Source: Gammaproteobacteria bacterium (GTDB lineage: Bacteria > Pseudomonadota > Gammaproteobacteria > UBA4575). Taken from it: a stretch of DNA of 64,000 bases. The notes below the pieces were generated by a model that was not told the DNA's origin, searched no databases, and was given only the letters and a program-made list of their open reading frames with translations. A program made the translations under genes and the position numbers. Positions within the stretch are counted from its first letter, which is position 1; every line of letters begins with the position of its first letter. The DNA lies in assembly GCA_965222615.1 (NCBI GenBank), contig CBDCUI010000008.1, positions 960,001 through 1,024,000 on the forward strand, read 5' to 3'. Below are positions 1 to 64,000 of the stretch, in pieces.

Positions 1-97
1 TAATCGCCCGCTTTTGAAGGGCAGAAGCAAAAAAGTAAATGATGGATATAACGTTACAAGTGTGTACACGTTTGTGTACACGGAAGGGAATTTAGAG

Positions 98-1732
98 ATG
101 GCCGATAGGCTACATGTCAGTGAAACCAGGCGCAGAAGGACTTTTGCAATCATTTCACATCCCGATGCTGGGAAGACCACAATTACTGAAAAGCTTTTGC
201 TTTTTGGTGGCGCGATTCAATTGGCAGGAACAGTTAAAGGGCGCAAGGCGGCACGTCATGCAACTTCCGACTGGATGGAGCTTGAAAAGCAACGCGGTAT
301 ATCAATTACAAGTTCTGTTATGCAGTTTGATTATAAAAACTGCATTGTAAATTTATTAGATACACCAGGGCATGCTGACTTTTCTGAGGATACTTATAGA
401 ACTTTAACTGCCGTCGATTCTGCATTGATGGTAATCGATAACGCCAAAGGAGTTGAAGAACGTACCATTAAATTAATGGAAGTGTGTCGGTTACGAAACA
501 CACCCATAATTACTTTTATCAATAAGCTTGATCGTGATGGACGCGAGCCCATTGAGTTATTAGATGAAGTAGAGAGTGTGTTGAAAATTAAGTGTGCACC
601 AATTACTTGGCCGATAGGTATGGGTAAACTCTTTAAAGGTGTATTCCATGTGCTAAATGATTCTGTGCATCTATATAACCCAAATCATCAAGGGAAAGTG
701 CAAAAAGGCGAAGTTGTTGAAGGTTTAAGTAATTCACGTTTAGATGAGCTGATCGGGGATCTGGCGCAAGAGCTACGCGATGAGATTGAACTTGTTAAAG
801 GAGCAAGTCATGAATTTGATCATCAGGCATATTTGAATGGAGAATTAACACCAGTATTTTTTGGCTCAGCAATCAATAATTTTGGAGTTGCAGAGTTATT
901 AGAAAAATTTGTCGAATATGCTCCGCCACCCCAACCGAGAGAAGCCAGTATTCAGAAGACGAGTATCTCCGAAACTGAAACAAGGAATGTATCGGCAGAT
1001 GAAGAAAAATTTTCCGGATTTGTATTTAAGATACAAGCTAATATGGATCCTAACCACCGAGATCGACTAGCCTTCTTGAGGATTTGCTCCGGTAGTTTTC
1101 AAAAAGGCATGAAATTACAGCATGTTCGTATCAATCGTGAGGTAAAAATAAGCGATGCCTTGACTTTCATTGCCAAGGATCGAGAACATGTCGATCGTGC
1201 CTATCCGGGTGATATTATTGGCTTGCATAATCATGGCACCATTCGCATTGGTGATGCCTTTACGCAGGGCGAAATGCTGGCTTTTGTCGGTATTCCCAAT
1301 TTTGCCCCCGAATTGTTCCGACGTGCACAATTAAAAGATCCTTTAAAGATGAAGGCCTTGTTGAAAGGTCTTATACAATTATGTGAAGAAGGAGCCACGC
1401 AACTGTTCCGACCTTTAACCAATAATGACTTGATATTAGGAGCAGTTGGAGTATTGCAGTTTGATGTAGTGCAGCATCGACTCAAGCATGAGTACAATGT
1501 TGAGTGTCGGTTTGAACCCGTCAATGTACAAACCGCTCGTTGGGTAAACTGCGATGATGATAAAGAGCTGGCTAAATTTAAGAATAAAACTGAAACCAAT
1601 CTTGCTATGGATCATGGTGATGAACTCGTTTATATCGCGCCCACACGTGTCAATCTTCAAATGGCATTGGAAAAATGGCCCAATATCCAGTTTCGCGCCA
1701 CGCGCGAACATAGTAGCTTTTCTGAACAATAG
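98..1732 (+). CDS. prfC: Peptide chain release factor 3
   Basis: [18 protein letters not shown]-loop, DTPGH, NKLD and RF3-type C-terminus. ATG at 98 preferred over the TTG at 14. Confidence 0.97.
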
Positions 1733-1753
1733 GGTTTTAATAGGCTGAGTGTT

Positions 1754-2488
1754 TTGACCAACTTTGCAAAAGATCGCCTCTATGCAAGCAAGCAAGACAA
1801 AATAGAGGATTTTGTTTTTGATGAGAAAGTGGCAGATGTTTTTGCTGATATGGTGCAACGTTCAGTACCTGGTTACAAGGCATTGAATGAACTATTGCCG
1901 ACAATTGCAAGTACATTTATTCAATCTGGTACCAATGTATATGATTTAGGTTGTTCTTTGGGTGAAGCTTCATTGCGAATTGCTGAATCAATTTCTTGTG
2001 ATGACATTACCATCTTTGCATTGGACAACTCCAAAGCTATGATTGATCGCCTTAAGGAAAGACTCACTACATTAAATTTTAAGACCGTCATCCAGCCACA
2101 ATTTGCAGATATAGTGGAAGTTAATATTGAAAATGCATCTTTTGTTATTCTTAACTATACCTTACAGTTCATAGATCCATCGGTGCGCGATTATTTAATA
2201 ATAAAAATCTACTCTGGTCTAAATAAACATGGTGCATTATTACTGTCTGAAAAAATAGCGTATGAAGATCCTGGAGAAGATGCATTAATGCAAAAACTTT
2301 ATGAGAATTACAAGCGTAATAATCACTATAGTGATTTAGAAATTAGCCAAAAAAGAGAAGCATTGGAAAACGTATTAGTGCGGGATACCCATGAACGGCA
2401 TATTGAGCGTTTACACAAAGCTGGGTTCTCTAATGTAACTGTACTAGCTAAGTATCTTAATTTTACTACTTACTTGGCAATTAAATGA
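1754..2488 (+). CDS. cmoA: Carboxy-S-adenosyl-L-methionine synthase
   Basis: FVFDEKVADVFADMVQRSVPGY, YDLGCSLG and SQKREALENVL motifs; adjacent to cmoB. Confidence 0.95.
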   Translation: MTNFAKDRLYASKQDKIEDFVFDEKVADVFADMVQRSVPGYKALNELLPTIASTFIQSGTNVYDLGCSLGEASLRIAESISCDDITIFALDNSKAMIDRLKERLTTLNFKTVIQPQFADIVEVNIENASFVILNYTLQFIDPSVRDYLIIKIYSGLNKHGALLLSEKIAYEDPGEDALMQKLYENYKRNNHYSDLEISQKREALENVLVRDTHERHIERLHKAGFSNVTVLAKYLNFTTYLAIK

Positions 2489-3468
2489 TTCCAGCAGATC
2501 GAGAAATTCTCCTTAAAAGGCTTAACAAAACAGAGTTAGAAAAATTTAGTACCGAGTTGATTGAACGGCTTGATCAAAAATATGCCAATCCTGAGCATGG
2601 AAATTTTAGTGATTGGCAGAAAATTATTGAATCTCTACCCGCAATCCCGCCATCAGTAATTGATTTTAACCAAGCTGCGCCATTAATCGGTTCAACGCAT
2701 GATTGTTTACCAAAAATACGTGAATCACTTAAAGAAAAACTCAAAACTTTTAATCCTTGGCGTAAAGGTCCATTTAATGTATTTGGTATTTATATTGACT
2801 CTGAATGGCGAAGTGATTGGAAATGGTCACGTATCGCACATCACATTGAACTCAAAGATAAACTTGTCTTAGATATTGGTTGTAGTAATGGCTATTATGC
2901 ACTACGTATGCAGTCCCTGGGGGCTAAATTAATAATAGGTATAGATCCAACCTGGTTATATGTATTTCAATTCTTGGCTTTACAAAAGTATTTAGCAAAC
3001 ATTCAACAGGCTTTTGTTTTACCTTTTAAACTGGAAGATTTGCCAGCAACGCTGACTGGTTTTGACACCGTTTTCTCTATGGGGGTGTTATATCACCGTC
3101 AAGAACCTCAAGAACATTTAAATCAAGCATATGACTTGTTAAAAGAGGGCGGTCAATTGATACTAGAAACATCAATTATTGAAGACAAAGATGCCGACGT
3201 ACTTATTCCTAATGGACGCTATGCCAATATGCGCAATGTATGGATGATTCCGAGCTATGACCTATTAGAGGATTGGTTGAATAAGTCTGGTTTTATGAAT
3301 GTTCAACTCATCGATGTAAGTAAAACTACTAAGCAAGAACAACGTCAGACAGAATGGATGACTGGGTACTCACTCGCCGAGGCCTTAGATCCACATGATT
3401 CAAGTTTAACGGTAGAAGGATATCCTGCACCTTCACGCGCGATGCTAATTACTAGCAAAGTTGCTTAG
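2485..3468 (+). CDS. cmoB: tRNA U34 carboxymethyltransferase
   Basis: PWRKGPF, IDSEWRSDWKW, VLDIGC and FSMGVLYH motifs. Confidence 0.95.
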   Translation: MIPADREILLKRLNKTELEKFSTELIERLDQKYANPEHGNFSDWQKIIESLPAIPPSVIDFNQAAPLIGSTHDCLPKIRESLKEKLKTFNPWRKGPFNVFGIYIDSEWRSDWKWSRIAHHIELKDKLVLDIGCSNGYYALRMQSLGAKLIIGIDPTWLYVFQFLALQKYLANIQQAFVLPFKLEDLPATLTGFDTVFSMGVLYHRQEPQEHLNQAYDLLKEGGQLILETSIIEDKDADVLIPNGRYANMRNVWMIPSYDLLEDWLNKSGFMNVQLIDVSKTTKQEQRQTEWMTGYSLAEALDPHDSSLTVEGYPAPSRAMLITSKVA

Positions 3469-3890
3469 TCAGCTCTATGGCGAAGCAAGAGTTCTGAGTA
3501 GGTGAAAATATTTTAAAGTGTAATAACTTTATTTACCTAAAAAAATTTTACCAAGCGAATATTTTGCACGTTCATCCAAAAATATAGTCCGTTTATTTAG
3601 AGATTGACGCTTAATTATTGAAAATTACATTGATTCATTGTTCATCGAATCCATGTTCAAAGAGCACATTGAATACGTGTGATGAAAGAATTGGCATATG
3701 CAGGGATTCACACGTAAAGATCATATAAATTCAACGAGTTACCTTTTATAAAGCTGTTTAAGTCATTCTATCTAGCAGCAGCATATAGATCCCTAAATTA
3801 ATAGTTAATGTGTCGATTCTGTGCCGATACATTAAATATTCTAAGTAGCGAATGAATAATTCTAGATCATTGATTGATATGGGAGATGAG

Positions 3891-4421
3891 CAATGAGAAC
3901 AGCAAAGAGCAAGCGAGCACAGGGATTCACCTTGGTGGAGCTATTAATCGTAGTGATTATATTGGCGATATTGGCGGCAATCATCGTGCCGCAATTTTCT
4001 GCTAGTACCAACGATGCCAAAGCGGCAGCATTACAGTCCAATCTTGCCAACATGCGTTCGGCAATCGAATTCTATTTTCAAGAACACGGCGAATATCCGG
4101 GAGCCAATATTGCCACCGGAGCGACCTGTGTAAATGGAGCAGCGGTAACATCAGGAGCCGCCAATAGTGAAGCGGCCTTATTAGCGCAACTTACGCGTTA
4201 TACGAATGCGGATGGATTAGCGTGTACCGGAAAAGATGCGACGACATTTAAGTATGGGCCGTATTTAAAGAGCGCGATCCCGGATAATCCGGAAGGAACG
4301 AGCAATACTATCACGGTAGTGAATGCTGGGGTATTGGGGTTGACCTCAGGAACGACAGGTGGTTGGCGCTATGACACCGTGACTGGTGAATTCATTGCGG
4401 ATCATTAATCGATAATTCCCT
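3891..4421 (+). repeat. Direct repeat (531 bp) of the pilin gene, copy 1; partner at 16714-17244
   Basis: Base-by-base comparison found one difference, T4309 vs C17132 (synonymous Thr). Confidence 0.95.
3893..4408 (+). CDS. Major pilin / GspG-like pseudopilin, copy 1
   Basis: Class III signal G|FTLVELLIVVIILAILAAIIVPQF; GPYL...P.NP motif of GspG-like proteins; two Cys. Confidence 0.9.
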   Translation: MRTAKSKRAQGFTLVELLIVVIILAILAAIIVPQFSASTNDAKAAALQSNLANMRSAIEFYFQEHGEYPGANIATGATCVNGAAVTSGAANSEAALLAQLTRYTNADGLACTGKDATTFKYGPYLKSAIPDNPEGTSNTITVVNAGVLGLTSGTTGGWRYDTVTGEFIADH

Positions 4422-4445
4422 TGTGTGTGGGGCAGGGGGAATTAT
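4412..4445 (+). terminator. Stem-loop after pilin copy 1 (attenuator or mRNA stabiliser)
   Basis: ATAATTCCC...GGGAATTAT inverted repeat directly after the stop codon. Confidence 0.55.
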
Positions 4446-4471
4446 GTTAAGGACAACAAAAAGTTTTAAAC

Positions 4472-5605
4472 ATGATTTCATTGAAGCCGATAACGCGTCG
4501 TATTCAAACGGCGGCGTCCTACGTTGAAGACGGATTTATTGGAGTCGATTTTGCGATTGAAAATATAAATCTTGTTCAACTAGGAAAAAATTTTAATGGA
4601 GAAATTGTATTAAAGTCATGCTGTTCCGTCAGATATGATAATACGCGTGAAGAATTATTATCTTCACCGAAAAATCTTCGTCCAATTTTACGTCAAGCTG
4701 TCAAAGAACATGGATTTAAAGGTAAAAAGATTGTTACTTCCATGCCGTCAAGTGACGTTCGAATTATTTCAATCAATTACTCAAAATCTAAAGGCGGTGA
4801 CGATAGCCAAGCAATTCTACAAGCATTAAAAGATCGCGTCGATGAAGACCTTTCACAATATGTGATTGATTATTTGCCAGTGCGTGCAACTGAGAAAGAT
4901 AATGAACAGTTAGCACTTGTTGCAATAGTTAAGCGTGACTTGGTTATTTCATACTTGGAATTATTCCGTTATTCAGGTTTTCAGGTAGAAGCCCTAGAAA
5001 TCAGACCAGCAGCAATTAAGCGCTTAGTATATTCAACACATGTAAAGGAAGATTATGGAAATGTTTTAGTTATAAACTTTGGTGGTGATAAAAGTTTTAT
5101 CACTATCACATCAGGTCGTAGATTATTGTTTGATCAACAATTAAATTTTGGGGCTAATGTGTTAGTTGAAAAAATGGCTAAGGTATTAGAAATGTCTAAG
5201 GAGGCTACTCTTGATCTCATACAAAAGCATGGTTTTGATGTTGACGATGAAGCTCGATCTTCTCAGCTTGCCTACGGAGATGAAGATATAGCTAAAACGT
5301 TACTCGATATTGCAAGGCCAGTGCTTTCTGAACTAATTGAAGAAATTAATAGAATTTTAATATTTGCAGCATCAGAAAATCATGGCGAATCTATAACAAA
5401 AATATATCTGCTAGGCAGTCTTTCGCATTGGAAAGGTGTTGATAAATATTTAGATAAAAAATTAAAAATTTCAGTACAAGCATTAAGCAATCCTCTAGAA
5501 CCTTTTTATACGTCAAGTACTGATAACAACTTTGGAAATAAGCATTCACCTGATTTGGCGATTGCAACAGGTCTCGCATTAAGGGAATTAATCAAAAATG
5601 AGTGA
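4472..5605 (+). CDS. PilM-like actin-fold assembly protein
   Basis: IGVDF, VINFGG, IYLLG and C-terminal AIATGLALR; first gene of an MNO-type series. Confidence 0.85.
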   Translation: MISLKPITRRIQTAASYVEDGFIGVDFAIENINLVQLGKNFNGEIVLKSCCSVRYDNTREELLSSPKNLRPILRQAVKEHGFKGKKIVTSMPSSDVRIISINYSKSKGGDDSQAILQALKDRVDEDLSQYVIDYLPVRATEKDNEQLALVAIVKRDLVISYLELFRYSGFQVEALEIRPAAIKRLVYSTHVKEDYGNVLVINFGGDKSFITITSGRRLLFDQQLNFGANVLVEKMAKVLEMSKEATLDLIQKHGFDVDDEARSSQLAYGDEDIAKTLLDIARPVLSELIEEINRILIFAASENHGESITKIYLLGSLSHWKGVDKYLDKKLKISVQALSNPLEPFYTSSTDNNFGNKHSPDLAIATGLALRELIKNE

Positions 5606-6242
5606 AATTGATTTAATTCCAAAAAACTATCGTGAACATATATGGAAGATTAACACGCTTAAGTTATTCGGAGTGATAGTTTTGTGTTTAATTATTACTG
5701 CTGGTGTTGCATATGCGGCGCTAGAGTATGTTAAACAAGAAACTATTTCAGAGATTAATAAATTATCAGAAATTAAAGAAATTACTTCTCAACAACGTGA
5801 AATGCTACAGAAATTGCGCAGTGAAAAGAAAGAATTAGATTATCAATGGAGCTTGTTAAATGGTTTAAGAAGTGCGTTTGCGGCTGAAGATTTATTTGTT
5901 GCGATTGATGATGCAATACAAAATGTTGACGTTTGGTTTTCAAGTATAAAGTTTGAACGCTCAGAAATAGCGCTAGAAAATGAGAATACAGTTAATACTG
6001 GCTATTTCATAATTGTTACACCAGATGAAGAAAAGAAATCGTTAGCTATAGGTACAAAAATGCTTATTACTGGAGAAGCATTAAATCATTCAACCTTATC
6101 ATCATTTGTAAAAAGCTTAATAGATCAACCAGAAATTTTAGATGCAAAGGTGCTCGAAACCTCATTGAATAGAAATAAAAGATCTAAGTATGTGAAGTTT
6201 CATTTAGCTATTACGGTTAACTTGGAAAATAAAATGAGTTAA
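5598..6242 (+). CDS. PilN-like bitopic membrane protein
   Basis: N-terminal IDLIP (INLLP-like PilM-binding motif), one TM helix, coiled coil. Confidence 0.8.
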   Translation: MSEIDLIPKNYREHIWKINTLKLFGVIVLCLIITAGVAYAALEYVKQETISEINKLSEIKEITSQQREMLQKLRSEKKELDYQWSLLNGLRSAFAAEDLFVAIDDAIQNVDVWFSSIKFERSEIALENENTVNTGYFIIVTPDEEKKSLAIGTKMLITGEALNHSTLSSFVKSLIDQPEILDAKVLETSLNRNKRSKYVKFHLAITVNLENKMS

Positions 6243-6244
6243 TC

Positions 6245-6796
6245 ATGCACGCACTTGACCAAATTAATCAGAAGACATTTTTATTATTGCTTGTTGGTGC
6301 AGTTTTACTATTAGTTGCGACTTCTTCAGTTTATGGAATATGGCCGCAAATAAAAGATATGAAATCTGAATTTACAACACGAAATCAACTTAAAGAATTA
6401 ATCACAAGTAAAGAAAAGTTAGATGAGCAATATACGAAGATGCAAGAAGAAGTAAAAAAAATGAAACGAAACTTAAGAGGTGATATGGCAAATTTACCTG
6501 AAAAAAAAATGGAAGCTTACATTATAGGTGAATTGCAAAATATATCTTGGGAACACGGAATTAATTTGATAGGAGTGAAGCCCGTTAAGGGTAAGGAGAT
6601 TCAGATTTTTCAAGAGATTCTTTTTAAAGTCCAATTGTCTGGAGAATATTTCGATTTATATGATTGGCTTTTTGATTTACGTCAGCAGTTAGGGTTCATC
6701 GTAATTAAAAGCTTAGAGCTAAATCCTATAGCTCAAGACAGTGACAACTCATTGTTGCTAATGAAATTAACGATTGCTTCATATAAGAGTTTATAA
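6245..6796 (+). CDS. PilO/GspM-like protein
   Basis: N-terminal TM helix, coiled coil, LSGEYFDLYDWL motif; position after the PilN-like gene. Confidence 0.8.
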   Translation: MHALDQINQKTFLLLLVGAVLLLVATSSVYGIWPQIKDMKSEFTTRNQLKELITSKEKLDEQYTKMQEEVKKMKRNLRGDMANLPEKKMEAYIIGELQNISWEHGINLIGVKPVKGKEIQIFQEILFKVQLSGEYFDLYDWLFDLRQQLGFIVIKSLELNPIAQDSDNSLLLMKLTIASYKSL

Positions 6797-6798
6797 AA

Positions 6799-7170
6799 AT
6801 GATATCGAATTGCTTTAAGTTACTTTTGTTAGTAGTGCTAGGCCTGTTGTTTTCAGGGCAGGGTTTTACGGACTCAAACAGGAATAAGCTTACAAAAAAT
6901 CCCTTTATTAAGCCTAGCTTAGTTGATGTCGAAGCTGATAGAACAAGAACTAATTCTAAACAAACACATACATTGTCGAATATCAATTTGCGGGCAACTT
7001 TATCTTCCGATGATGGTTCCTTAGCGAATGTTGACGGGATAATGGTATTTGTTGGTGAAAAAGTAAAGGGGTATGAATTGATTGACGTTAGTGAAGGTTC
7101 TGCCACATTTATTAAAAATGGTAAGAAAATAACTCTCAATGTGAGTGAAATGCACAAAAAATTAAAATGA
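6799..7170 (+). CDS. PilP/MshK-like small exported protein
   Basis: Signal peptide, NPF motif, beta-rich C-terminus; lies between PilO-like gene and secretin. Confidence 0.6.
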   Translation: MISNCFKLLLLVVLGLLFSGQGFTDSNRNKLTKNPFIKPSLVDVEADRTRTNSKQTHTLSNINLRATLSSDDGSLANVDGIMVFVGEKVKGYELIDVSEGSATFIKNGKKITLNVSEMHKKLK

Positions 7171-8618
7171 AATTAATCGATTTTAATAAAACAAAAAGCT
7201 TGCCATTTAGTGTAATGGCTATTTTAGTTTTAGTATTATTTTGTGCAAATATGCATGCAAAAGACTCAAAAAAAATCTCGCTGACTTTTCATGATGTTGA
7301 GATATCAGAAGCAATGGAAATGCTTTCGATAAAAGAGCGTGTAAATATTATTTTAGCTAAAGATGTAGAAGGAACGATATCGGTAAACTTATACAATGTA
7401 ACGTTACGACAAGCAATTTTATCCATTGCCGATGCTGCAGGGTATGCAGTTGAATATAGAAATGGTAGTTATTTTGTGCTTAAGCGCGAAGAAAGTGGCA
7501 AATATGCACAAAGTGGATTAACTGAAATACGTGCATTAAAAGTCGAATATTCTGATGTAAATGTTGTGGAACAAATTCTTGAAACATATTTGTCTGAATA
7601 TGGAAAAATTACAAATCTTGCCGAACGTAAATTGCTTGTGGTAGAAGATTTACCTTCATTTATCGGTCGTATAGAAACCATCTTAGAAGAAATTGATCAA
7701 GAACCTAAACAAATTTTCATTGAAGCAAAAATATTAGAAGTTACATTACGGGATTCAGAATCATTTGGTTTAGATTGGTCAAAATTATTTACTTCGGATG
7801 GCGGAACTGGTGCAGTCGGTACAAGAGGGCTATCGAATCCGCTATCTCCTGGCTTATTTTTTGATTTGGTAACTCCTAATGTAGAAGTTGCGTTGGATAC
7901 CCTATTTACTCGAGGTCGCTTACGCACTTTATCAACGCCTAAGTTACTTGCACTAGAGAACCAAGAAGCAGAAGTAGTAATTGGTGATCGCTTGGGTTTT
8001 CGAGTAACCACAACAATAAATCAAATTACCAGCGAGACTATTGAGTTTTTAGAATCGGGTGTAATTTTACGTGTTCTACCGTCAGTTGATGGTCAGGGAC
8101 GTATTATGCTGACAATTCATCCTGAAGTAAGTACAGGTCGAGTTGAAGATGGAATACCAAATCAAGTTACCACAGAAGTTACAACACAAATGTTGGTTGA
8201 AAATGGACAGACTGTATTTATTGGTGGTTTGATTCGACGCAGTCTAGATCAAAACAGAGAAGGTGTTCCGGTATTAGGTGATATTCCTTTAGTGGGTCGG
8301 GTTTTTTCTAATAAATCAGATAGTAGCTTGAACACAGAAACAGTGGTGATGATAACCCCCCATATTGTAAACGATCACAATAATACATTTAATGCCGCAG
8401 AAAAAGCTCGTGCTATCCGTATTCAAAATGAACTTGAGAATAGAGCTTCAGAGGTAGATTCAAAAATAGATACACACACAAAAAATAAATCGACTGCTAA
8501 TGAACAAAATAAGGCAAGTGCTGATGAGATAAATCCTAGTCAACTCTCAAAAAGCCCATCATTTTCATCAAACTGCATTAATAAACATCCTGCAAACCTT
8601 AATAGCTACGGTTGTTGA
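7167..8618 (+). CDS. Secretin (PilQ/GspD/MshL family)
   Basis: QIFIEAKILEV, LSTPKL, IGGLI and VPVLGDIPLVGRVF secretin signatures. Confidence 0.95.
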   Translation: MKLIDFNKTKSLPFSVMAILVLVLFCANMHAKDSKKISLTFHDVEISEAMEMLSIKERVNIILAKDVEGTISVNLYNVTLRQAILSIADAAGYAVEYRNGSYFVLKREESGKYAQSGLTEIRALKVEYSDVNVVEQILETYLSEYGKITNLAERKLLVVEDLPSFIGRIETILEEIDQEPKQIFIEAKILEVTLRDSESFGLDWSKLFTSDGGTGAVGTRGLSNPLSPGLFFDLVTPNVEVALDTLFTRGRLRTLSTPKLLALENQEAEVVIGDRLGFRVTTTINQITSETIEFLESGVILRVLPSVDGQGRIMLTIHPEVSTGRVEDGIPNQVTTEVTTQMLVENGQTVFIGGLIRRSLDQNREGVPVLGDIPLVGRVFSNKSDSSLNTETVVMITPHIVNDHNNTFNAAEKARAIRIQNELENRASEVDSKIDTHTKNKSTANEQNKASADEINPSQLSKSPSFSSNCINKHPANLNSYGC

Positions 8619-8624
8619 TCAAAG

Positions 8625-10494
8625 TTGAAAATGTCAAAAAGTAATTTAAATAATATGTCTACTTGGGTGAGCCAGCGTTTTGGGCTGATGGTGATAATGG
8701 CATCATTACTCGCTGCAATTTCTATTATCTATTTGCTATTTAATCATTTACATGCATCACGAATTGCACAAATACGTACACAAGGTATTGAACTAGTTCG
8801 TATAATATCTGAAATTCCATATCGCCAACTTGTGCCTAATGAGGGACGTCGAGGAACCTTAGAACTTATAAAATATAACAAGAACGATCCAAATTTTGCA
8901 TATGGTGCGATTGTCGATAAAAAAGGTGCGCTTATAACCAGCGCAGCAATCACTGGGATTATTATTCCGAAACTGAACCCTCCTGCAGATCCTAGTAATT
9001 GGTTAGCCGAAAAAAATCTTCTATTAGAAGATCAAGGTAAACGTATCATTGAATTTCATGCCCCACTTATAGAAAAGGGTGAGCTACTTGGTTATGTAAG
9101 ATTAGGTTTCTATGAGCCTAAGTACGGTTTATCTTTAGTGCAGATACCATTTTTGGCAATCAGTATCATTGCCAATATTTTTAATTGCTGGCTTGTTCTT
9201 ATATTTAATTAAGAAAGAAATTCGACCTTTAAAGATTGCTGGAAATCAATTAAATGATTTAGTAAATCGAGGTAATTTTGAGCAGGTAGAATTGCAAGCA
9301 AGTGGAGAGTTATCTGATTTTATTAACAAATTTAATAATTTCGTGCAACTTGCACAATCCCGAATATCTGAATTGGAATCGAACAAGGATGATTTGGTAG
9401 CGTCCTCAAAGCTTCTCACATACAAACAATCCAAGATCGAAAGTGTATTGCAAGCGCTACCGGAAGCTGTTTTAGTGTTTGATGAGTCTGGAGGCGTAAG
9501 TTTTGCAAATTCTAAAGTTTCAAGTTTATTAAGTGTATCAGTTGAAGCAATTTTGAATAATGATGTTGCAAGTTGGTCTACTGACCAAAATGTATTGAAA
9601 TACATTAAAAAAATAAAAAACAACCCGGTTTCTAGTTATCCTGCTGAAAGACTTGAATTTACTCCAGAACATTCGCCAAACAAGCGAATTGCTTTAAAAG
9701 CATATCCATTGTTTTCGCCTAAAGAAACTAAGCATGTATATGGCACATTGGTGTTGTTCCAAGATGTTACTCAAGAAAATCTTGCTAAACATGCTCGTGG
9801 TGAATTTGTAGCTCACGTTGCGCATGAGCTAAAAGCACCATTAAATGTGCTTGCAATGTATAGCGAGTCATTGCAACGAAAAGAAGGTCAATCCGCAGAG
9901 TTTCGTACTGAAGCTGTAAATGTAATTCATGATGAAGTTGAGCGTATTTCAATGCTTATTAATAATCTTTTAAGTATTACAAAAATTGAAGTGGGCAGCC
10001 TAAGTCTTGAAAGACAACACGTAAAGTTACGTGATTTATTAGAAGATATATTTGAAAACATGCAAAGAAGTGGTCGTACTAAACAACTGAATTTTACTTT
10101 CGATGTCCCCAAAGAAATGTCACCATTGTACATTGATAAGAGTTTGCTGCGTGTAGCGGTTAACAATCTATTAACTAATGCAGTTAAATATAGCGAGCCC
10201 AACGGCACCGTTACACTGTCAGCGGGAGAAATAGATAATTCAGTCTATATTAAGGTAAGAGATTTTGGAATTGGTATTGCAGAAGATGAGCAAGATCATA
10301 TTTTCGATAAATTTTATCGTTCCGATAATGAACAGGTTAGAGAACGTACAGGGCATGGTCTAGGTCTTTCGCTTGCAAAGGATATTGTGCAACTGCATCA
10401 CGGTAGTTTGCATGTACAAAGCCAATTAGGAGAGGGCTCCGAGTTTACCATTATGTTGGAAAACAATTCTTCGATGTTAGAGAGAGCGGTTTGA
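8625..10494 (+). pseudogene. Membrane PAS histidine kinase split by a +1 frameshift near 9150-9168 (ORFs 8625-9212 and 9169-10494)
   Basis: ORF1 has TM1 plus a periplasmic domain. ORF2 begins mid-TM2 and has PAS, H-box AHELKAPL, NAVKYS, DFGIGI and GHGLGL. Removing one base joins them as FLASVSLPIFLIAGLF. Confidence 0.75.
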
Positions 10495-10877
10495 CTATGC
10501 AAAATATATTAATCGTTGAAGACGAGCCCCATGTAGTTCGAGTAATGAAACTAGCGTTAGAAGAGAATGGTTATATTGTAAATGTTGCGCATAACGGCGA
10601 ACAAGCGCTTGATAAGCTTGATCAAGGCCTGCCTGATTTGCTAATCACGGACATTGATATGCCTCGTATGAATGGCAGAGATCTATGCAAAAAAATTGAA
10701 GAGGAAATGCCTGATAGAAAGTTTCCTATACTTGTGCTTACTGCTAAAACTGAGCTTGAGCATCGTGAATGGACTAGAGATATGGTAAATGCGATGTTCC
10801 TAGAAAAGCCTGTAAGTATAAGAAAACTGCTTAAGATGCTTGATGAGTATAAGAGTGGATCAGGATTGGCGGCATGA
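10491..10877 (+). CDS. Single-domain (CheY-like) response regulator
   Basis: ILIVEDE, LLITDIDMP phosphoacceptor Asp and EKP motifs; no output domain. Confidence 0.92.
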   Translation: MTMQNILIVEDEPHVVRVMKLALEENGYIVNVAHNGEQALDKLDQGLPDLLITDIDMPRMNGRDLCKKIEEEMPDRKFPILVLTAKTELEHREWTRDMVNAMFLEKPVSIRKLLKMLDEYKSGSGLAA

Positions 10878-13072
10878 AAAACTCACTTAAACAAATCGAC
10901 TTTCAGAAGTTTACTGATCTGGTATTACATTTGAATCCTAACATTCAAGTGTTATCAGCTTGTGATAGCGATGGAGAAATATTTTGGTTAAGTGATCAGT
11001 CCTATAAAAAAGCAGTAAATACAGTTACGACCGAACTTCACCAAAACTTAGATCGTAATCAAAACAGTGATCATACTTATTTTAGATCCTCTGGTAGAGG
11101 AGAATCTCTCTATCACATTGTGTTATTTGACATGGCTGATAATCCATGTGGTGGCCTTACTATAATTGTAAAAGTTGATAGCAATCAAAACGAAGAGAAC
11201 CCCTGCGACAAACAAAGTTTAGAATTTGTTGCTACATGTGTCACAAAAGAGCGCGAGCTTGTTGCTGAGCTAAATTCAATGGCACATGAGTTAGAAGAAA
11301 GATATGAAGAATTAAATCTAGTATACGATACCTCTGATCAGTCTGATGGACCAATAAATGGTCCAGAAGTTTTGCAACAGCTTGTTCAAAATTGTACTGA
11401 TTATCTTGATGTTGCCATGGCGGTATTAATTATGCCTCGAGAGGATCTAACGGTATTTCATCATAATACTAAACACACTATTCACTATATTCACTCAATA
11501 CTCTTACAACTCAGAAATAGTTTATATCCATGGACGGAAGAAAATGCATCTAGTCTAGTAATGAATGATTTAACTGATACACGGCGCGTTACACTTTTAC
11601 CGGACGTGCCTTACAAAGTTATTTGTTGTCCTATTTTAGTTTCTAATAACGAAGTGAGTGGAATACTCGTCACATTAAATCCAAACTATTCTCGTGATTT
11701 TACAAATAGTGACCGCAATTTATTAGAAACCATGTCGAAAAAAGCGGCTAAAGTTGCGATGGCTAACTATGACGCCCTGACTGGTCTATTAAAACGCAAT
11801 GGATTTGAACATTTGCTTGAAAATGCGCTTGCCTCTGCACAATCAGAAGGAAAAATATATTGTGTGTTACATATAGATATAGATGGAGTGAAAGTTATTA
11901 ATGATACGGCTCATACTAAAGCTGGTGATCAGTTAATCATTGATGTCGGAAATTTAATACGTGACAAAATACGAGATACAGATTCTTTAGCACGTTTGAC
12001 TGGCGACAAATATGGTGTGTTACTTGATTCATGTTCTTTAGAAATGAGTTGCAGTATCGCAGATAACATTCGTTCAGCAATTCATGAAATGAATTTTTCT
12101 TGGGATGGACACGTTTATGATACTTCTGCATGTATAGGTGTTGCAGAAATGAATGCTGATTGTGAAAGCATTCAAAGTGTCTTTGCAGCTGCGGAGTTAG
12201 CAGTAAATGTTGCTAAGGAACAAGGTCGCAATCTTGTACAAGTTTATCAGCCGGGAGATACACAATTACAACGTCGTAAAGGTGAAGTGCTTTGGGTAAG
12301 AGTCATACAGAAGGCATTAAATCAAAACGGATTTGAGTTATATTGTCAAATGATCCAACCAATTGATAATTCTTCCCATACTTTACATTTTGAAATTTTA
12401 CTAAGAATGTTGGATACAGATGGCACGGTTATAACGCCGGGTAAATTCATGCCAGCTGCAGAAAGATTCCGTCTCATGCCAATGATCGACACATGGGTTG
12501 TTGAAAAAACCTTTGAGATGCTTGCCGAAGCAGCCGATTATGCGGACGTTAATGATTATATATGGACAATAAATCTTTCTGGTCAATCAATGAATGAACC
12601 AAATTTAGAAGAGATAGTTTCAACACTTGTAAATAAATATCAAATTTCTCCTGAAATGTTTTGTTTTGAGGTTACAGAAACGGTTGCTGTAAGTAATTTG
12701 AAAGATGCAAGACATCTTATAACTACTCTAAAAGATCAAGGTTTTCAATTTGCGTTAGATGATTTTGGCTCTGGGTTAAGTTCTTTTGCATATTTAAAGA
12801 GTTTACCGGTTGATTATCTTAAAATTGATGGAGCTTTTATAAAAGGAATTGTTGATGATCCTTTTACGGAAGCTATTGTAAGAGCGATTAATCAAGTGAG
12901 CCAAGTACGTGGTCTTGAAACAATTGCTGAATTTGTAGAAAACCCAGAAATAATTCGTTGTATCAAAGATATTGGGATTAATTATGCTCAAGGTTATGGC
13001 ATAAGTGCACCCATTCCACTTTCTGAGCAGTTAAATAAATTACGACTCGAAAAATTACGTTTTGTTAGTTAA
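10874..13072 (+). CDS. GAF-GGDEF(degenerate)-EAL protein, probable c-di-GMP phosphodiesterase
   Basis: DALTGL and RLTGDKY (degenerate GGDEF); EILLR, FEVTE, DDFGSG, KIDG and QGY EAL motifs intact. Confidence 0.9.
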   Translation: MKNSLKQIDFQKFTDLVLHLNPNIQVLSACDSDGEIFWLSDQSYKKAVNTVTTELHQNLDRNQNSDHTYFRSSGRGESLYHIVLFDMADNPCGGLTIIVKVDSNQNEENPCDKQSLEFVATCVTKERELVAELNSMAHELEERYEELNLVYDTSDQSDGPINGPEVLQQLVQNCTDYLDVAMAVLIMPREDLTVFHHNTKHTIHYIHSILLQLRNSLYPWTEENASSLVMNDLTDTRRVTLLPDVPYKVICCPILVSNNEVSGILVTLNPNYSRDFTNSDRNLLETMSKKAAKVAMANYDALTGLLKRNGFEHLLENALASAQSEGKIYCVLHIDIDGVKVINDTAHTKAGDQLIIDVGNLIRDKIRDTDSLARLTGDKYGVLLDSCSLEMSCSIADNIRSAIHEMNFSWDGHVYDTSACIGVAEMNADCESIQSVFAAAELAVNVAKEQGRNLVQVYQPGDTQLQRRKGEVLWVRVIQKALNQNGFELYCQMIQPIDNSSHTLHFEILLRMLDTDGTVITPGKFMPAAERFRLMPMIDTWVVEKTFEMLAEAADYADVNDYIWTINLSGQSMNEPNLEEIVSTLVNKYQISPEMFCFEVTETVAVSNLKDARHLITTLKDQGFQFALDDFGSGLSSFAYLKSLPVDYLKIDGAFIKGIVDDPFTEAIVRAINQVSQVRGLETIAEFVENPEIIRCIKDIGINYAQGYGISAPIPLSEQLNKLRLEKLRFVS

Positions 13073-13121
13073 GTTTATTGAATTTGAACCTGTGCATCCA
13101 ACGGATAAATAATTTTAAAGG

Positions 13122-15188
13122 TTGATATCAGTGAGCGCCGCTGAAGAATATATTACTCAAGAAATCATGTGTAGCCGCGTAGGTGCTATGACCTATCTTG
13201 CGCCTAAGTCTAAACTTGTTGGAGATTCTATAGAAGCTTTTAAATCGGTCGTTTCTGATTGCATTAATAAAAATGAAAGCCATATTATAGTTGATCTTGC
13301 AACTACTGTACTTATTAATAGTGCAGCCCTTGAAACTTTATTGGACACTCAAGATGAATTAATGAAATTAGGGGGCAGTCTAAAGCTCGCAAACGTCAAG
13401 GAGAATATACTAGAGATATTTCAAATTACTGGATTTAAAAACGCAATAAGCATACTGAAAGCCGATGGACAAGCAACTGTCATCACAGCTATACAGAAAG
13501 ATTTTAAAGATAATTTGCGGCTAGGCGATATTCTTTTAGCTAAAGGCATAATTACAGCAGCGCAAATAAATGAGGCGTTAAAACTACAGGAGGCAACTGG
13601 TAAAAAACTTGGTCAAGTTATTGTAGATCGTGGGTGGGTTTCTGAACAGGAAATATTAAAGGCACTTTCTGAGCAGCTATCTGTTCCATATATTCGGTTA
13701 AAAGCGGGTCTTTATGATCCAGAAGTAGTAGGTTTGCTTGATAAAAATGTTGCAAAACGTTTAAAGGTACTACCATTATTCAAAATCAGAGGTGAGCTTT
13801 CTTTGGCCACTGCTGATGCGCAAGCAGTTCCAAGTTTTAATGAAGTCGAAGAGCGTTTAGGTTGTCGTGTAAGACCAATTCTTGCGCGTCGCGAAGATAT
13901 TCTTGAGAGCATTAATGAAGCCTATACACATAATAATCTTGCAACTGAATTTATTAGTGAGTTAGAAGATGATTTTGAAGTTATTGAAAATCAGCTCGAC
14001 CATGATTACGCAGCAATTGATGAAGTTGCAGCAGAAAGTCCAGTAATCAACCTTATAAATTCAATAATTCAACGCGCAGTTCGCGATCATGCAAGTGATG
14101 TGCATATAGAACCAGCACGTGGAAAATCTCGTGTACGTTTTCGCATTGATGGTTTGTTATATGAAGTAATGACACCCAAAGCAGAATTACATCCTGCATT
14201 AGTGTCGCGTTTAAAGGTTATGGCAAACCTAGATATTTCAGAACGCAGGTTACCTCAAGATGGCCGTATTCAAGTGCAAACTCAAGGTCGCTCTGTGGAT
14301 TTACGTTTTAGTTCATTGCCAGGTCTTTATGGTGAAAAAGTCGTTCTACGCGTGTTAGATAAAAATCAGGCAATTCTTGATGTTAACAAGTTAGGAATGA
14401 GTAAAGATACTTTAAATGTGTTTACCGATTTATTAGATAGCAGTTATGGCTTGTTACTTGTAACTGGTCCAACAGGTAGCGGTAAAACAACGAGTTTATA
14501 TGCAGCGATAAATTACTTAAATTCAATTGAAAAAAATATTGTAACAATTGAGGAGCCAGTCGAATATCAGGTAGATATTGTCAATCAAAATGAGGTGAAA
14601 GGAAAAATTGGTTTAACCTTTGCAAAAATGCTTAAGCATGTTTTACGACAAGATCCTGATGTAGTTATGGTAGGAGAGATACGTGAGCGTGAAACTGCCG
14701 AAATAGCTGTACAAGCTGCACTAACAGGACATCTTGTTTTATCCACTCTACACACCAATGACAGTGTAGGTGCGATTAATCGCATGATTGATATGGGGAT
14801 AGAGCCTTATTTATTATCTTCTGCAATGATTGGTGTTGTTGCACAACGCTTAGTCAGAGTAATTTGTCCTGCCTGTAAAACCAGTTCCTTAGCTCCCCCC
14901 GAAATTGTTAAACGCTATGCATGGTTAGAAGAAGATACGGTTAAACTTTATCGTGGTCGAGGGTGCCCCGAATGTTATGACTCTGGTTACAAAGGTCGTA
15001 TCGGTATTTACGAGGCATTGCAAGCGGATGCGGATCTGCAACAACTTATTATGACTAATCCCAGTCGAGATGAGTTAGATATTTATATCGAGAAACAAAA
15101 TATCAAAACATTGTTTTCAGATGGGTTAGATCGGGTGCGTGAAGGCATTACTACGATTGAAGAAGTAACGCGTGTAGTTAATACCTAA
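13122..15188 (+). CDS. PilB/GspE assembly ATPase with N-terminal STAS and MshEN domains
   Basis: VDLATTVLINSAAL (STAS); tandem RLGxxL...Q / KLGxx...Q (MshEN); GPTGSGKT; DPDVVMVGEIR; CPAC/CPEC. Confidence 0.93.
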   Translation: MISVSAAEEYITQEIMCSRVGAMTYLAPKSKLVGDSIEAFKSVVSDCINKNESHIIVDLATTVLINSAALETLLDTQDELMKLGGSLKLANVKENILEIFQITGFKNAISILKADGQATVITAIQKDFKDNLRLGDILLAKGIITAAQINEALKLQEATGKKLGQVIVDRGWVSEQEILKALSEQLSVPYIRLKAGLYDPEVVGLLDKNVAKRLKVLPLFKIRGELSLATADAQAVPSFNEVEERLGCRVRPILARREDILESINEAYTHNNLATEFISELEDDFEVIENQLDHDYAAIDEVAAESPVINLINSIIQRAVRDHASDVHIEPARGKSRVRFRIDGLLYEVMTPKAELHPALVSRLKVMANLDISERRLPQDGRIQVQTQGRSVDLRFSSLPGLYGEKVVLRVLDKNQAILDVNKLGMSKDTLNVFTDLLDSSYGLLLVTGPTGSGKTTSLYAAINYLNSIEKNIVTIEEPVEYQVDIVNQNEVKGKIGLTFAKMLKHVLRQDPDVVMVGEIRERETAEIAVQAALTGHLVLSTLHTNDSVGAINRMIDMGIEPYLLSSAMIGVVAQRLVRVICPACKTSSLAPPEIVKRYAWLEEDTVKLYRGRGCPECYDSGYKGRIGIYEALQADADLQQLIMTNPSRDELDIYIEKQNIKTLFSDGLDRVREGITTIEEVTRVVNT

Positions 15189-15200
15189 AGAGTTTCGCTT

Positions 15201-16328
15201 ATGCCTATTGAAATAAAACAAGATGCGACCATTCACACAGATAGCCAAAAAAGTAGTATATGGCATGGGAAAGCCTCGTTCTTTAACAGCAAAAAAATAT
15301 CACCTAAAGATAGGATTATCTTATTTCAGCAAATTCAGCTATTACTTCAAACTGGAACCCCTCTGTATGCAGGTTTATGTGCTTTAGAGAAACAAATAGA
15401 AAAACCTGCAGTGAAAGATTTAATTGCAAAATTGATAGAAACAATTGATGAAGGAAAGTCTTTTTCCTATGCATTATCTAAATTTCCGAATGTGTTCACT
15501 TCAACACAAATTAATCTAATATCTGCAAGTGAAGAAGGTGGATTTATGCCTGAAGTATTACAACAGATTTTAGACATGGAAGAACGTCGAGAGAAACTAA
15601 GAAACACATTAGTATCAGCAATATCTTACCCCAGTTTTTTAGCAATTTTTTCCCTTGCAGTAGTTGTATTCATATTAACAGTAGTTTTTCCTAAGTTTTC
15701 AGAATTATTTGCCAAGATACATGATCAGTTACCAATCACGACTAAAGCACTTATGTGGATGAGCGAAGTATTGACAGATCATTGGATGATAGTGATTGGA
15801 GTGGTCGCTGCTTTAGTGCTATTAGTTAGTCGTTGGACAAAAAGTGAGGCAGGTAAATCACTTATTGATAAATTTAAGCTATCATTTCCAGTCATAAAGA
15901 ATGTTTTTACGCAGATGTACCTTGTTCAGTCTTTACGTGTCATGAGTTTATCGCTTGGAAATGGAGTGAGTATTATGGATACCTTAGCTGATTGTAAAAA
16001 TACTGTGCAAAATAAAATCTATCAGAGCTTTCTGCAAGATGTTGAGTTGAAAGTACAAGAAGGTAGTGGAATTAGTAGCGGGTTTGCACAAGTAGAGTTT
16101 ATTCCGCCATTGGTTAAGCAAATGATTACCACAGGCGAAGAGACGGGTAATTTACCTAAGGTGATGAAAAAAATTGCAGATCATTATGAAACTGAATTGT
16201 TAAAGTACTTACAAACGTTATCTAAGCTTGCAGAGCCTATTATGCTGCTATTAATGGGTGGATTAGTTGGAATTATTGTAAGCTCACTAATTTTGCCCAT
16301 CTTTTCACTATCAAGAGCTGTACACTAA
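15201..16328 (+). CDS. PilC/GspF inner-membrane platform protein
   Basis: Two T2SSF repeats (SEEGG, GEETGNL), ISYP, LAEP and three TM segments. Confidence 0.93.
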   Translation: MPIEIKQDATIHTDSQKSSIWHGKASFFNSKKISPKDRIILFQQIQLLLQTGTPLYAGLCALEKQIEKPAVKDLIAKLIETIDEGKSFSYALSKFPNVFTSTQINLISASEEGGFMPEVLQQILDMEERREKLRNTLVSAISYPSFLAIFSLAVVVFILTVVFPKFSELFAKIHDQLPITTKALMWMSEVLTDHWMIVIGVVAALVLLVSRWTKSEAGKSLIDKFKLSFPVIKNVFTQMYLVQSLRVMSLSLGNGVSIMDTLADCKNTVQNKIYQSFLQDVELKVQEGSGISSGFAQVEFIPPLVKQMITTGEETGNLPKVMKKIADHYETELLKYLQTLSKLAEPIMLLLMGGLVGIIVSSLILPIFSLSRAVH

Positions 16329-16562
16329 ATTAGGTACAGTGTCGATTCACACTAAGCAGTTTCTCAGTAGGCTGCAGTTCGTATGACATATTTTGTCACT
16401 AGTTCTCTAATTGTATGGACAAAGTTTGTAATCTATAGAAGCTTGTCGATTCAGATATCAATTATTCATATAATCAAATATAAACTTTATAGTAACTAAC
16501 TATTTGCAAATAGGTTATTTGGGAATCCAAATTCCCAAAAATTGTAACTCCATCACTCGTCG

Positions 16563-16579
16563 TTGGCATATCTTCTGCA
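16563..16579 (+). promoter_or_regulatory. Sigma54 (-24/-12) promoter candidate for pilin copy 2
   Basis: TTGGCATATCTTCTGCA fits GG-N10-GC; candidate enhancer TGACA-N5-TGTCA at 16384-16398. Confidence 0.6.
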
Positions 16580-16713
16580 CTATTCGTATCAGTTAAAACT
16601 AAATATTCGGCGTGAATGAGTTATGTGAACTGTATTGTTCAGTTCATAGCTTTGTTTGCCGATAACCAATACAGATAACTATGTATTTTTCAATAGACTT
16701 TTGAGGGATCAAA

Positions 16714-17244
16714 CAATGAGAACAGCAAAGAGCAAGCGAGCACAGGGATTCACCTTGGTGGAGCTATTAATCGTAGTGATTATATTGGCGATATTGGCGG
16801 CAATCATCGTGCCGCAATTTTCTGCTAGTACCAACGATGCCAAAGCGGCAGCATTACAGTCCAATCTTGCCAACATGCGTTCGGCAATCGAATTCTATTT
16901 TCAAGAACACGGCGAATATCCGGGAGCCAATATTGCCACCGGAGCGACCTGTGTAAATGGAGCAGCGGTAACATCAGGAGCCGCCAATAGTGAAGCGGCC
17001 TTATTAGCGCAACTTACGCGTTATACGAATGCGGATGGATTAGCGTGTACCGGAAAAGATGCGACGACATTTAAGTATGGGCCGTATTTAAAGAGCGCGA
17101 TCCCGGATAATCCGGAAGGAACGAGCAATACCATCACGGTAGTGAATGCTGGGGTATTGGGGTTGACCTCAGGAACGACAGGTGGTTGGCGCTATGACAC
17201 CGTGACTGGTGAATTCATTGCGGATCATTAATCGATAATTCCCT
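16714..17244 (+). repeat. Direct repeat of the pilin gene, copy 2
   Basis: Matches 3891-4421 except at one position. Confidence 0.95.
16716..17231 (+). CDS. Major pilin / GspG-like pseudopilin, copy 2 (protein identical to copy 1)
   Basis: Same 171-aa sequence as 3893-4408; ATG at 16716 preceded by GAGGGA. Confidence 0.9.
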   Translation: MRTAKSKRAQGFTLVELLIVVIILAILAAIIVPQFSASTNDAKAAALQSNLANMRSAIEFYFQEHGEYPGANIATGATCVNGAAVTSGAANSEAALLAQLTRYTNADGLACTGKDATTFKYGPYLKSAIPDNPEGTSNTITVVNAGVLGLTSGTTGGWRYDTVTGEFIADH

Positions 17245-17268
17245 CGACCATATGGTCGAGGGAATTAT
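17235..17268 (+). terminator. Perfect 34-bp palindrome after pilin copy 2
   Basis: ATAATTCCCTCGACCATATGGTCGAGGGAATTAT is its own reverse complement; followed by TT. Confidence 0.7.
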
Positions 17269-17277
17269 TTCCACAAT

Positions 17278-17835
17278 ATGAATATGTTCCGGAATAGAGG
17301 GGTTACCCTTACAGATACTATGCTTGCAGTTGCAATCATGGCGATGTTTGCTGTTATTGCATTTCCATCATTTACTTCTAGTGAAAAATATCAGCTTGAT
17401 TTAGCTGTACAAGAAATAAGAGCAGCTATAGGTTTTGCACGTAACGAAGCATTGCGTACAGGCGATGTTTATGGCGTAGATATAGATCGCACTACTAATC
17501 AATTTACTATTTACAAGGCAGATCTTACCGCAACTCCCGTTGCACAAGAGTTTATCGCCTATCATCCAATCAATAAAAACCTATACGACTATAATCTCAA
17601 TACAGATTTTAATTTATCAAATATCAAAATAACAAATACAACTGAACCTTTTTTATTTACAGATTCGGTAAGACGAAATTCATTATTGTTTACCGGGAAT
17701 GGTAACCCTGTATGGATTGATTCTAGTTCCGGTGCAATTCGTCAGCTCGTAAGTGGAAGTTTACGGTTAGCGATTAATTCACGAATAAATAATCTCAATA
17801 TAGAGCCATATAGTGGAAGAGTTACCATGCAATGA
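17278..17835 (+). CDS. FimT/GspH-like minor pilin
   Basis: RG|VTLTDTMLAVAIMAMFAVIAFP (Asp at position +5) and ARNEAL motif. Confidence 0.8.
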   Translation: MNMFRNRGVTLTDTMLAVAIMAMFAVIAFPSFTSSEKYQLDLAVQEIRAAIGFARNEALRTGDVYGVDIDRTTNQFTIYKADLTATPVAQEFIAYHPINKNLYDYNLNTDFNLSNIKITNTTEPFLFTDSVRRNSLLFTGNGNPVWIDSSSGAIRQLVSGSLRLAINSRINNLNIEPYSGRVTMQ

Positions 17836-18275
17836 AAAAACACAGCTACGCTACAAATTGTTGTCGGAAAATACGAGGTTTTTCTTATGTAGAGGTTTTG
17901 GTTGCAACAGTATTTCTTGCGATTACGCTGGTGCCGGCATTGGAAACATTAGAAGGTGCACTGAATGGTTCGCAGGTGCATGAAGCATTATTAACGCAAC
18001 AGTTTCATCTACAAACTAAGTTAGAAGAAGTGCTTGCGCAGTCTTATGACGCATTAGATGCTGTGGCGGTTGCTGCAGGAAGTAGCACTGTACCCACCAG
18101 CTATTCTGATGCAATTGGAGAAACTCATCGACGCCTTGTCTATTTGTCTAAATACGATGGCGATAACGTTGATGGAGATGGTGACCCTTTTACTGGAGTG
18201 GATGATGATTTGCTTTGGGTACGTGTTGAAATTGAAGCCACTGAATTTTCACTTGAAACCTTAACGAACAGATAA
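17832..18275 (+). CDS. PilV/GspI-like minor pilin
   Basis: RG|FSYVEVLVA class III signal; position in the H-I-J-K series. Confidence 0.78.
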   Translation: MKKHSYATNCCRKIRGFSYVEVLVATVFLAITLVPALETLEGALNGSQVHEALLTQQFHLQTKLEEVLAQSYDALDAVAVAAGSSTVPTSYSDAIGETHRRLVYLSKYDGDNVDGDGDPFTGVDDDLLWVRVEIEATEFSLETLTNR

Positions 18276-18291
18276 TGTGTTGAGTAGTTGC

Positions 18292-19323
18292 ATGCAAGTG
18301 ATTATACAAAAAAAGCACGTAAAGGGCTTTTCGCTTATCGAACTATTGGCTGCAGTAACGATTACGGCACTATTACTGGTTGCAATGCAAAATGTAATCA
18401 GTCCTGCGCTTGAAGCCAATCAAGCGGCTCAAACTCGTAATGATACGGTTCAAGCTGCACGTTTGAGTATGGATAAAATGGTGCGTGCTGTGAGTCGCAG
18501 TCCTGGTTTGTTACTACCATTCAATGATAAACCTTTAACTCCCTACCCCGATAATATTCGCGAACAAACGAATCCAGCTTCGCCACCACCTCCTGGTAGC
18601 ACCTTAGCCACGGCAGTGTTGGCCGTCAGACAAGATCCAACTATCGATCTCAATGGTGATGGAATCGTAGATGTTGATAACGATGGCGATGGTAAAACAG
18701 ATGAAGATTTACCCGCCGATATGACCAATGATTCTAGTCCGGGAATAAAAGGCATTGATGATGATGGCGATGGTTCTATCGATGAAGGTATGTTTGCAGA
18801 TCGTGATGATGATGAATATTTAGGTGTTTCTAATGAAGATCAAATCGATGGTGTCGATAACGACAATGATAATAATATCGATGAAGATTCGTCTGCCGAT
18901 ATGAATGGTGATGGTGCTCCTGGTATTGCTGGAGTGGATGATGATGGTGATGGGCTTATCGATGAAGGCAGTGGTGAAGAAGAAGAGGAGGAGGAGGAAG
19001 AAGAAGAAGATTATAGAGATGAAGATGATGATGAAGACGGTCAGAGGAATGAAGATTGGTTTGATCCCGTGGTGTTTTATTTACAAGGGGATTCATTAAT
19101 TGAACGTATCCCGGTTCCTTGGGATGAAAATTCAAGTGGAAAGGTTACCGGAGAAGATTATGTAGAAAGCGTGCTTGCGGAAAACGTAACGCGTTTTCGT
19201 GTCGAACGTATTCTACAGGGTTCGGATCGTACCACCATGGTGGAGCTTACTTTAGAGCTTACGCCACCGGATGGTGAGATGTTTAGCCTTTCTACCCGCG
19301 TACGAGTAGGTGGGTCACTATGA
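18292..19323 (+). CDS. PilW/GspJ-like minor pilin with acidic DxDGDGxxDE repeats and a poly-Glu tract
   Basis: KG|FSLIELLAAV signal; repeated DGDG units; E11 tract at 18976-19008. Start may be the GTG at 18277. Confidence 0.8.
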   Translation: MQVIIQKKHVKGFSLIELLAAVTITALLLVAMQNVISPALEANQAAQTRNDTVQAARLSMDKMVRAVSRSPGLLLPFNDKPLTPYPDNIREQTNPASPPPPGSTLATAVLAVRQDPTIDLNGDGIVDVDNDGDGKTDEDLPADMTNDSSPGIKGIDDDGDGSIDEGMFADRDDDEYLGVSNEDQIDGVDNDNDNNIDEDSSADMNGDGAPGIAGVDDDGDGLIDEGSGEEEEEEEEEEEDYRDEDDDEDGQRNEDWFDPVVFYLQGDSLIERIPVPWDENSSGKVTGEDYVESVLAENVTRFRVERILQGSDRTTMVELTLELTPPDGEMFSLSTRVRVGGSL

Positions 19324-21485
19324 GAACTTTGCACCCACACGGTTTTTTATATAGTAAACAAAGTGGATTCGCTCTATTGCCTGTTGTAATTATGATTGTT
19401 GTAATCGCTGCGGTTAGTCTATTAATGAGTTACGAATCTTCTATGAATGTAAACGAGACTGCCACGCTCAGTGAATCAAAGCAAGCGATGTTGGTTGCAG
19501 AAGCGGGTATGGCCCATGCAAAGTGGCAACTTGCAGAAAATACAAACTGTAGTGAATATACCAATATTCAAGCTACAAGTCTGGGAATACATACATATAC
19601 AGCTCATGTCAGCCCAAACAGTGGTTCCCCAGTCACTGTAACTGCTACTGGAGTTTCAGATAAAGGGATTTCTAGAACGCTTACGGATACTCAAACGAAG
19701 ATTTATCAAACTCCCTTTACTAAAGAATATAAATTGGATGCAACCGGAAAAGATACTTTTATTGAGGGTGAAAGTGGCCATACCGATCATAACAAAGGTA
19801 ATGACAAATTTTTAAAAACAAATTCAGAATCAAATAAAGAATACCGTGTATTACTTCAATTTGATGTTTCCGATCTGCCGATAAGTGCAAAAGTTATTAG
19901 TGCTACACTTGAGCTGTATTTAGATTCAAGTCAAGGAAGTAGTGATCAAGTTTTAATTCATCGTATTACAGATGAGTGGCTTGAAGATGAAGTCACTTGG
20001 ATAGAAAAACGCTCTGGTTTTTTTCAAAACTGGAGCCAACAAGGCGGTGATTACGCCTCGCATCTATCTGGTTCTTTTACTGCAGATGCAAAGGGATGGA
20101 AAAGTGCAGAGATTACCAAGTTGGTGCAAGGTTGGGTGGGGGCACCCACAGAAAATCATGGCATGATTTTATTATCCACACCATCTTCTGGAAATAAGGA
20201 AAAAAAGTTTATCAGTAGTGATAATAATCAAACTGCACTACATCCCAAGCTGACTATTACTTATGCATGTGAATGCGGAGTTTATTGTGAGCCACCGACT
20301 GACCCTTTGGGATCCATCGCGCATTGGAAGCTGGATGATGAGAGTGGGTCTACCGCTTTGGATTCTGTTAGTGGGCATGACGGTACGCTTATGGATAAAG
20401 CGTCTTGGGGGACAGGGAAATTAGGTGGTGCAATCAATCTAAATGGCGATGGGGCATATATTCAGGTGCCGCATGATGATGCGCTATCCCTTACCGATGC
20501 CATGACATTTAGTGCCTGGATTAATGTTACATCATTTAGTCCATTTTATCAGACCATACTAGCTAAGGATGCAGGCGGTGCAAGTTCAAATTATTGGTTT
20601 GGTATTTATCAACGCGATCTCAGTTTTGGTTTTTGGTCAGGGCATTGGTTTGAAGAAGTCTATACTACAGGGCTCGATTTACAAATGGACACTTGGTACC
20701 ACGTAGCGGCCTCTTTTGATAATGCAACGGATGAGGTTACTTTATATTTGGATGGTATACAGGTGCAAAGTGGAAAACTAACAGCTAATCCTACCGAAGT
20801 TAAGGCAGATATTACTATCGGCCTTTCACCGGAAGGTGAATTTTGGCATGGTCTAATCGATGACATACGTATTAACGATTTAGTGCTGGAAGAAAAGGAA
20901 ATTATGAATATGGTGACTGAAGTGCAGACTGAAAGCGGTGGTTCGGAAGAGAGTAAATTACTTCCTCCAGAAGGGTCTTGTGCCGGTACTTTTCGTGATG
21001 AATTCAATCTTGAGAGTAGTTATTCGGGCAGTGACGGAACTTTAACCTGGACGACAGATTGGTTAGAAATTAATGAAAGAGATGGACCTGATTCTGGTGA
21101 TGAACGTATCATTAACAGCAGTAGTGGATTTCATCTCCGTATTCGAGATAATGATAGCGGGGGTGAAGGCGTGCAACGCGAAGCGGATTTATCCGCAAAT
21201 ACGTCTGCAACACTTACTTTTGAATATCTCCGTGACAGTTTCGACAGTAATAGCGATTACGTTACGATTGGTGTATCTAATAATGGAGGAATTACGTGGG
21301 ATCAATTGGATAGTATTGGCGGGGCGGGTACGGATTCAAGCTTTGTCTTGAAGAGTTACGATATTAGTAAATATATTACCCAAAATACTCGTATCCGTTT
21401 TCTGACCTCGCCTTATCTTGGCGGTGGTGACGAATTCCATATTGATAATGTGCAAATTGAAATAAGTGGCTGTGCAACCAAATGA
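19320..21485 (+). CDS. PilX/GspK-like tip pilin with DNRLRE-type, LamG/ConA-like and further jelly-roll domains
   Basis: SG|FALL (no Glu+5) and QAMLVAEAG; LLQFDVSDLP...SATLELY...PKLTITY; IAHWKLDD...WYHVA...LYLDG...IDDIRI. Confidence 0.8.
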   Translation: MRTLHPHGFLYSKQSGFALLPVVIMIVVIAAVSLLMSYESSMNVNETATLSESKQAMLVAEAGMAHAKWQLAENTNCSEYTNIQATSLGIHTYTAHVSPNSGSPVTVTATGVSDKGISRTLTDTQTKIYQTPFTKEYKLDATGKDTFIEGESGHTDHNKGNDKFLKTNSESNKEYRVLLQFDVSDLPISAKVISATLELYLDSSQGSSDQVLIHRITDEWLEDEVTWIEKRSGFFQNWSQQGGDYASHLSGSFTADAKGWKSAEITKLVQGWVGAPTENHGMILLSTPSSGNKEKKFISSDNNQTALHPKLTITYACECGVYCEPPTDPLGSIAHWKLDDESGSTALDSVSGHDGTLMDKASWGTGKLGGAINLNGDGAYIQVPHDDALSLTDAMTFSAWINVTSFSPFYQTILAKDAGGASSNYWFGIYQRDLSFGFWSGHWFEEVYTTGLDLQMDTWYHVAASFDNATDEVTLYLDGIQVQSGKLTANPTEVKADITIGLSPEGEFWHGLIDDIRINDLVLEEKEIMNMVTEVQTESGGSEESKLLPPEGSCAGTFRDEFNLESSYSGSDGTLTWTTDWLEINERDGPDSGDERIINSSSGFHLRIRDNDSGGEGVQREADLSANTSATLTFEYLRDSFDSNSDYVTIGVSNNGGITWDQLDSIGGAGTDSSFVLKSYDISKYITQNTRIRFLTSPYLGGGDEFHIDNVQIEISGCATK

Positions 21486-21522
21486 TGCAACAAGTAGTTG
21501 TTGGAAATTTATTTTTTAAAAA

Positions 21523-22587
21523 TTAATTTGGTAGGGATGTGGAATGGATTTTTAGCGGTGACTGGATGAGTAGCCATATACCGAATAGTATTCCACATGA
21601 ACCTCCTACAGAATTAAGTACGAAATCATGAATCGAAGTATTTCGAGACAAAAATAATTGTCCTATTTCAATCCCCAAGCTTAAGACTATACATATTGCA
21701 AATAATGGTGCATAGGCTTGTTTTTTATTTAAAATAAATAAGGAAAATAAGCCAAATACAAAGAATCCAAAAAAATTAATCACATAATCAAAAAGTCGAT
21801 TATGAAGGCTGCCATGGTGCCCGAAAACGGATAAGTGAATCTTTTTTAAATTTTTTGGTGCTGAATATATATTAGGAAATTGAAGCAAATTGTTTTTTGT
21901 GTAATCTATTGATTGCTTGTTAGTTGTGATTGTAGCCTTATTTATTTTTCCCTTCCAAGGACGATCAAAAGTTAATTCATTTCCTAATGCTAATAAATAG
22001 TCAGGATTCCAATTTGATAATGCTGCAACAGGTAAGCTAGAAGAGTATTTTTTGATGCCATTAACTAATATCTCTAACTTATTATTAGTGATTGCTACTA
22101 TGATGCTTAATTTATTGGAAGAATTAAAAACATTTTTAACTACATGTACCGGTGTTCCGTTTAAACTAGTCTCGATGGTTCGTAATCTTAAAATAAGATC
22201 AGAGTTTTGTTGTCCAATAGTAATATTTCGGAATTTAGGGTTTTTTGAGATTGTAAATATTCTTGCAGGACCAAATTGTTGTAAGTGGTTTGTTTGAACT
22301 GACAGCTCCAGTGTTAGATATGAGTTATTAATTACGTCTTGAATCCAATTTGGTGGAGCAGGTAAATAGGCGATGCTCGAACCCATAAAATTAAATTCTG
22401 TATTTGAAAATTCAACTGCAGTGTTTCTAAATAACCTTTCAGCATCATATGTTAAATATTTTTTATCTGATGATATTTTAAAGTTTGATGGAATTTCACA
22501 ATGAAATGGAAAATATCCTAAGAATAGAAATACTAAAATCATTGAGACTATAGTGGTATTCCTTCGTAATGGTAATTTTCTAAACAT
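21523..22587 (-). CDS. Membrane protein with ConA-like periplasmic domain and C-terminal VanZ-like domain
   Basis: D..INFFGF, SLGIEIGQ.F..R..S..D..LN..G VanZ pattern; PARIFTIS and LALGNE ConA-like motifs. Confidence 0.7.
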   Translation of the reverse strand: MFRKLPLRRNTTIVSMILVFLFLGYFPFHCEIPSNFKISSDKKYLTYDAERLFRNTAVEFSNTEFNFMGSSIAYLPAPPNWIQDVINNSYLTLELSVQTNHLQQFGPARIFTISKNPKFRNITIGQQNSDLILRLRTIETSLNGTPVHVVKNVFNSSNKLSIIVAITNNKLEILVNGIKKYSSSLPVAALSNWNPDYLLALGNELTFDRPWKGKINKATITTNKQSIDYTKNNLLQFPNIYSAPKNLKKIHLSVFGHHGSLHNRLFDYVINFFGFFVFGLFSLFILNKKQAYAPLFAICIVLSLGIEIGQLFLSRNTSIHDFVLNSVGGSCGILFGIWLLIQSPLKIHSTSLPN

Positions 22588-23045
22588 ATGTATTTATTAT
22601 AGTTGAAATTAGCTCGGTTCAGCAGGATATTGGATAATATATGCTTCCATAAAAATTGTAGGTATTTACCTCTATAAAAAGTATCAGAAAATTTGCAAAA
22701 AAATATGATTACATAGTGATGTTACTATTACTAATTACACGTTATCAAAAATTTCAGTATTATTAAAATGAAAAGCTTGTTCTTTAAAGTTCAAGTAAAA
22801 TATAAAGTTATAAAGGGAGTAAGCATTTTGGATTTAACTCATTTAAAGCTATCTCATAGCGATTTCATATTTGTGGTTTTGACTATGCTCTATTAAAGAA
22901 GTTTTGTAATCTTCGAAAATAAAAGTAATCAAAGGCTCATTTATTTTTTTTGGCCATATATTTACTTGATTATCCTTGTAAATCTAATATTTTAGAGTCT
23001 TTGAGACATGACTTTAAAAATAATCTCATAGATATGGAGTTATGT

Positions 23046-23252
23046 ATGAGTGTGGAAAAACCTTCATTTATTGATGTAGTGAAAAGTGTGTTAGCTAGTT
23101 TCTTTGGAATACAAAGTGACAAAAATCGTCAAAGGGATTTTGAAAAAGGCAATCCTATGCAATTTATTGCAGTGGGGCTCGTGCTTACAATTATGTTTAT
23201 TTTTGCAGTAATAATAATTGTCAAACTCGTTTTACGTTCAGTCGGTCAGTAG
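23046..23252 (+). CDS. DUF2970-like small membrane protein
   Basis: SVLASFFGIQSDKNRQRDF motif; GGAG RBS before ATG 23046. Confidence 0.8.
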   Translation: MSVEKPSFIDVVKSVLASFFGIQSDKNRQRDFEKGNPMQFIAVGLVLTIMFIFAVIIIVKLVLRSVGQ

Positions 23253-23258
23253 TATTTA

Positions 23259-23906
23259 TTATTCAATTATCGCACCTTGTTGTTTAAGGAAATCAAATAT
23301 TCCCGTGGCTAGTAATTGGTAGCCTTTTGCATTTGGATGTACAGCATCAGATTTTAAGGAGTTATCATTAAGTACTTTAGCAAGTAGAGAAAATTCAATA
23401 GGGATATCAGTTTCATCTGCAATTTCCCTGTATTCGTCCGCGCTACTGAGGAAAATATTAGCTTCAGGAACGGCGAGCATGATTATTTCAATATTCCTCC
23501 GTTGAGTTTCAGCAATCATGGTTAAAAGATTTTGTTTCATTTTTGTACGTGAAAGTTTTCTTATTATGTCGTTGCCACCATGAATAAGTATTAATAAGTC
23601 TGGGTTATATTTATCCAATAATGTTGGCAAACGCACTAGACCTTCATTACTGATTTCACCCGGAATACCCTCGTTGATAACTGTTATATTACTTAAATCA
23701 GCTAATATGCTTGGGTAATCCTGTCCCTTGTTAGCACCAGTTCCATGAGTAAGGCTATCTCCAAATGCCAAGATTGTTGCATCTGATGCTAATGGACTAA
23801 GTGATGATGTATCGCCGCAAGAATAGGTAACTAGAGTTAAAGTAAAGACAACGATCAGCTTATTGCTAGACAACAAGCCTAATTTTCCCAATAATCTTTT
23901 CTGCAT
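23259..23906 (-). CDS. SGNH/GDSL arylesterase (TesA-like), probable lipoprotein
   Basis: FGDSLT, GGND and DAVHP motifs. Confidence 0.9.
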   Translation of the reverse strand: MQKRLLGKLGLLSSNKLIVVFTLTLVTYSCGDTSSLSPLASDATILAFGDSLTHGTGANKGQDYPSILADLSNITVINEGIPGEISNEGLVRLPTLLDKYNPDLLILIHGGNDIIRKLSRTKMKQNLLTMIAETQRRNIEIIMLAVPEANIFLSSADEYREIADETDIPIEFSLLAKVLNDNSLKSDAVHPNAKGYQLLATGIFDFLKQQGAIIE

Positions 23907-26740
23907 AAACCTCTAGCTTCGCACCATTCGCAGATATCGTCATCAGCAAATGCTGAAAATTTTGCATCATTTTCTAAATTATTTGTCAATTCACTAAGTC
24001 GTTTAGTATGTTGGCGTACTAATTCAGATAATTGCTCGTCTTTAATTATTGCTTCTGATTTTACACGATTATTTTTACCTAGTACTATATATTCCACTTG
24101 ATTACAGTCTTTATTTAAAAGTGCATACATGGGTAATTGTACTTGTTCTCCAGCCAATATACTTTTCTTCGTTGGCGTTTGACCTGTTTTATAATCAACA
24201 ATTGCATAACCAGCTTTAGATTGGTCAATGCGATCAATTCTGCCGCTTAAGGTTTTTTTGTCTGCAATATCACTTTTTAAGGTAATTTCATGCTTGTAAG
24301 GTATAAAGTTTTTTTGTCGATTAATTTCCCAGCCGATAAAACTAGGAATAAGATTTAACCAACGCTGCAGCCATAGTTTGTTACTAAAACTCTGATCAGT
24401 AAACTTATTAAATATTTCTACACTGATAGCTTGCAATGCAGATTCATTATCTTCACGATTTCCGTCGGTTATTTTTTTAACGGATGAGCCACTAGTAAAA
24501 AAAGTGTGAATACACTTATGAATCAAGCTGCCAAAGTCTGCTTTTTCTAATTCCTCACTTAGTTTATTTGTTTTTGATAGGTTTAAAGCAGTGCTTGTAA
24601 AAAATTGGTAAGGACAATTCACTAAATTTTGATAATCTGAGATTGAAATTTTACTAAGTTTGAGTTCATCATTTAATGCAGGAGATGGCTGATATGAAAG
24701 TGTTGGCAAAGGTATTTGAAATTCTGCATTAACAACACATGTATTTTCCTGAATAACTAATTCTTGCAGTAACTCATCATTTAAGTTTTTTCCATATGCC
24801 ATATAGTGAAATGTTTCAATGGCTTCAAGCCATGGGCTAGGCGAGATCTTTTCATCGTTATATTCAGTTTGAACAGTTATTAGGATATCTGGTGCGGCAT
24901 CCAATAATTTTCTAAACAGATAAAAGTACAAATAATGTTCATCTTTCCAGGTAGGAATGTTTAATTCTGTACGTGTATATTCATTGAAAAAGACGTAGTT
25001 AATAGAGGGGCCTGGGAAATGACTTTTGTCAACTGATGCAATTATGAGTGCATCAAATTTTAATAAACGGCTTTGTTCAAGGCTGCAAAAAGTCACATTA
25101 GTACTAACTATTGATGGTTTGAAATTTTGCTGATCTAGAATTCTTACTAAAAAGCGTCTCCATTCTGCCCAACTCATTTTATTTTCAATTTTTTTGAAGT
25201 GAGTGATTTGTGTTTCTAAACAATTAAATGTTTGCCTACCTGCTTCATCTTTATTAAGTTCACTGTAGATGCCAATGGTCTTCAAGGCATTAAAGGTTTC
25301 TTCAAAATAGCGATGAATTGGTATTGATTCATGTGTACAAAGCCTAACTATGTTATGTGTAGATGCTTCAATCTTATCTATGAATGCATATAAATAATCA
25401 AGTATCTGGTTGTTGATATCATCTTGATCATTGTGTATGTCATCTAATTTGGTTCGAATCACATTCAATCCATTATGAAGATTGAAGGCCAATATAATTT
25501 CTTTTTCTAGGAAATCTATTGCTTGGTTATGAAGTTTTTTATCTACCAGAATAGGGAAAAAAGGTGATCGAGCTATGGTGACTAATTGTTTGGTTGGGTA
25601 TTTTTCTTCGATTAATTGTAACCAGTATTCAAGTATTGTGGCTGCACTTGTGGTGGATAAAGCCCAACCGCCAATGTCATTTACCAATATATTGGCATGC
25701 TCCAATACTGCACGCAGTCTACGAGCGAGCTTACGATCCGCAGTGACTACTCCAATATTTTCTTTGCCATGATAAATATAACTACGAATCTTTATATCTA
25801 TTGCTTTTACATGTTGTTCTAATGAATTGGTCTTATATATATTGAGTTGTTTATCAATTGGACTAATAAGGTGCTTATCTGAAAAAATCTTAGCACGTTG
25901 TTTAATACTTAAGTCACTATTAAGAAATACGGAATCAAAAAACTTTGTATAACTGGAAATTTTATCTATTGTTGTGTGATCTTCTTGATTCTGGCTCAAT
26001 GCTAATTTTTTAATTATTGTATCGGGTCTAGTTGAAAGTGTAGGGCTGCTCGCAGATAAATATATATGTAGTTGAGATTGTTGGTCGAGTTTATGTAATG
26101 CAGAGATCTCACGTGTAAAAAGCTTGTCAAGGCCAATACAATAAAACAATTTATCTTTAGTTGATTCGATAGCTAGCAAAGCTTGGATATAGGCATCTAT
26201 TGGATCTAGCACATTTTCATGGCTCAGTTGTTCTTGCCAAGCTTTCCATAGAGTTGTGACCAATTCAGCTTCTTGGCTTAGAGTTGTAGATGTCCGAGAG
26301 CTACTTTTGCATAAATAGTCATCTAAGCGTGTTTGATCGACATCATTCAGTGCCATTCCATCAAATAACGCAAATAACTCGCTTGCTATAGCCCATGGAT
26401 TTGCATTGGAAAATAGATTGGGTTGTTGATTGATGGCATCGACTAATATTAATTCGCGTGCATATTGAGAAAGTACTGGCTTGTGTGGCACATTGTTTGT
26501 AAATGCCCATTGTCTTAGGGTTGTACAATTTGGCAATAACACTGCTGTGTGGCCAAGACGTTCGGCGTGGGCTAATAAACTATTTTGAAGCTGGGTTTGA
26601 GGAAGCTTGTTGGGCAAAAAAATTGTGATAGTACAAAGATTAGGAAGTAGATCTTTGTTATTTTGAATTATATTTGCACTAGCGACATCCAGTAAATCTT
26701 GAAAATAAGGAACGATGATTGTATTGCTAAAATTTTGCAA
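23879..26740 (-). CDS. AddB/RexB-like PD-(D/E)XK nuclease with inactive helicase-like domain and Fe-S cysteines
   Basis: CPYQF, GRIDRID, VDYKTG, QLPMY and C-terminal CEWCEARGLC. Confidence 0.82.
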   Translation of the reverse strand: MQNFSNTIIVPYFQDLLDVASANIIQNNKDLLPNLCTITIFLPNKLPQTQLQNSLLAHAERLGHTAVLLPNCTTLRQWAFTNNVPHKPVLSQYARELILVDAINQQPNLFSNANPWAIASELFALFDGMALNDVDQTRLDDYLCKSSSRTSTTLSQEAELVTTLWKAWQEQLSHENVLDPIDAYIQALLAIESTKDKLFYCIGLDKLFTREISALHKLDQQSQLHIYLSASSPTLSTRPDTIIKKLALSQNQEDHTTIDKISSYTKFFDSVFLNSDLSIKQRAKIFSDKHLISPIDKQLNIYKTNSLEQHVKAIDIKIRSYIYHGKENIGVVTADRKLARRLRAVLEHANILVNDIGGWALSTTSAATILEYWLQLIEEKYPTKQLVTIARSPFFPILVDKKLHNQAIDFLEKEIILAFNLHNGLNVIRTKLDDIHNDQDDINNQILDYLYAFIDKIEASTHNIVRLCTHESIPIHRYFEETFNALKTIGIYSELNKDEAGRQTFNCLETQITHFKKIENKMSWAEWRRFLVRILDQQNFKPSIVSTNVTFCSLEQSRLLKFDALIIASVDKSHFPGPSINYVFFNEYTRTELNIPTWKDEHYLYFYLFRKLLDAAPDILITVQTEYNDEKISPSPWLEAIETFHYMAYGKNLNDELLQELVIQENTCVVNAEFQIPLPTLSYQPSPALNDELKLSKISISDYQNLVNCPYQFFTSTALNLSKTNKLSEELEKADFGSLIHKCIHTFFTSGSSVKKITDGNREDNESALQAISVEIFNKFTDQSFSNKLWLQRWLNLIPSFIGWEINRQKNFIPYKHEITLKSDIADKKTLSGRIDRIDQSKAGYAIVDYKTGQTPTKKSILAGEQVQLPMYALLNKDCNQVEYIVLGKNNRVKSEAIIKDEQLSELVRQHTKRLSELTNNLENDAKFSAFADDDICEWCEARGLCRKDYWEN

Positions 26741-26773
26741 AAATACAGTTCTATGTTATGGCTGGTTTTGAAA

Positions 26774-27097
26774 TTATTTTTCTAGGTATTGACGCTTATT
26801 GGGCTTGAATTCCCATTCCTTTGCATCTTCAGGAGCAGGTTTCATACTAGTGATTACTGGCCACTTAGCAGATAATTCTTCATTAAGAGCAAGGAATTCA
26901 GATTGATCTTCAGCTAGATCGTCCTCACTGACGATGGCGTCAACTGGACATTCGGTTTCACACATTGCACAGTCAATACATTCCTCAGGGTCGATGACAA
27001 GCATGTTTGGGCCTTCATGAAAGCAGTCAACTGGGCAGACCTCAACACAGTCTGTATATTTACATTTAATACAAGGTTCTGTTACGACAAATGTCAT
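26774..27097 (-). CDS. fdxA: 7Fe ferredoxin
   Basis: [26 protein letters not shown]...[12 protein letters not shown]; close to mutS. Confidence 0.95.
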
Positions 27098-27262
27098 GAG
27101 TGAAAGCAAATTTAATTAAAGATGTAACCATTGTAGGTAAATGTTGCTTAGAAGAAAATATATGTTTGAAATATAGGTATTAGCAGATGGAGTGAACTAC
27201 AACGCAGTTTATTTAGTGTAAAAAGAAGTAATATTAGTTCCTCAAAAAAGCAAATTATTGAC

Positions 27263-28189
27263 ATGTATAATATTTTAGTCACTGGCGGCGCTGGTTTTAT
27301 CGGTTCACACAGTGTTGATCTTCTTTTGAAAGATGGTCATCAAATTGTGGTATTGGATAATTTTTCTTCAGGAAAAAAACAGAATTTGCCTCTAGACCAT
27401 CCTCGGCTTAAAGTCATTGAAGGGGATATTCGCGATCAGTCCATTGTAATGCAAGCGGCTATCGGGGTCAGTCATTGCTTGCATCTGGCTGCGCAAGTAT
27501 CAGTAGTAAAATCTATAGAAGACCCTGTAAATTCTGCATCTCAAAATATTCTAGGATTTATCAATATTCTTAATGCGGCAAAATCTAATAAAGTAAAACG
27601 TGTTGTATATGCATCTTCTGCAGCGGCTTATGGTAGTCCGGTTTCATTGCCACTTGACGAAAATTGCCAACTTAGGCCGGAGTCTCCATATGGACTTGAA
27701 AAGCAGATTAATGAGCAATATGTAGACTTATTTAGGACTTTATATGGTCTTTCAGCATGTGGTATGCGTTATTTTAATGTTTATGGCCCAAGGCAAGATC
27801 CACAGTCACCTTACGCTGGCGTTATCGCACTTTTTGCTGATGCAATTCAATCTAAACAAGCTTTGAAAATAAATGGTGATGGACTACAAACAAGAGATTT
27901 TATATTTGTCAAAGATGTGGCAAGTACAAATGCAGCTGCATTATTTTCTGATTGTCAAGGAGTACTAAATATTGCTACCGGCAAAACAGTTACACTTCTT
28001 GAATTAATTGAAGTATTGGAAAAGATAGTAGGATATCAATGTGAAAAACAATTTAATCCGCCAAGAGAAGGTGATATCAAGCATTCAGCCGCAAATACAA
28101 GGGAGCTACTTGCAGCACTAGACATTGAAGCCAAATATAGCCTAGAGCAGGGCCTACGTGAATTAATTAATGCGAATGCTAAAGATTAG
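27263..28189 (+). CDS. NAD-dependent nucleotide-sugar epimerase/dehydratase
   Basis: TGGAGFIG, YGLEK (YxxxK) and YFNVYGP motifs. Confidence 0.92.
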   Translation: MYNILVTGGAGFIGSHSVDLLLKDGHQIVVLDNFSSGKKQNLPLDHPRLKVIEGDIRDQSIVMQAAIGVSHCLHLAAQVSVVKSIEDPVNSASQNILGFINILNAAKSNKVKRVVYASSAAAYGSPVSLPLDENCQLRPESPYGLEKQINEQYVDLFRTLYGLSACGMRYFNVYGPRQDPQSPYAGVIALFADAIQSKQALKINGDGLQTRDFIFVKDVASTNAAALFSDCQGVLNIATGKTVTLLELIEVLEKIVGYQCEKQFNPPREGDIKHSAANTRELLAALDIEAKYSLEQGLRELINANAKD

Positions 28190-30745
28190 TTAGAGAAGAT
28201 TTCTTAGTTTATATAGTATTTCTAATGATTCTTTTGGGCTTAGTTCATCAGGATTGACTTCTTCTAAATATTCAATAGCTGCATGTTTTGCGCTTTCTTC
28301 CAAGCCTAAGCCTAATTGTACTTCTTGTGTATTACTTGAATTCGCGTTAGTTGATAGTTCAAGTTGCTTTAATTTCAATTTTGCACTTGCAATGACTGAT
28401 TTAGGAATGCCAGCAAGTTGAGCAACTTGTAATCCATAGCTTTGATTTGCAGGGCCTTCCTTCACGGCGTGTAAGAAAACAATATGATCATTATGTTCAA
28501 TCGCATCAATATGTACATTATGAATATTTGCATAATGTTCAGGTAAACAGGTCAGCTCAAAATAGTGAGTAGCGAACAGAGTGAAAGATTGAGTAATCGT
28601 GCTTAAGTGCTCTGCACAAGACCAGGCGAGCGATAGGCCATCATAGGTACTAGTCCCTCGACCAATTTCGTCCATAAGCACCAGGCTTTGATCGGTAGCG
28701 TTATTGAGAATATTGGCGGCTTCGGTCATTTCTACCATGAATGTGGAACGACCCGAACTCAAATCATCCGATGCGCCAATACGTGTGTAGATGGCATCTA
28801 TTGGACCAAGCGTTGCTGCTTCAGCGGGCACATAGCAGCCAGTGTAAGCCAGCCATGTAATTAAGGCGATTTGGCGCATATAAGTTGATTTTCCACCCAT
28901 ATTGGGACCAGTAATCAATAACATTTTTCGTTGTTTATCAAGAATCACATCATTTGCAGTAAAGGCTTCTTCTTGTACTTGCTCGATTACAGGGTGTCGA
29001 CCTTGTTTGATATCAATGCGTGCTTGCTCGATAAATTTTGGTCGTGCGTAATTTAAAGTTTTTACACGTTCGGCAAGAGTCGCTAAAGCATCTAGTTGCG
29101 CAAGTCCTTGTGAACAGTGTTGTATAGTTGTTAATTCTTCTAGTAGTAATTTTAATAGCTGTTCATAGAGAAATTTTTCTCGTTTTAATGCACGCTCTTT
29201 TGCACTGAGCACTTCGTCTTCAAATTTTTTCAGCTCAGGTGTGATAAAGCGTTCAGCATTTTTTAGAGTTTGTCTGCGTATATAATGTTCAGGTGCTTGG
29301 TTTGCTTGACCGCGTGATATTTCAATGTAATAACCATGTACACGGTTGAATGCGACTTTAAGTGACGAAATTTTTGTAGCAGTTTTTTCACGTTGTTCTA
29401 ATTCTATAAGGAATTGATTTGCATTTTTGCTTAAATTGCGTAGCTGATCTAATTCTTTGTCATAACCAGTTTTTATTACTCCGCCATCACGAATCAATGC
29501 GGGTGGTTTATCTGTGATTGCCTTTGCAAGTAAAGAGGCAAGATTGTCATGCATAGTTATTAATTCACTACACTCGAGTAATAATTCGCTTTTATATTTC
29601 GTTAATTCTGATTTGATCGATGGGATGATGTGTATGGTTTTACGTAGTGCATCTAAATCTCTAGGTTGAGCAGTTTGTAATGCAATACGACTGCGGATTC
29701 GCTCTATATCATTGATCTCTGAAAGTAAACTGTGAAGCTCCATATATTCATTGGCATGAATGAGCTCTTCAATGGCGGCATGTCTTTTTTCGAGAGTCGG
29801 TAGATTTCTTGTCGGCTGATTGATCCAAGCGCGTAAACATCTTGCACCCATCGCAGAAGCGGTTTTATCGAGCACACCGATCAGGCTTTGTTTAGTATTG
29901 CCATACGTTGATTTTTCAATTTCAAGGTTACTACGTGAAATGCTATCAATTAATAAAAATTCGTTTTTTTGTAGAACTTGCAAACCATCGATATGAGGTA
30001 GGGCAGCTTTTTGTGTATCTTTAACATATTGGAGTACGGCTCCGGCGGCACAGACCGCTAATGGATGATTTTGACAACCGTAACCACTCAAGTCTTTTGT
30101 TCCGAATTGTGCACATAGAGTTTTATTTGCACTTGCATACTCAAAATGCCAGGGAGTCAGATTTTTCAACGCATATTGCTCATGTAGAGCAAATTGAGTT
30201 TCTTCGTTGATAAGTACTTCAGCTGGTTGAATACGTTCCATCTCGCTGCGAAATTCTTCTGATGAATTGCATGTTTGTAAAATGAAACGACCAGAGCTTA
30301 TGTCCAGATAGGCAAGTCCTATTTTTTCGTCAGCAGAGTGTATGGCTAATAAGTAATTTTCTTTACTACGCTGTAACAGTTCGTCTTCAATGACTGTACC
30401 TGGTGTCACGACTCTTGTTACTTTCCGTTCAACCAGACCCTTGCTAGTCGCTGGATCACCAATTTGGTCACATATGGCAACCGATTCACCCAGTCGCAAC
30501 AACTTGGCTAAATAGTTCTCAGTGGCATGTACCGGAACTCCAGCCATAGGAATTTCATCTTCACTATTTTTATTACGCGAAGTGAGAGTTAAATCTAATA
30601 GCTTAGCTGCACGTTTGGCATCTTCATAAAACAGCTCAAAAAAATCACCCATACGGTAAAACAACAACATATCTGGATATTTCGCTTTGATGCTCAAGTA
30701 CTGTTGCATCATTGGGGTGTGTTTTATTGGAGGTCGTGCGATCAT
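28190..30745 (-). CDS. mutS: DNA mismatch repair protein MutS
   Basis: [24 protein letters not shown] and DEIGRGTST motifs. Confidence 0.98.
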
Positions 30746-30799
30746 GGCATCAGTCTAGCGAAGAAAAAAAAATTAGCTATTAGAAAATTATCAAGCTTA

Positions 30800-31297
30800 A
30801 TGTCGAAGCAAGTTTCTACAAGCATTCAAGATGGAATTCATTTGCTTGCGCAGCGGATGGTCGAGAAACAGATTAAATTATGTGCTGCAGAGTCTTGTAC
30901 GGGTGGAATGCTGTCACAGTGGTTGACCACAGTGGAAGGTAGTTCGAAGTGGTTTGAATGTGGCTTTGTTACGTATAGTAATGCCTCAAAAATAAAGTTA
31001 TTAGGAGTACAATCTAAAGTATTGGATGAGCATGGGGCAGTAAGCCGTGAAGTTGCTGAGCAAATGAGTTTGGGTGCACTCAATAACAGTAAGGCCGATA
31101 TTTCTGTATCTATTACTGGAATTGCAGGACCAGGGGGTGGTAGTGAAGTAAAACCAGTGGGTACCGTTTATATCGCAACGGCTACGTTGAATCATGATGT
31201 GCATGTGGTCCACTATCAATTTGCAGGTAATCGCGATGAGATTCGTCTACAAACTACACATAGTGCTATACAGCAATTGATCGATTGTCTAGATTAA
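30800..31297 (+). CDS. pncC: CinA C-terminal domain protein / NMN deamidase
   Basis: AESCTGG, GAVS and SITGIAGPGGG motifs; upstream of recA. Confidence 0.88.
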   Translation: MSKQVSTSIQDGIHLLAQRMVEKQIKLCAAESCTGGMLSQWLTTVEGSSKWFECGFVTYSNASKIKLLGVQSKVLDEHGAVSREVAEQMSLGALNNSKADISVSITGIAGPGGGSEVKPVGTVYIATATLNHDVHVVHYQFAGNRDEIRLQTTHSAIQQLIDCLD

Positions 31298-31303
31298 TAA
31301 TAC

Positions 31304-31831
31304 ATGAGTAAAAAGCGATTATTTTTTGGTTTGATGCCGGAAGAGGGTATTCGTGATCAATTAGTAGAAGCAGCTAAATCTTTTGCAATCGTAAAAGGCG
31401 TACGACCGACCTCTAAAGATAATTTACATATTACATTATTGTTTTTAGGTGATGTAGAAGAAAATGCTCGTAAGTATTTAGAAAAAAAGGTAGTTCAGAC
31501 TTATATTCAGTCATTCACGATTCGACTAGATCTATACGGATACTTTAAACGTTCACAAATAATATGGATTGGATGTTCATCTTATCCTAGCGAATTAACT
31601 AGATTAGTTAACCATCTAAAATCTATAGGGGTTCAATGTGGGGTAGATTTTGATGATCGCCCACACAAACCTCATGTGACTTTATTTAGAAAAGTTCTTA
31701 GAGCAGATTTTCCGACTAAACCGATCTCAATCATTTGGAAGGTACACGAGTTTCATCTTATGGAATCTGTTTTAGAGGGAAATACAACACGTTATGATAA
31801 AATTGGGACTTATCGTTTGATGGACGAGTAG
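31304..31831 (+). CDS. thpR: RNA 2',3'-cyclic phosphodiesterase (2H family)
   Basis: RLFF, HITL and PHVTL motifs. Confidence 0.9.
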   Translation: MSKKRLFFGLMPEEGIRDQLVEAAKSFAIVKGVRPTSKDNLHITLLFLGDVEENARKYLEKKVVQTYIQSFTIRLDLYGYFKRSQIIWIGCSSYPSELTRLVNHLKSIGVQCGVDFDDRPHKPHVTLFRKVLRADFPTKPISIIWKVHEFHLMESVLEGNTTRYDKIGTYRLMDE

Positions 31832-31921
31832 CACAATGATCTGCAATCGTAAATATTATGTAGTTTAATATGTGTGATAATTCCACATTACAAATTAATT
31901 CCAACAAAATAGAGGTGAACA

Positions 31922-32962
31922 GTGGACGAGAATCGTAAAAAGGCGCTTGCAGCCGCATTAGGTCAGATAGAAAGACAGTTTGGTAAAGGTGCGGTAATGC
32001 GTCTAGGTGATTCAACTGCAGCACGTGATATTGAAGCAGTTTCAACAGGTTCATTGGCTTTGGATGTTGCACTTGGTATCGGCGGTTTGCCTAAAGGCAG
32101 GGTAGTTGAAATTTATGGTCCAGAATCTTCTGGTAAGACTACACTTACTTTGCAAGTCATCGCGGAATGTCAAAAACAGGGGGGGACCGCTGCTTTTGTT
32201 GATGCTGAACATGCTTTAGACCCAGTTTATGCAGAAAAAATTGGGGTAAACGTCGATGATTTACTAGTTTCGCAACCCGACACAGGTGAACAGGCCCTAG
32301 AGATTACAGATATGCTAGTTCGATCCGGTGCGGTTGATATTGTAGTGGTAGATTCTGTTGCGGCACTGACACCACGCGTTGAAATAGAAGGGGACATGGG
32401 TGACTCCCACATGGGTTTGCAGGCCCGTTTGATGTCTCAAGCCTTACGTAAGCTTACTGGTAACATTAAGCGTTCGAACACAATGGTGATTTTTATTAAT
32501 CAGATTCGTATGAAGATAGGTGTCATGTTTGGTAGCCCGGAAACAACTACTGGAGGTAATGCACTTAAGTTTTATGCTTCGGTACGTTTGGATATTCGAC
32601 GTATTGGCGCTATTAAGAAAGGTGATGAAATCCTTGGTAATGAAACACGCGTGAAAGTTGTTAAAAACAAATTAGCTCCACCATTTAAAAAAGCAGATTT
32701 CGAGATTTTGTATGGTGAAGGCATATCTCGGTTGGGTGAGATCATCGATATGGGTGTTGAAAATGGTATCGTCGATAAAGCCGGCGCATGGTACAGCTAT
32801 GAAGGTGAACGCATTGGTCAAGGTAAAGAAAATTCTCGTACCTATCTCAAAGAACATCCTGAAGTGGCAGAGGAAATCGAGACAAAATTACGTAACAAAT
32901 TATTACCGAACGCAGATGAACTCAATCAGGAAGTAGAAGAGGAAGAAACCACTGAAGCCTGA
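31922..32962 (+). CDS. recA: Recombinase A
   Basis: GPESSGKT and [14 protein letters not shown] motifs. Confidence 0.99.
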
Positions 32963-33404
32963 GCGTTCCATAAGAAACACTGCTCTTGATCTCCTGTCTA
33001 GGCGCGAACACACTCGTCTCGAGCTGACAAGAAAGCTAAAAGCCAAACAATTTTCCACAAGTGAAATTGGTGAGCTGCTTGATTGCTTGGAGGGCGAAGG
33101 TTTACAAAGTGACGCACGTTATACCGAAAGCTATGTGCATTCTCGTATACGACGTGGTGTGGGACCTATACGCATTAAGCTTGAATTAAAGGAACGAGGC
33201 GTGCCGGCAGATCTTGTAGACGAACATATCGACTTTCAAGATGAGGTCTGGTTGGATATTGCATGTAAGGAATATGAAAAAAAATTTGGCCAACTTGCTG
33301 CTGAATCTATCAAAGATCGGGCTAAACGTACACGTTTCCTACAATCCCGTGGGTTCACTGGTGATATAATTCAAAAAACTTTTGCTACCTTTATAAGGCG
33401 CTGA
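32952..33404 (+). CDS. recX: Regulatory protein RecX (probable CTG start)
   Basis: The frame upstream of 33087 encodes [10 protein letters not shown]; [11 protein letters not shown] and RFLQSRGF follow. In-frame TAG at 32934-32936. Confidence 0.85.
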
Positions 33405-33464
33405 ATTGGCGCTCACTGTTGATAAAAAGGAAATATCAACATCAGGCTACAAGACGGGATTAAC

Positions 33465-36065
33465 ATGGAACACAGTGCAGCGCTTCGCAGTGCGTTTTTA
33501 AACTTTTTTAAACAAAACGGCCATGAGATCGTGCCGTCTAGTCCATTGGTCCCTGCTAACGACCCAACCTTGCTATTTACCAACGCCGGTATGGTGCAAT
33601 TCAAAGATGTGTTCTTAGGCAAAGAATCTCTTAGCTATTCACGTGCAGTGTCTAGCCAACGCTGTGTTCGTGCGGGTGGCAAACATAATGATTTGGAGAA
33701 TGTTGGTTATACCGCAAGGCACCACACATTTTTTGAGATGTTGGGAAATTTTAGCTTTGGGGATTATTTTAAAGAAGAGGCCATTCACTATGCCTGGGAT
33801 TTTCTCACTAAAGAGATGCAATTACCGCAAGATCGTCTTTGGGTCACGGTATATGAGGAAGATGAAGATGCAGCCAAAATTTGGCTTGATGATCTAAAAG
33901 TTAATGCAAAGCAATTTGCACGCATCGGCGCCAAAGATAACTTTTGGGCAATGGGTGACACAGGTCCATGTGGTCCATGTACGGAAATATTTTATGACCA
34001 TGGCGACAAGGTGCAAGGCGGACCTCCTGGAACAGCTGAGCAAGAAGGGGATCGTTATGTAGAAGTTTGGAACCTCGTTTTTATGCAGTATGAGCGCGAC
34101 AAGCAAGGAAAATTAACCGAATTGCCTAAGCCTTCTGTGGATACTGGCATGGGTTTGGAACGTTTAACAGCGATCATGCAAGGAGTTACGAATAACTACG
34201 ATACCGATTTGTTCAAAGGGATTATCGAAACTACTGCTGATCTAGCCAAGGTTAAGGATCTATCTTTGCCTTCATTGCGTGTGATTGCTGATCATATTCG
34301 TTCTTGTAGTTTTATGATCACCGATAATGTAGTGCCTTCAAATGAAAGCAGGGGTTACGTGTTGCGCCGTATTATTCGACGCGCGGCACGACATGGACAT
34401 AAGCTTGGCATAACCGATCCGTTCTTTTTTAAATTAGTAGACCCGCTTGCAGATGTAATGGGTCAAGCCTTCCCAGAGTTAATGGATGCTCAGCCACGTG
34501 TACAAAAAGTTTTACAAAATGAGGAGCAAAGATTTAGTGAAACTTTACAGCAAGGTATGCGGATTTTACAAGACGATATTGAAAAATTAACGAACGATAC
34601 AATTTCGGGAGAAACCGTTTTTAAACTCTATGACACCTATGGGTTTCCCGCAGATCTCACCGCAGATATCGCACGCGAACAAGGACTAATGATCGATGCG
34701 GCCGGATTTGAACAGCATATGGAAGAACAACGTGAACGTGGTCGGCAAGCCAGTCGCTTTGATGTTGAATATGATGCTTCTATTGCTGTACAGACGAGTT
34801 CTATGTTTACTGGCTATAATCACACACAAGGTGAGGCAGTCATCCAAGAGATTTTTGTTAACAATAAACATGTGCAGGTAATCAATAAAGATGAATCTGG
34901 AATCATTATTTTAGATCAAACCCCGTTTTATGCAGAATCGGGTGGCCAAGTTGGTGACCAGGGTCTATTGAAGAAGGCGGATGCAATCTTCGAGGTTTGC
35001 GATACACAAAAGCAAGGTGATGCTCATGCACATCTTGGTACACTAACATCGGGTTCTTTGGCCGTAGGAGATCAAGTAGCTGCTTTGACAAATGCTGAGC
35101 GTAGGCAAGCGATTGTACTCAATCATTCTGCCACGCACTTGATGCATGCAGCGCTACGTCAGGTATTAGGTACGCATGTGCAACAAAAAGGTTCATTGGT
35201 TGCACCAGACCGCTTACGTTTTGATTTTTCCCATGATGCCCCGGTTACTGAGCAAGAATTGCAAGAAATTGAAAATATCGTGAATACACAGATTCGATTA
35301 AACACTCAGACTAGTGCAAAAATTATGGCAAAAGACCAAGCACTTGCTGCCGGTGCGATGGCTTTGTTTGGAGAAAAGTACGGTGAAGATGTGCGTGTGC
35401 TTTCAATTGGAGATTTCTCTATTGAGTTATGTGGAGGTACGCATGTGGAGCGTGCGGGTGATATTGGTATATTTAAAATTATCTCAGAATCCGGTATTGC
35501 CTCGGGTATACGTCGAATCGAAGCAGTTACTGGCAAGGGTGCATTAGATTGGATTAATGAGAATGAAAGCCAGCTAATGGATATTGCGCATATTGTTAAA
35601 GCATCTAGAAGCGAAGTAAGAGATAAAATCTCACAAATATTTGAGCGAAATCGTGAATTAGAGAAGGAACTCAATCAGCTTAAGTCAAAATTAGCTTCGC
35701 AGGCAGGCAGTGATTTGATTAAAGATGTAATTGAAATCGATGGTTTAAAAGTGCTAGCCCATAAAATAGAAGGTGCCGATGTTAAGTCGCTACGTGATAC
35801 TTTAGATCAATTAAAAAATAAGTTAGGCAGTGCAGCAATCGTATTGGGAACAGCAAATGGCACGAAAGTGAATTTAATTGCAGGAGTTACCAAAGATCAA
35901 GTCGATCGCATTAAAGCGGGAGACCTGGTTAATGCAGTGGCAGAACAGGTTGGCGGTAAAGGTGGTGGTCGCCCCGATATGGCGCAGGCTGGTGGTAATA
36001 AGCCAGAAGCTTTGGATGCTGCTTTACAATCTGTACCAGATTGGGTCAGAGCAAACTTGCAGTAG
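33465..36065 (+). CDS. alaS: Alanyl-tRNA synthetase
   Basis: [33 protein letters not shown] and GGKGGG motifs. Confidence 0.99.
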
Positions 36066-36123
36066 CCACAATCAATAACCTATAAATAATTTACTAACCA
36101 TTTTTCACGGATAGAAATATAGC

Positions 36124-37344
36124 ATGGCATTAATCGTACAAAAATATGGTGGTACTTCTGTTGGTACAGTAGAAAAAATTGAACATGTTGCAGAAAAAGT
36201 AATTAAATGCAAACGGCAAGATAATCAAGTTGTTGTTGTGGTGTCTGCAATGAGTGGCGAAACCAATCGTTTAATTTCTTTAGCAGAAGAAGTGCAGGGC
36301 GAGATTCCTTATGGAAGAGAGTTAGATGTTTTAGTTTCTACAGGAGAACAAGTTACTATTGCGTTACTATCGATGGCACTCCAAAAGCGTGATTGCCCTG
36401 CCATTTCATCTACAGGTACGCAATTAGATATTCGTACCGATAACAAATTCAATAAAGCACGTATCCAAAATATAGATTCAGCTCGTTTAAAGAAGTTATT
36501 GGATGCCGGCAATGTAGTTGTTGTAGCAGGTTTCCAAGGAGTTGATGATGAAGGCAATATTACGACATTGGGTCGTGGCGGATCCGATACCACTGCCGTT
36601 GCTCTCGCAGCTGCAGTGCAAGCTGATGAATGTCAAATCTACACGGATGTAGATGGTGTATACACAACGGACCCAAGAGTTGAACCCAATGCACGTAGAC
36701 TCGATCGAATTACCTTTGAAGAAATGTTAGAGATGGCCAGTTTAGGTTCAAAAGTATTACAAATTCGTGCAGTAGAATTTGCAGGTAAGTATGATGTGCC
36801 GCTTAGGGTACTATCTACATTCGAAGAAGGGCCAGGAACTCTAATAACCTTTGAGGAAGAAAACATGGAAGACCCATTGATATCTGGAATCGCCTTTAAC
36901 CGGGATGAAGCCCAGTTGACCATCAAAGGCGTGCCGGACCAGCCGGGGGTGGCCGCTCATATTTTGGGTCCAATTTCGGCTGAAAACATCGAAGTTGATA
37001 TGATTGTGCAAAATGTGGGGTCTGATGGCACCACTGATTTCACTTTCACTGTACATAGAAATGACTATGATAAAGCACTGAAAGTACTTGAAACTACTGC
37101 AAAAAAACTCGGAGGAGGACAGGTGGGAGGGGATCCCCATATCGTAAAAGTTTCATTAGTAGGCGTTGGAATGAGGTCTCATGCCGGAATTGCGAGTAGA
37201 ATGTTCACTGCACTAGCGGATGAGAAGATCAATATTAGAATGATCTCCACATCGGAAATTAAAATTTCGGTCGTAATTGAGGAAAAATATTTAGAGCTGG
37301 GCGTGCGCGCCTTACATGAAGCCTTTGAATTAAATCAAGAATAA
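36124..37344 (+). CDS. lysC: Aspartate kinase
   Basis: QKYGGTSV, TLGRGGSD and two ACT domains. Confidence 0.96.
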   Translation: MALIVQKYGGTSVGTVEKIEHVAEKVIKCKRQDNQVVVVVSAMSGETNRLISLAEEVQGEIPYGRELDVLVSTGEQVTIALLSMALQKRDCPAISSTGTQLDIRTDNKFNKARIQNIDSARLKKLLDAGNVVVVAGFQGVDDEGNITTLGRGGSDTTAVALAAAVQADECQIYTDVDGVYTTDPRVEPNARRLDRITFEEMLEMASLGSKVLQIRAVEFAGKYDVPLRVLSTFEEGPGTLITFEEENMEDPLISGIAFNRDEAQLTIKGVPDQPGVAAHILGPISAENIEVDMIVQNVGSDGTTDFTFTVHRNDYDKALKVLETTAKKLGGGQVGGDPHIVKVSLVGVGMRSHAGIASRMFTALADEKINIRMISTSEIKISVVIEEKYLELGVRALHEAFELNQE

Positions 37345-37498
37345 ATGGAGAATAATGTAGCGGCTAACGTGTAGTGTGATAATAACAAAACAGCTTTGGT
37401 AAGGAGAGAAACCGCAGGAGCATACTTAATATGAATCATGTTAAGCATGTACTGATTAAATATATAACAATAAAAACGGACTATTAGGAGATACGGGA

Positions 37499-37690
37499 AT
37501 GCTGATTTTGACTCGGAGAGTCGGCGAAACGCTGATGATAGGAGATGATGTCACTGTCACTGTGTTAGGAGTGAAGGGTAACCAAGTACGTATTGGTGTC
37601 AATGCGCCGAGAGATGTTGCTGTGCATCGTGAAGAAATTTATGAACGCATTAAGCGTGAAAAGTCGCAAGCATCAGAATCTGCTGGTTGA
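37499..37690 (+). CDS. csrA: Carbon storage regulator CsrA/RsmA
   Basis: [10 protein letters not shown]...VHREEIY. Confidence 0.99.
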
Positions 37691-37796
37691 CAAGTAGTCG
37701 CATCATTAAAGAAACAATCTACTCAAGTATCAGGTTCTCGGTCTGATATTTTTTGTTGTCGTATGTGGCTTATCTATAGATTGAAAGTTTCTAAGA

Positions 37797-37991
37797 TTAT
37801 TTAGAAGCTTTTTTTGCAAGTTTTGTAATCATATCGTTAAACCATAGATACCCAGCGAAAAATAATATAATTGAACCTATAAGTAACAATATCCACCCTA
37901 TGTACTGAATCTCAAAAGGTAAAAAGAAAAATCCTATTCCAATAGCATTTGTGACTAAGGCCAATAGAAGTGTTTGTCGTGGAGTGGGCAT
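37797..37991 (-). CDS. Small two-TM hypothetical protein
   Basis: Two hydrophobic helices and a basic tail; fills an intergenic gap. Confidence 0.55.
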   Translation of the reverse strand: MPTPRQTLLLALVTNAIGIGFFFLPFEIQYIGWILLLIGSIILFFAGYLWFNDMITKLAKKASK

Positions 37992-38024
37992 ATTGATTTA
38001 ATTGCAAATAGAATGGTATCTAAC

Positions 38025-38367
38025 TGGCGGAGAGGGACACTTGCGAGCGGGTATTGCTCGCAAATTGATGCTCGCGTAGCGATTCCATTATACATATTTT
38101 TTCAATAGCATTATGGCACGCACCTTCCATGATGCGGGCTCTCACTCACGTGTCCCTACGCTCGCGCCTGAAGGATTACAAAATACCTTCATAGGAGATT
38201 ATCTAAAAGTTGCTCGCATCCTCCCTGATGCGAACTCTCTCTCGTACTTCCATGTACTCCACCATAAAGGCCGTTGTGGCAAAGCCACAACGTTCAAAAT
38301 TGTTCCAGACAATTTTGTCGAACTCCATTGTTAATATGTCGGGAGTTCGAGACTTACCAACTGCATA
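38025..38367 (-). repeat. tRNA-linked repeat A (downstream of tRNA-Arg ACG); ends in the tRNA-Ser 3' sequence CCCTCTCCGCCA
   Basis: Its reverse complement aligns with 38703-38901 and 44622-44935. Confidence 0.85.
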
Positions 38368-38404
38368 AATATTAAAAAAGCCCTTTAAAGGTCTTTTTTA
38401 ATAT
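38368..38404 (-). terminator. Hairpin/T-tract terminator after tRNA-Arg(ACG)
   Basis: AATATTAAAAAAG...CTTTTTTAATAT inverted repeat. Confidence 0.6.
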
Positions 38405-38481
38405 TGGCGCGCCCGGAGAGATTCGAACTCCCGACCCCCTGGTTCGTAGCCAGGTACTCTATCCAACTGAGCTACGGGCGC
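38405..38481 (-). tRNA. tRNA-Arg(ACG)
   Basis: Reverse complement folds as a cloverleaf; anticodon arm CCTGG-CTACGAA-CCAGG, GTTCGA, CCA end. Confidence 0.97.
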
Positions 38482-38565
38482 TGATATGAAAGCCGGCGAT
38501 TATAACGAATTAGGCGATTAGAATTACATATATTATTAGGTATCCGATATACTCTTCCATCAATC

Positions 38566-38666
<101 letters not shown>

Positions 38667-38702
38667 CTGTAGTGTCTTAAGGCACGATTTTATGTATTTG
38701 TA

Positions 38703-38901
38703 TAATTGGTTAAGATTCGAACCTACGGTAATAGAAAATGGGGTTCGACTAATTCGTCGGGCGAGTATATGGATATACAAGAGAAACAATGCATTAGGGA
38801 GGATGCGTACCATAATGCTATTGAAAAAATATGTATAATGGAATCGCTACACGATACTTCATTTGCAAGTAATACCCACTCGCAAGTGTCCCTCTCCGCC
38901 A
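38703..38901 (+). repeat. tRNA-linked repeat B (downstream of tRNA-Ser); repeats the tRNA 3' end
   Basis: Ends CCCTCTCCGCCA; 38798-38901 is an imperfect inverted copy of 38025-38128. Confidence 0.85.
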
Positions 38902-39025
38902 ATATTTTACAACTTGTTACGAACGCAAACTCAATACATGCACGTAATTTTTGTAATTTAAGCCTAGTTCTGTAGGTCTCTATAAACGGATTATTTCCAA
39001 TTTAATTAACTATCAAGGAATTGAA

Positions 39026-39982
39026 ATGCTGCTTAAAGTTAGCAAAAACAGTGAAGTAAATGAGTTTGAAGTAACGGATGAAAATCTCTACAAAGAGCGC
39101 AGAAGGTTTTTGCAGTCAACGGCATCTATTTCAGCAGCTTCTTTAGTACCTACTTTTTCATTATGGCCTTCTCTTGGCTCAGCAGGCATAGATTTTACTA
39201 CCATCACGAAGAGCAAATTTTCTACTAATGAGGAATTAACACCTCATGATGCTGTAACTAGCTATAATAATTTTTATGAATTAGGTACTGACAAAGGCGA
39301 TCCAAAACGTAATGCTGGTCAATTAAAGGTAAAACCTTGGAGCGTCAAAGTTGAAGGAGAATGTAATAAACCGGGCGAGTATGACTTAGAAGATTTTATT
39401 TCTTCGACAATACTTGAGGAGCGTATCTATCGCTTACGTTGTGTAGAAGCTTGGTCCATGGTCATACCTTGGGTTGGGGTGGAATTAGGTAAGATATTAA
39501 AGCGTTTCGAACCCACGTCTAAAGCTAAATATGTGGAGTTTGTTACTATATTCGACCCGGATAATTTATCCGGGCAGAAGCGCGCTGTATTGGACTGGCC
39601 ATATCGTGAAGGTCTGCGAATAGATGAAGCCATGCATCCTCTCACCATTTTGGCTGTAGGATTGTATGGCAAAGAACTTCCGAATCAGAATGGAGCGCCA
39701 TTAAGATTGGTAGTGCCTTGGAAATACGGTTTTAAGAGCATTAAATCCATTGTGAGCATTCGTTTTATGGAGCAACAACCACCTACAAGTTGGAATGTTA
39801 CTGGGCCTGAGGAATATGGTTTTTATGCAAACGTTAATCCGGCTGTGAACCATCCGCGTTGGAGTCAAAAACGTGAGCGTAGAATCGGAGAATTTTTAAA
39901 ACGTGAAACTTTGCCTTTTAATGGCTATGCAGATGAGGTTGCTAGTTTATATGCAGGAATGGATCTCAAGAAAAATTATTAA
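39026..39982 (+). CDS. msrP: Protein-methionine-sulfoxide reductase, catalytic subunit
   Basis: Tat motif RRRFL; [16 protein letters not shown] and [10 protein letters not shown] motifs. Confidence 0.96.
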
Positions 39983-40030
39983 TAAAGAGTAGTAACTAAA
40001 ATTTAATATTCATCAAATTCATATAGACTC

Positions 40031-40624
40031 GTGCAGAAAACCTCCACAGGTAAATCTTTAAAGCCTGTACTTTTTGTTCTTTTACTCATCCCCTTAGCTA
40101 TTCCCATTTATTGGTTTTTTACTAATGGGTTAGGTGCTAACCCAATTGAAACCATTAATCGTTGGACAGGTGACTGGGCGTTAAGAATTTTATTATTAAC
40201 TTTAACATTCTCGCCTTTGATAAGGATAACGCATTGGAATAATATCATTCAGTACAGAAGAATGTTTGGCTTATTTGCGTTTTTCTATGTATGTGTACAT
40301 ATATCATCATATGTTGTATTGGATCAGTTTTTTGATTTTAATGAAATTATAGATGATGTGTTAAAACGACCATTTATTACTGCAGGGTTTTCAGCATTTA
40401 TTTTGCTTATTCCACTTGCTATAACGTCATCTAATAAAATGGTTGAGCGTTTACAGTACCGATGGATTCAGTTACATAAACTGATTTATATTATCGCTAT
40501 CTTAGCTGTGTTACATTTTTGGTGGATGGTGAAAGCAGATAAACGTGAACCAGCTATCTATGCTGTTTTTCTTGCATTTTTGCTTGGGGTTAGATTGCTT
40601 TTCTATTTAAAGAGAAGAATTTAA
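40031..40624 (+). CDS. msrQ: Methionine sulfoxide reductase heme-binding membrane subunit
   Basis: RRMFGL and W..LHKLIY motifs; follows msrP. Confidence 0.95.
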   Translation: MQKTSTGKSLKPVLFVLLLIPLAIPIYWFFTNGLGANPIETINRWTGDWALRILLLTLTFSPLIRITHWNNIIQYRRMFGLFAFFYVCVHISSYVVLDQFFDFNEIIDDVLKRPFITAGFSAFILLIPLAITSSNKMVERLQYRWIQLHKLIYIIAILAVLHFWWMVKADKREPAIYAVFLAFLLGVRLLFYLKRRI

Positions 40625-40637
40625 AGTTATAAGGCAC

Positions 40638-42062
40638 ATGAAATATTCTCATGTCGTTGTTATTGACCAAGGTACGCATTCAACACGTGCAATTATCTAT
40701 AACCAAGCAGGTGATTCGGTATTTAAAGTCCAACAATCGATTGAACTTTTCTATTCTGAAAAATACCATGTTGAACAAGATGCTCAGCAAATCTTAAACT
40801 CATGTCGATATGTCATTGAAAAGTCAAAGGAATACATTGATGGTAATCGGCTACATAAGGTTGCTTTTGCTCTTACGACACAACGTTCAACAGTTGTCGC
40901 TTGGGACTTGCATTCTGGTGCTGCGTTAGCCCCGGCTTTAAGCTGGTTAGATACACGAGCTCAAAGTTATCTGCATTCACTTAAATTAAACGATAAACAA
41001 GTAAAATCTAAAACTGGTCTACCAATTTCGGCTCATTACGGTGCCTCCAAATTAAATTGGTTGTTACAAAATAATTCAAGTGTGAAAAAAGCTAAGCAAG
41101 AGGGTAATCTTTTACTTGGTCCACTTTCATCTTTTTTGATATTTAACCTTCTAGAAAAAAAACCATGCTTTGTAGATTATGCAAATGCACATCGCACGTT
41201 ATTATGGAACTTGAAAACCAGGAACTGGGATCAATCGCTAATGCAAGAATTTGATATTGATGTAACACTATTACCGAAGTGTGTGCCAAATATTTTTGCG
41301 TACGGAAAATTATGCGACTCAAGTTTTCCGTTAATCCTGGCTAATGGGGATCAAAATAGTGCAGTGTGTGGGTATGGAAAACTTGAAAAAAACACAATAT
41401 TTGTAAATATTGGCACAGGTGGATTTGTGTTAGCGGCAGGTCAAAAAACACCAGTGTTAGATTCCCGCTTATTAGCGAGTATTACCTATAGCACGAACGC
41501 AACTCAAGAATATGCGATGGAAGGGACAATTAATGGGGCGGGAGCAGCGCTTACTTGGGCTGAAGATGCTTGGAAAATTAATAACATTGGAAATGTGTCC
41601 TGGCATGATGTAATGGATGTTCCCATATTTCTAAATTCTGTTGGTGGCTTAGGTTCTCCCTATTGGGTAAGTGATTTGCACCCAAAATTTATAGATAAGA
41701 ACAAAAGCTACAGCAGCTATACACATGAGCAATGTAAAGCAGCCATTATGGAGAGCATAGTGTTTCTCATTGCCATAAATATTAATGAAATGCAAAAGCA
41801 TGGTATCAACGCGAACAAGCTTATTGTTGCAGGGGGGTTAAGCACCGATAAAAACTTATGCCAACGCATAGCGGATTTGTGTGAGGTCCCAGTAGTTGCA
41901 TCTAGTTTTAAAGAAGCCACATCTCGTGGTGCCGCATGGCTAAGTTTAGAGCAACCGAATTGGGAGCCCGTTGATATTATTAGCTTTGCTCCCAAAAAGG
42001 ATAAAAACATAATTGCGCGTTATAACAGCTTTAAGATGGAAATTGAGAGGTTAGTCCATTGA
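40638..42062 (+). CDS. FGGY-family carbohydrate kinase, glycerol kinase-like
   Basis: IDQGTHS, QRST and GDQ motifs; clustered with glpQ-like and glpD genes. Confidence 0.85.
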   Translation: MKYSHVVVIDQGTHSTRAIIYNQAGDSVFKVQQSIELFYSEKYHVEQDAQQILNSCRYVIEKSKEYIDGNRLHKVAFALTTQRSTVVAWDLHSGAALAPALSWLDTRAQSYLHSLKLNDKQVKSKTGLPISAHYGASKLNWLLQNNSSVKKAKQEGNLLLGPLSSFLIFNLLEKKPCFVDYANAHRTLLWNLKTRNWDQSLMQEFDIDVTLLPKCVPNIFAYGKLCDSSFPLILANGDQNSAVCGYGKLEKNTIFVNIGTGGFVLAAGQKTPVLDSRLLASITYSTNATQEYAMEGTINGAGAALTWAEDAWKINNIGNVSWHDVMDVPIFLNSVGGLGSPYWVSDLHPKFIDKNKSYSSYTHEQCKAAIMESIVFLIAININEMQKHGINANKLIVAGGLSTDKNLCQRIADLCEVPVVASSFKEATSRGAAWLSLEQPNWEPVDIISFAPKKDKNIIARYNSFKMEIERLVH

Positions 42063-42790
42063 TGAATAGATTGGTTGCGCATCGTGGCGATATGACTAAC
42101 TATCCAGAAAATAGTTTGTTGGCTTTTCGTCGTGCTGTGGAGCTAGGTTTTACCTATATTGAACTAGATGTTCAGTTATCAAAAGATAATGAGCCAATAG
42201 TGATTCATGATGAAAATTTAAAGAGGACTACAAGTGTAAACAAAAATGTAAGAGATTTAATGGCAGAAGAATTAACGACTATACCAATTAACTCACCACA
42301 TCGATTTAACGAAAAAAAGAACCTTTTAAAGGTTCCTACTCTAAGGCAAGTAGTAAAACTATTAAACGGCTATTCTAAAATTAATTTATTTGTAGAAATA
42401 AAAAAAGAAAGTGTTGAACATTTTGATGTTAGGAGTGTTGTAGATAAAGTGTTAGAAGTGCAGAACGATGCAAAATTTAACATTATTATTATCTCGTTCG
42501 TAGATAAAGTTGTTGACTATGTAAAAAGTCAAGAGGTGTATCCAACCGGATTTGTGCTGAAAAAATATGATGAAAAATATCATTTAAAAGCACAAAAACT
42601 AGAGCCGGATTATTTATTTTGTAATATCAAAAAGATTAATCGCCCATCAACATTATGGGTAGGCTCATGGAAATGGGTGCTTTATGACATTAAAAATCCT
42701 GAGTTTGCTTATGAGCTATTAGAACAGGGAGTTTCATTTATTGAAACAGGCGATATCGAAAAACTCAGCAAATTTGAAGAATTTAATTAG
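42062..42790 (+). CDS. Glycerophosphodiester phosphodiesterase
   Basis: AHRG, PENS, ELDV and HD motifs. Confidence 0.9.
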   Translation: MNRLVAHRGDMTNYPENSLLAFRRAVELGFTYIELDVQLSKDNEPIVIHDENLKRTTSVNKNVRDLMAEELTTIPINSPHRFNEKKNLLKVPTLRQVVKLLNGYSKINLFVEIKKESVEHFDVRSVVDKVLEVQNDAKFNIIIISFVDKVVDYVKSQEVYPTGFVLKKYDEKYHLKAQKLEPDYLFCNIKKINRPSTLWVGSWKWVLYDIKNPEFAYELLEQGVSFIETGDIEKLSKFEEFN

Positions 42791-42796
42791 AATACT

Positions 42797-43981
42797 ATGG
42801 ACTATGATGTTGCAATCATAGGCGGAGGCATACATGGTGTTGGTGTTGCACAAGCAGCGGCTGCGCAGGGTTATCAAACCGTATTGCTTGAGCAATATGA
42901 TCATTTAGCTGAGGGGACCTCATCTCGTTCCAGCAAATTAATTCATGGTGGTTTGCGTTACTTGGAACAATTTGAGCTCTCACTGGTGCGTGAATGTTTA
43001 TTAGAGCGTAGTTATTTACTTGCGAATGCTCCTGATCTTGTAAAACTTGCTCCTGTCTATATTCCGGTTTATAAGGACTCTAAACGTTCTGCATGGATGA
43101 TACGCACTGGTCTATCGTTGTATGCCATGTTGGGCAATCTAAGTGGTAATACCCGATTTAAAAAACTTGATAAAAGCAATTGGAACAATCTGCATGGATT
43201 AGAGGTGCAAAATCTACAAGCAGTTTTTCAATATTATGAAGCACAGACAGATGATCGTTTGCTGACACAGGCAGTGATGCAATCGGCACAGCAGCATGGT
43301 GCTGAGCTTAGACTAAATGCTGAGGTAAATAGGATAGAACTGGATCGAGATCATTGCACAGTCAGCTACGTTGATAAGGTAGGCAAAGAAATTTCTATTA
43401 ATAGTTTGACTGTAGTCAATGCGGCTGGGCCCTGGGCACATGAGGTGCTAAATACAGTACATCCATCGCAGGAGAATGTTGCGGTTGATCTGGTTCAAGG
43501 AACACATATTGTTTTACCAATTTATCTAGATGATGTAATTTTTTATATTGAAAGCCCTCAAGATAAACGACCTGTTTTTGTAATGCCTTGGTATGAGCAT
43601 ACAATGATCGGTACAACAGAAAGTATTTTTAACGATGACCCGAGTAAAACTTATCCTCTTGAACAAGAGATAGAATATTTATTGCAAGCTTTTTATCACT
43701 ATTTTCCAAAATATAAGCATCAAAAAATGCAAATAAATGAAAAGTTTGCGGGCTTGCGTGTATTACCAAGGAATCAACAAGATGCCAATAAACGCTCTAG
43801 GGAAACTATTTTCTTACGTGACCGTAAACACAAACCTCGGATTTTATCGATATTTGGTGGTAAATTAACGGCCTACCGCAAAACCGCTGAGCATGTGCTT
43901 GACTATCTAGACACCTCACTGCCATTAGCAAAATATCAAATTGATACTAGAGAATTGAAATTGACAAGACCAAACAATTGA
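42797..43981 (+). CDS. glpD: FAD-dependent glycerol-3-phosphate dehydrogenase/oxidase (short form)
   Basis: IGGGIHG, GTSSRSSKLIHGGLRYLE and GGKLTAYR motifs. Confidence 0.88.
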   Translation: MDYDVAIIGGGIHGVGVAQAAAAQGYQTVLLEQYDHLAEGTSSRSSKLIHGGLRYLEQFELSLVRECLLERSYLLANAPDLVKLAPVYIPVYKDSKRSAWMIRTGLSLYAMLGNLSGNTRFKKLDKSNWNNLHGLEVQNLQAVFQYYEAQTDDRLLTQAVMQSAQQHGAELRLNAEVNRIELDRDHCTVSYVDKVGKEISINSLTVVNAAGPWAHEVLNTVHPSQENVAVDLVQGTHIVLPIYLDDVIFYIESPQDKRPVFVMPWYEHTMIGTTESIFNDDPSKTYPLEQEIEYLLQAFYHYFPKYKHQKMQINEKFAGLRVLPRNQQDANKRSRETIFLRDRKHKPRILSIFGGKLTAYRKTAEHVLDYLDTSLPLAKYQIDTRELKLTRPNN

Positions 43982-43987
43982 GGAGAT

Positions 43988-44464
43988 TTATAAATTTACA
44001 GAAATTAAATAATTATAGTAGCTCTCTCGCATGGGTATTTTTGCATCGATAGATTGGTTCATGACCTCATCAAGTACTGCTTCAAACTCATCGCGAATAG
44101 TATTGAAAAAAGTTTCAGTAAGCGGATATCTACCCGTAGGTAGCGCAATTACTTTTTGCTGAAATTTAAGTGGAAAGATTAATCTATCTGCAAATAGAAT
44201 TTTTACTGCAAAAACCCAACGCCAATCCCAACAGTAAGGTACTGGAGAATTTTTTCTTATACACACATCAAGTAATTCCCCTCCATTCATTTCGCCTTTA
44301 CTGAAAATAATGGCTTGATAAGAGTTGGGATTATTTGAACAGATCAAATTTGCTTCAACGAGATCTGATTTATCTGTGTGCTGTTTAAGTTTTTTGTATA
44401 AAGCTGGATAGAAAGCTTCAAGAAAAGCCAATAACTTAGGGTATTGTTGGGCTGACGTAACCAT
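43988..44464 (-). CDS. Hypothetical protein
   Basis: 158-aa ORF filling the gap; no recognised motif. Confidence 0.6.
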   Translation of the reverse strand: MVTSAQQYPKLLAFLEAFYPALYKKLKQHTDKSDLVEANLICSNNPNSYQAIIFSKGEMNGGELLDVCIRKNSPVPYCWDWRWVFAVKILFADRLIFPLKFQQKVIALPTGRYPLTETFFNTIRDEFEAVLDEVMNQSIDAKIPMRESYYNYLISVNL

Positions 44465-44506
44465 AAATCCAAATTGTGCTAATCTAAATCTTTATACTAA
44501 CATCGT

Positions 44507-44583
44507 GCGCCTGTAGCTCAGCTGGATAGAGTACCTGGCTTCGAACCAGGTGGTCGGGGGTTCGAATCCCTCCAGGCGCGCCA
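44507..44583 (+). tRNA. tRNA-Arg(TCG)
   Basis: Cloverleaf with anticodon arm CCTGG-CTTCGAA-CCAGG; 70/77 nt identical to the ACG tRNA. Confidence 0.95.
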
Positions 44584-44621
44584 ACATCCAAATGGGTCAA
44601 TAATGGCCCATTTGGATGTTG
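44582..44621 (+). terminator. Long hairpin directly after tRNA-Arg(TCG)
   Basis: CAACATCCAAATGGG...CCCATTTGGATGTTG perfect 15-bp stem; no long U tract. Confidence 0.5.
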
Positions 44622-44935
44622 ATGCAATTGGTTAGTTTCGAACCCCCGACATAGATAATGGAGTTCGACAAATTCGTCTGGCGAGTACATGGATGTACGA
44701 GAGAGAGAACGTATCATGGAAGATGCGTACCGCTGTATAAAAACAGCAGTTTATTTTTGAATATGTGGCTAAGTCAAAATAGTCGAAAAGGGCGAGTATA
44801 GAGATATGGGAGAGAGAGTTCGCATCAGGGAGGATGCGAGCAACTTTTAGACAATCTCCCATGAAGGTATTTTGTAATCCTCCGGATATGAGCGTAGGAA
44901 CACACGAAAGAGTCTGCATCATGGAAAGTGCGCTC
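44622..44935 (+). repeat. tRNA-linked repeat C (downstream of tRNA-Arg TCG)
   Basis: Shares the TCGAAC...GGAGTTCGAC hairpin and CGCATCAGGGAGGATGCGAGCAACTTTTAGA block with repeat A. Confidence 0.85.
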
Positions 44936-45073
44936 AACAATTACCTTCAAAGCACCTGACTTTCAATGATCAATTGCCATAAATTTCACTAGTCTTCGCT
45001 GCTTATTTAACAAGTAGCATCTTCAAGTGACTCTAAGTATTTGAAAGAAGGTGAACTTAATAGAAAGTTTTTG

Positions 45074-45089
45074 TGTGACTTAAGTCACA
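45074..45089. promoter_or_regulatory. CRP/Vfr-type binding site
   Basis: TGTGA-CTTAAG-TCACA, a perfect consensus palindrome in intergenic DNA. Confidence 0.65.
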
Positions 45090-45330
45090 TTTTGGGAATC
45101 TGGTCATGTCTTAATCCACCTTTTTCATAATTCTATCAATATACTTTAAGACTCTATATTTAAGTTACACACTTAATGCAAATAGAGACGTGGACAGATA
45201 TGGAGGTAGCGAGATCTGCACGGTGCGGAAGTACCAAATAAATAAAAGTATAAAAAAGTTGATGAAGTCGAAGTTAATGAAAGTTTTTAAATGTTAACTT
45301 CATTTTCAGAGAGTTATAGGAGGTAGGGAT

Positions 45331-45444
45331 ATGCAGACAAGAAATAATTCAATATTAAGAAAGCTACTCATACCGGAAATTATATTATTTTTAATTGGTA
45401 TCTCGGGATTTTTAATACAGTTTTTTAATATATTTCCAGGCTAA
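45331..45444 (+). CDS. 37-aa single-TM small protein (not in ORF track)
   Basis: AGGAGG 7 nt upstream of ATG; MQTRNNSILRKLLIPEIILFLIGISGFLIQFFNIFPG. Confidence 0.55.
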   Translation: MQTRNNSILRKLLIPEIILFLIGISGFLIQFFNIFPG

Positions 45445-46000
45445 TTAATTGATCTGAAAGTTTAAAGCATTTACTAATTGCTAAAATCGTAATGGCAGTT
45501 CAATTATTGTCAGTGAACAATTAAATTTTTCTCTCTAATGTAAATTTCAAAAGCACGCGTATTAGTATGTGTACTTTATTTATAGCTAGTTTTTACTGGA
45601 AAATTTAAAAATATACTGGTGCATCTTCAAAGAATATTTCCATTGATTTTAGTAAGCGAGATTAATGAAGTTAGTTAGCTTATTTAGAAAAATTAGGCGA
45701 TGAATCAAACTAAATTTTACAAATAGTTTTTTAACAAAAATACTACATTAAATTATCCAGTTGTCACTGAAACATATAACAAGTATTAAGAACTACATGA
45801 TAATTAACAAAAATATAAATATATATATTTCAGAATGTTATATGACTATTTTTATTAAGTCTCAAAGTTTTATTAAACATTTGTTATCTGGTTCATTTTT
45901 TTAATAAAAAAGCAATTTTTGCTTTGGAAATATTCGGTGTGATGTTAAAGTACCTGCTTCATTAAATAAGTGATAGCTTTTAAAGAGGGAGGATTATTTA

Positions 46001-46252
46001 ATGAGTGAAGAGAAATCACAAAGTGAATCTAGAAGAAGGTTTTTAAAAACCACTGGCAAATTTGCTATCTATACACCACCTGCATTGTTTTTAATGAGTA
46101 AAGCCAATGCGAATCACAGCGACTTGTATAAATCTGTCAAGCCAAATGGCATACGTCGTGGTAAACGTAATGGCCAACGCAGAAGCTATGGGCGTCGTAG
46201 ACGTTATGGCCGACGCGGGTTAAGGAGACGACTTAGAAGGTTCTTCTCTTAG
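46001..46252 (+). CDS. Putative RiPP-like precursor: Tat-type SRRRFLK, YTPPAL motif, Arg-rich tail
   Basis: Strong GGAGGA RBS; directly upstream of an RRE-kinase gene. Confidence 0.8.
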   Translation: MSEEKSQSESRRRFLKTTGKFAIYTPPALFLMSKANANHSDLYKSVKPNGIRRGKRNGQRRSYGRRRRYGRRGLRRRLRRFFS

Positions 46253-46440
46253 AAAAAGTCATATCTAGATTTTATCTATAGAATCAAATCATATTTGGTG
46301 CCAAAACAAGAGTTTAGCGCCCCTTCCATATACAAATTTTAAAGCGCTGATCTAAAGGGGGCTATCTTTTCCCCTTTTTGTATAAATATCCGCTAACCTA
46401 TTGAATAGAGTTCAATAAAATATTTTGTCAAACATTACTC

Positions 46441-47634
46441 ATGTCTAGCCAGCTAAGCTCAGTATTTCCTTTGCCTAATGATTCAATTAGCACATATCTA
46501 ATTGATAATGAACTTATCGTGTTTGATGCTCGTTCTAGACAGCTAGTGCGTCTAAATGGGACAGCAACTCAAATCTGGAAGATGCATGAGAATAATATAA
46601 CTACAGATGAAATAGCCTCTGAATTATCAGCGATCTATGGATTAAAAAAAACAGAGTTACTCCCTGATATCCGCATGGCTTTAAACGAATGGCATGTAAT
46701 GGGTATGTTGGGGAATGAACATATACCAACTGTAGAAGAGGAAGCTGATGTTCTTGATCATTTGAAACAAACAACTGTAAATTATCAAGATAGACAAGGT
46801 TTTATTAAAGTAAAAGAATTTACATTTTTAGATACGGGATTTGTTATAGAAGCATCAAGTGATGAGCTTAAAAAAATTTTATTGCCATTATTTTCGCATT
46901 TGGGAAAAATAGAAAGTAAAACCACTCATAAAATAAAAGTTATAGAAGAAAATTCTAGTTATGTTGTGTTAGATGGCGATATGGAATTAGGGTGTACTAA
47001 TAGACTTGAAGAAATTGCACCGATAGTCAATGCACATGTGTTGGTAGTAGGTTTTTTAGAGGTGGACTGTCTTTCAGTTTTTCATTCAGGTGTGATATAT
47101 GATGAAACTGGAGTAGTGTTATTAAGTGCAGGAAGTGGTAGTGGTAAGTCAACATTAACTGCTGCATTGATGTGTGCCGGGAAAACTTTTTTCACAGACG
47201 AGTTAGCTATTCTTACACACGATAAAAAAATACGCCCTGCACCTGGTTGTGTTGGCTTAAAAGAAGGCTCATGGAACGTAATTGAAGAATTCTATCCAAG
47301 CATTTTTAAATTACCTACTCATATGCGTCAGGACGATAAGGTAGTTAAATATGTCCCACCAGCTTCACTGCCTTCTGTCGAGCAACTGAAACATGGAGAG
47401 AAGGTGCGAGCGATAGTATTCCCAAATTATTCACCTGACTGCCAATCAGCATTGGTGGAGATTTCTGCTGTAGATGCCCTGGTGAAAATAACCGATGCAG
47501 GTTATCACACAAACCAAACTTTGAATCATGAATCTGTAGCTAAATTGGTTGATTGGATTGTGGATATACCTGCCTATGAGTTAAAAGTAAACGACCTTAA
47601 AGAAGCGGTTGATCTCGTATCAAAATTATTTTAA
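46441..47634 (+). CDS. PqqD/RRE domain fused to an HprK-related kinase
   Basis: N-terminal LN.TA..IW winged-helix RRE pattern; FHSG...GSGSGKSTL...TDE kinase motifs. Confidence 0.85.
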   Translation: MSSQLSSVFPLPNDSISTYLIDNELIVFDARSRQLVRLNGTATQIWKMHENNITTDEIASELSAIYGLKKTELLPDIRMALNEWHVMGMLGNEHIPTVEEEADVLDHLKQTTVNYQDRQGFIKVKEFTFLDTGFVIEASSDELKKILLPLFSHLGKIESKTTHKIKVIEENSSYVVLDGDMELGCTNRLEEIAPIVNAHVLVVGFLEVDCLSVFHSGVIYDETGVVLLSAGSGSGKSTLTAALMCAGKTFFTDELAILTHDKKIRPAPGCVGLKEGSWNVIEEFYPSIFKLPTHMRQDDKVVKYVPPASLPSVEQLKHGEKVRAIVFPNYSPDCQSALVEISAVDALVKITDAGYHTNQTLNHESVAKLVDWIVDIPAYELKVNDLKEAVDLVSKLF

Positions 47635-47639
47635 GTAAT

Positions 47640-48680
47640 ATGAGTTATCACGAATATCGTTTTATTACGTCTACAGTATCTCCGTTTATTTCAGCTGAGG
47701 AATTAGTAAAGCAGATTAAATCAAATGAACCACTGAACTGGGAAGTGGTAGCAGATATTGCAGGCACTCATTCAATCATTCAAGCGCTATACCCAGCATT
47801 TATTGAAAAAGATGTTGTAGGTTATATTCCAAATGAATTTCTGGATTATGCACAACATTTAAGTGAACTAAACCAAGATCGTAATCGAATGATGAAGGCA
47901 CAGCTGATTGAGGCTGTGTCTATTATTAACAAGTCTGGAATAAAACCCCTATTGATGAAAGGCGCAGCACATCTCATACTCGATACATTTTCGAGGACTT
48001 CTGATCGATTATTAACAGATTTGGATATCCTAGTTCCTGCAGATGAAATCAAGCGCATTAGCGAAGCATTTATTGAAGCTGGCTATACATTTTACGAAGA
48101 AAAGATTGATTTTATAGAAACCCACCATCACTACCCTCCATTAATCAAGCAAGGTGAATGTGCAATGATTGAGTTGCATCGAGAGTTAATGTTTAGTGAG
48201 CAGCAACATATATTTCCAACAAAACGTGCGTGGGAAAATACTATTGATATTACGTTGTCTGGGAATGCTCAAGCTAAAGTACTCAATCCAACCTATAGAG
48301 TGTTTCTTAGTTTCTTGCATAATAGTTTGGTTGACTCTCTTTATCTAAAAGGCTACGTTGAAATTCGACAATTGCACGAACTGGCTAGAACTCAGTTTGT
48401 ATATTCTCCCGATATAGATTGGGGAGCAATGCAAAGCTATGCGCACGAAAAAAATGTTTCTAAACAACTAGACGCTAATTTATATGCGGCTAGTAAGTTT
48501 ATGGGTATTCCAGAATTTATGGAGTTTATCAACAATAATGTAATAAGTGCTGTATTACATTACTACAGAGTTTGTTTAAAGCTTAAATATAGTTGGTTTG
48601 AAACCTTGGATGCTAAGCTATATAGAAGAAAAAAACGCATGCGTTCCAGAACTAATCTGCCATCTCACGAAACTGTATGA
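47640..48680 (+). CDS. Nucleotidyltransferase (NTP_transf_5-like)
   Basis: LLMKGAA, R...DLDILV and IELH motifs. Confidence 0.85.
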   Translation: MSYHEYRFITSTVSPFISAEELVKQIKSNEPLNWEVVADIAGTHSIIQALYPAFIEKDVVGYIPNEFLDYAQHLSELNQDRNRMMKAQLIEAVSIINKSGIKPLLMKGAAHLILDTFSRTSDRLLTDLDILVPADEIKRISEAFIEAGYTFYEEKIDFIETHHHYPPLIKQGECAMIELHRELMFSEQQHIFPTKRAWENTIDITLSGNAQAKVLNPTYRVFLSFLHNSLVDSLYLKGYVEIRQLHELARTQFVYSPDIDWGAMQSYAHEKNVSKQLDANLYAASKFMGIPEFMEFINNNVISAVLHYYRVCLKLKYSWFETLDAKLYRRKKRMRSRTNLPSHETV

Positions 48681-48709
48681 AAATTATTGCGCTTGTTTTC
48701 TAGTTTCAA

Positions 48710-49168
48710 ATGAAAACTAAGGCAATAACAAATACACATTATTTTTTCTTTTTTTTAAGTATTTTTCTCGTTGCATGTAGTGACACCTCTGAGTTGAAGC
48801 CTTTTACTAGTGATGGGTGTTCTCTTTTTCCAGATGGTTCTTTAATTAGTAAAAAAGATTGGTGCGAATGTTGTTTTCAACATGACTTAGCCTATTGGCG
48901 TGGAGGTACTGAGAAAGAACGCGAAATCGCAGATGCTAAGTTGAAAGCATGTGTATATGAGAAAACCGGTGATGAGACCCTAGCAAAAATTATGTATGAC
49001 GGGGTGCGTCTTGGCGGTAGTCCTTATTTTTATAATTGGTATCGTTGGGGATATGGCTGGTCTTATCAGAGGAAGTATCAAGCATTAACAGATGTTGAGT
49101 TAAAGCAAGTAACAAGACTTATAGAAGAGCACCAAATAAGCAGCATAAAATATTGCCAAACTTATTGA
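48710..49168 (+). CDS. Cys/Trp-rich lipoprotein with phospholipase A2-like CCxxHDxxY motif
   Basis: LVAC lipobox; SDGCS...CCFQHDLAYW. Confidence 0.65.
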   Translation: MKTKAITNTHYFFFFLSIFLVACSDTSELKPFTSDGCSLFPDGSLISKKDWCECCFQHDLAYWRGGTEKEREIADAKLKACVYEKTGDETLAKIMYDGVRLGGSPYFYNWYRWGYGWSYQRKYQALTDVELKQVTRLIEEHQISSIKYCQTY

Positions 49169-49210
49169 AAGTTCTCCATATGTTCTCTATAATGAGAACA
49201 TATGGAGAAT
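49165..49210 (+). promoter_or_regulatory. lexA promoter (TTGAAA-17-TATAAT) with two inverted GTTC-N7-GTTC-type operators
   Basis: A 16-bp perfect inverted repeat (49172-49187 / 49194-49209) flanks the -10 hexamer. Confidence 0.85.
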
Positions 49211-49214
49211 ATTT

Positions 49215-49805
49215 ATGCCAACTGAACGAGAGCATGCCACGCTACAATTCATCGCAGATTATATACTCAGACACCGCAAGGCGCCCCTACTAACGGAAAT
49301 TGCTAAGGGTTTGGGCATTCAGTCTAAGGGCGTTGTACACCGATATTTATCCGCATTAGAAGAGCAAGGCTATATTCGCCGTTATCAAAAGCATCGGGGT
49401 ATAGAATTGATCGACTATCCCGATTACGACGAATTGCCGTTGTTGGGGCGCATTGCTGCAGGTAAACCCATTGAAGCAATTGAAGATCGTGAGTTGATTA
49501 GTTTTGCACATTTGCTAGGTGGCCCCAATCGCTATGTGTTGCAAGTTAAAGGTCTTTCTATGATTGACGAGGGCATTCGCAGTGGCGACCTTGTGGTAAT
49601 CGAACAATCTAATACAGCGCGTAACAACCAAATTGTGGTGGCATTGATCGATAACCACGAAGCTACTTTAAAAAGAATTAAATTTCTAAATAGAGACGTG
49701 ATTCGTTTGATTCCTGCAAATAAAAATATGCAACCTAAAAACTATTCAGCTGATCGCGTCACGATACAAGGGGTATTGGTTGGTCAAGTGAGAGTGTATT
49801 CATAG
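49215..49805 (+). CDS. lexA: LexA-family repressor
   Basis: wHTH domain; IAAG cleavage site; GLSM Ser and TLKR Lys catalytic dyad. Confidence 0.93.
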   Translation: MPTEREHATLQFIADYILRHRKAPLLTEIAKGLGIQSKGVVHRYLSALEEQGYIRRYQKHRGIELIDYPDYDELPLLGRIAAGKPIEAIEDRELISFAHLLGGPNRYVLQVKGLSMIDEGIRSGDLVVIEQSNTARNNQIVVALIDNHEATLKRIKFLNRDVIRLIPANKNMQPKNYSADRVTIQGVLVGQVRVYS

Positions 49806-49808
49806 CAC

Positions 49809-51026
49809 ATGAAGCGTTGGCCGCGTGCAGTTATTTTTATCGACATGGATGCCTTTTTTGCTAGTGTCGAACAAAATTCACGACCTGAATTACGTGGAAA
49901 GCCAATCGGTATTACTAATGGTCTTACCGGCACCTGTTTTATTACTTGTTCGTACGAAGCAAGAAGGTATGGAATAAAAACTGGTATGCGGCTTAAAGAA
50001 GCACGTAGTTTATGTCCACATGTGCAACAAATTCCTGCAAGAGCAGAATTATATGCCGAAGTATCTACACGCATTATGTCGGCATTGCAGTCAGTTACTC
50101 CTGATATCGAAATATTTTCAGTTGATGAAGCTTTTCTTGATGTCACTCATTGTCAGGGTATTTATAAAAATCCTATGCATGCAGCCGAACTTGCTAAACA
50201 AATTGTTGAAAAGGCGGGTGGAGTAACCTGTAGTATAGGCATTAGCGGTGATAAAACCACAGCAAAGTATGCAGCTAAAACTAAAAAACCTGGAGGGCTA
50301 ATATCCGTGCCGCCTTGGAAGGCGCGTGACTTTTTACAAGATGTACCTGTTACTGAATTATGTGGAATTGCTAGAGGCATAGGGGAATTTCTTAATGATA
50401 GAAAAATCTATGTCTGTGGCGACATGATTAAACTTCCAATTGGTGAGCTTGCGGGGCGATTTGGTAATTTAGGTCGACGTATTTGGTATATGGCACAAGG
50501 TTTAGATCCAGAGCCTATAAAGCAAACTATAGCTGCACCGAAATCAATTGGACATGGGAAAATAATGCCGCCTAACACAAGAAGTCCTAATGTATTAAAA
50601 ACTTATTTACATCATATGAGTGAAAAAGTTGCAGCGCGTTTGCGTAAACATGCATTTGAGGCACAATGTTTTTTTGTTGGATTCCGTACTAGCCATAAAT
50701 GGTTGGCTGATAAATTTCGAGTGGAAGAGCCTACTGATGACGGACGAGAAATTAGAATGGTTGCAGAAAAGATACTTGGAGTTTGGAAAGGCGAGGGCGT
50801 GTTTCAAGTACAGATTACGGCGCTTGATCTGCGTCCACGCGGGAATCAACTGTCTTTTTTTAATATTGTAGATGAACAGCAGCAATGTCTAAATCAAGCG
50901 ATGGACCAAATCAATGAGCGCTTTGGTGAATTTGCAATTACCTCTGCTACATTGTTGAACCGTTCTGAGATGCCTAATGTGATATCTCCTTCATGGAAGC
51001 CGGTTGGGCATCGAAGGACAGTATAA
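49809..51026 (+). CDS. dinB: Y-family DNA polymerase IV
   Basis: DMDAFFASVE, SYEAR and SVDEAFLD motifs. Confidence 0.92.
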   Translation: MKRWPRAVIFIDMDAFFASVEQNSRPELRGKPIGITNGLTGTCFITCSYEARRYGIKTGMRLKEARSLCPHVQQIPARAELYAEVSTRIMSALQSVTPDIEIFSVDEAFLDVTHCQGIYKNPMHAAELAKQIVEKAGGVTCSIGISGDKTTAKYAAKTKKPGGLISVPPWKARDFLQDVPVTELCGIARGIGEFLNDRKIYVCGDMIKLPIGELAGRFGNLGRRIWYMAQGLDPEPIKQTIAAPKSIGHGKIMPPNTRSPNVLKTYLHHMSEKVAARLRKHAFEAQCFFVGFRTSHKWLADKFRVEEPTDDGREIRMVAEKILGVWKGEGVFQVQITALDLRPRGNQLSFFNIVDEQQQCLNQAMDQINERFGEFAITSATLLNRSEMPNVISPSWKPVGHRRTV

Positions 51027-51182
51027 GTACATGGTTTAATTATTTGGGATACACAGGTCATCGAAGAACAGTGTGAGCACATAGTTCATTTAACATGAAG
51101 TCTGCTGGTCATCGAAAGACAGTATGAGCGCATGATTCATTTATGCGGGATTGGCAGGTTATCGAAAGACAGTGTGTGAGCA
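51006..51182 (+). repeat. Four degenerate ~50-bp tandem units beginning inside the dinB 3' end
   Basis: GG(G/T)(C/T)ATCGAA..ACAGT at 51006, 51056, 51107 and 51157. Confidence 0.85.
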
Positions 51183-51480
51183 ATAAGATAGAGATCTTTC
51201 TTTGAGCTTTAGCTGAGGAGGCTCAAGCAGAGTCAGTAATATACCAATTCTGTTTAAAAGCAACTGAGAATTTCTTATGCGATGCAAATGGTTGTAATAG
51301 ACAGATAAATGGTAATAAATTCACCTAAAATCTGTGACTTACTTGCCGTTAATCTTTTACATGTAGCCTTTTAGTGAAATTGTCAAGGAAAATTAAGTCC
51401 ACATTCATACAATAGGTTACGACAATTAGGTCAAAGTAGTTTGGTTATAGGGAATAACTTTTGATGAAAAGGAGCACTTC

Positions 51481-51669
51481 ATGATATCAGCCAAAAGCAT
51501 TGAACGGCTTTATCAATCGTCAAAGCCATCAAAACTTCGTGCAGCGAGAAAATTGTACTCGTTACATACCAATTTAGATAGTGTAGAAGATACGACTATG
51601 GATACTCATTTAAGTCGTGATCAAGTCTTAGAAATTTATGATTGGATAGCGCAGTTGAATGCACAATAA
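51481..51669 (+). CDS. Small hypothetical protein
   Basis: AAGGAG RBS; 62 aa. Confidence 0.6.
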   Translation: MISAKSIERLYQSSKPSKLRAARKLYSLHTNLDSVEDTTMDTHLSRDQVLEIYDWIAQLNAQ

Positions 51670-51738
51670 TTTTTTGAAATTAAAGTACGGTTAATTTTTG
51701 GGAGCCTTTATAAACGCTAACTTAAATAGGGATGTAAT

Positions 51739-51837
51739 ATGGATGTAACACACACAATACTAATGTATGACATTATTGCACTAGTTGGAATTATAGTAGC
51801 AAGTTCTGTTTATTTGTACCGTCGGAAGTTTCACTAG
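51739..51837 (+). CDS. 32-aa single-TM small protein (not in ORF track)
   Basis: AGGGA RBS; MDVTHTILMYDIIALVGIIVASSVYLYRRKFH. Confidence 0.5.
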   Translation: MDVTHTILMYDIIALVGIIVASSVYLYRRKFH

Positions 51838-51913
51838 AAAGTTAAAATTAAGAGACTAGAGGTTTCTTAAATAACAGAGTCCAACTCCAAGCGTTTAACA
51901 CGCTTATAATAAT

Positions 51914-51938
51914 AAGCCCCCATCTTAAGGGGGCTTTC
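51914..51938. terminator. Bidirectional terminator candidate between convergent genes
   Basis: AAGCCCC...GGGGCTTT stem. Confidence 0.6.
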
Positions 51939-51955
51939 TAATTTCAGAACTTAAA

Positions 51956-52453
51956 TTATAGATCTTTTGTAAAATTAAAGGCTGAGCATCTTAAAGTGCC
52001 CATTAGCGCTTCATGAAACTCTTGTGTTTTATCATCACCAATTTCATTACGGACGCAGTCAATTAATTTTTCAGTAAATTTTATACCATCACTGGCGATA
52101 CGCTCTCCCTTGGGAGATAGCTTTAGATTGACGACTCTTCTGTCTTGTTTACTATGTTCACGGCTTACAAGCCCTTTAGCTTCTAACAATTCAAGTTGTC
52201 TGCTAATAGTACCAGAATCTGTAAATGTAGCTGCAGATACCTTTGCTGGTGTTGTTGCAAGTTCTAAGTAAATAGACTTGAGTATCCGCCATTGCTGATA
52301 ATTAACATGATGCTTTTTTAAATAGTCTGACGTCTTTTTGCGAGCAATACTATTTATAGTTTCTATATATGTAATTATGTCTGCATCAATTTTATTATCT
52401 TTTTTTTCTAGCACACGTGTTGTAAAAGCACTCTCTTCTTCTGTAATGTTCAT
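51956..52453 (-). CDS. MarR-family transcriptional regulator
   Basis: QWRIL, ISRQL..LE.KGLV.R and DRR...LSPKG motifs. Confidence 0.9.
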   Translation of the reverse strand: MNITEEESAFTTRVLEKKDNKIDADIITYIETINSIARKKTSDYLKKHHVNYQQWRILKSIYLELATTPAKVSAATFTDSGTISRQLELLEAKGLVSREHSKQDRRVVNLKLSPKGERIASDGIKFTEKLIDCVRNEIGDDKTQEFHEALMGTLRCSAFNFTKDL

Positions 52454-53124
52454 GAATACCTCGGTTCATAGTAAAAATTTCCGTTTTTTACCAACCTAAA
52501 TTGTAGTAGTTGTAGATTTTATTATTATTTGATAATTGTCATTAAACAATCATCCACCACCACAGTAATTCCTGTCGAAACAAAATTATGTGAGCAAGAT
52601 AACAGAAATTAGATCCCTCCTGATTTAAGGGGGTTTTTAATTACACTCAGTACACATGCCAATAAAATGACTAAAACCACCCACAACATATAGATTAATT
52701 GTATAAGGAAAATTAAGGCAATTTAAATAATTATTGAAAAATCAGTAATTGAATATACAGTTAAATTAATGGCCTAACTGAGCTAGCAATGTACAAAAGT
52801 TAAGTATCAAACACTGTGGCAAAATCAAATCAGTTTCATGCATAAACTGACTTTTTAGATAGGTACTTGATTAATATATATATTATGTGGCTAATCGTAC
52901 ATGCTGTTTGTTATTGTATTCAAATGTACTGGACAAGACAGGTAAGATACGTGTAGGTAATTCAACAGAAAAGTCATTAAATATCATTAAATTATTTGGA
53001 AGACTTGGCTCTCGTACGTCATTTCATCACTTATTAACGCACTTTCGACCGAATAGTGATTCACACGGTTTAATGCATAAAAATACTATCTCACCTAGGT
53101 GAAAATGATACCGAGGTTAATTCA

Positions 53125-53355
53125 ATGAGCTATTTTGGTGAGAGTACACTTGAGCATAAGGTTTTGAAATATATGGAAGGCATCAAGAATGCTAATAGTC
53201 TGAAAGACTACGAAATTGTCCGTATTATGAATAAAGTTGTCGATTATTATAGAGATAATCTTGTGTATGAGTTCAACGAAGAAGAAGCAAATACTATTTT
53301 ACAAGAAGCAAATGATTCGGCCATTCAGGCAGCTAAGAACTCTGCAGATTCCTAA
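53125..53355 (+). CDS. Small hypothetical protein
   Basis: GAGG RBS; 76 aa with helical character. Confidence 0.6.
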   Translation: MSYFGESTLEHKVLKYMEGIKNANSLKDYEIVRIMNKVVDYYRDNLVYEFNEEEANTILQEANDSAIQAAKNSADS

Positions 53356-53585
53356 TATAATTTTGTTTATCGGTTTTTAGATCAGAATAGAATTCGTGTT
53401 CATATAATTACTCTATCAAGATAAGTAGTTCGTTTCTTAATACTGTTATTTTTTATTAGTTGTTATTCCATTCGTAAAAGGTTTTCTCGACTTTTATTTT
53501 TAGTAGGTTTGTTTAATAGTTGAAATTAAAGCAACTAAACCAGCAAACATCATTAATCAATAATTACTACTAGATCAAAGTAAAT

Positions 53586-54074
53586 TTAAAGTTCGTTTAA
53601 AGAACTTTTCAAAGATGTAATTGCACTTGTGGAAACCAATATCGCGAATCTTGTAATTGTAACGTTTGGTAAAAAAAGACATGTGACTGCGCCGATAATA
53701 GCTCCATTTAAGGTTTGTTGAACCTGCTTGCTCTGTATTGCTAGACCATGGGCTAAGCGTACGAAATGCTCACAATTAAAGGTTACTAAGTTATAACGGA
53801 TATTGGCACCGATGTAACTTCGAGCACGCTTAAGAATTACATCTGTACAATCTGTCCCTTTTATATTGCTGCCTTCATAAGGTCTGTTTCCTACAACCAG
53901 GTCCCATGGCTCTTCTTGAACACCTGTAGTTCGATGTGAGAGTGAAATTAAATTAGGTTTGCCATTAGTGTAGCGGTCACTCACAATAGCAAAATGTTTA
54001 TAGAACGGATATCGTATACTGATTACAGATCCAGGCTTTAATTTTAGAAGGTGTTCAGTAGCATTCGTATCCAT
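53586..54074 (-). CDS. LRAT-like (permuted NlpC/P60) acyltransferase/hydrolase
   Basis: PG......PFYKHFAI and YNLVTFNCEHFV motifs; hydrophobic C-terminus. Confidence 0.8.
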   Translation of the reverse strand: MDTNATEHLLKLKPGSVISIRYPFYKHFAIVSDRYTNGKPNLISLSHRTTGVQEEPWDLVVGNRPYEGSNIKGTDCTDVILKRARSYIGANIRYNLVTFNCEHFVRLAHGLAIQSKQVQQTLNGAIIGAVTCLFLPNVTITRFAILVSTSAITSLKSSLNEL

Positions 54075-54171
54075 AGTGATTTGCTGGACATTATATACTC
54101 ATTAAAGTTTCATTTTACTATAGTTTTGACATATTTTATATTTCAAGCTTTATTTACACTGTTTAATTAAA

Positions 54172-54828
54172 ATGTCTAAAAAAATTTTATCGTTGAGAGT
54201 ATTTTTTGCCACTCTATTGATTATGTATATGGTAGCTTGCTCCCAAGCATATTACGGCACTTTGGAAAAAGTAGGTATCCATAAACGTGATATCTTAGTT
54301 GATCGAGTAGAGGCCGCTAAAGAATCACAAGAGGCTGCAAGAGATCAATTTCAATCTGCCCTTGAGGAATTTAGTTCTGTAGTGAATTTTGATGGGGGTA
54401 ATCTTGAAGAAACCTATAAAAAGTTAAATAAAGAGCTTCAAGAAAGTGAGGCTCGTGCAAATGAGGTTAAAACAAGAATTGATAAGGTAGAAGAAGTCTC
54501 AAAGGCGCTATTTACTGAATGGGAGAAGGAATTAAAGGAGTATGATAGCGATACCCTGCGTAAAAAAAGTGAACAACAACTTATCAATACAAAACAACGC
54601 TATAACCATCTAATGGTATCTATGAGACGTGCTGAGGTTCGTATAGACCCTGTTTTGCGACCATTTAGAGACCAAGTGTTATTTCTAAAGCATAATTTAA
54701 ATGCTAAGGCTATCGCATCTTTGCGTGGGGAGTTGGTTCAGGTAGAGGCCGATACCGATAAATTGATAAGAGAGCTTGAGTTATCAATAGCTGAAGCGGA
54801 TAAATTTATCCAAGAGTCTGAACTCTGA
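54172..54828 (+). CDS. DUF2959-like coiled-coil lipoprotein
   Basis: VAC lipobox; EKVGIHKRDILVDRV and DQVLFLKHNLNA motifs. Confidence 0.8.
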   Translation: MSKKILSLRVFFATLLIMYMVACSQAYYGTLEKVGIHKRDILVDRVEAAKESQEAARDQFQSALEEFSSVVNFDGGNLEETYKKLNKELQESEARANEVKTRIDKVEEVSKALFTEWEKELKEYDSDTLRKKSEQQLINTKQRYNHLMVSMRRAEVRIDPVLRPFRDQVLFLKHNLNAKAIASLRGELVQVEADTDKLIRELELSIAEADKFIQESEL

Positions 54829-55000
54829 GTGAGTTGCCCCCGACAGATTGTTATATATATAGAAAATACTTGGACTGACTAAGATAAATATTAGGTAATA
54901 GCCTTAACTCTAAAGATATCCATTTATTCCTAAATTTATTCCGTTTGTCCTCATGTTTAAAAAGGCTAATCTAATGCCTTGATATAGTCGATCAAATTTT

Positions 55001-55888
55001 TTGAAATCTTGGGGATGTAGCACTATGAGTTTATTTTGTGCCAGACAAGGAACCCACTTGCTAAAGTCTTTTTTAATCCCAATTTTTATTAGTAATTGTT
55101 GTGTAAGCCTAGCCTCTGCTGAAGGTATTTTTTCCAGCATTACGCAGTTTACAAACACGAAGGCTATTGAAAAATGTGTCGCGAAAATTAATCGCAATGC
55201 AGATGAATCTCTGGATACAGCTGCGAGACTTTATCAAACCGGCATGTGTTATTTTTGTGTAGGTTGTGACTTAGATGCAGATAATGGACACATATTTGAA
55301 GGTAATCATCCTACAGATTTTACATTACATGATTCATATGTGACGGCATATAAGTTGCTACAACAGGCTGCTGATTTGGGTAATCAACAAGCAAACTATG
55401 GACTAGCAGCATTGATTTATGCAAATGATTTAACTAAGAATAAAATCACTAAAGATAAAATTGCATCACAAGAAATTGAAAAAATTACGCAAAAAGCTAA
55501 TGCAAAAAGCTCTCTTGCAGAGGAAGAATTAAATAATACTATTGAAACTCTTAAAAAAGAGGTTTATGCGAAGCCACAGAATCAAGATTTCAGCACTGAA
55601 ATACATGTTCGCCTGTTGAAAGCTGCCAAGCAAGGTCATATACCTTCACAGTTTGCTCTAAGTCAGGTTTATTCCAGGGGTGTTGGTGTTAAGCCCAATA
55701 AGATTAAAGCCTATGCATGGGCTGCTACTGCGGTTGCACAAGATCCTCCCTTTGGTAGTGATAGAAGAGATATACATGCGATGTATATGAATACTTCTGA
55801 ATTATTTGAAGCAGAATCTTTGGCTGACCGATACATGAAGAAATATACGAATATCTTTGAGCGGCCTTCGGTTACAGTAATGCGTTAA
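55001..55888 (+). CDS. Exported Sel1-like repeat protein (true start uncertain)
   Basis: AADLGNQQANYGL and AAKQGHIPSQFAL..Y..G.GV repeats. Confidence 0.75.
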   Translation: MKSWGCSTMSLFCARQGTHLLKSFLIPIFISNCCVSLASAEGIFSSITQFTNTKAIEKCVAKINRNADESLDTAARLYQTGMCYFCVGCDLDADNGHIFEGNHPTDFTLHDSYVTAYKLLQQAADLGNQQANYGLAALIYANDLTKNKITKDKIASQEIEKITQKANAKSSLAEEELNNTIETLKKEVYAKPQNQDFSTEIHVRLLKAAKQGHIPSQFALSQVYSRGVGVKPNKIKAYAWAATAVAQDPPFGSDRRDIHAMYMNTSELFEAESLADRYMKKYTNIFERPSVTVMR

Positions 55889-55898
55889 AACAATAATT

Positions 55899-56031
55899 TA
55901 GGAAACTCTGATTTATTAATGAAATGACTGAGATGAGGCAAAAAATGTTGAGAAAGCGGAGTGTATATACAAATACATGAGCATTTCGAGACATTTTTTA
56001 ACAAAGTATCAGAATAAATCAGAGTTTCCTA
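55899..56031. mobile_element. 133-bp MITE-like palindromic element
   Basis: 19-bp perfect terminal inverted repeats TAGGAAACTCTGATTTATT / AATAAATCAGAGTTTCCTA with TA at both ends; no ORF. Confidence 0.75.
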
Positions 56032-56164
56032 TAGTATTCGAATTGCTTCACAATTTTAGAAGTTATTTGTCACTGGTCTGAAAAAAACCATGTGATATCG
56101 CCTCTACCGGCTTTTGCCAAATAATTGCGCCATAATTTTAGAGTTTATATTGAAATAGTTAAGC

Positions 56165-56941
56165 ATGGGTATATCAAACACGGATGTTTCGAGAAAGCCA
56201 AATCAAAAGTTAGCCAGCACAGACAGCCAAATCATAGATCAAGCTATACAATCGAAACTTAGCAATCAATTTCGGCCTTATTATTTAATAAGTGCCATGC
56301 TTTTTATATTCACCTTACTGGAATGGTATAGGTGGTATGAAGATCTCCCGCCAGCTCCTTTTACGATATCCATCTTATTTTTGGTTTCAGTTGTAATCGC
56401 TTATTTTAAGCAGCAGCAATTTAAACAAGAACTCGGCTTTTTAAGCTATGGAAAGCAGGGTGAGAGACCAATTTCGGATTACATTAGAGATTTATCTAAG
56501 GCAAATAGTCTACGTATTTTTCAAGATGTGAAAGTTGAGGATAATTTTTGCAGCTATGTAATATGTGCGAATTTTGGTGTTTTGGTGATAGACATAATTG
56601 ATTTGCCAGCACCACAAAATGGCGAGGCAATTGTTGCATATAAAAATAATGAGCTGACTCTAAATGGTTATCCAATGGATAGGGATCCTGTAGATGAAAT
56701 GAGGCAGTTGTGCAAAGAACTTCAAAAAGTTTTACAAAAAAGTTCAAGTCAAGATTTTACAATATATGGTGTGTTAGCATTTCCAAAGTGGTATGTTAAA
56801 TCCCATGAATCCTCAGATATTAAAATCATTAATCCAAGGCAATTAACAGGCGTATATCAGGGCCTATTAAATTCGAATACTAACGTAGATCAAGGTATTG
56901 CTTCATATCATATAAATAAATATATACGCGCAAGCAAATAA
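56165..56941 (+). CDS. Membrane-anchored NERD-like (nuclease-related) protein
   Basis: Two TM helices, then G..GE...IFQDV...YVI....GV.VI; catalytic residues look degenerate. Confidence 0.6.
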   Translation: MGISNTDVSRKPNQKLASTDSQIIDQAIQSKLSNQFRPYYLISAMLFIFTLLEWYRWYEDLPPAPFTISILFLVSVVIAYFKQQQFKQELGFLSYGKQGERPISDYIRDLSKANSLRIFQDVKVEDNFCSYVICANFGVLVIDIIDLPAPQNGEAIVAYKNNELTLNGYPMDRDPVDEMRQLCKELQKVLQKSSSQDFTIYGVLAFPKWYVKSHESSDIKIINPRQLTGVYQGLLNSNTNVDQGIASYHINKYIRASK

Positions 56942-56967
56942 TAATACCTAATCAACTAAGCAATGCT

Positions 56968-57573
56968 TTAGTATTTCAATGATAGATCTGCTTCAAGGAT
57001 AGCATCTACTTCATTTTGTATGATTAATTCTGAAAAAGGTTCTTCTAGATCTAAAAAGATGATATGCATGACCCGCATAAAATCACTCTTTTCATGAGTT
57101 ATGGGAGTTTTGTTAAATTTTGATTTGTATAGGTTTGCAATATTAGAGATTAATATTCGTAAACGCTGTAGTTCATCATCATTGTTTTTTCCTCTGATAT
57201 TATCCGTCGTCCAGCAAATTAAGTCGCGAATATGCATAAGATCGGTTTGTGTCCTATCGAGAATTTCAGGCAAAAAACCTAAACCAGAAAAAGATGCTTT
57301 TGCTTTTAATAAAGGAACTCCAAATGTTGGTAATGTTTGCAGGTCGTGTAAAACCTGATCAATATTATTAGCGATTTCCTCAAATTGCTTTGCAGTTATA
57401 GTAGCTTTTGGAATCTCGAGATTAGTTTTTACAATGGAATAATAGTCTTCAATATACGTTTCAACCTGCCTTATAAACTCATCCACTAAATACTTCTTAT
57501 ATGGAAGTATATTACGAAGTGCTCGCACTGAAAGCGCATCAAGTGAATAATGACTGACTTGGTAGATGGGCAT
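56968..57573 (-). CDS. Hypothetical protein
   Basis: 201-aa ORF; no recognised motif. Confidence 0.6.
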   Translation of the reverse strand: MPIYQVSHYSLDALSVRALRNILPYKKYLVDEFIRQVETYIEDYYSIVKTNLEIPKATITAKQFEEIANNIDQVLHDLQTLPTFGVPLLKAKASFSGLGFLPEILDRTQTDLMHIRDLICWTTDNIRGKNNDDELQRLRILISNIANLYKSKFNKTPITHEKSDFMRVMHIIFLDLEEPFSELIIQNEVDAILEADLSLKY

Positions 57574-57651
57574 AGTTATTAAGCATCGTTGTTATTGTGT
57601 ATTATTGCCAAAATTATACTGTGTATTTGCAGCCTAACACATAGAGTTTTT

Positions 57652-59553
57652 CTATTTGAATTGGTTCAATGACTTAGTAACGATTTCTTCAAGTAAATTC
57701 GCATTGGCTTTACTTGGATCGACAGGTTTGCTAGCAATTAGGTTAATTTTACGCCCAATTTTTTTGGGTAAGCCTTGCATTGGCTTGCCATTGAAATTAC
57801 TAAAGTAACTGCCCCACAAGCCCTCCAGCGCCATAGGGATCACCACAACCGGGGTTTCATTAAGTATGCGTTCTATTCCTGGCTTAAAGGTATCTACCTT
57901 TCCATCTGTAGTAAGTTTTCCTTCGGGAAATATCCCAATGACATGGCCATCGTCAAGTTCAGCAGAGACCCGCGTATATGCCTGTTCTAAAAGAACAGGG
58001 TCTTCTTTTTTAGGGGCGATTGGAATGGCATTTGCGGTTTTGAATATAAAGCGTAAAAAAGGGATATTAAATATTTTATGGTACATAACAAAGCGAATAG
58101 GGCGTCGTACACAGCCACCAATAATAAGAGCATCCATTAAGCTAACATGATTTGACACAACAACAGCTGGACCTTGCTCAGGGATATTGTCCAAGCCATG
58201 TTTTTTTACCCGATATATCAAATGCACTAGTATCCAAACAACAAAACGCATAAAAAATTCGGGTATGAGGGTATAGATATACACCGCTACGACTGCATTT
58301 AAGATTGCAGCCACAAGAAATAGCTGTGGAATATTTAATCCTGCATTCAGTAAAAAAATCGCATATAAGCCAGCAGTGGTAATAAAAATTGCATTAAGTA
58401 TGTTATTACCTGCGATAATGCGTGATCGTTTTTTTGGGTTAGACCGAGCTTGTATCAGTGCATATAGAGGTACGATGTAAATACCTCCAAATACGCCAAG
58501 TAAAAATATATCTGCGATCAAACGCCAGTTTGAATGTATTGAAATAAATTCTCTGAATCCTAATAGTTCCGTTGACGCATGTGTGGTCGTAGAGAAAAAC
58601 ACGTCAATGCCAAATAATGTCAGCCCGATTGAACCTATAGGAACTAAACCTAATTCTATTTTTCGATCAGAAAGACGTTCGCATAGCAATGAGCCAACAC
58701 CTATACCGATACAAAATAAAGCTAAGAATAAAGTTACAACTTGCTCATTAGCGCCTAATGATAACCGTGTAAAATTTGGTAATTGAGTGATGTAAGTTGC
58801 GCCTAAAAACCAAAACCACGACACACCTAGTACAGAATTAAATACAGTTTTATTTTCTCTTAAAATATTTATATTGCGAAAAGTTTCTATAAAAGGATTC
58901 CATTTGATATTAAGTTGAGGGTCTACCGCCGGTGCGGTCGGAATACGTAAACTAGCAATGAAGCCAAATATCGCTAATGCGATTATGACGTAAGGAACTA
59001 GCATATTTGAGTTTGAAGATATCCCTATTAAAATTCCACCTAGCATTGTTCCTAACAAAATTGCAATGAAAGTCCCAGATTCAACCAGTGCGTTACCCCC
59101 TACAAGTTCTTCTTTTTTTAAATGTTGTGGAATAATTGAATATTTAATTGGTCCAAACAACGAGGACTGCGTACCCATAAGAAACAAAGCCAACAATAAA
59201 ATAGGGATGTTTTTTAAGTAAAATCCTAAAGATGCAACTAGCATAATCGCTATTTCTGCTAGTTTAATTCGTCTGATTAATAAAGATTTTTCAAATCGAT
59301 CAGCAATTTGCCCTGCTGTAGCTGAGAAAATAAAAAACGGTAATATAAAAAGTATTGCAGCGAGGTTGATGATGTTGTTTGAATGGTCTGAACCAGTATG
59401 GATACTTTGAAAAGCAATTAGTATAAATAATGCATTTTTGAACACATTGTCATTGAATGCACCAAAGAATTGCGTAAGAAAAAAAGGGCCAAACCGTTTT
59501 TCGCCAAGAAGGTGAAATTGGCTATTTTTTTTGGGATGATTTTGTGTCGACAA
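57652..59553 (-). CDS. MFS (LplT-like) transporter fused to a PlsC-type acyltransferase
   Basis: TQFFGAFNDN and about 12 TM helices; C-terminal NHVSLMD and IFPEG. Confidence 0.9.
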   Translation of the reverse strand: MSTQNHPKKNSQFHLLGEKRFGPFFLTQFFGAFNDNVFKNALFILIAFQSIHTGSDHSNNIINLAAILFILPFFIFSATAGQIADRFEKSLLIRRIKLAEIAIMLVASLGFYLKNIPILLLALFLMGTQSSLFGPIKYSIIPQHLKKEELVGGNALVESGTFIAILLGTMLGGILIGISSNSNMLVPYVIIALAIFGFIASLRIPTAPAVDPQLNIKWNPFIETFRNINILRENKTVFNSVLGVSWFWFLGATYITQLPNFTRLSLGANEQVVTLFLALFCIGIGVGSLLCERLSDRKIELGLVPIGSIGLTLFGIDVFFSTTTHASTELLGFREFISIHSNWRLIADIFLLGVFGGIYIVPLYALIQARSNPKKRSRIIAGNNILNAIFITTAGLYAIFLLNAGLNIPQLFLVAAILNAVVAVYIYTLIPEFFMRFVVWILVHLIYRVKKHGLDNIPEQGPAVVVSNHVSLMDALIIGGCVRRPIRFVMYHKIFNIPFLRFIFKTANAIPIAPKKEDPVLLEQAYTRVSAELDDGHVIGIFPEGKLTTDGKVDTFKPGIERILNETPVVVIPMALEGLWGSYFSNFNGKPMQGLPKKIGRKINLIASKPVDPSKANANLLEEIVTKSLNQFK

Positions 59554-59568
59554 GGTCAGCGTGCTAGC

Positions 59569-59997
59569 TTAGTGGCAACAAGATTGACCAAACTTTTTTA
59601 AACGCCAGTAATTATAGGGCCAAGGTGTTAAAAATCCTACTATAAGCATTATGGGAATGACCCACCATACAAGTCTGGCACCACCAGTAAGATAATAGTC
59701 GGTAATATTCATCGTAGTTTCCATCGAAATCATGGAAATAAAGCTCATTCCTAAGGCAGTTTTTAAGGCTGCATTAAAGTGCATTCCTCTACGAATTAAT
59801 AAGATAGTTTCAAGAAGTATACTAGTAAGTAGTCCGTTGATGATGGCTAAGGTGAGGATAAAAATAGGGTTTGCATTAATCTTAAAAAATTGGAAAAAAG
59901 CAATGGTTCCAAAGTCTCCAATTGAACAGCCAATTAAACACCACATAGTGTTATACGCACTTTCTCTCCAGGTATTTAAACTAGTCCAAAACGACAT
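59569..59997 (-). CDS. DUF4396-like membrane protein
   Basis: T.WCLIGCSIGD, S.ISME and PWPYNYW motifs; C-terminal CCH. Confidence 0.78.
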   Translation of the reverse strand: MSFWTSLNTWRESAYNTMWCLIGCSIGDFGTIAFFQFFKINANPIFILTLAIINGLLTSILLETILLIRRGMHFNAALKTALGMSFISMISMETTMNITDYYLTGGARLVWWVIPIMLIVGFLTPWPYNYWRLKKFGQSCCH

Positions 59998-60011
59998 TGA
60001 TTAATGCTAAT

Positions 60012-60046
60012 AAAAAAAGCGTGATAAGCAAGGCTCATCACGCTTT
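60012..60046 (-). terminator. Intrinsic terminator downstream of the ferredoxin gene
   Basis: AAAGCGTGAT...ATCACGCTTT stem with T tract on the minus strand. Confidence 0.7.
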
Positions 60047-60064
60047 ATTTAGAGTTAATTGAAT

Positions 60065-60397
60065 TTACGATTTGTAGTCAGGATTAATTGCTCCTTGATC
60101 GAAGTCTAGTTCTACTTCAACATCGGTCTTTAATCTTGACTGACAAGCCAAAATATAGTTTTGCTTGAGCATGTCACCATCTAGAGTATAGGCAAAGTCT
60201 GTTAACTCTTTTACTTTACCGCTTATGAGTTTAGCTCTACACGTACCGCAGGAGCCCACTTTGCAATCACATGGCCAATCAATACCGGCATTCTTTGCTG
60301 CTTGCAATAGATTGATACCGCCTTTGACATCAAATGTCTGGCCTGTATTTTTTATGGTTGCTTTAAAATCCTTATTTTTCCCGCCTAATCCAAACAT
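60065..60397 (-). CDS. Plant-type 2Fe-2S ferredoxin
   Basis: CKVGSCGTC...LACQ. Confidence 0.9.
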   Translation of the reverse strand: MFGLGGKNKDFKATIKNTGQTFDVKGGINLLQAAKNAGIDWPCDCKVGSCGTCRAKLISGKVKELTDFAYTLDGDMLKQNYILACQSRLKTDVEVELDFDQGAINPDYKS

Positions 60398-60557
60398 AGT
60401 ATGTACTCCTATTTCACTTATTTTTTGCAGCTAAGCTAATCGTGACGTGGTATTTAACTAGCATATAAATGAATCATAACGCTTAACTAACATAAGTCGA
60501 AGATTTTTTTACATAAAATGTATTGCTATATGGGTTAAATACTTGAATACCATGATT

Positions 60558-61043
60558 TTATTGTAACAAGCTCCTTAACATCCAAGCGGTTTTTTCATGA
60601 ATTTGCATACGTTGTGTAAGAAGATCGGCAGTAGGTTCATCACTTGCATTTTCCGCTAGTGGAAAGATTTCACGTGCTGTTCTAACCACCGCTTCTTGTC
60701 CTAGAACCAATTGTTGAATCATTTCTTCTGCACTCGGGACACTTGTTTCTTCCTTAATTTGAGTAAGTTTTGCATAACTCGCATATGAGCCGGGTGCATA
60801 AACCCCTAGAGTTTGAATACGCTCAGCTATTTCATCCACGGCAAGAGCAAGTTCGTTATATTGCTGTTCAAACATAGTATGTAATGTCGTGAACATTGGG
60901 CCAGTTACGTTCCAATGATAATTATGAGTTTTTAAGTAAAGGGTGTAGGTATCTGCGAGTAAGCGACTCAAGCCTTGTGCAATTTGTTGTCGTTGCTCTT
61001 CAGCAATACCTATATCGATTCGTGGTTGAACGACTGTATTCAT
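60558..61043 (-). CDS. dps: Dps/ferritin-like DNA-protection protein
   Basis: [22 protein letters not shown] and HEKTAWML motifs. Confidence 0.95.
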
Positions 61044-61224
61044 GGCCCAATCTCCTGTGTTAGTAGTGACTAATAATCTTGTGTAGCTATCTTCCTATTT
61101 TGTTTTTCATATTTAAAATTGATAATAATGAAGACTTTGATCGATTTTATAAATCGATTATTAGCACTCAAGTTCAGTAGGATAGGTGAACTTAGAGTCA
61201 CTGGCTGTGCAGGCTAATAGAAAG

Positions 61225-62025
61225 TTACCATGGGTAAAGGCTCATCCAATAGGTGCCCCATAATACAAGTCCTAAACCGGTGATCATCCGCATCTTATTT
61301 GCGGAGAAGGGTAGTATTTTTTCTAGTAATACAAAGACTGTTATGAGTATTACCCACAGCATATTCATAACTCCAACGGCAAAAAGTATCGCCATTAGTG
61401 CCCAGCAACAACCCACGCAAAATAAACCATGATGTAGTCCCATTCTAAATGCTCCCCAATTTCCGTCTTGCCAGGCGGTCATTAAAAATCCAAGTGGTGT
61501 ACGACATTGACGCAGGCAGACATCTTTCAGTGGTGTCCACTGATAGAGTCCAGCAAGAATCAATATCCCGCCACTCATGAGATAACTGCGACTGTTCATC
61601 ATAGGATTGAGCAAACCGCTCTCGTGTAGTGGCCATTGAATTACAGTGGCAGCTATACTGAATATTGCCCATGCAACTAAGTACCCACCGAGAAATATAA
61701 AAGTTGAAGCATAGGGCTGTTGTTTAAGCCGTTTATTTTTGTTTACGGTCGAAAACATCAATACCATTGGAGCAGCTGTTGGCGTCATCATGGCAAGCAT
61801 CATGGTTAGCCACATAAAAAATAGCATAAAAAAATCCCACACAGTCCAGATTCTGCTGCCACCTTTGGGCGGCATCCACATATCAACTAAATGCATATTC
61901 TCCATCGCCCATGCCATATAGAACATATAGATCCAACCTACTGCAGCGACCACAAATAAGCCGGCTACAATAATTTTTTTGTCTTCTAGTGAAAGGTTAT
62001 GAGGGGATAATTTCGATACATTCAT
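61225..62025 (-). CDS. DUF2182-like metal-binding membrane protein
   Basis: MMLAMM.P, YQWTPLK..CL..CR.P and CVGCCWALM motifs. Confidence 0.85.
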   Translation of the reverse strand: MNVSKLSPHNLSLEDKKIIVAGLFVVAAVGWIYMFYMAWAMENMHLVDMWMPPKGGSRIWTVWDFFMLFFMWLTMMLAMMTPTAAPMVLMFSTVNKNKRLKQQPYASTFIFLGGYLVAWAIFSIAATVIQWPLHESGLLNPMMNSRSYLMSGGILILAGLYQWTPLKDVCLRQCRTPLGFLMTAWQDGNWGAFRMGLHHGLFCVGCCWALMAILFAVGVMNMLWVILITVFVLLEKILPFSANKMRMITGLGLVLWGTYWMSLYPW

Positions 62026-62227
62026 ATTTATAAAGTTGATTCTATTATAGTTTTTTAACTCATTGATTATTCATTAAATATAAAGATTGTTTAAGTGAGT
62101 AAAAAGGACAAGCCAGGGGGACTATCTATAAGCCTTACTGCGCCAGAGTTACCAAGCTATTGTCACACTGATCTATTATGCTATCGTGTATGTAATTGCG
62201 CATAGATATTATTATGTGAGGTAAAAA

Positions 62228-62833
62228 GTGGCGATTTCAAATTGGAAAGTAGAAGGCACCTATTTCGAATCATGTAACTGTGAAAATGTTTGCCCATGCA
62301 TTTTGTTAAAGGATCCTACCGCAGGGTTTTGTGAAGCCATCGTCGGCTGGCATATTGAAAAAGGTCATTGCAACGATGTTTCTTTGGATGGAGTTAAAGT
62401 CGGGGTTTGGTTGCATGCCCCTGGTAATCTTACCAAAGGCAATTGGCGCTTAGCATTATATGTAGATGATAGTGCAACGGATGAGCAGTTCGATGCAATA
62501 TGTTCACTATGGAGTGGTGAAGGCGACGGTCATTTAGGGGTTATCGCTAGCTTAGTAAGTGAAGTAATGAGCGCTAAAAAGGCGAAAATCACTTATGAAA
62601 GCACGGGTACTAAAAAACATCTGGTGATTGATGGCGTAGGTGAAAATGAAATGTACCCAATGGAGGGTGAAGAGGGTAAACCGGTAATTGTGACTAATCC
62701 ACCGCTGGCTGTAGCACCTGGCAATCCTATTGTTGTGCACGAATCTAAGCGTGCGCGCTACCATGATAATGGCATGGAGTGGTATCAGTCAGGTAAGGCT
62801 GGCTTGGCGTCTCCATTTCAATACGGTCCATAA
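62228..62833 (+). CDS. DUF1326-like protein
   Basis: G.YFESCNC...CPC; divergent from its usual DUF2182 partner. Confidence 0.85.
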   Translation: MAISNWKVEGTYFESCNCENVCPCILLKDPTAGFCEAIVGWHIEKGHCNDVSLDGVKVGVWLHAPGNLTKGNWRLALYVDDSATDEQFDAICSLWSGEGDGHLGVIASLVSEVMSAKKAKITYESTGTKKHLVIDGVGENEMYPMEGEEGKPVIVTNPPLAVAPGNPIVVHESKRARYHDNGMEWYQSGKAGLASPFQYGP

Positions 62834-63152
62834 AGCTGTTCGTTTAAGTACACAGATCAGGTGTAGCTAATTCTAGCCAAAATGCTGTATGGCTTGAGTT
62901 TATAAATAACTCACTGAAATGCTGTGAGGTGCTGTCCATGTCGTATATATTTTACTATGGCTAGTTGAACGGCTCGTATAGATAAATTATTCACTCACTC
63001 GATTAGATCACTGTTTTTTTCATCTCAGCAGCTAAAATTCATCACTAATCAATACATTGGAGTTGAATTAAAGGGAATTTGATCAGCTTTGCCAAGGCTT
63101 TATCCTTGCTAAATCTGTATGTGTAAAGCTTTACACGATCCCTCCTTGCATC

Positions 63153-64000
63153 ATGTTTAAAAAATCTGTGCTGCAAATTGGTGATATAGAAAAACAGTCT
63201 TCTCTTGGGTCATCAGATCCTATCGAGGTGATGTGTCGTTATGATGGGCGAATAATCAAAGTTAACGACTCAGGTCGCCAATTATTAAAACTATTAAAAA
63301 TAAAAAAAATGAATCGGCTGCTACCGGATGATCATTTTGAATTAATCGATCAAGCCTTGCATAGTGGTGAAGTAGTTGTTGCTGCTAACAAAGTAAATAA
63401 CTATAGTTTTGAATGGAAATATTTTTTAGATCAAGCCAGCAAAGTAATCCGCATTGAAAGTATTCAACATGCTTCAGATGAAACAAATCGTCCAGATAGT
63501 CCAATTAATATTGGTGTATCCATAATAGAGCATTGGACTAACTTCCTAGATACGATACCTGTTTCTGCATGTGTAACTGAAAATAATAATGACCGAATTA
63601 TGGTCATTAATCAGATGGCAATGCGCTTACTAAATATAACGCCTGGAAAAGAAAAATCTACACAATTACGTAATTTGTTTACGGATCCAGAGTCTATCAA
63701 AAAGATTAATCAATCGCTTATTAAAAAAGGCTTCGTGAAAGATTTTAAGATATCTATTGCAAATAAAAGTGGAAATAGATGGGGTCATGTTAAGTTGCTT
63801 GTGAATATAAAATTGGTACGCAAGCTAGAAGGCTCTTTCTTAGTTTGGACTTTCTCTGATTATACAATGGGCTCAAAGATCGAATATGCACTTAGAGAAA
63901 GTGAAAGCAAATTTGAAAATGCAATTCAAGGTGCACAAGAAGGAATATGGGAATGGCAGGCTGGGCTTGAAGGGAAAGAATGGTGGTCAGAGCCAATGTT
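63153..64000 (+). CDS. PAS-domain sensor protein, truncated by the window edge
   Basis: Open frame MFKKSVLQ...ALRESESKFENAIQGAQEGIWEW running off the end. Confidence 0.75.
   Translation, partial: MFKKSVLQIGDIEKQSSLGSSDPIEVMCRYDGRIIKVNDSGRQLLKLLKIKKMNRLLPDDHFELIDQALHSGEVVVAANKVNNYSFEWKYFLDQASKVIRIESIQHASDETNRPDSPINIGVSIIEHWTNFLDTIPVSACVTENNNDRIMVINQMAMRLLNITPGKEKSTQLRNLFTDPESIKKINQSLIKKGFVKDFKISIANKSGNRWGHVKLLVNIKLVRKLEGSFLVWTFSDYTMGSKIEYALRESESKFENAIQGAQEGIWEWQAGLEGKEWWSEPM

Follow-up and report, generated by a model that had tools for sequence, protein, structure and literature searches.

We identified a compact three-gene cassette in a 64,000-nucleotide window of a gammaproteobacterial contig (lineage UBA4575), in which the gene for a small arginine-rich peptide is followed on the same strand by a gene encoding a fusion of a PqqD-like RRE with an HprK-like kinase and by a gene encoding an NTP_transf_5 enzyme (Table 1). 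The first-pass annotation of this DNA had described an 83-aa peptide with the motifs SRRRFLK, YTPPAL and ANA, 16 Arg in its last 34 residues and a terminal Ser, and all of these are present in the open reading frame. The kinase fusion and the NTP_transf_5-like enzyme that it placed downstream were also recovered by Pfam and NCBIfam matches. The hairpin in the spacer that separates the first two genes is retained in the predicted fold of the whole spacer, and the spacer as a whole has an ordinary folding stability (z -1.03). A promoter scan gave 15 hits compared to 19.4 expected from shuffled sequences, which is no excess, and a tRNA was the sole match in an Rfam scan of positions 43500-49500. 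Two ideas on the extent and origin of the cassette were discarded. A 152-aa lipoprotein-like gene was rejected as a fourth member, as just one fragment of it recurs, in one relative. The view that the cassette is a recently inserted island at the tRNA-Arg gene is unsupported, as the same lexA-like and polymerase genes flank the cassette in four relatives. The S24 protein encoded near the cassette carries a DNA-binding domain and is a LexA.

Table 1. Features of the cassette (positions in the window).
Feature	Position	Strand	Basis
Shine-Dalgarno sequence GGGAGG	45987..45992	+	Sequence; 8 nt 5' of the ATG of the peptide gene
Precursor peptide gene, 83 aa	46001..46252	+	ORF; family conservation; synonymous-dominated divergence of paralogues
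Twin-arginine motif S-R-R-R-F-L-K, residues 10-16	46028..46048	+	Conservation
Y-T-P-P-A-L, YxxPxL motif of RRE-binding type, residues 24-29	46070..46087	+	Conservation
A-N-A, site of signal-peptidase-I type, residues 35-37	46103..46111	+	Conserved AxA-like site; putative cleavage
Ser45, candidate phospho-acceptor	46133..46135	+	Predicted from the conserved Ser/Thr column
Polycationic tail, 16 Arg in 34 residues, ending in RRFFS	46148..46249	+	Sequence
Terminator-like hairpin and T run between peptide and kinase genes, possible attenuator	46357..46383	+	Pattern scan
RRE-HprK-like kinase fusion, 397 aa	46441..47634	+	ORF; profile matches; AF2 model
RRE, PqqD-like winged helix (three strands, three helices), residues 16-86	46486..46698	+	Pfam; model
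P-loop kinase domain, residues 212-394	47074..47622	+	HprK_rel_A match; PEPCK-like fold
Walker A of the kinase, G233-T238	47137-47154	+	Invariant residues
NTP_transf_5 nucleotidyltransferase-like enzyme, 346 aa	47640..48680	+	PF14907
DxD of the NTP_transf_5 enzyme (D127, D129)	48018-48026	+	Invariant residues

The N-terminal part of the fusion protein matches the Pfam PqqD family (residues 24-86, E 3.2e-8, above the cut-off), and residues 213-396 match the NCBIfam model HprK_rel_A (E 8.4e-26) with 90.7 bits, a score that does not reach the cut-off of 200. In the AF2 model of the fusion (pLDDT 89.1) the fold of the kinase domain matches PEPCK/HprK-like proteins, and residues G233, G235, K236, S237, T238 and D253 are all invariant. 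The RRE assignment gained support from a Foldseek comparison, in which the modelled domain superposed on TbiB1, a lasso RRE in its leader-bound state (5v1u_B), with a target-normalised TM of 0.87 and an rmsd of 1.1 over 80 columns. In sequence searches of solved structures the RRE alone gave weak matches to TbiB1 (E 0.14) and TfuB1 (E 0.67), and the whole kinase and the NTP_transf_5 enzyme gave no useful match. A complex prediction from the alignments of kinase and peptide, together with ATP and Mg, scored 0.02 against a mark of 0.32, a result that speaks neither for nor against binding. The third gene product belongs to the Pfam family NTP_transf_5 (E 1.7e-29, above the cut-off), and residues K107, G108, R123, D127, D129, H163, H180, H227 and R243 are invariant. 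A fold search with its AF2 model (pLDDT 89.6) returned nothing at E ≤ 0.001; the weak matches were to Pol-beta-type nucleotidyltransferases, including JHP933, MenT1/3, ANT(2'')-Ia and FKRP. The DxD motif is equivalent to D134/D136 of PsmN, which are described as required for the addition of a hexose to phospho-Ser (PMC6993621).

Kinase and nucleotidyltransferase pairs of this type are known from paeninodin- and pseudomycoidin-type lasso clusters, in which, as described, an HprK-like kinase acts on the precursor in its linear form, the placing of a hexose on the phosphate depends on a PsmN-like nucleotidyltransferase and an RRE reads a [Y/W]xxPxL motif (PMC6993621, PMC8498205). Together with the lasso-type RRE, the YxxPxL motif of the peptide and the four long AsnB-like genes in the genome, this pair could indicate a lasso precursor that relies on a cyclase and a B2 protease encoded at other sites in the genome. 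The genomic context makes such an arrangement very improbable. As the first-pass annotation had noted, there is no lasso cyclase, B2 protease or ABC exporter in the cassette, and none was found within 5 kb on either side. The nearest AsnB-like gene lies about 250 kb away, the sole transglutaminase-like gene of the genome encodes a generic PF01841 protein beside a nitroreductase in an unrelated context, and the only other PqqD match adjoins a radical-SAM (pqqE-like) gene. Among the 14 largest neighbour families of 78 kinase loci, no AsnB-like or transglutaminase-like family was present. Besides this absence of macrolactam cyclase, B2 protease and ABC exporter, the cassette differs from the paeninodin and pseudomycoidin systems in that the C-terminal Ser described as the target of those kinases is not conserved in the present peptide family.

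The leader pattern of the peptide, S-R-R-x-F-L-K...G-K-F-A-x-Y-T-P-P-A-L...AxA, was found beside fused kinases in many phyla. A search of public data with a leader profile returned at least 227 representative clusters (clustered at 50% identity) at E ≤ 1e-10, and the peptides in all 150 cluster representatives among the matches listed are 52-171 aa long. R11, R12, G19, A22, Y24 and P27 are invariant in an alignment of 35 relatives, and YxxPx[LVIM] is present in each of the 131 motif-bearing representatives among the matches listed. The genome encodes three more paralogous precursors that are unlinked to the cassette, at C8:587557-587808, C8:420027-420290 and, on the minus strand, C9:433490-433720. 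In the 23 leader codons the four paralogues differ mostly by synonymous changes (e.g., 15 synonymous versus 3 non-synonymous). Because the leader is conserved in 35 relatives and the leader codons of the paralogues diverge mainly at synonymous sites, sequence comparison indicates that the 83-aa peptide represents a real, conserved gene family, beyond chance. The tails are variable across the family. Several types of core are kept from one genome to another, and polycationic tails are recurrent (polycationic cores in 37 of 147 representatives among the matches listed); an RRFFS/RRLFS ending is common to the window peptide and to L002, L096 and P0060. Paired Cys residues had been considered as a sign of an oxidising or exported destination, and this idea was dropped: two Cys are present in 16 and one in 3 of the 35 peptides, but the pattern fails in the wider set of 131 representatives among the matches listed, where 31 have one and 29 have two.

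The first-pass annotation had proposed a non-lasso, RiPP-like system, and comparison backs this proposal. Clusters that combine an RRE, an HprK-like kinase and an NTP-transferase without a cyclase are already known, since the Linear Polyphosphorylated Peptide (LPP) clusters of Bacillota, such as lpp of Paenibacillus alginolyticus DSM5050, were published in 2026 (Popov et al., Nat Commun 2026, PMC13381572). The LPP clusters, as described there, share with the present cassette a lasso-kind RRE, an HprK-like kinase and an uncharacterised NTP-transferase (LppN, likened here to PF14907 by its description and reported as inactive in a heterologous host). The LPP precursors likewise have a conserved N-terminus with YxxPx[V/L], a motif type the role of which the same paper describes for both lasso and LPP leaders, a Ser about 18-19 residues past the Tyr and a highly variable C-terminus, and several precursors can occur in one genome. 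In LPP clusters the RRE is a discrete protein, whereas it is fused to the kinase here, and a SipW-like (archaeal-type) signal peptidase and an MsbA-like ABC pump are encoded there, whereas neither is linked to the present cassette: no dedicated SipW-like leader peptidase was found within 5 kb and no ABC/MsbA-like exporter among the ORFs of positions 40000-55000. The leader described here begins with a twin-arginine motif, has an AxA site and lacks the remaining LPP consensus HQxIxFET, and its precursor genes are scattered over the chromosome. Finally, LPPs are described as restricted to Bacillota, whereas the hosts of the present family are Gammaproteobacteria and members of other Gram-negative phyla.

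The comparison with LPPs bears directly on the residue that would be modified. A Ser or Thr is found exactly 32 residues past the first Arg, 19 past the Tyr, in 28 of the 35 peptides and, among the matches listed, in 114 of the 131 motif-bearing representatives, of which four are without Ser/Thr at positions 31-34 past the first Arg. The window peptide reaches this conserved column at S45 only via a 2-residue insertion (+2 shift). The LPP kinase is reported to polyphosphorylate S3 of the LppA core, which lies 18 residues past the Tyr of YxxP (PMC13381572). Because the conserved Ser/Thr 19 residues past the Tyr matches this proven phosphorylation site, S45 is the likelier phospho-target rather than the C-terminal S83. 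The latter was the target implied in the first-pass annotation. A C-terminal Ser is present in 6 of the 35 peptides and in 18 of the 131 representatives among the matches listed, and as a general phospho-target it was rejected on these grounds.

Peptides and kinase are linked in the genomes. With a profile derived from the leaders of 8 peptides, matching ORFs were found adjoining the fused kinase at 16 of 19 fused-kinase loci, and a search that started from the peptides found the fused kinase at 18 of 33 loci; the first-pass annotation had suggested looking for such peptides next to kinase homologues, and they are there. Eight of the 15 loci without a kinase are in assemblies that carry one elsewhere. 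Among 56 genomes of the organism's own order, the kinase is present in 7, the peptides in 8 and neither in 48, and all seven kinase-bearing genomes have the peptides. The kinase and the nucleotidyltransferase probably modify the adjoining Arg-rich peptide. Alternatively, the peptides could be ordinary small Tat- or Sec-exported proteins, and the RRE-kinase could act as a signal-peptide chaperone or regulator or phosphorylate something else. The binding of the peptide by the RRE is itself a prediction, just one of the four paralogues is encoded next to the enzymes, and core types shared between genomes would be expected of ordinary small proteins. On the other hand, the YxxPx[LVIM] motif that lasso-type RREs read is kept far more strictly than the h-region of a signal peptide requires, the Ser/Thr is retained at a fixed distance, the catalytic residues of both enzymes are invariant, and the kinase was not found without the peptides in the order. 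We regard ordinary export of an unmodified peptide family as decidedly improbable.

Tat signals have the consensus S/T-R-R-x-F-L-K, followed by a moderately hydrophobic stretch and an AxA site. The leader family of the window peptide has this pattern: RR is present in 35 of 35 leaders, F in 32 and L and K in 31 each, S/T precedes RR in 25, and an AxA-like site is present in 32. The c-region contains K/R in 23 of the 35. The YTPPAL motif sits inside the hydrophobic stretch, and the coexistence of an RR motif and YxxPxL in one leader, noted in the first-pass annotation for the single peptide, holds across the family as S/T-R-R-x-F-L-K combined with YxxPx[LVIM]. The hydrophobic stretch is about 12 residues long with two prolines and a mean Kyte-Doolittle value of 1.45. 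Two very short Tat profiles gave sub-threshold matches, TIGR01409 to 13 of the 35 peptides at E ≤ 1 (best E 0.03) with no match to the window peptide, and PF10518 to 9 of the 35 (best E 0.0084); the remaining weak profile matches of the peptides were to N-termini of Tat substrates. The host genome contains tatA, tatB and tatC and a single match to an S26 signal peptidase, which is located far from the cassette on another contig.

These features also allow a reading in which the peptide is a kinase substrate but the RR motif serves recognition by the RRE or kinase instead of export, so that the peptide would leave by another route or be retained and an unlinked protease would cut it, perhaps right after the conserved K/R-Ser. 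The short, proline-rich hydrophobic stretch and the sub-threshold Tat matches are in line with this, as is the unbroken conservation from RR to the Ser column, which resembles a long RiPP leader; the LPP leader consensus is likewise described as reaching the modified Ser (PMC13381572). However, the family has the full S/T-R-R-x-F-L-K consensus, the hydrophobic stretch, the AxA-like site and the c-region K/R follow it, the cassette has no exporter or peptidase in contrast to LPP clusters, and the partner proteins of an unfused sister family also begin with RR and a hydrophobic stretch. An RR motif devoted to recognition is considered unlikely.

We favor the interpretation, which we consider reasonably probable, that the cassette is a Gram-negative form of an LPP-like three-gene RiPP-type system, whose leader acts both as RRE handle and as Tat/signal-peptidase signal. 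The lasso-type RRE at the N-terminus of the kinase would bind the YTPPAL motif of the precursor in the cytoplasm, and the HprK-like kinase would phosphorylate, perhaps repeatedly, a Ser just past the leader, for which S45 is the best candidate. The NTP_transf_5 enzyme would then decorate the phosphate; the added moiety could be a hexose, by analogy with pseudomycoidin, or some other NDP-derived group. As the cassette has neither peptidase nor exporter and the leader carries an RR motif, a hydrophobic stretch and AxA, the modified peptide would pass to the Tat translocase of the housekeeping machinery, and signal peptidase I would cleave it, presumably at the AxA site, so that the modified polycationic peptide would be released outside the cytoplasm. 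Since the RRE motif lies within the hydrophobic core of the signal, a bound RRE may delay export until the peptide has been modified. The three unlinked paralogous precursors are probably served by the same enzymes.

A precedent for leaving export to the general machinery is found in the bufferins and related MNIO-modified RiPPs, which are described as having a general-export signal peptide in place of a classical RiPP leader and using housekeeping export instead of a dedicated pump (PMC12452194). The signals are Sec signals and the enzymes are unrelated there, unlike in the present cassette; in the available text of that paper, bacterial RiPPs are said to have Sec signals only rarely, and Tat is not mentioned. 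A term search of the available text of PMC13381572 found neither Tat nor Proteobacteria, and a literature search found no described Tat-type RiPP leader and no proteobacterial LPP, with the proviso that the supplementary cluster lists of PMC13381572 may include non-Bacillota cases. The combination of RRE docking and a twin-arginine signal in one leader has thus not yet been described for this recently discovered kind of peptide.

The cassette also resembles the widespread 'HPr-rel-A system' of NCBIfam, which consists of HprK-related kinase A (TIGR04352), a PqqD family peptide chaperone (TIGR04353) and an NTP_transf_5 neighbour; the term 'HprK-related kinase' did not occur in the papers searched. 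The three domains and their order are identical, and partners that start with RR and a hydrophobic stretch are present at 39 of 59 unfused loci. The window proteins score well below the cut-offs of this system, with 90.7 bits versus 200 for the kinase and 21.5 versus 35 for the PqqD part, whereas the canonical locus L066 scores 396.8 and 40.3, respectively. In a kinase tree rooted only at its midpoint, the 32 fused kinases form one clade apart from the 58 unfused kinases (support 100/99). The partners differ as well, being proteins of about 225 aa in the HPr-rel-A system and peptides of 50-140 aa here. The candidate acceptor Ser is located 32-33 residues past the twin arginines in both branches. 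It is tempting, though we hold it to be doubtful, to view all cassettes with a PqqD/RRE, an HprK-related kinase and NTP_transf_5, fused or unfused, as one machinery that would phospho-decorate Tat substrates before export, at a Ser close to the N-terminus of the mature product. The substrates would be as small as 50-aa peptides and as large as proteins of about 225 aa, and the RRE on the signal peptide would serve as an export checkpoint.

If the favored interpretation holds, linear phosphorylated peptides would extend beyond Bacillota to Gram-negative phyla. No earlier example was found of a RiPP-type leader that doubles as a twin-arginine signal, and this one would be the first, with Tat and signal peptidase I replacing the dedicated peptidase and pump. 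With such a dual leader, RRE binding could act as a gate on export. The tails, recurrently polycationic and aromatic-ended, are suggestive of products that bind membranes or polyanions. The analysis points to a specific candidate acceptor residue and to a small set of three genes suited to expression in E. coli, which could help reveal the role of NTP_transf_5 enzymes, a question shared with the pseudomycoidin and LPP work, and provides candidate substrates for the long-annotated and unexplained HPr-rel-A system.

The peptide ORF at the start of the cassette is a genuine gene, one of a family tied to RRE-fused HprK-like kinases. As described in the first-pass annotation, the 83-aa peptide carries SRRRFLK (residues 10-16), YTPPAL (24-29) and ANA (35-37), followed by a tail with 16 Arg among the last 34 residues and a C-terminal Ser. 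A Shine-Dalgarno sequence (GGGAGG) is found 8 nt 5' of its gene. The two predicted downstream enzymes were confirmed: residues 24-86 of the 397-aa protein match PqqD and the 346-aa protein matches NTP_transf_5 (both Pfam, over cut-off), and kinase residues 213-396 are nearest to HprK-related kinase A of NCBIfam (90.7 bits, cut-off 200). The 188-nt spacer between peptide and kinase genes contains a terminator-like hairpin with a T run (pattern scan), a common arrangement between RiPP precursor and enzyme genes; folded whole, the spacer showed no unusual structure.

The approximately 1.4 kb between the tRNA-Arg gene and the precursor gene is without a convincing gene. It holds a very hydrophobic 37-aa ORF with an AGGAGG ribosome-binding site, for which no counterpart was found in the fetched relatives, and a short dispersed repeat (~50-125 bp, 80-92% identical) with a dozen copies around the genome. 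The cassette is followed downstream by a lipoprotein-like ORF of 152 aa and by genes for a LexA-type repressor and a Y-family polymerase. The lipoprotein-like ORF matches group XII secretory phospholipase A2 weakly (E 0.013, below cut-off) and recurs only as a 73-aa fragment in one relative. The LexA-polymerase neighbourhood is retained in four relatives, across which LexA is 85-92% identical, compared with 53-62% for the cassette enzymes.

Features of the cassette, its flanks and the unlinked precursor genes of the same genome (C8, C9: contigs of that genome; other positions refer to the window)
Feature	Position	Strand	Remark
Dispersed repeat, second copy	~38119-38372
tRNA-Arg	44507-44583		upstream of cassette
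Dispersed repeat	44680-44930		immediately 3' of tRNA-Arg
Hydrophobic ORF, 37 aa	45331-45444	+
Precursor peptide gene, 83 aa	46001-46252	+	ORF
Terminator-like hairpin and T run	46357-46383		pattern scan
RRE-HprK-like kinase fusion gene, 397 aa	46441-47634	+	ORF, same direction as peptide gene
NTP_transf_5 gene, 346 aa	47640-48680	+	ORF, same direction as kinase gene
Lipoprotein-like ORF, 152 aa	48710-49168
LexA-type repressor and Y-family polymerase	49215-51026
Precursor paralogue	C8:587557-587808	+	unlinked
Precursor paralogue	C8:420027-420290	+	unlinked
Precursor paralogue	C9:433490-433720	-	unlinked

Homologues of the fused kinase form about 50 clusters, mainly from metagenomic Gammaproteobacteria. 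Kinase alignment was used to fetch 80 loci, 78 of which contained the kinase ORF, 19 of these as RRE fusions. The expectation that kinase homologues would be accompanied by similar peptides was borne out: a profile built from eight leaders matched a short ORF at 16 of the 19 RRE-fusion loci, L018 and L048 have weaker RR-peptides, and no peptide was found in the mere 963 nt of upstream sequence at L001. Searching 185,579 species genomes for the leader alone gave 33 loci, of which 18 have the fused kinase within 5 kb. Eight of the remaining 15 came from assemblies with the kinase elsewhere, and the other seven from MAGs in which the kinase was not found. Among the 56 genomes of the organism's order (one family), seven carry the kinase, all of them together with peptides, eight carry peptides and 48 carry neither; the one peptide-only genome is 96% complete in 210 contigs. 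This distribution is patchy over five genera and, as the relatives are not independent, is a pattern and not a statistic. When 1.84 billion representatives were searched with a profile, 1046 proteins matched at E<=0.001, 227 of them at E<=1e-10; the 150 matches listed are all 52-171 aa long.

The window's own genome encodes four precursors against one kinase/NTP_transf_5 cassette. The three unlinked paralogues (loci L085, L086 and L087), none near a kinase, have a near-identical leader and unrelated tails (one Gly/Ser-rich ending in CKYF, two Asn/Gly-rich with a Cys pair), with a purine-rich stretch immediately 5' of each start codon. Leader differences between paralogues (23 codons) showed synonymous:non-synonymous ratios of 7:5, 9:7, 11:5, 11:4, 15:3 and 13:5; they are mostly synonymous, and the leader is therefore kept by protein-level selection. 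Tandem precursors also occur. In a Desulfomonilaceae locus (L113:4035-5610), three precursor genes, two ending in C-I-S-C-G/T, and a 27-aa fragment lie upstream of the fused kinase. On a complete MAG chromosome (L096:5683-6826), two precursor genes and the NTP_transf_5 gene seem intact beside a fused kinase broken into ORFs of 256, 102 and 57 aa, through either decay or assembly error.

The view that this is not a lasso system held up. Neither a lasso cyclase nor a B2 protease is encoded in the cassette, and neither family was among the 14 largest neighbour families of the 78 kinase loci. The genome has four long AsnB-like genes, all 250 kb or more away from the cassette, and one transglutaminase-like gene, which is generic and lies beside a nitroreductase; identity as a lasso cluster is very unlikely. 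The only other PqqD gene of the genome adjoins a radical-SAM (pqqE-like) gene.

S/T-R-R-x-F-L-K is the textbook Tat consensus of the N-region. In an alignment of 35 peptides, R11, R12, G19, A22, Y24 and P27 of the leader are invariant and F14, K20, T25, P26 and A28 nearly so; S/T precedes RR in 25/35, and F, L and K occupy their consensus positions in 32, 31 and 31. The RR motif is followed by a hydrophobic stretch of about 12 residues (mean Kyte-Doolittle 1.45), K or R in the c-region (23/35) and an AxA-like site (32/35). Curated Tat profiles matched below threshold, and the other weak matches were all to N-termini of known Tat substrates. At the level of motifs, the leader follows the Tat consensus. 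The genome encodes tatA, tatB, tatC and one S26 signal peptidase. Inside the hydrophobic stretch lies YxxPx[LVIM], the motif that discrete RREs of lasso and Linear Polyphosphorylated Peptide (LPP) systems read (PMC13381572); it occurs in all 131 motif-bearing representatives.

The AF2 model of the kinase fusion (pLDDT 89.1) shows an N-terminal RRE of three strands and three helices, a middle domain and a P-loop domain. With the whole model as query, the top Foldseek matches were ATP-dependent PEP carboxykinases, the fold class to which HprK belongs. The RRE part matched the lasso RRE TbiB1 with leader (5v1u_B; target-normalised TM 0.87, rmsd 1.1 Å over 80 columns). Walker A residues G233, G235, K236, S237 and T238, plus D253, are invariant in 20 homologues. 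In the NTP_transf_5 protein, K107, G108, R123, D127, D129, H163, H180, H227 and R243 are kept in 17 homologues. Its DxD (D127, D129) corresponds in kind to D134/D136 of the pseudomycoidin nucleotidyltransferase PsmN, mutation of which abolishes hexose addition to phospho-pseudomycoidin (PMC6993621). In the fold search its model (pLDDT 89.6) had no close counterpart among solved structures; the matches were weak ones to Pol-beta-type nucleotidyltransferases, including ANT(2'')-Ia, a distant match reported for PsmN too.

The C-terminal Ser, implied earlier as the phosphorylation target, is present in only 6/35 peptides and 18/131 representatives. A Ser/Thr at position 32 from the first Arg (19 after Tyr) is found, ungapped, in 28/35 peptides and 114/131 representatives (127/131 within positions 31-34), usually after a basic residue and with a hydrophobic residue three positions ahead; the window peptide meets this column at S45 via a two-residue insertion. 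Beyond it the tails vary. The ...ILRRFFS type is common to the window peptide, loci L002 and L096 and representative P0060, and the core types GGGWLQDLLNRL, CG.G.LA[DE]LFCKY, CNNG.GNG..C.PG...NNAEN and CNQGVG.PVV.DGCQPG recur between genomes. Polycationic cores make up a large class, with K+R at least 25% in 37/147 and net charge at least +5 in 47/147, and 39/147 peptides have at least two aromatics among the last eight residues. Such tails resemble membrane- or polyanion-binding peptides.

LPP clusters of Bacillota were described in 2026 (PMC13381572). Their precursors of 35-200 aa have a conserved N-terminus (YxxPxVLxHQxIxFETxxS) and variable tails; the kinase adds several phosphates to core S3, the last Ser of the motif, 18 residues after Tyr; the peptidase cleaves after T-1 and requires the RRE; and the NTP-transferase had no detectable effect in a heterologous host. 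The authors regard LPPs as restricted to Bacillota, and their text mentions neither Proteobacteria nor Tat or twin-arginine. The window cassette shares the kinase, RRE type, NTP-transferase, YxxP handle and spacing to the conserved Ser, whereas it differs in its kinase-fused instead of discrete RRE, its Tat-signal-like leader with AxA site, its dispersed precursor genes, its Gram-negative hosts and the absence of a linked peptidase and pump. Because these two LPP-defining genes are missing, we did not file it as a plain LPP member. Most likely, the cassette would work like an LPP system with cleavage and export outsourced to housekeeping machinery; we infer all its chemistry and export steps. 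The original interpretation stands in outline, fails on the likely target residue and is partly overtaken by the LPP work.

A tree of the kinase domain (94 rows, midpoint root only) places all 32 fused kinases within one 36-row clade, which separates from 58 unfused kinases at 100/99 support. Four rows of the clade were not scored as fusions; among them, L003 is cut off where its contig ends, and L009 and L020 have ORFs long enough for an undetected N-terminal domain. Hosts of the fused clade are Pseudomonadota, Thermodesulfobacteriota, Acidobacteriota, Nitrospinota and Campylobacterota. True HPr-rel-A systems of NCBIfam make up the unfused clade (L066 scores 396.8 bits). A conserved neighbour with an RR start and hydrophobic stretch occurs at 39/59 unfused loci, in 28 of them (L022-L079; e.g., L066:4815-5474, L072:7729-8412) as a ~225-aa protein matching no Pfam or NCBIfam family. 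In 31 such proteins the Ser in 'C-T-x-S-G-x-x-S-G-N' is invariant, 33 residues after a near-invariant twin Arg, and only 2/31 match the Tat profile. They are candidate protein-sized substrates of the unfused cassettes. Because the Ser-after-RR arrangement is parallel in both branches, fused and unfused cassettes might be one machinery phospho-decorating Ser of Tat substrates before export, a tentative reading that we consider rather unlikely. An unfused Actinomycetota locus (L055:5281-7995) encodes three paralogous Cys-rich proteins of ~140 aa with clear SRRRMLKRVGAGAA...AFAQ twin-arginine signals. Several unfused cassettes (at L033, L061, L073 and elsewhere) have polysaccharide-export, chain-length-determinant and glycosyltransferase-like genes as neighbours, reminiscent of the capsule-locus setting that has been reported for clusters of the LPP and paeninodin kinds.

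Among precursors of bacterial RiPPs, Sec signal peptides are described as rare (PMC12452194), and our literature searches found no natural Tat-type RiPP leader. What is new in the window variant is its Tat-type leader, RRE-kinase fusion, scattered precursors and spread over Gram-negative phyla.
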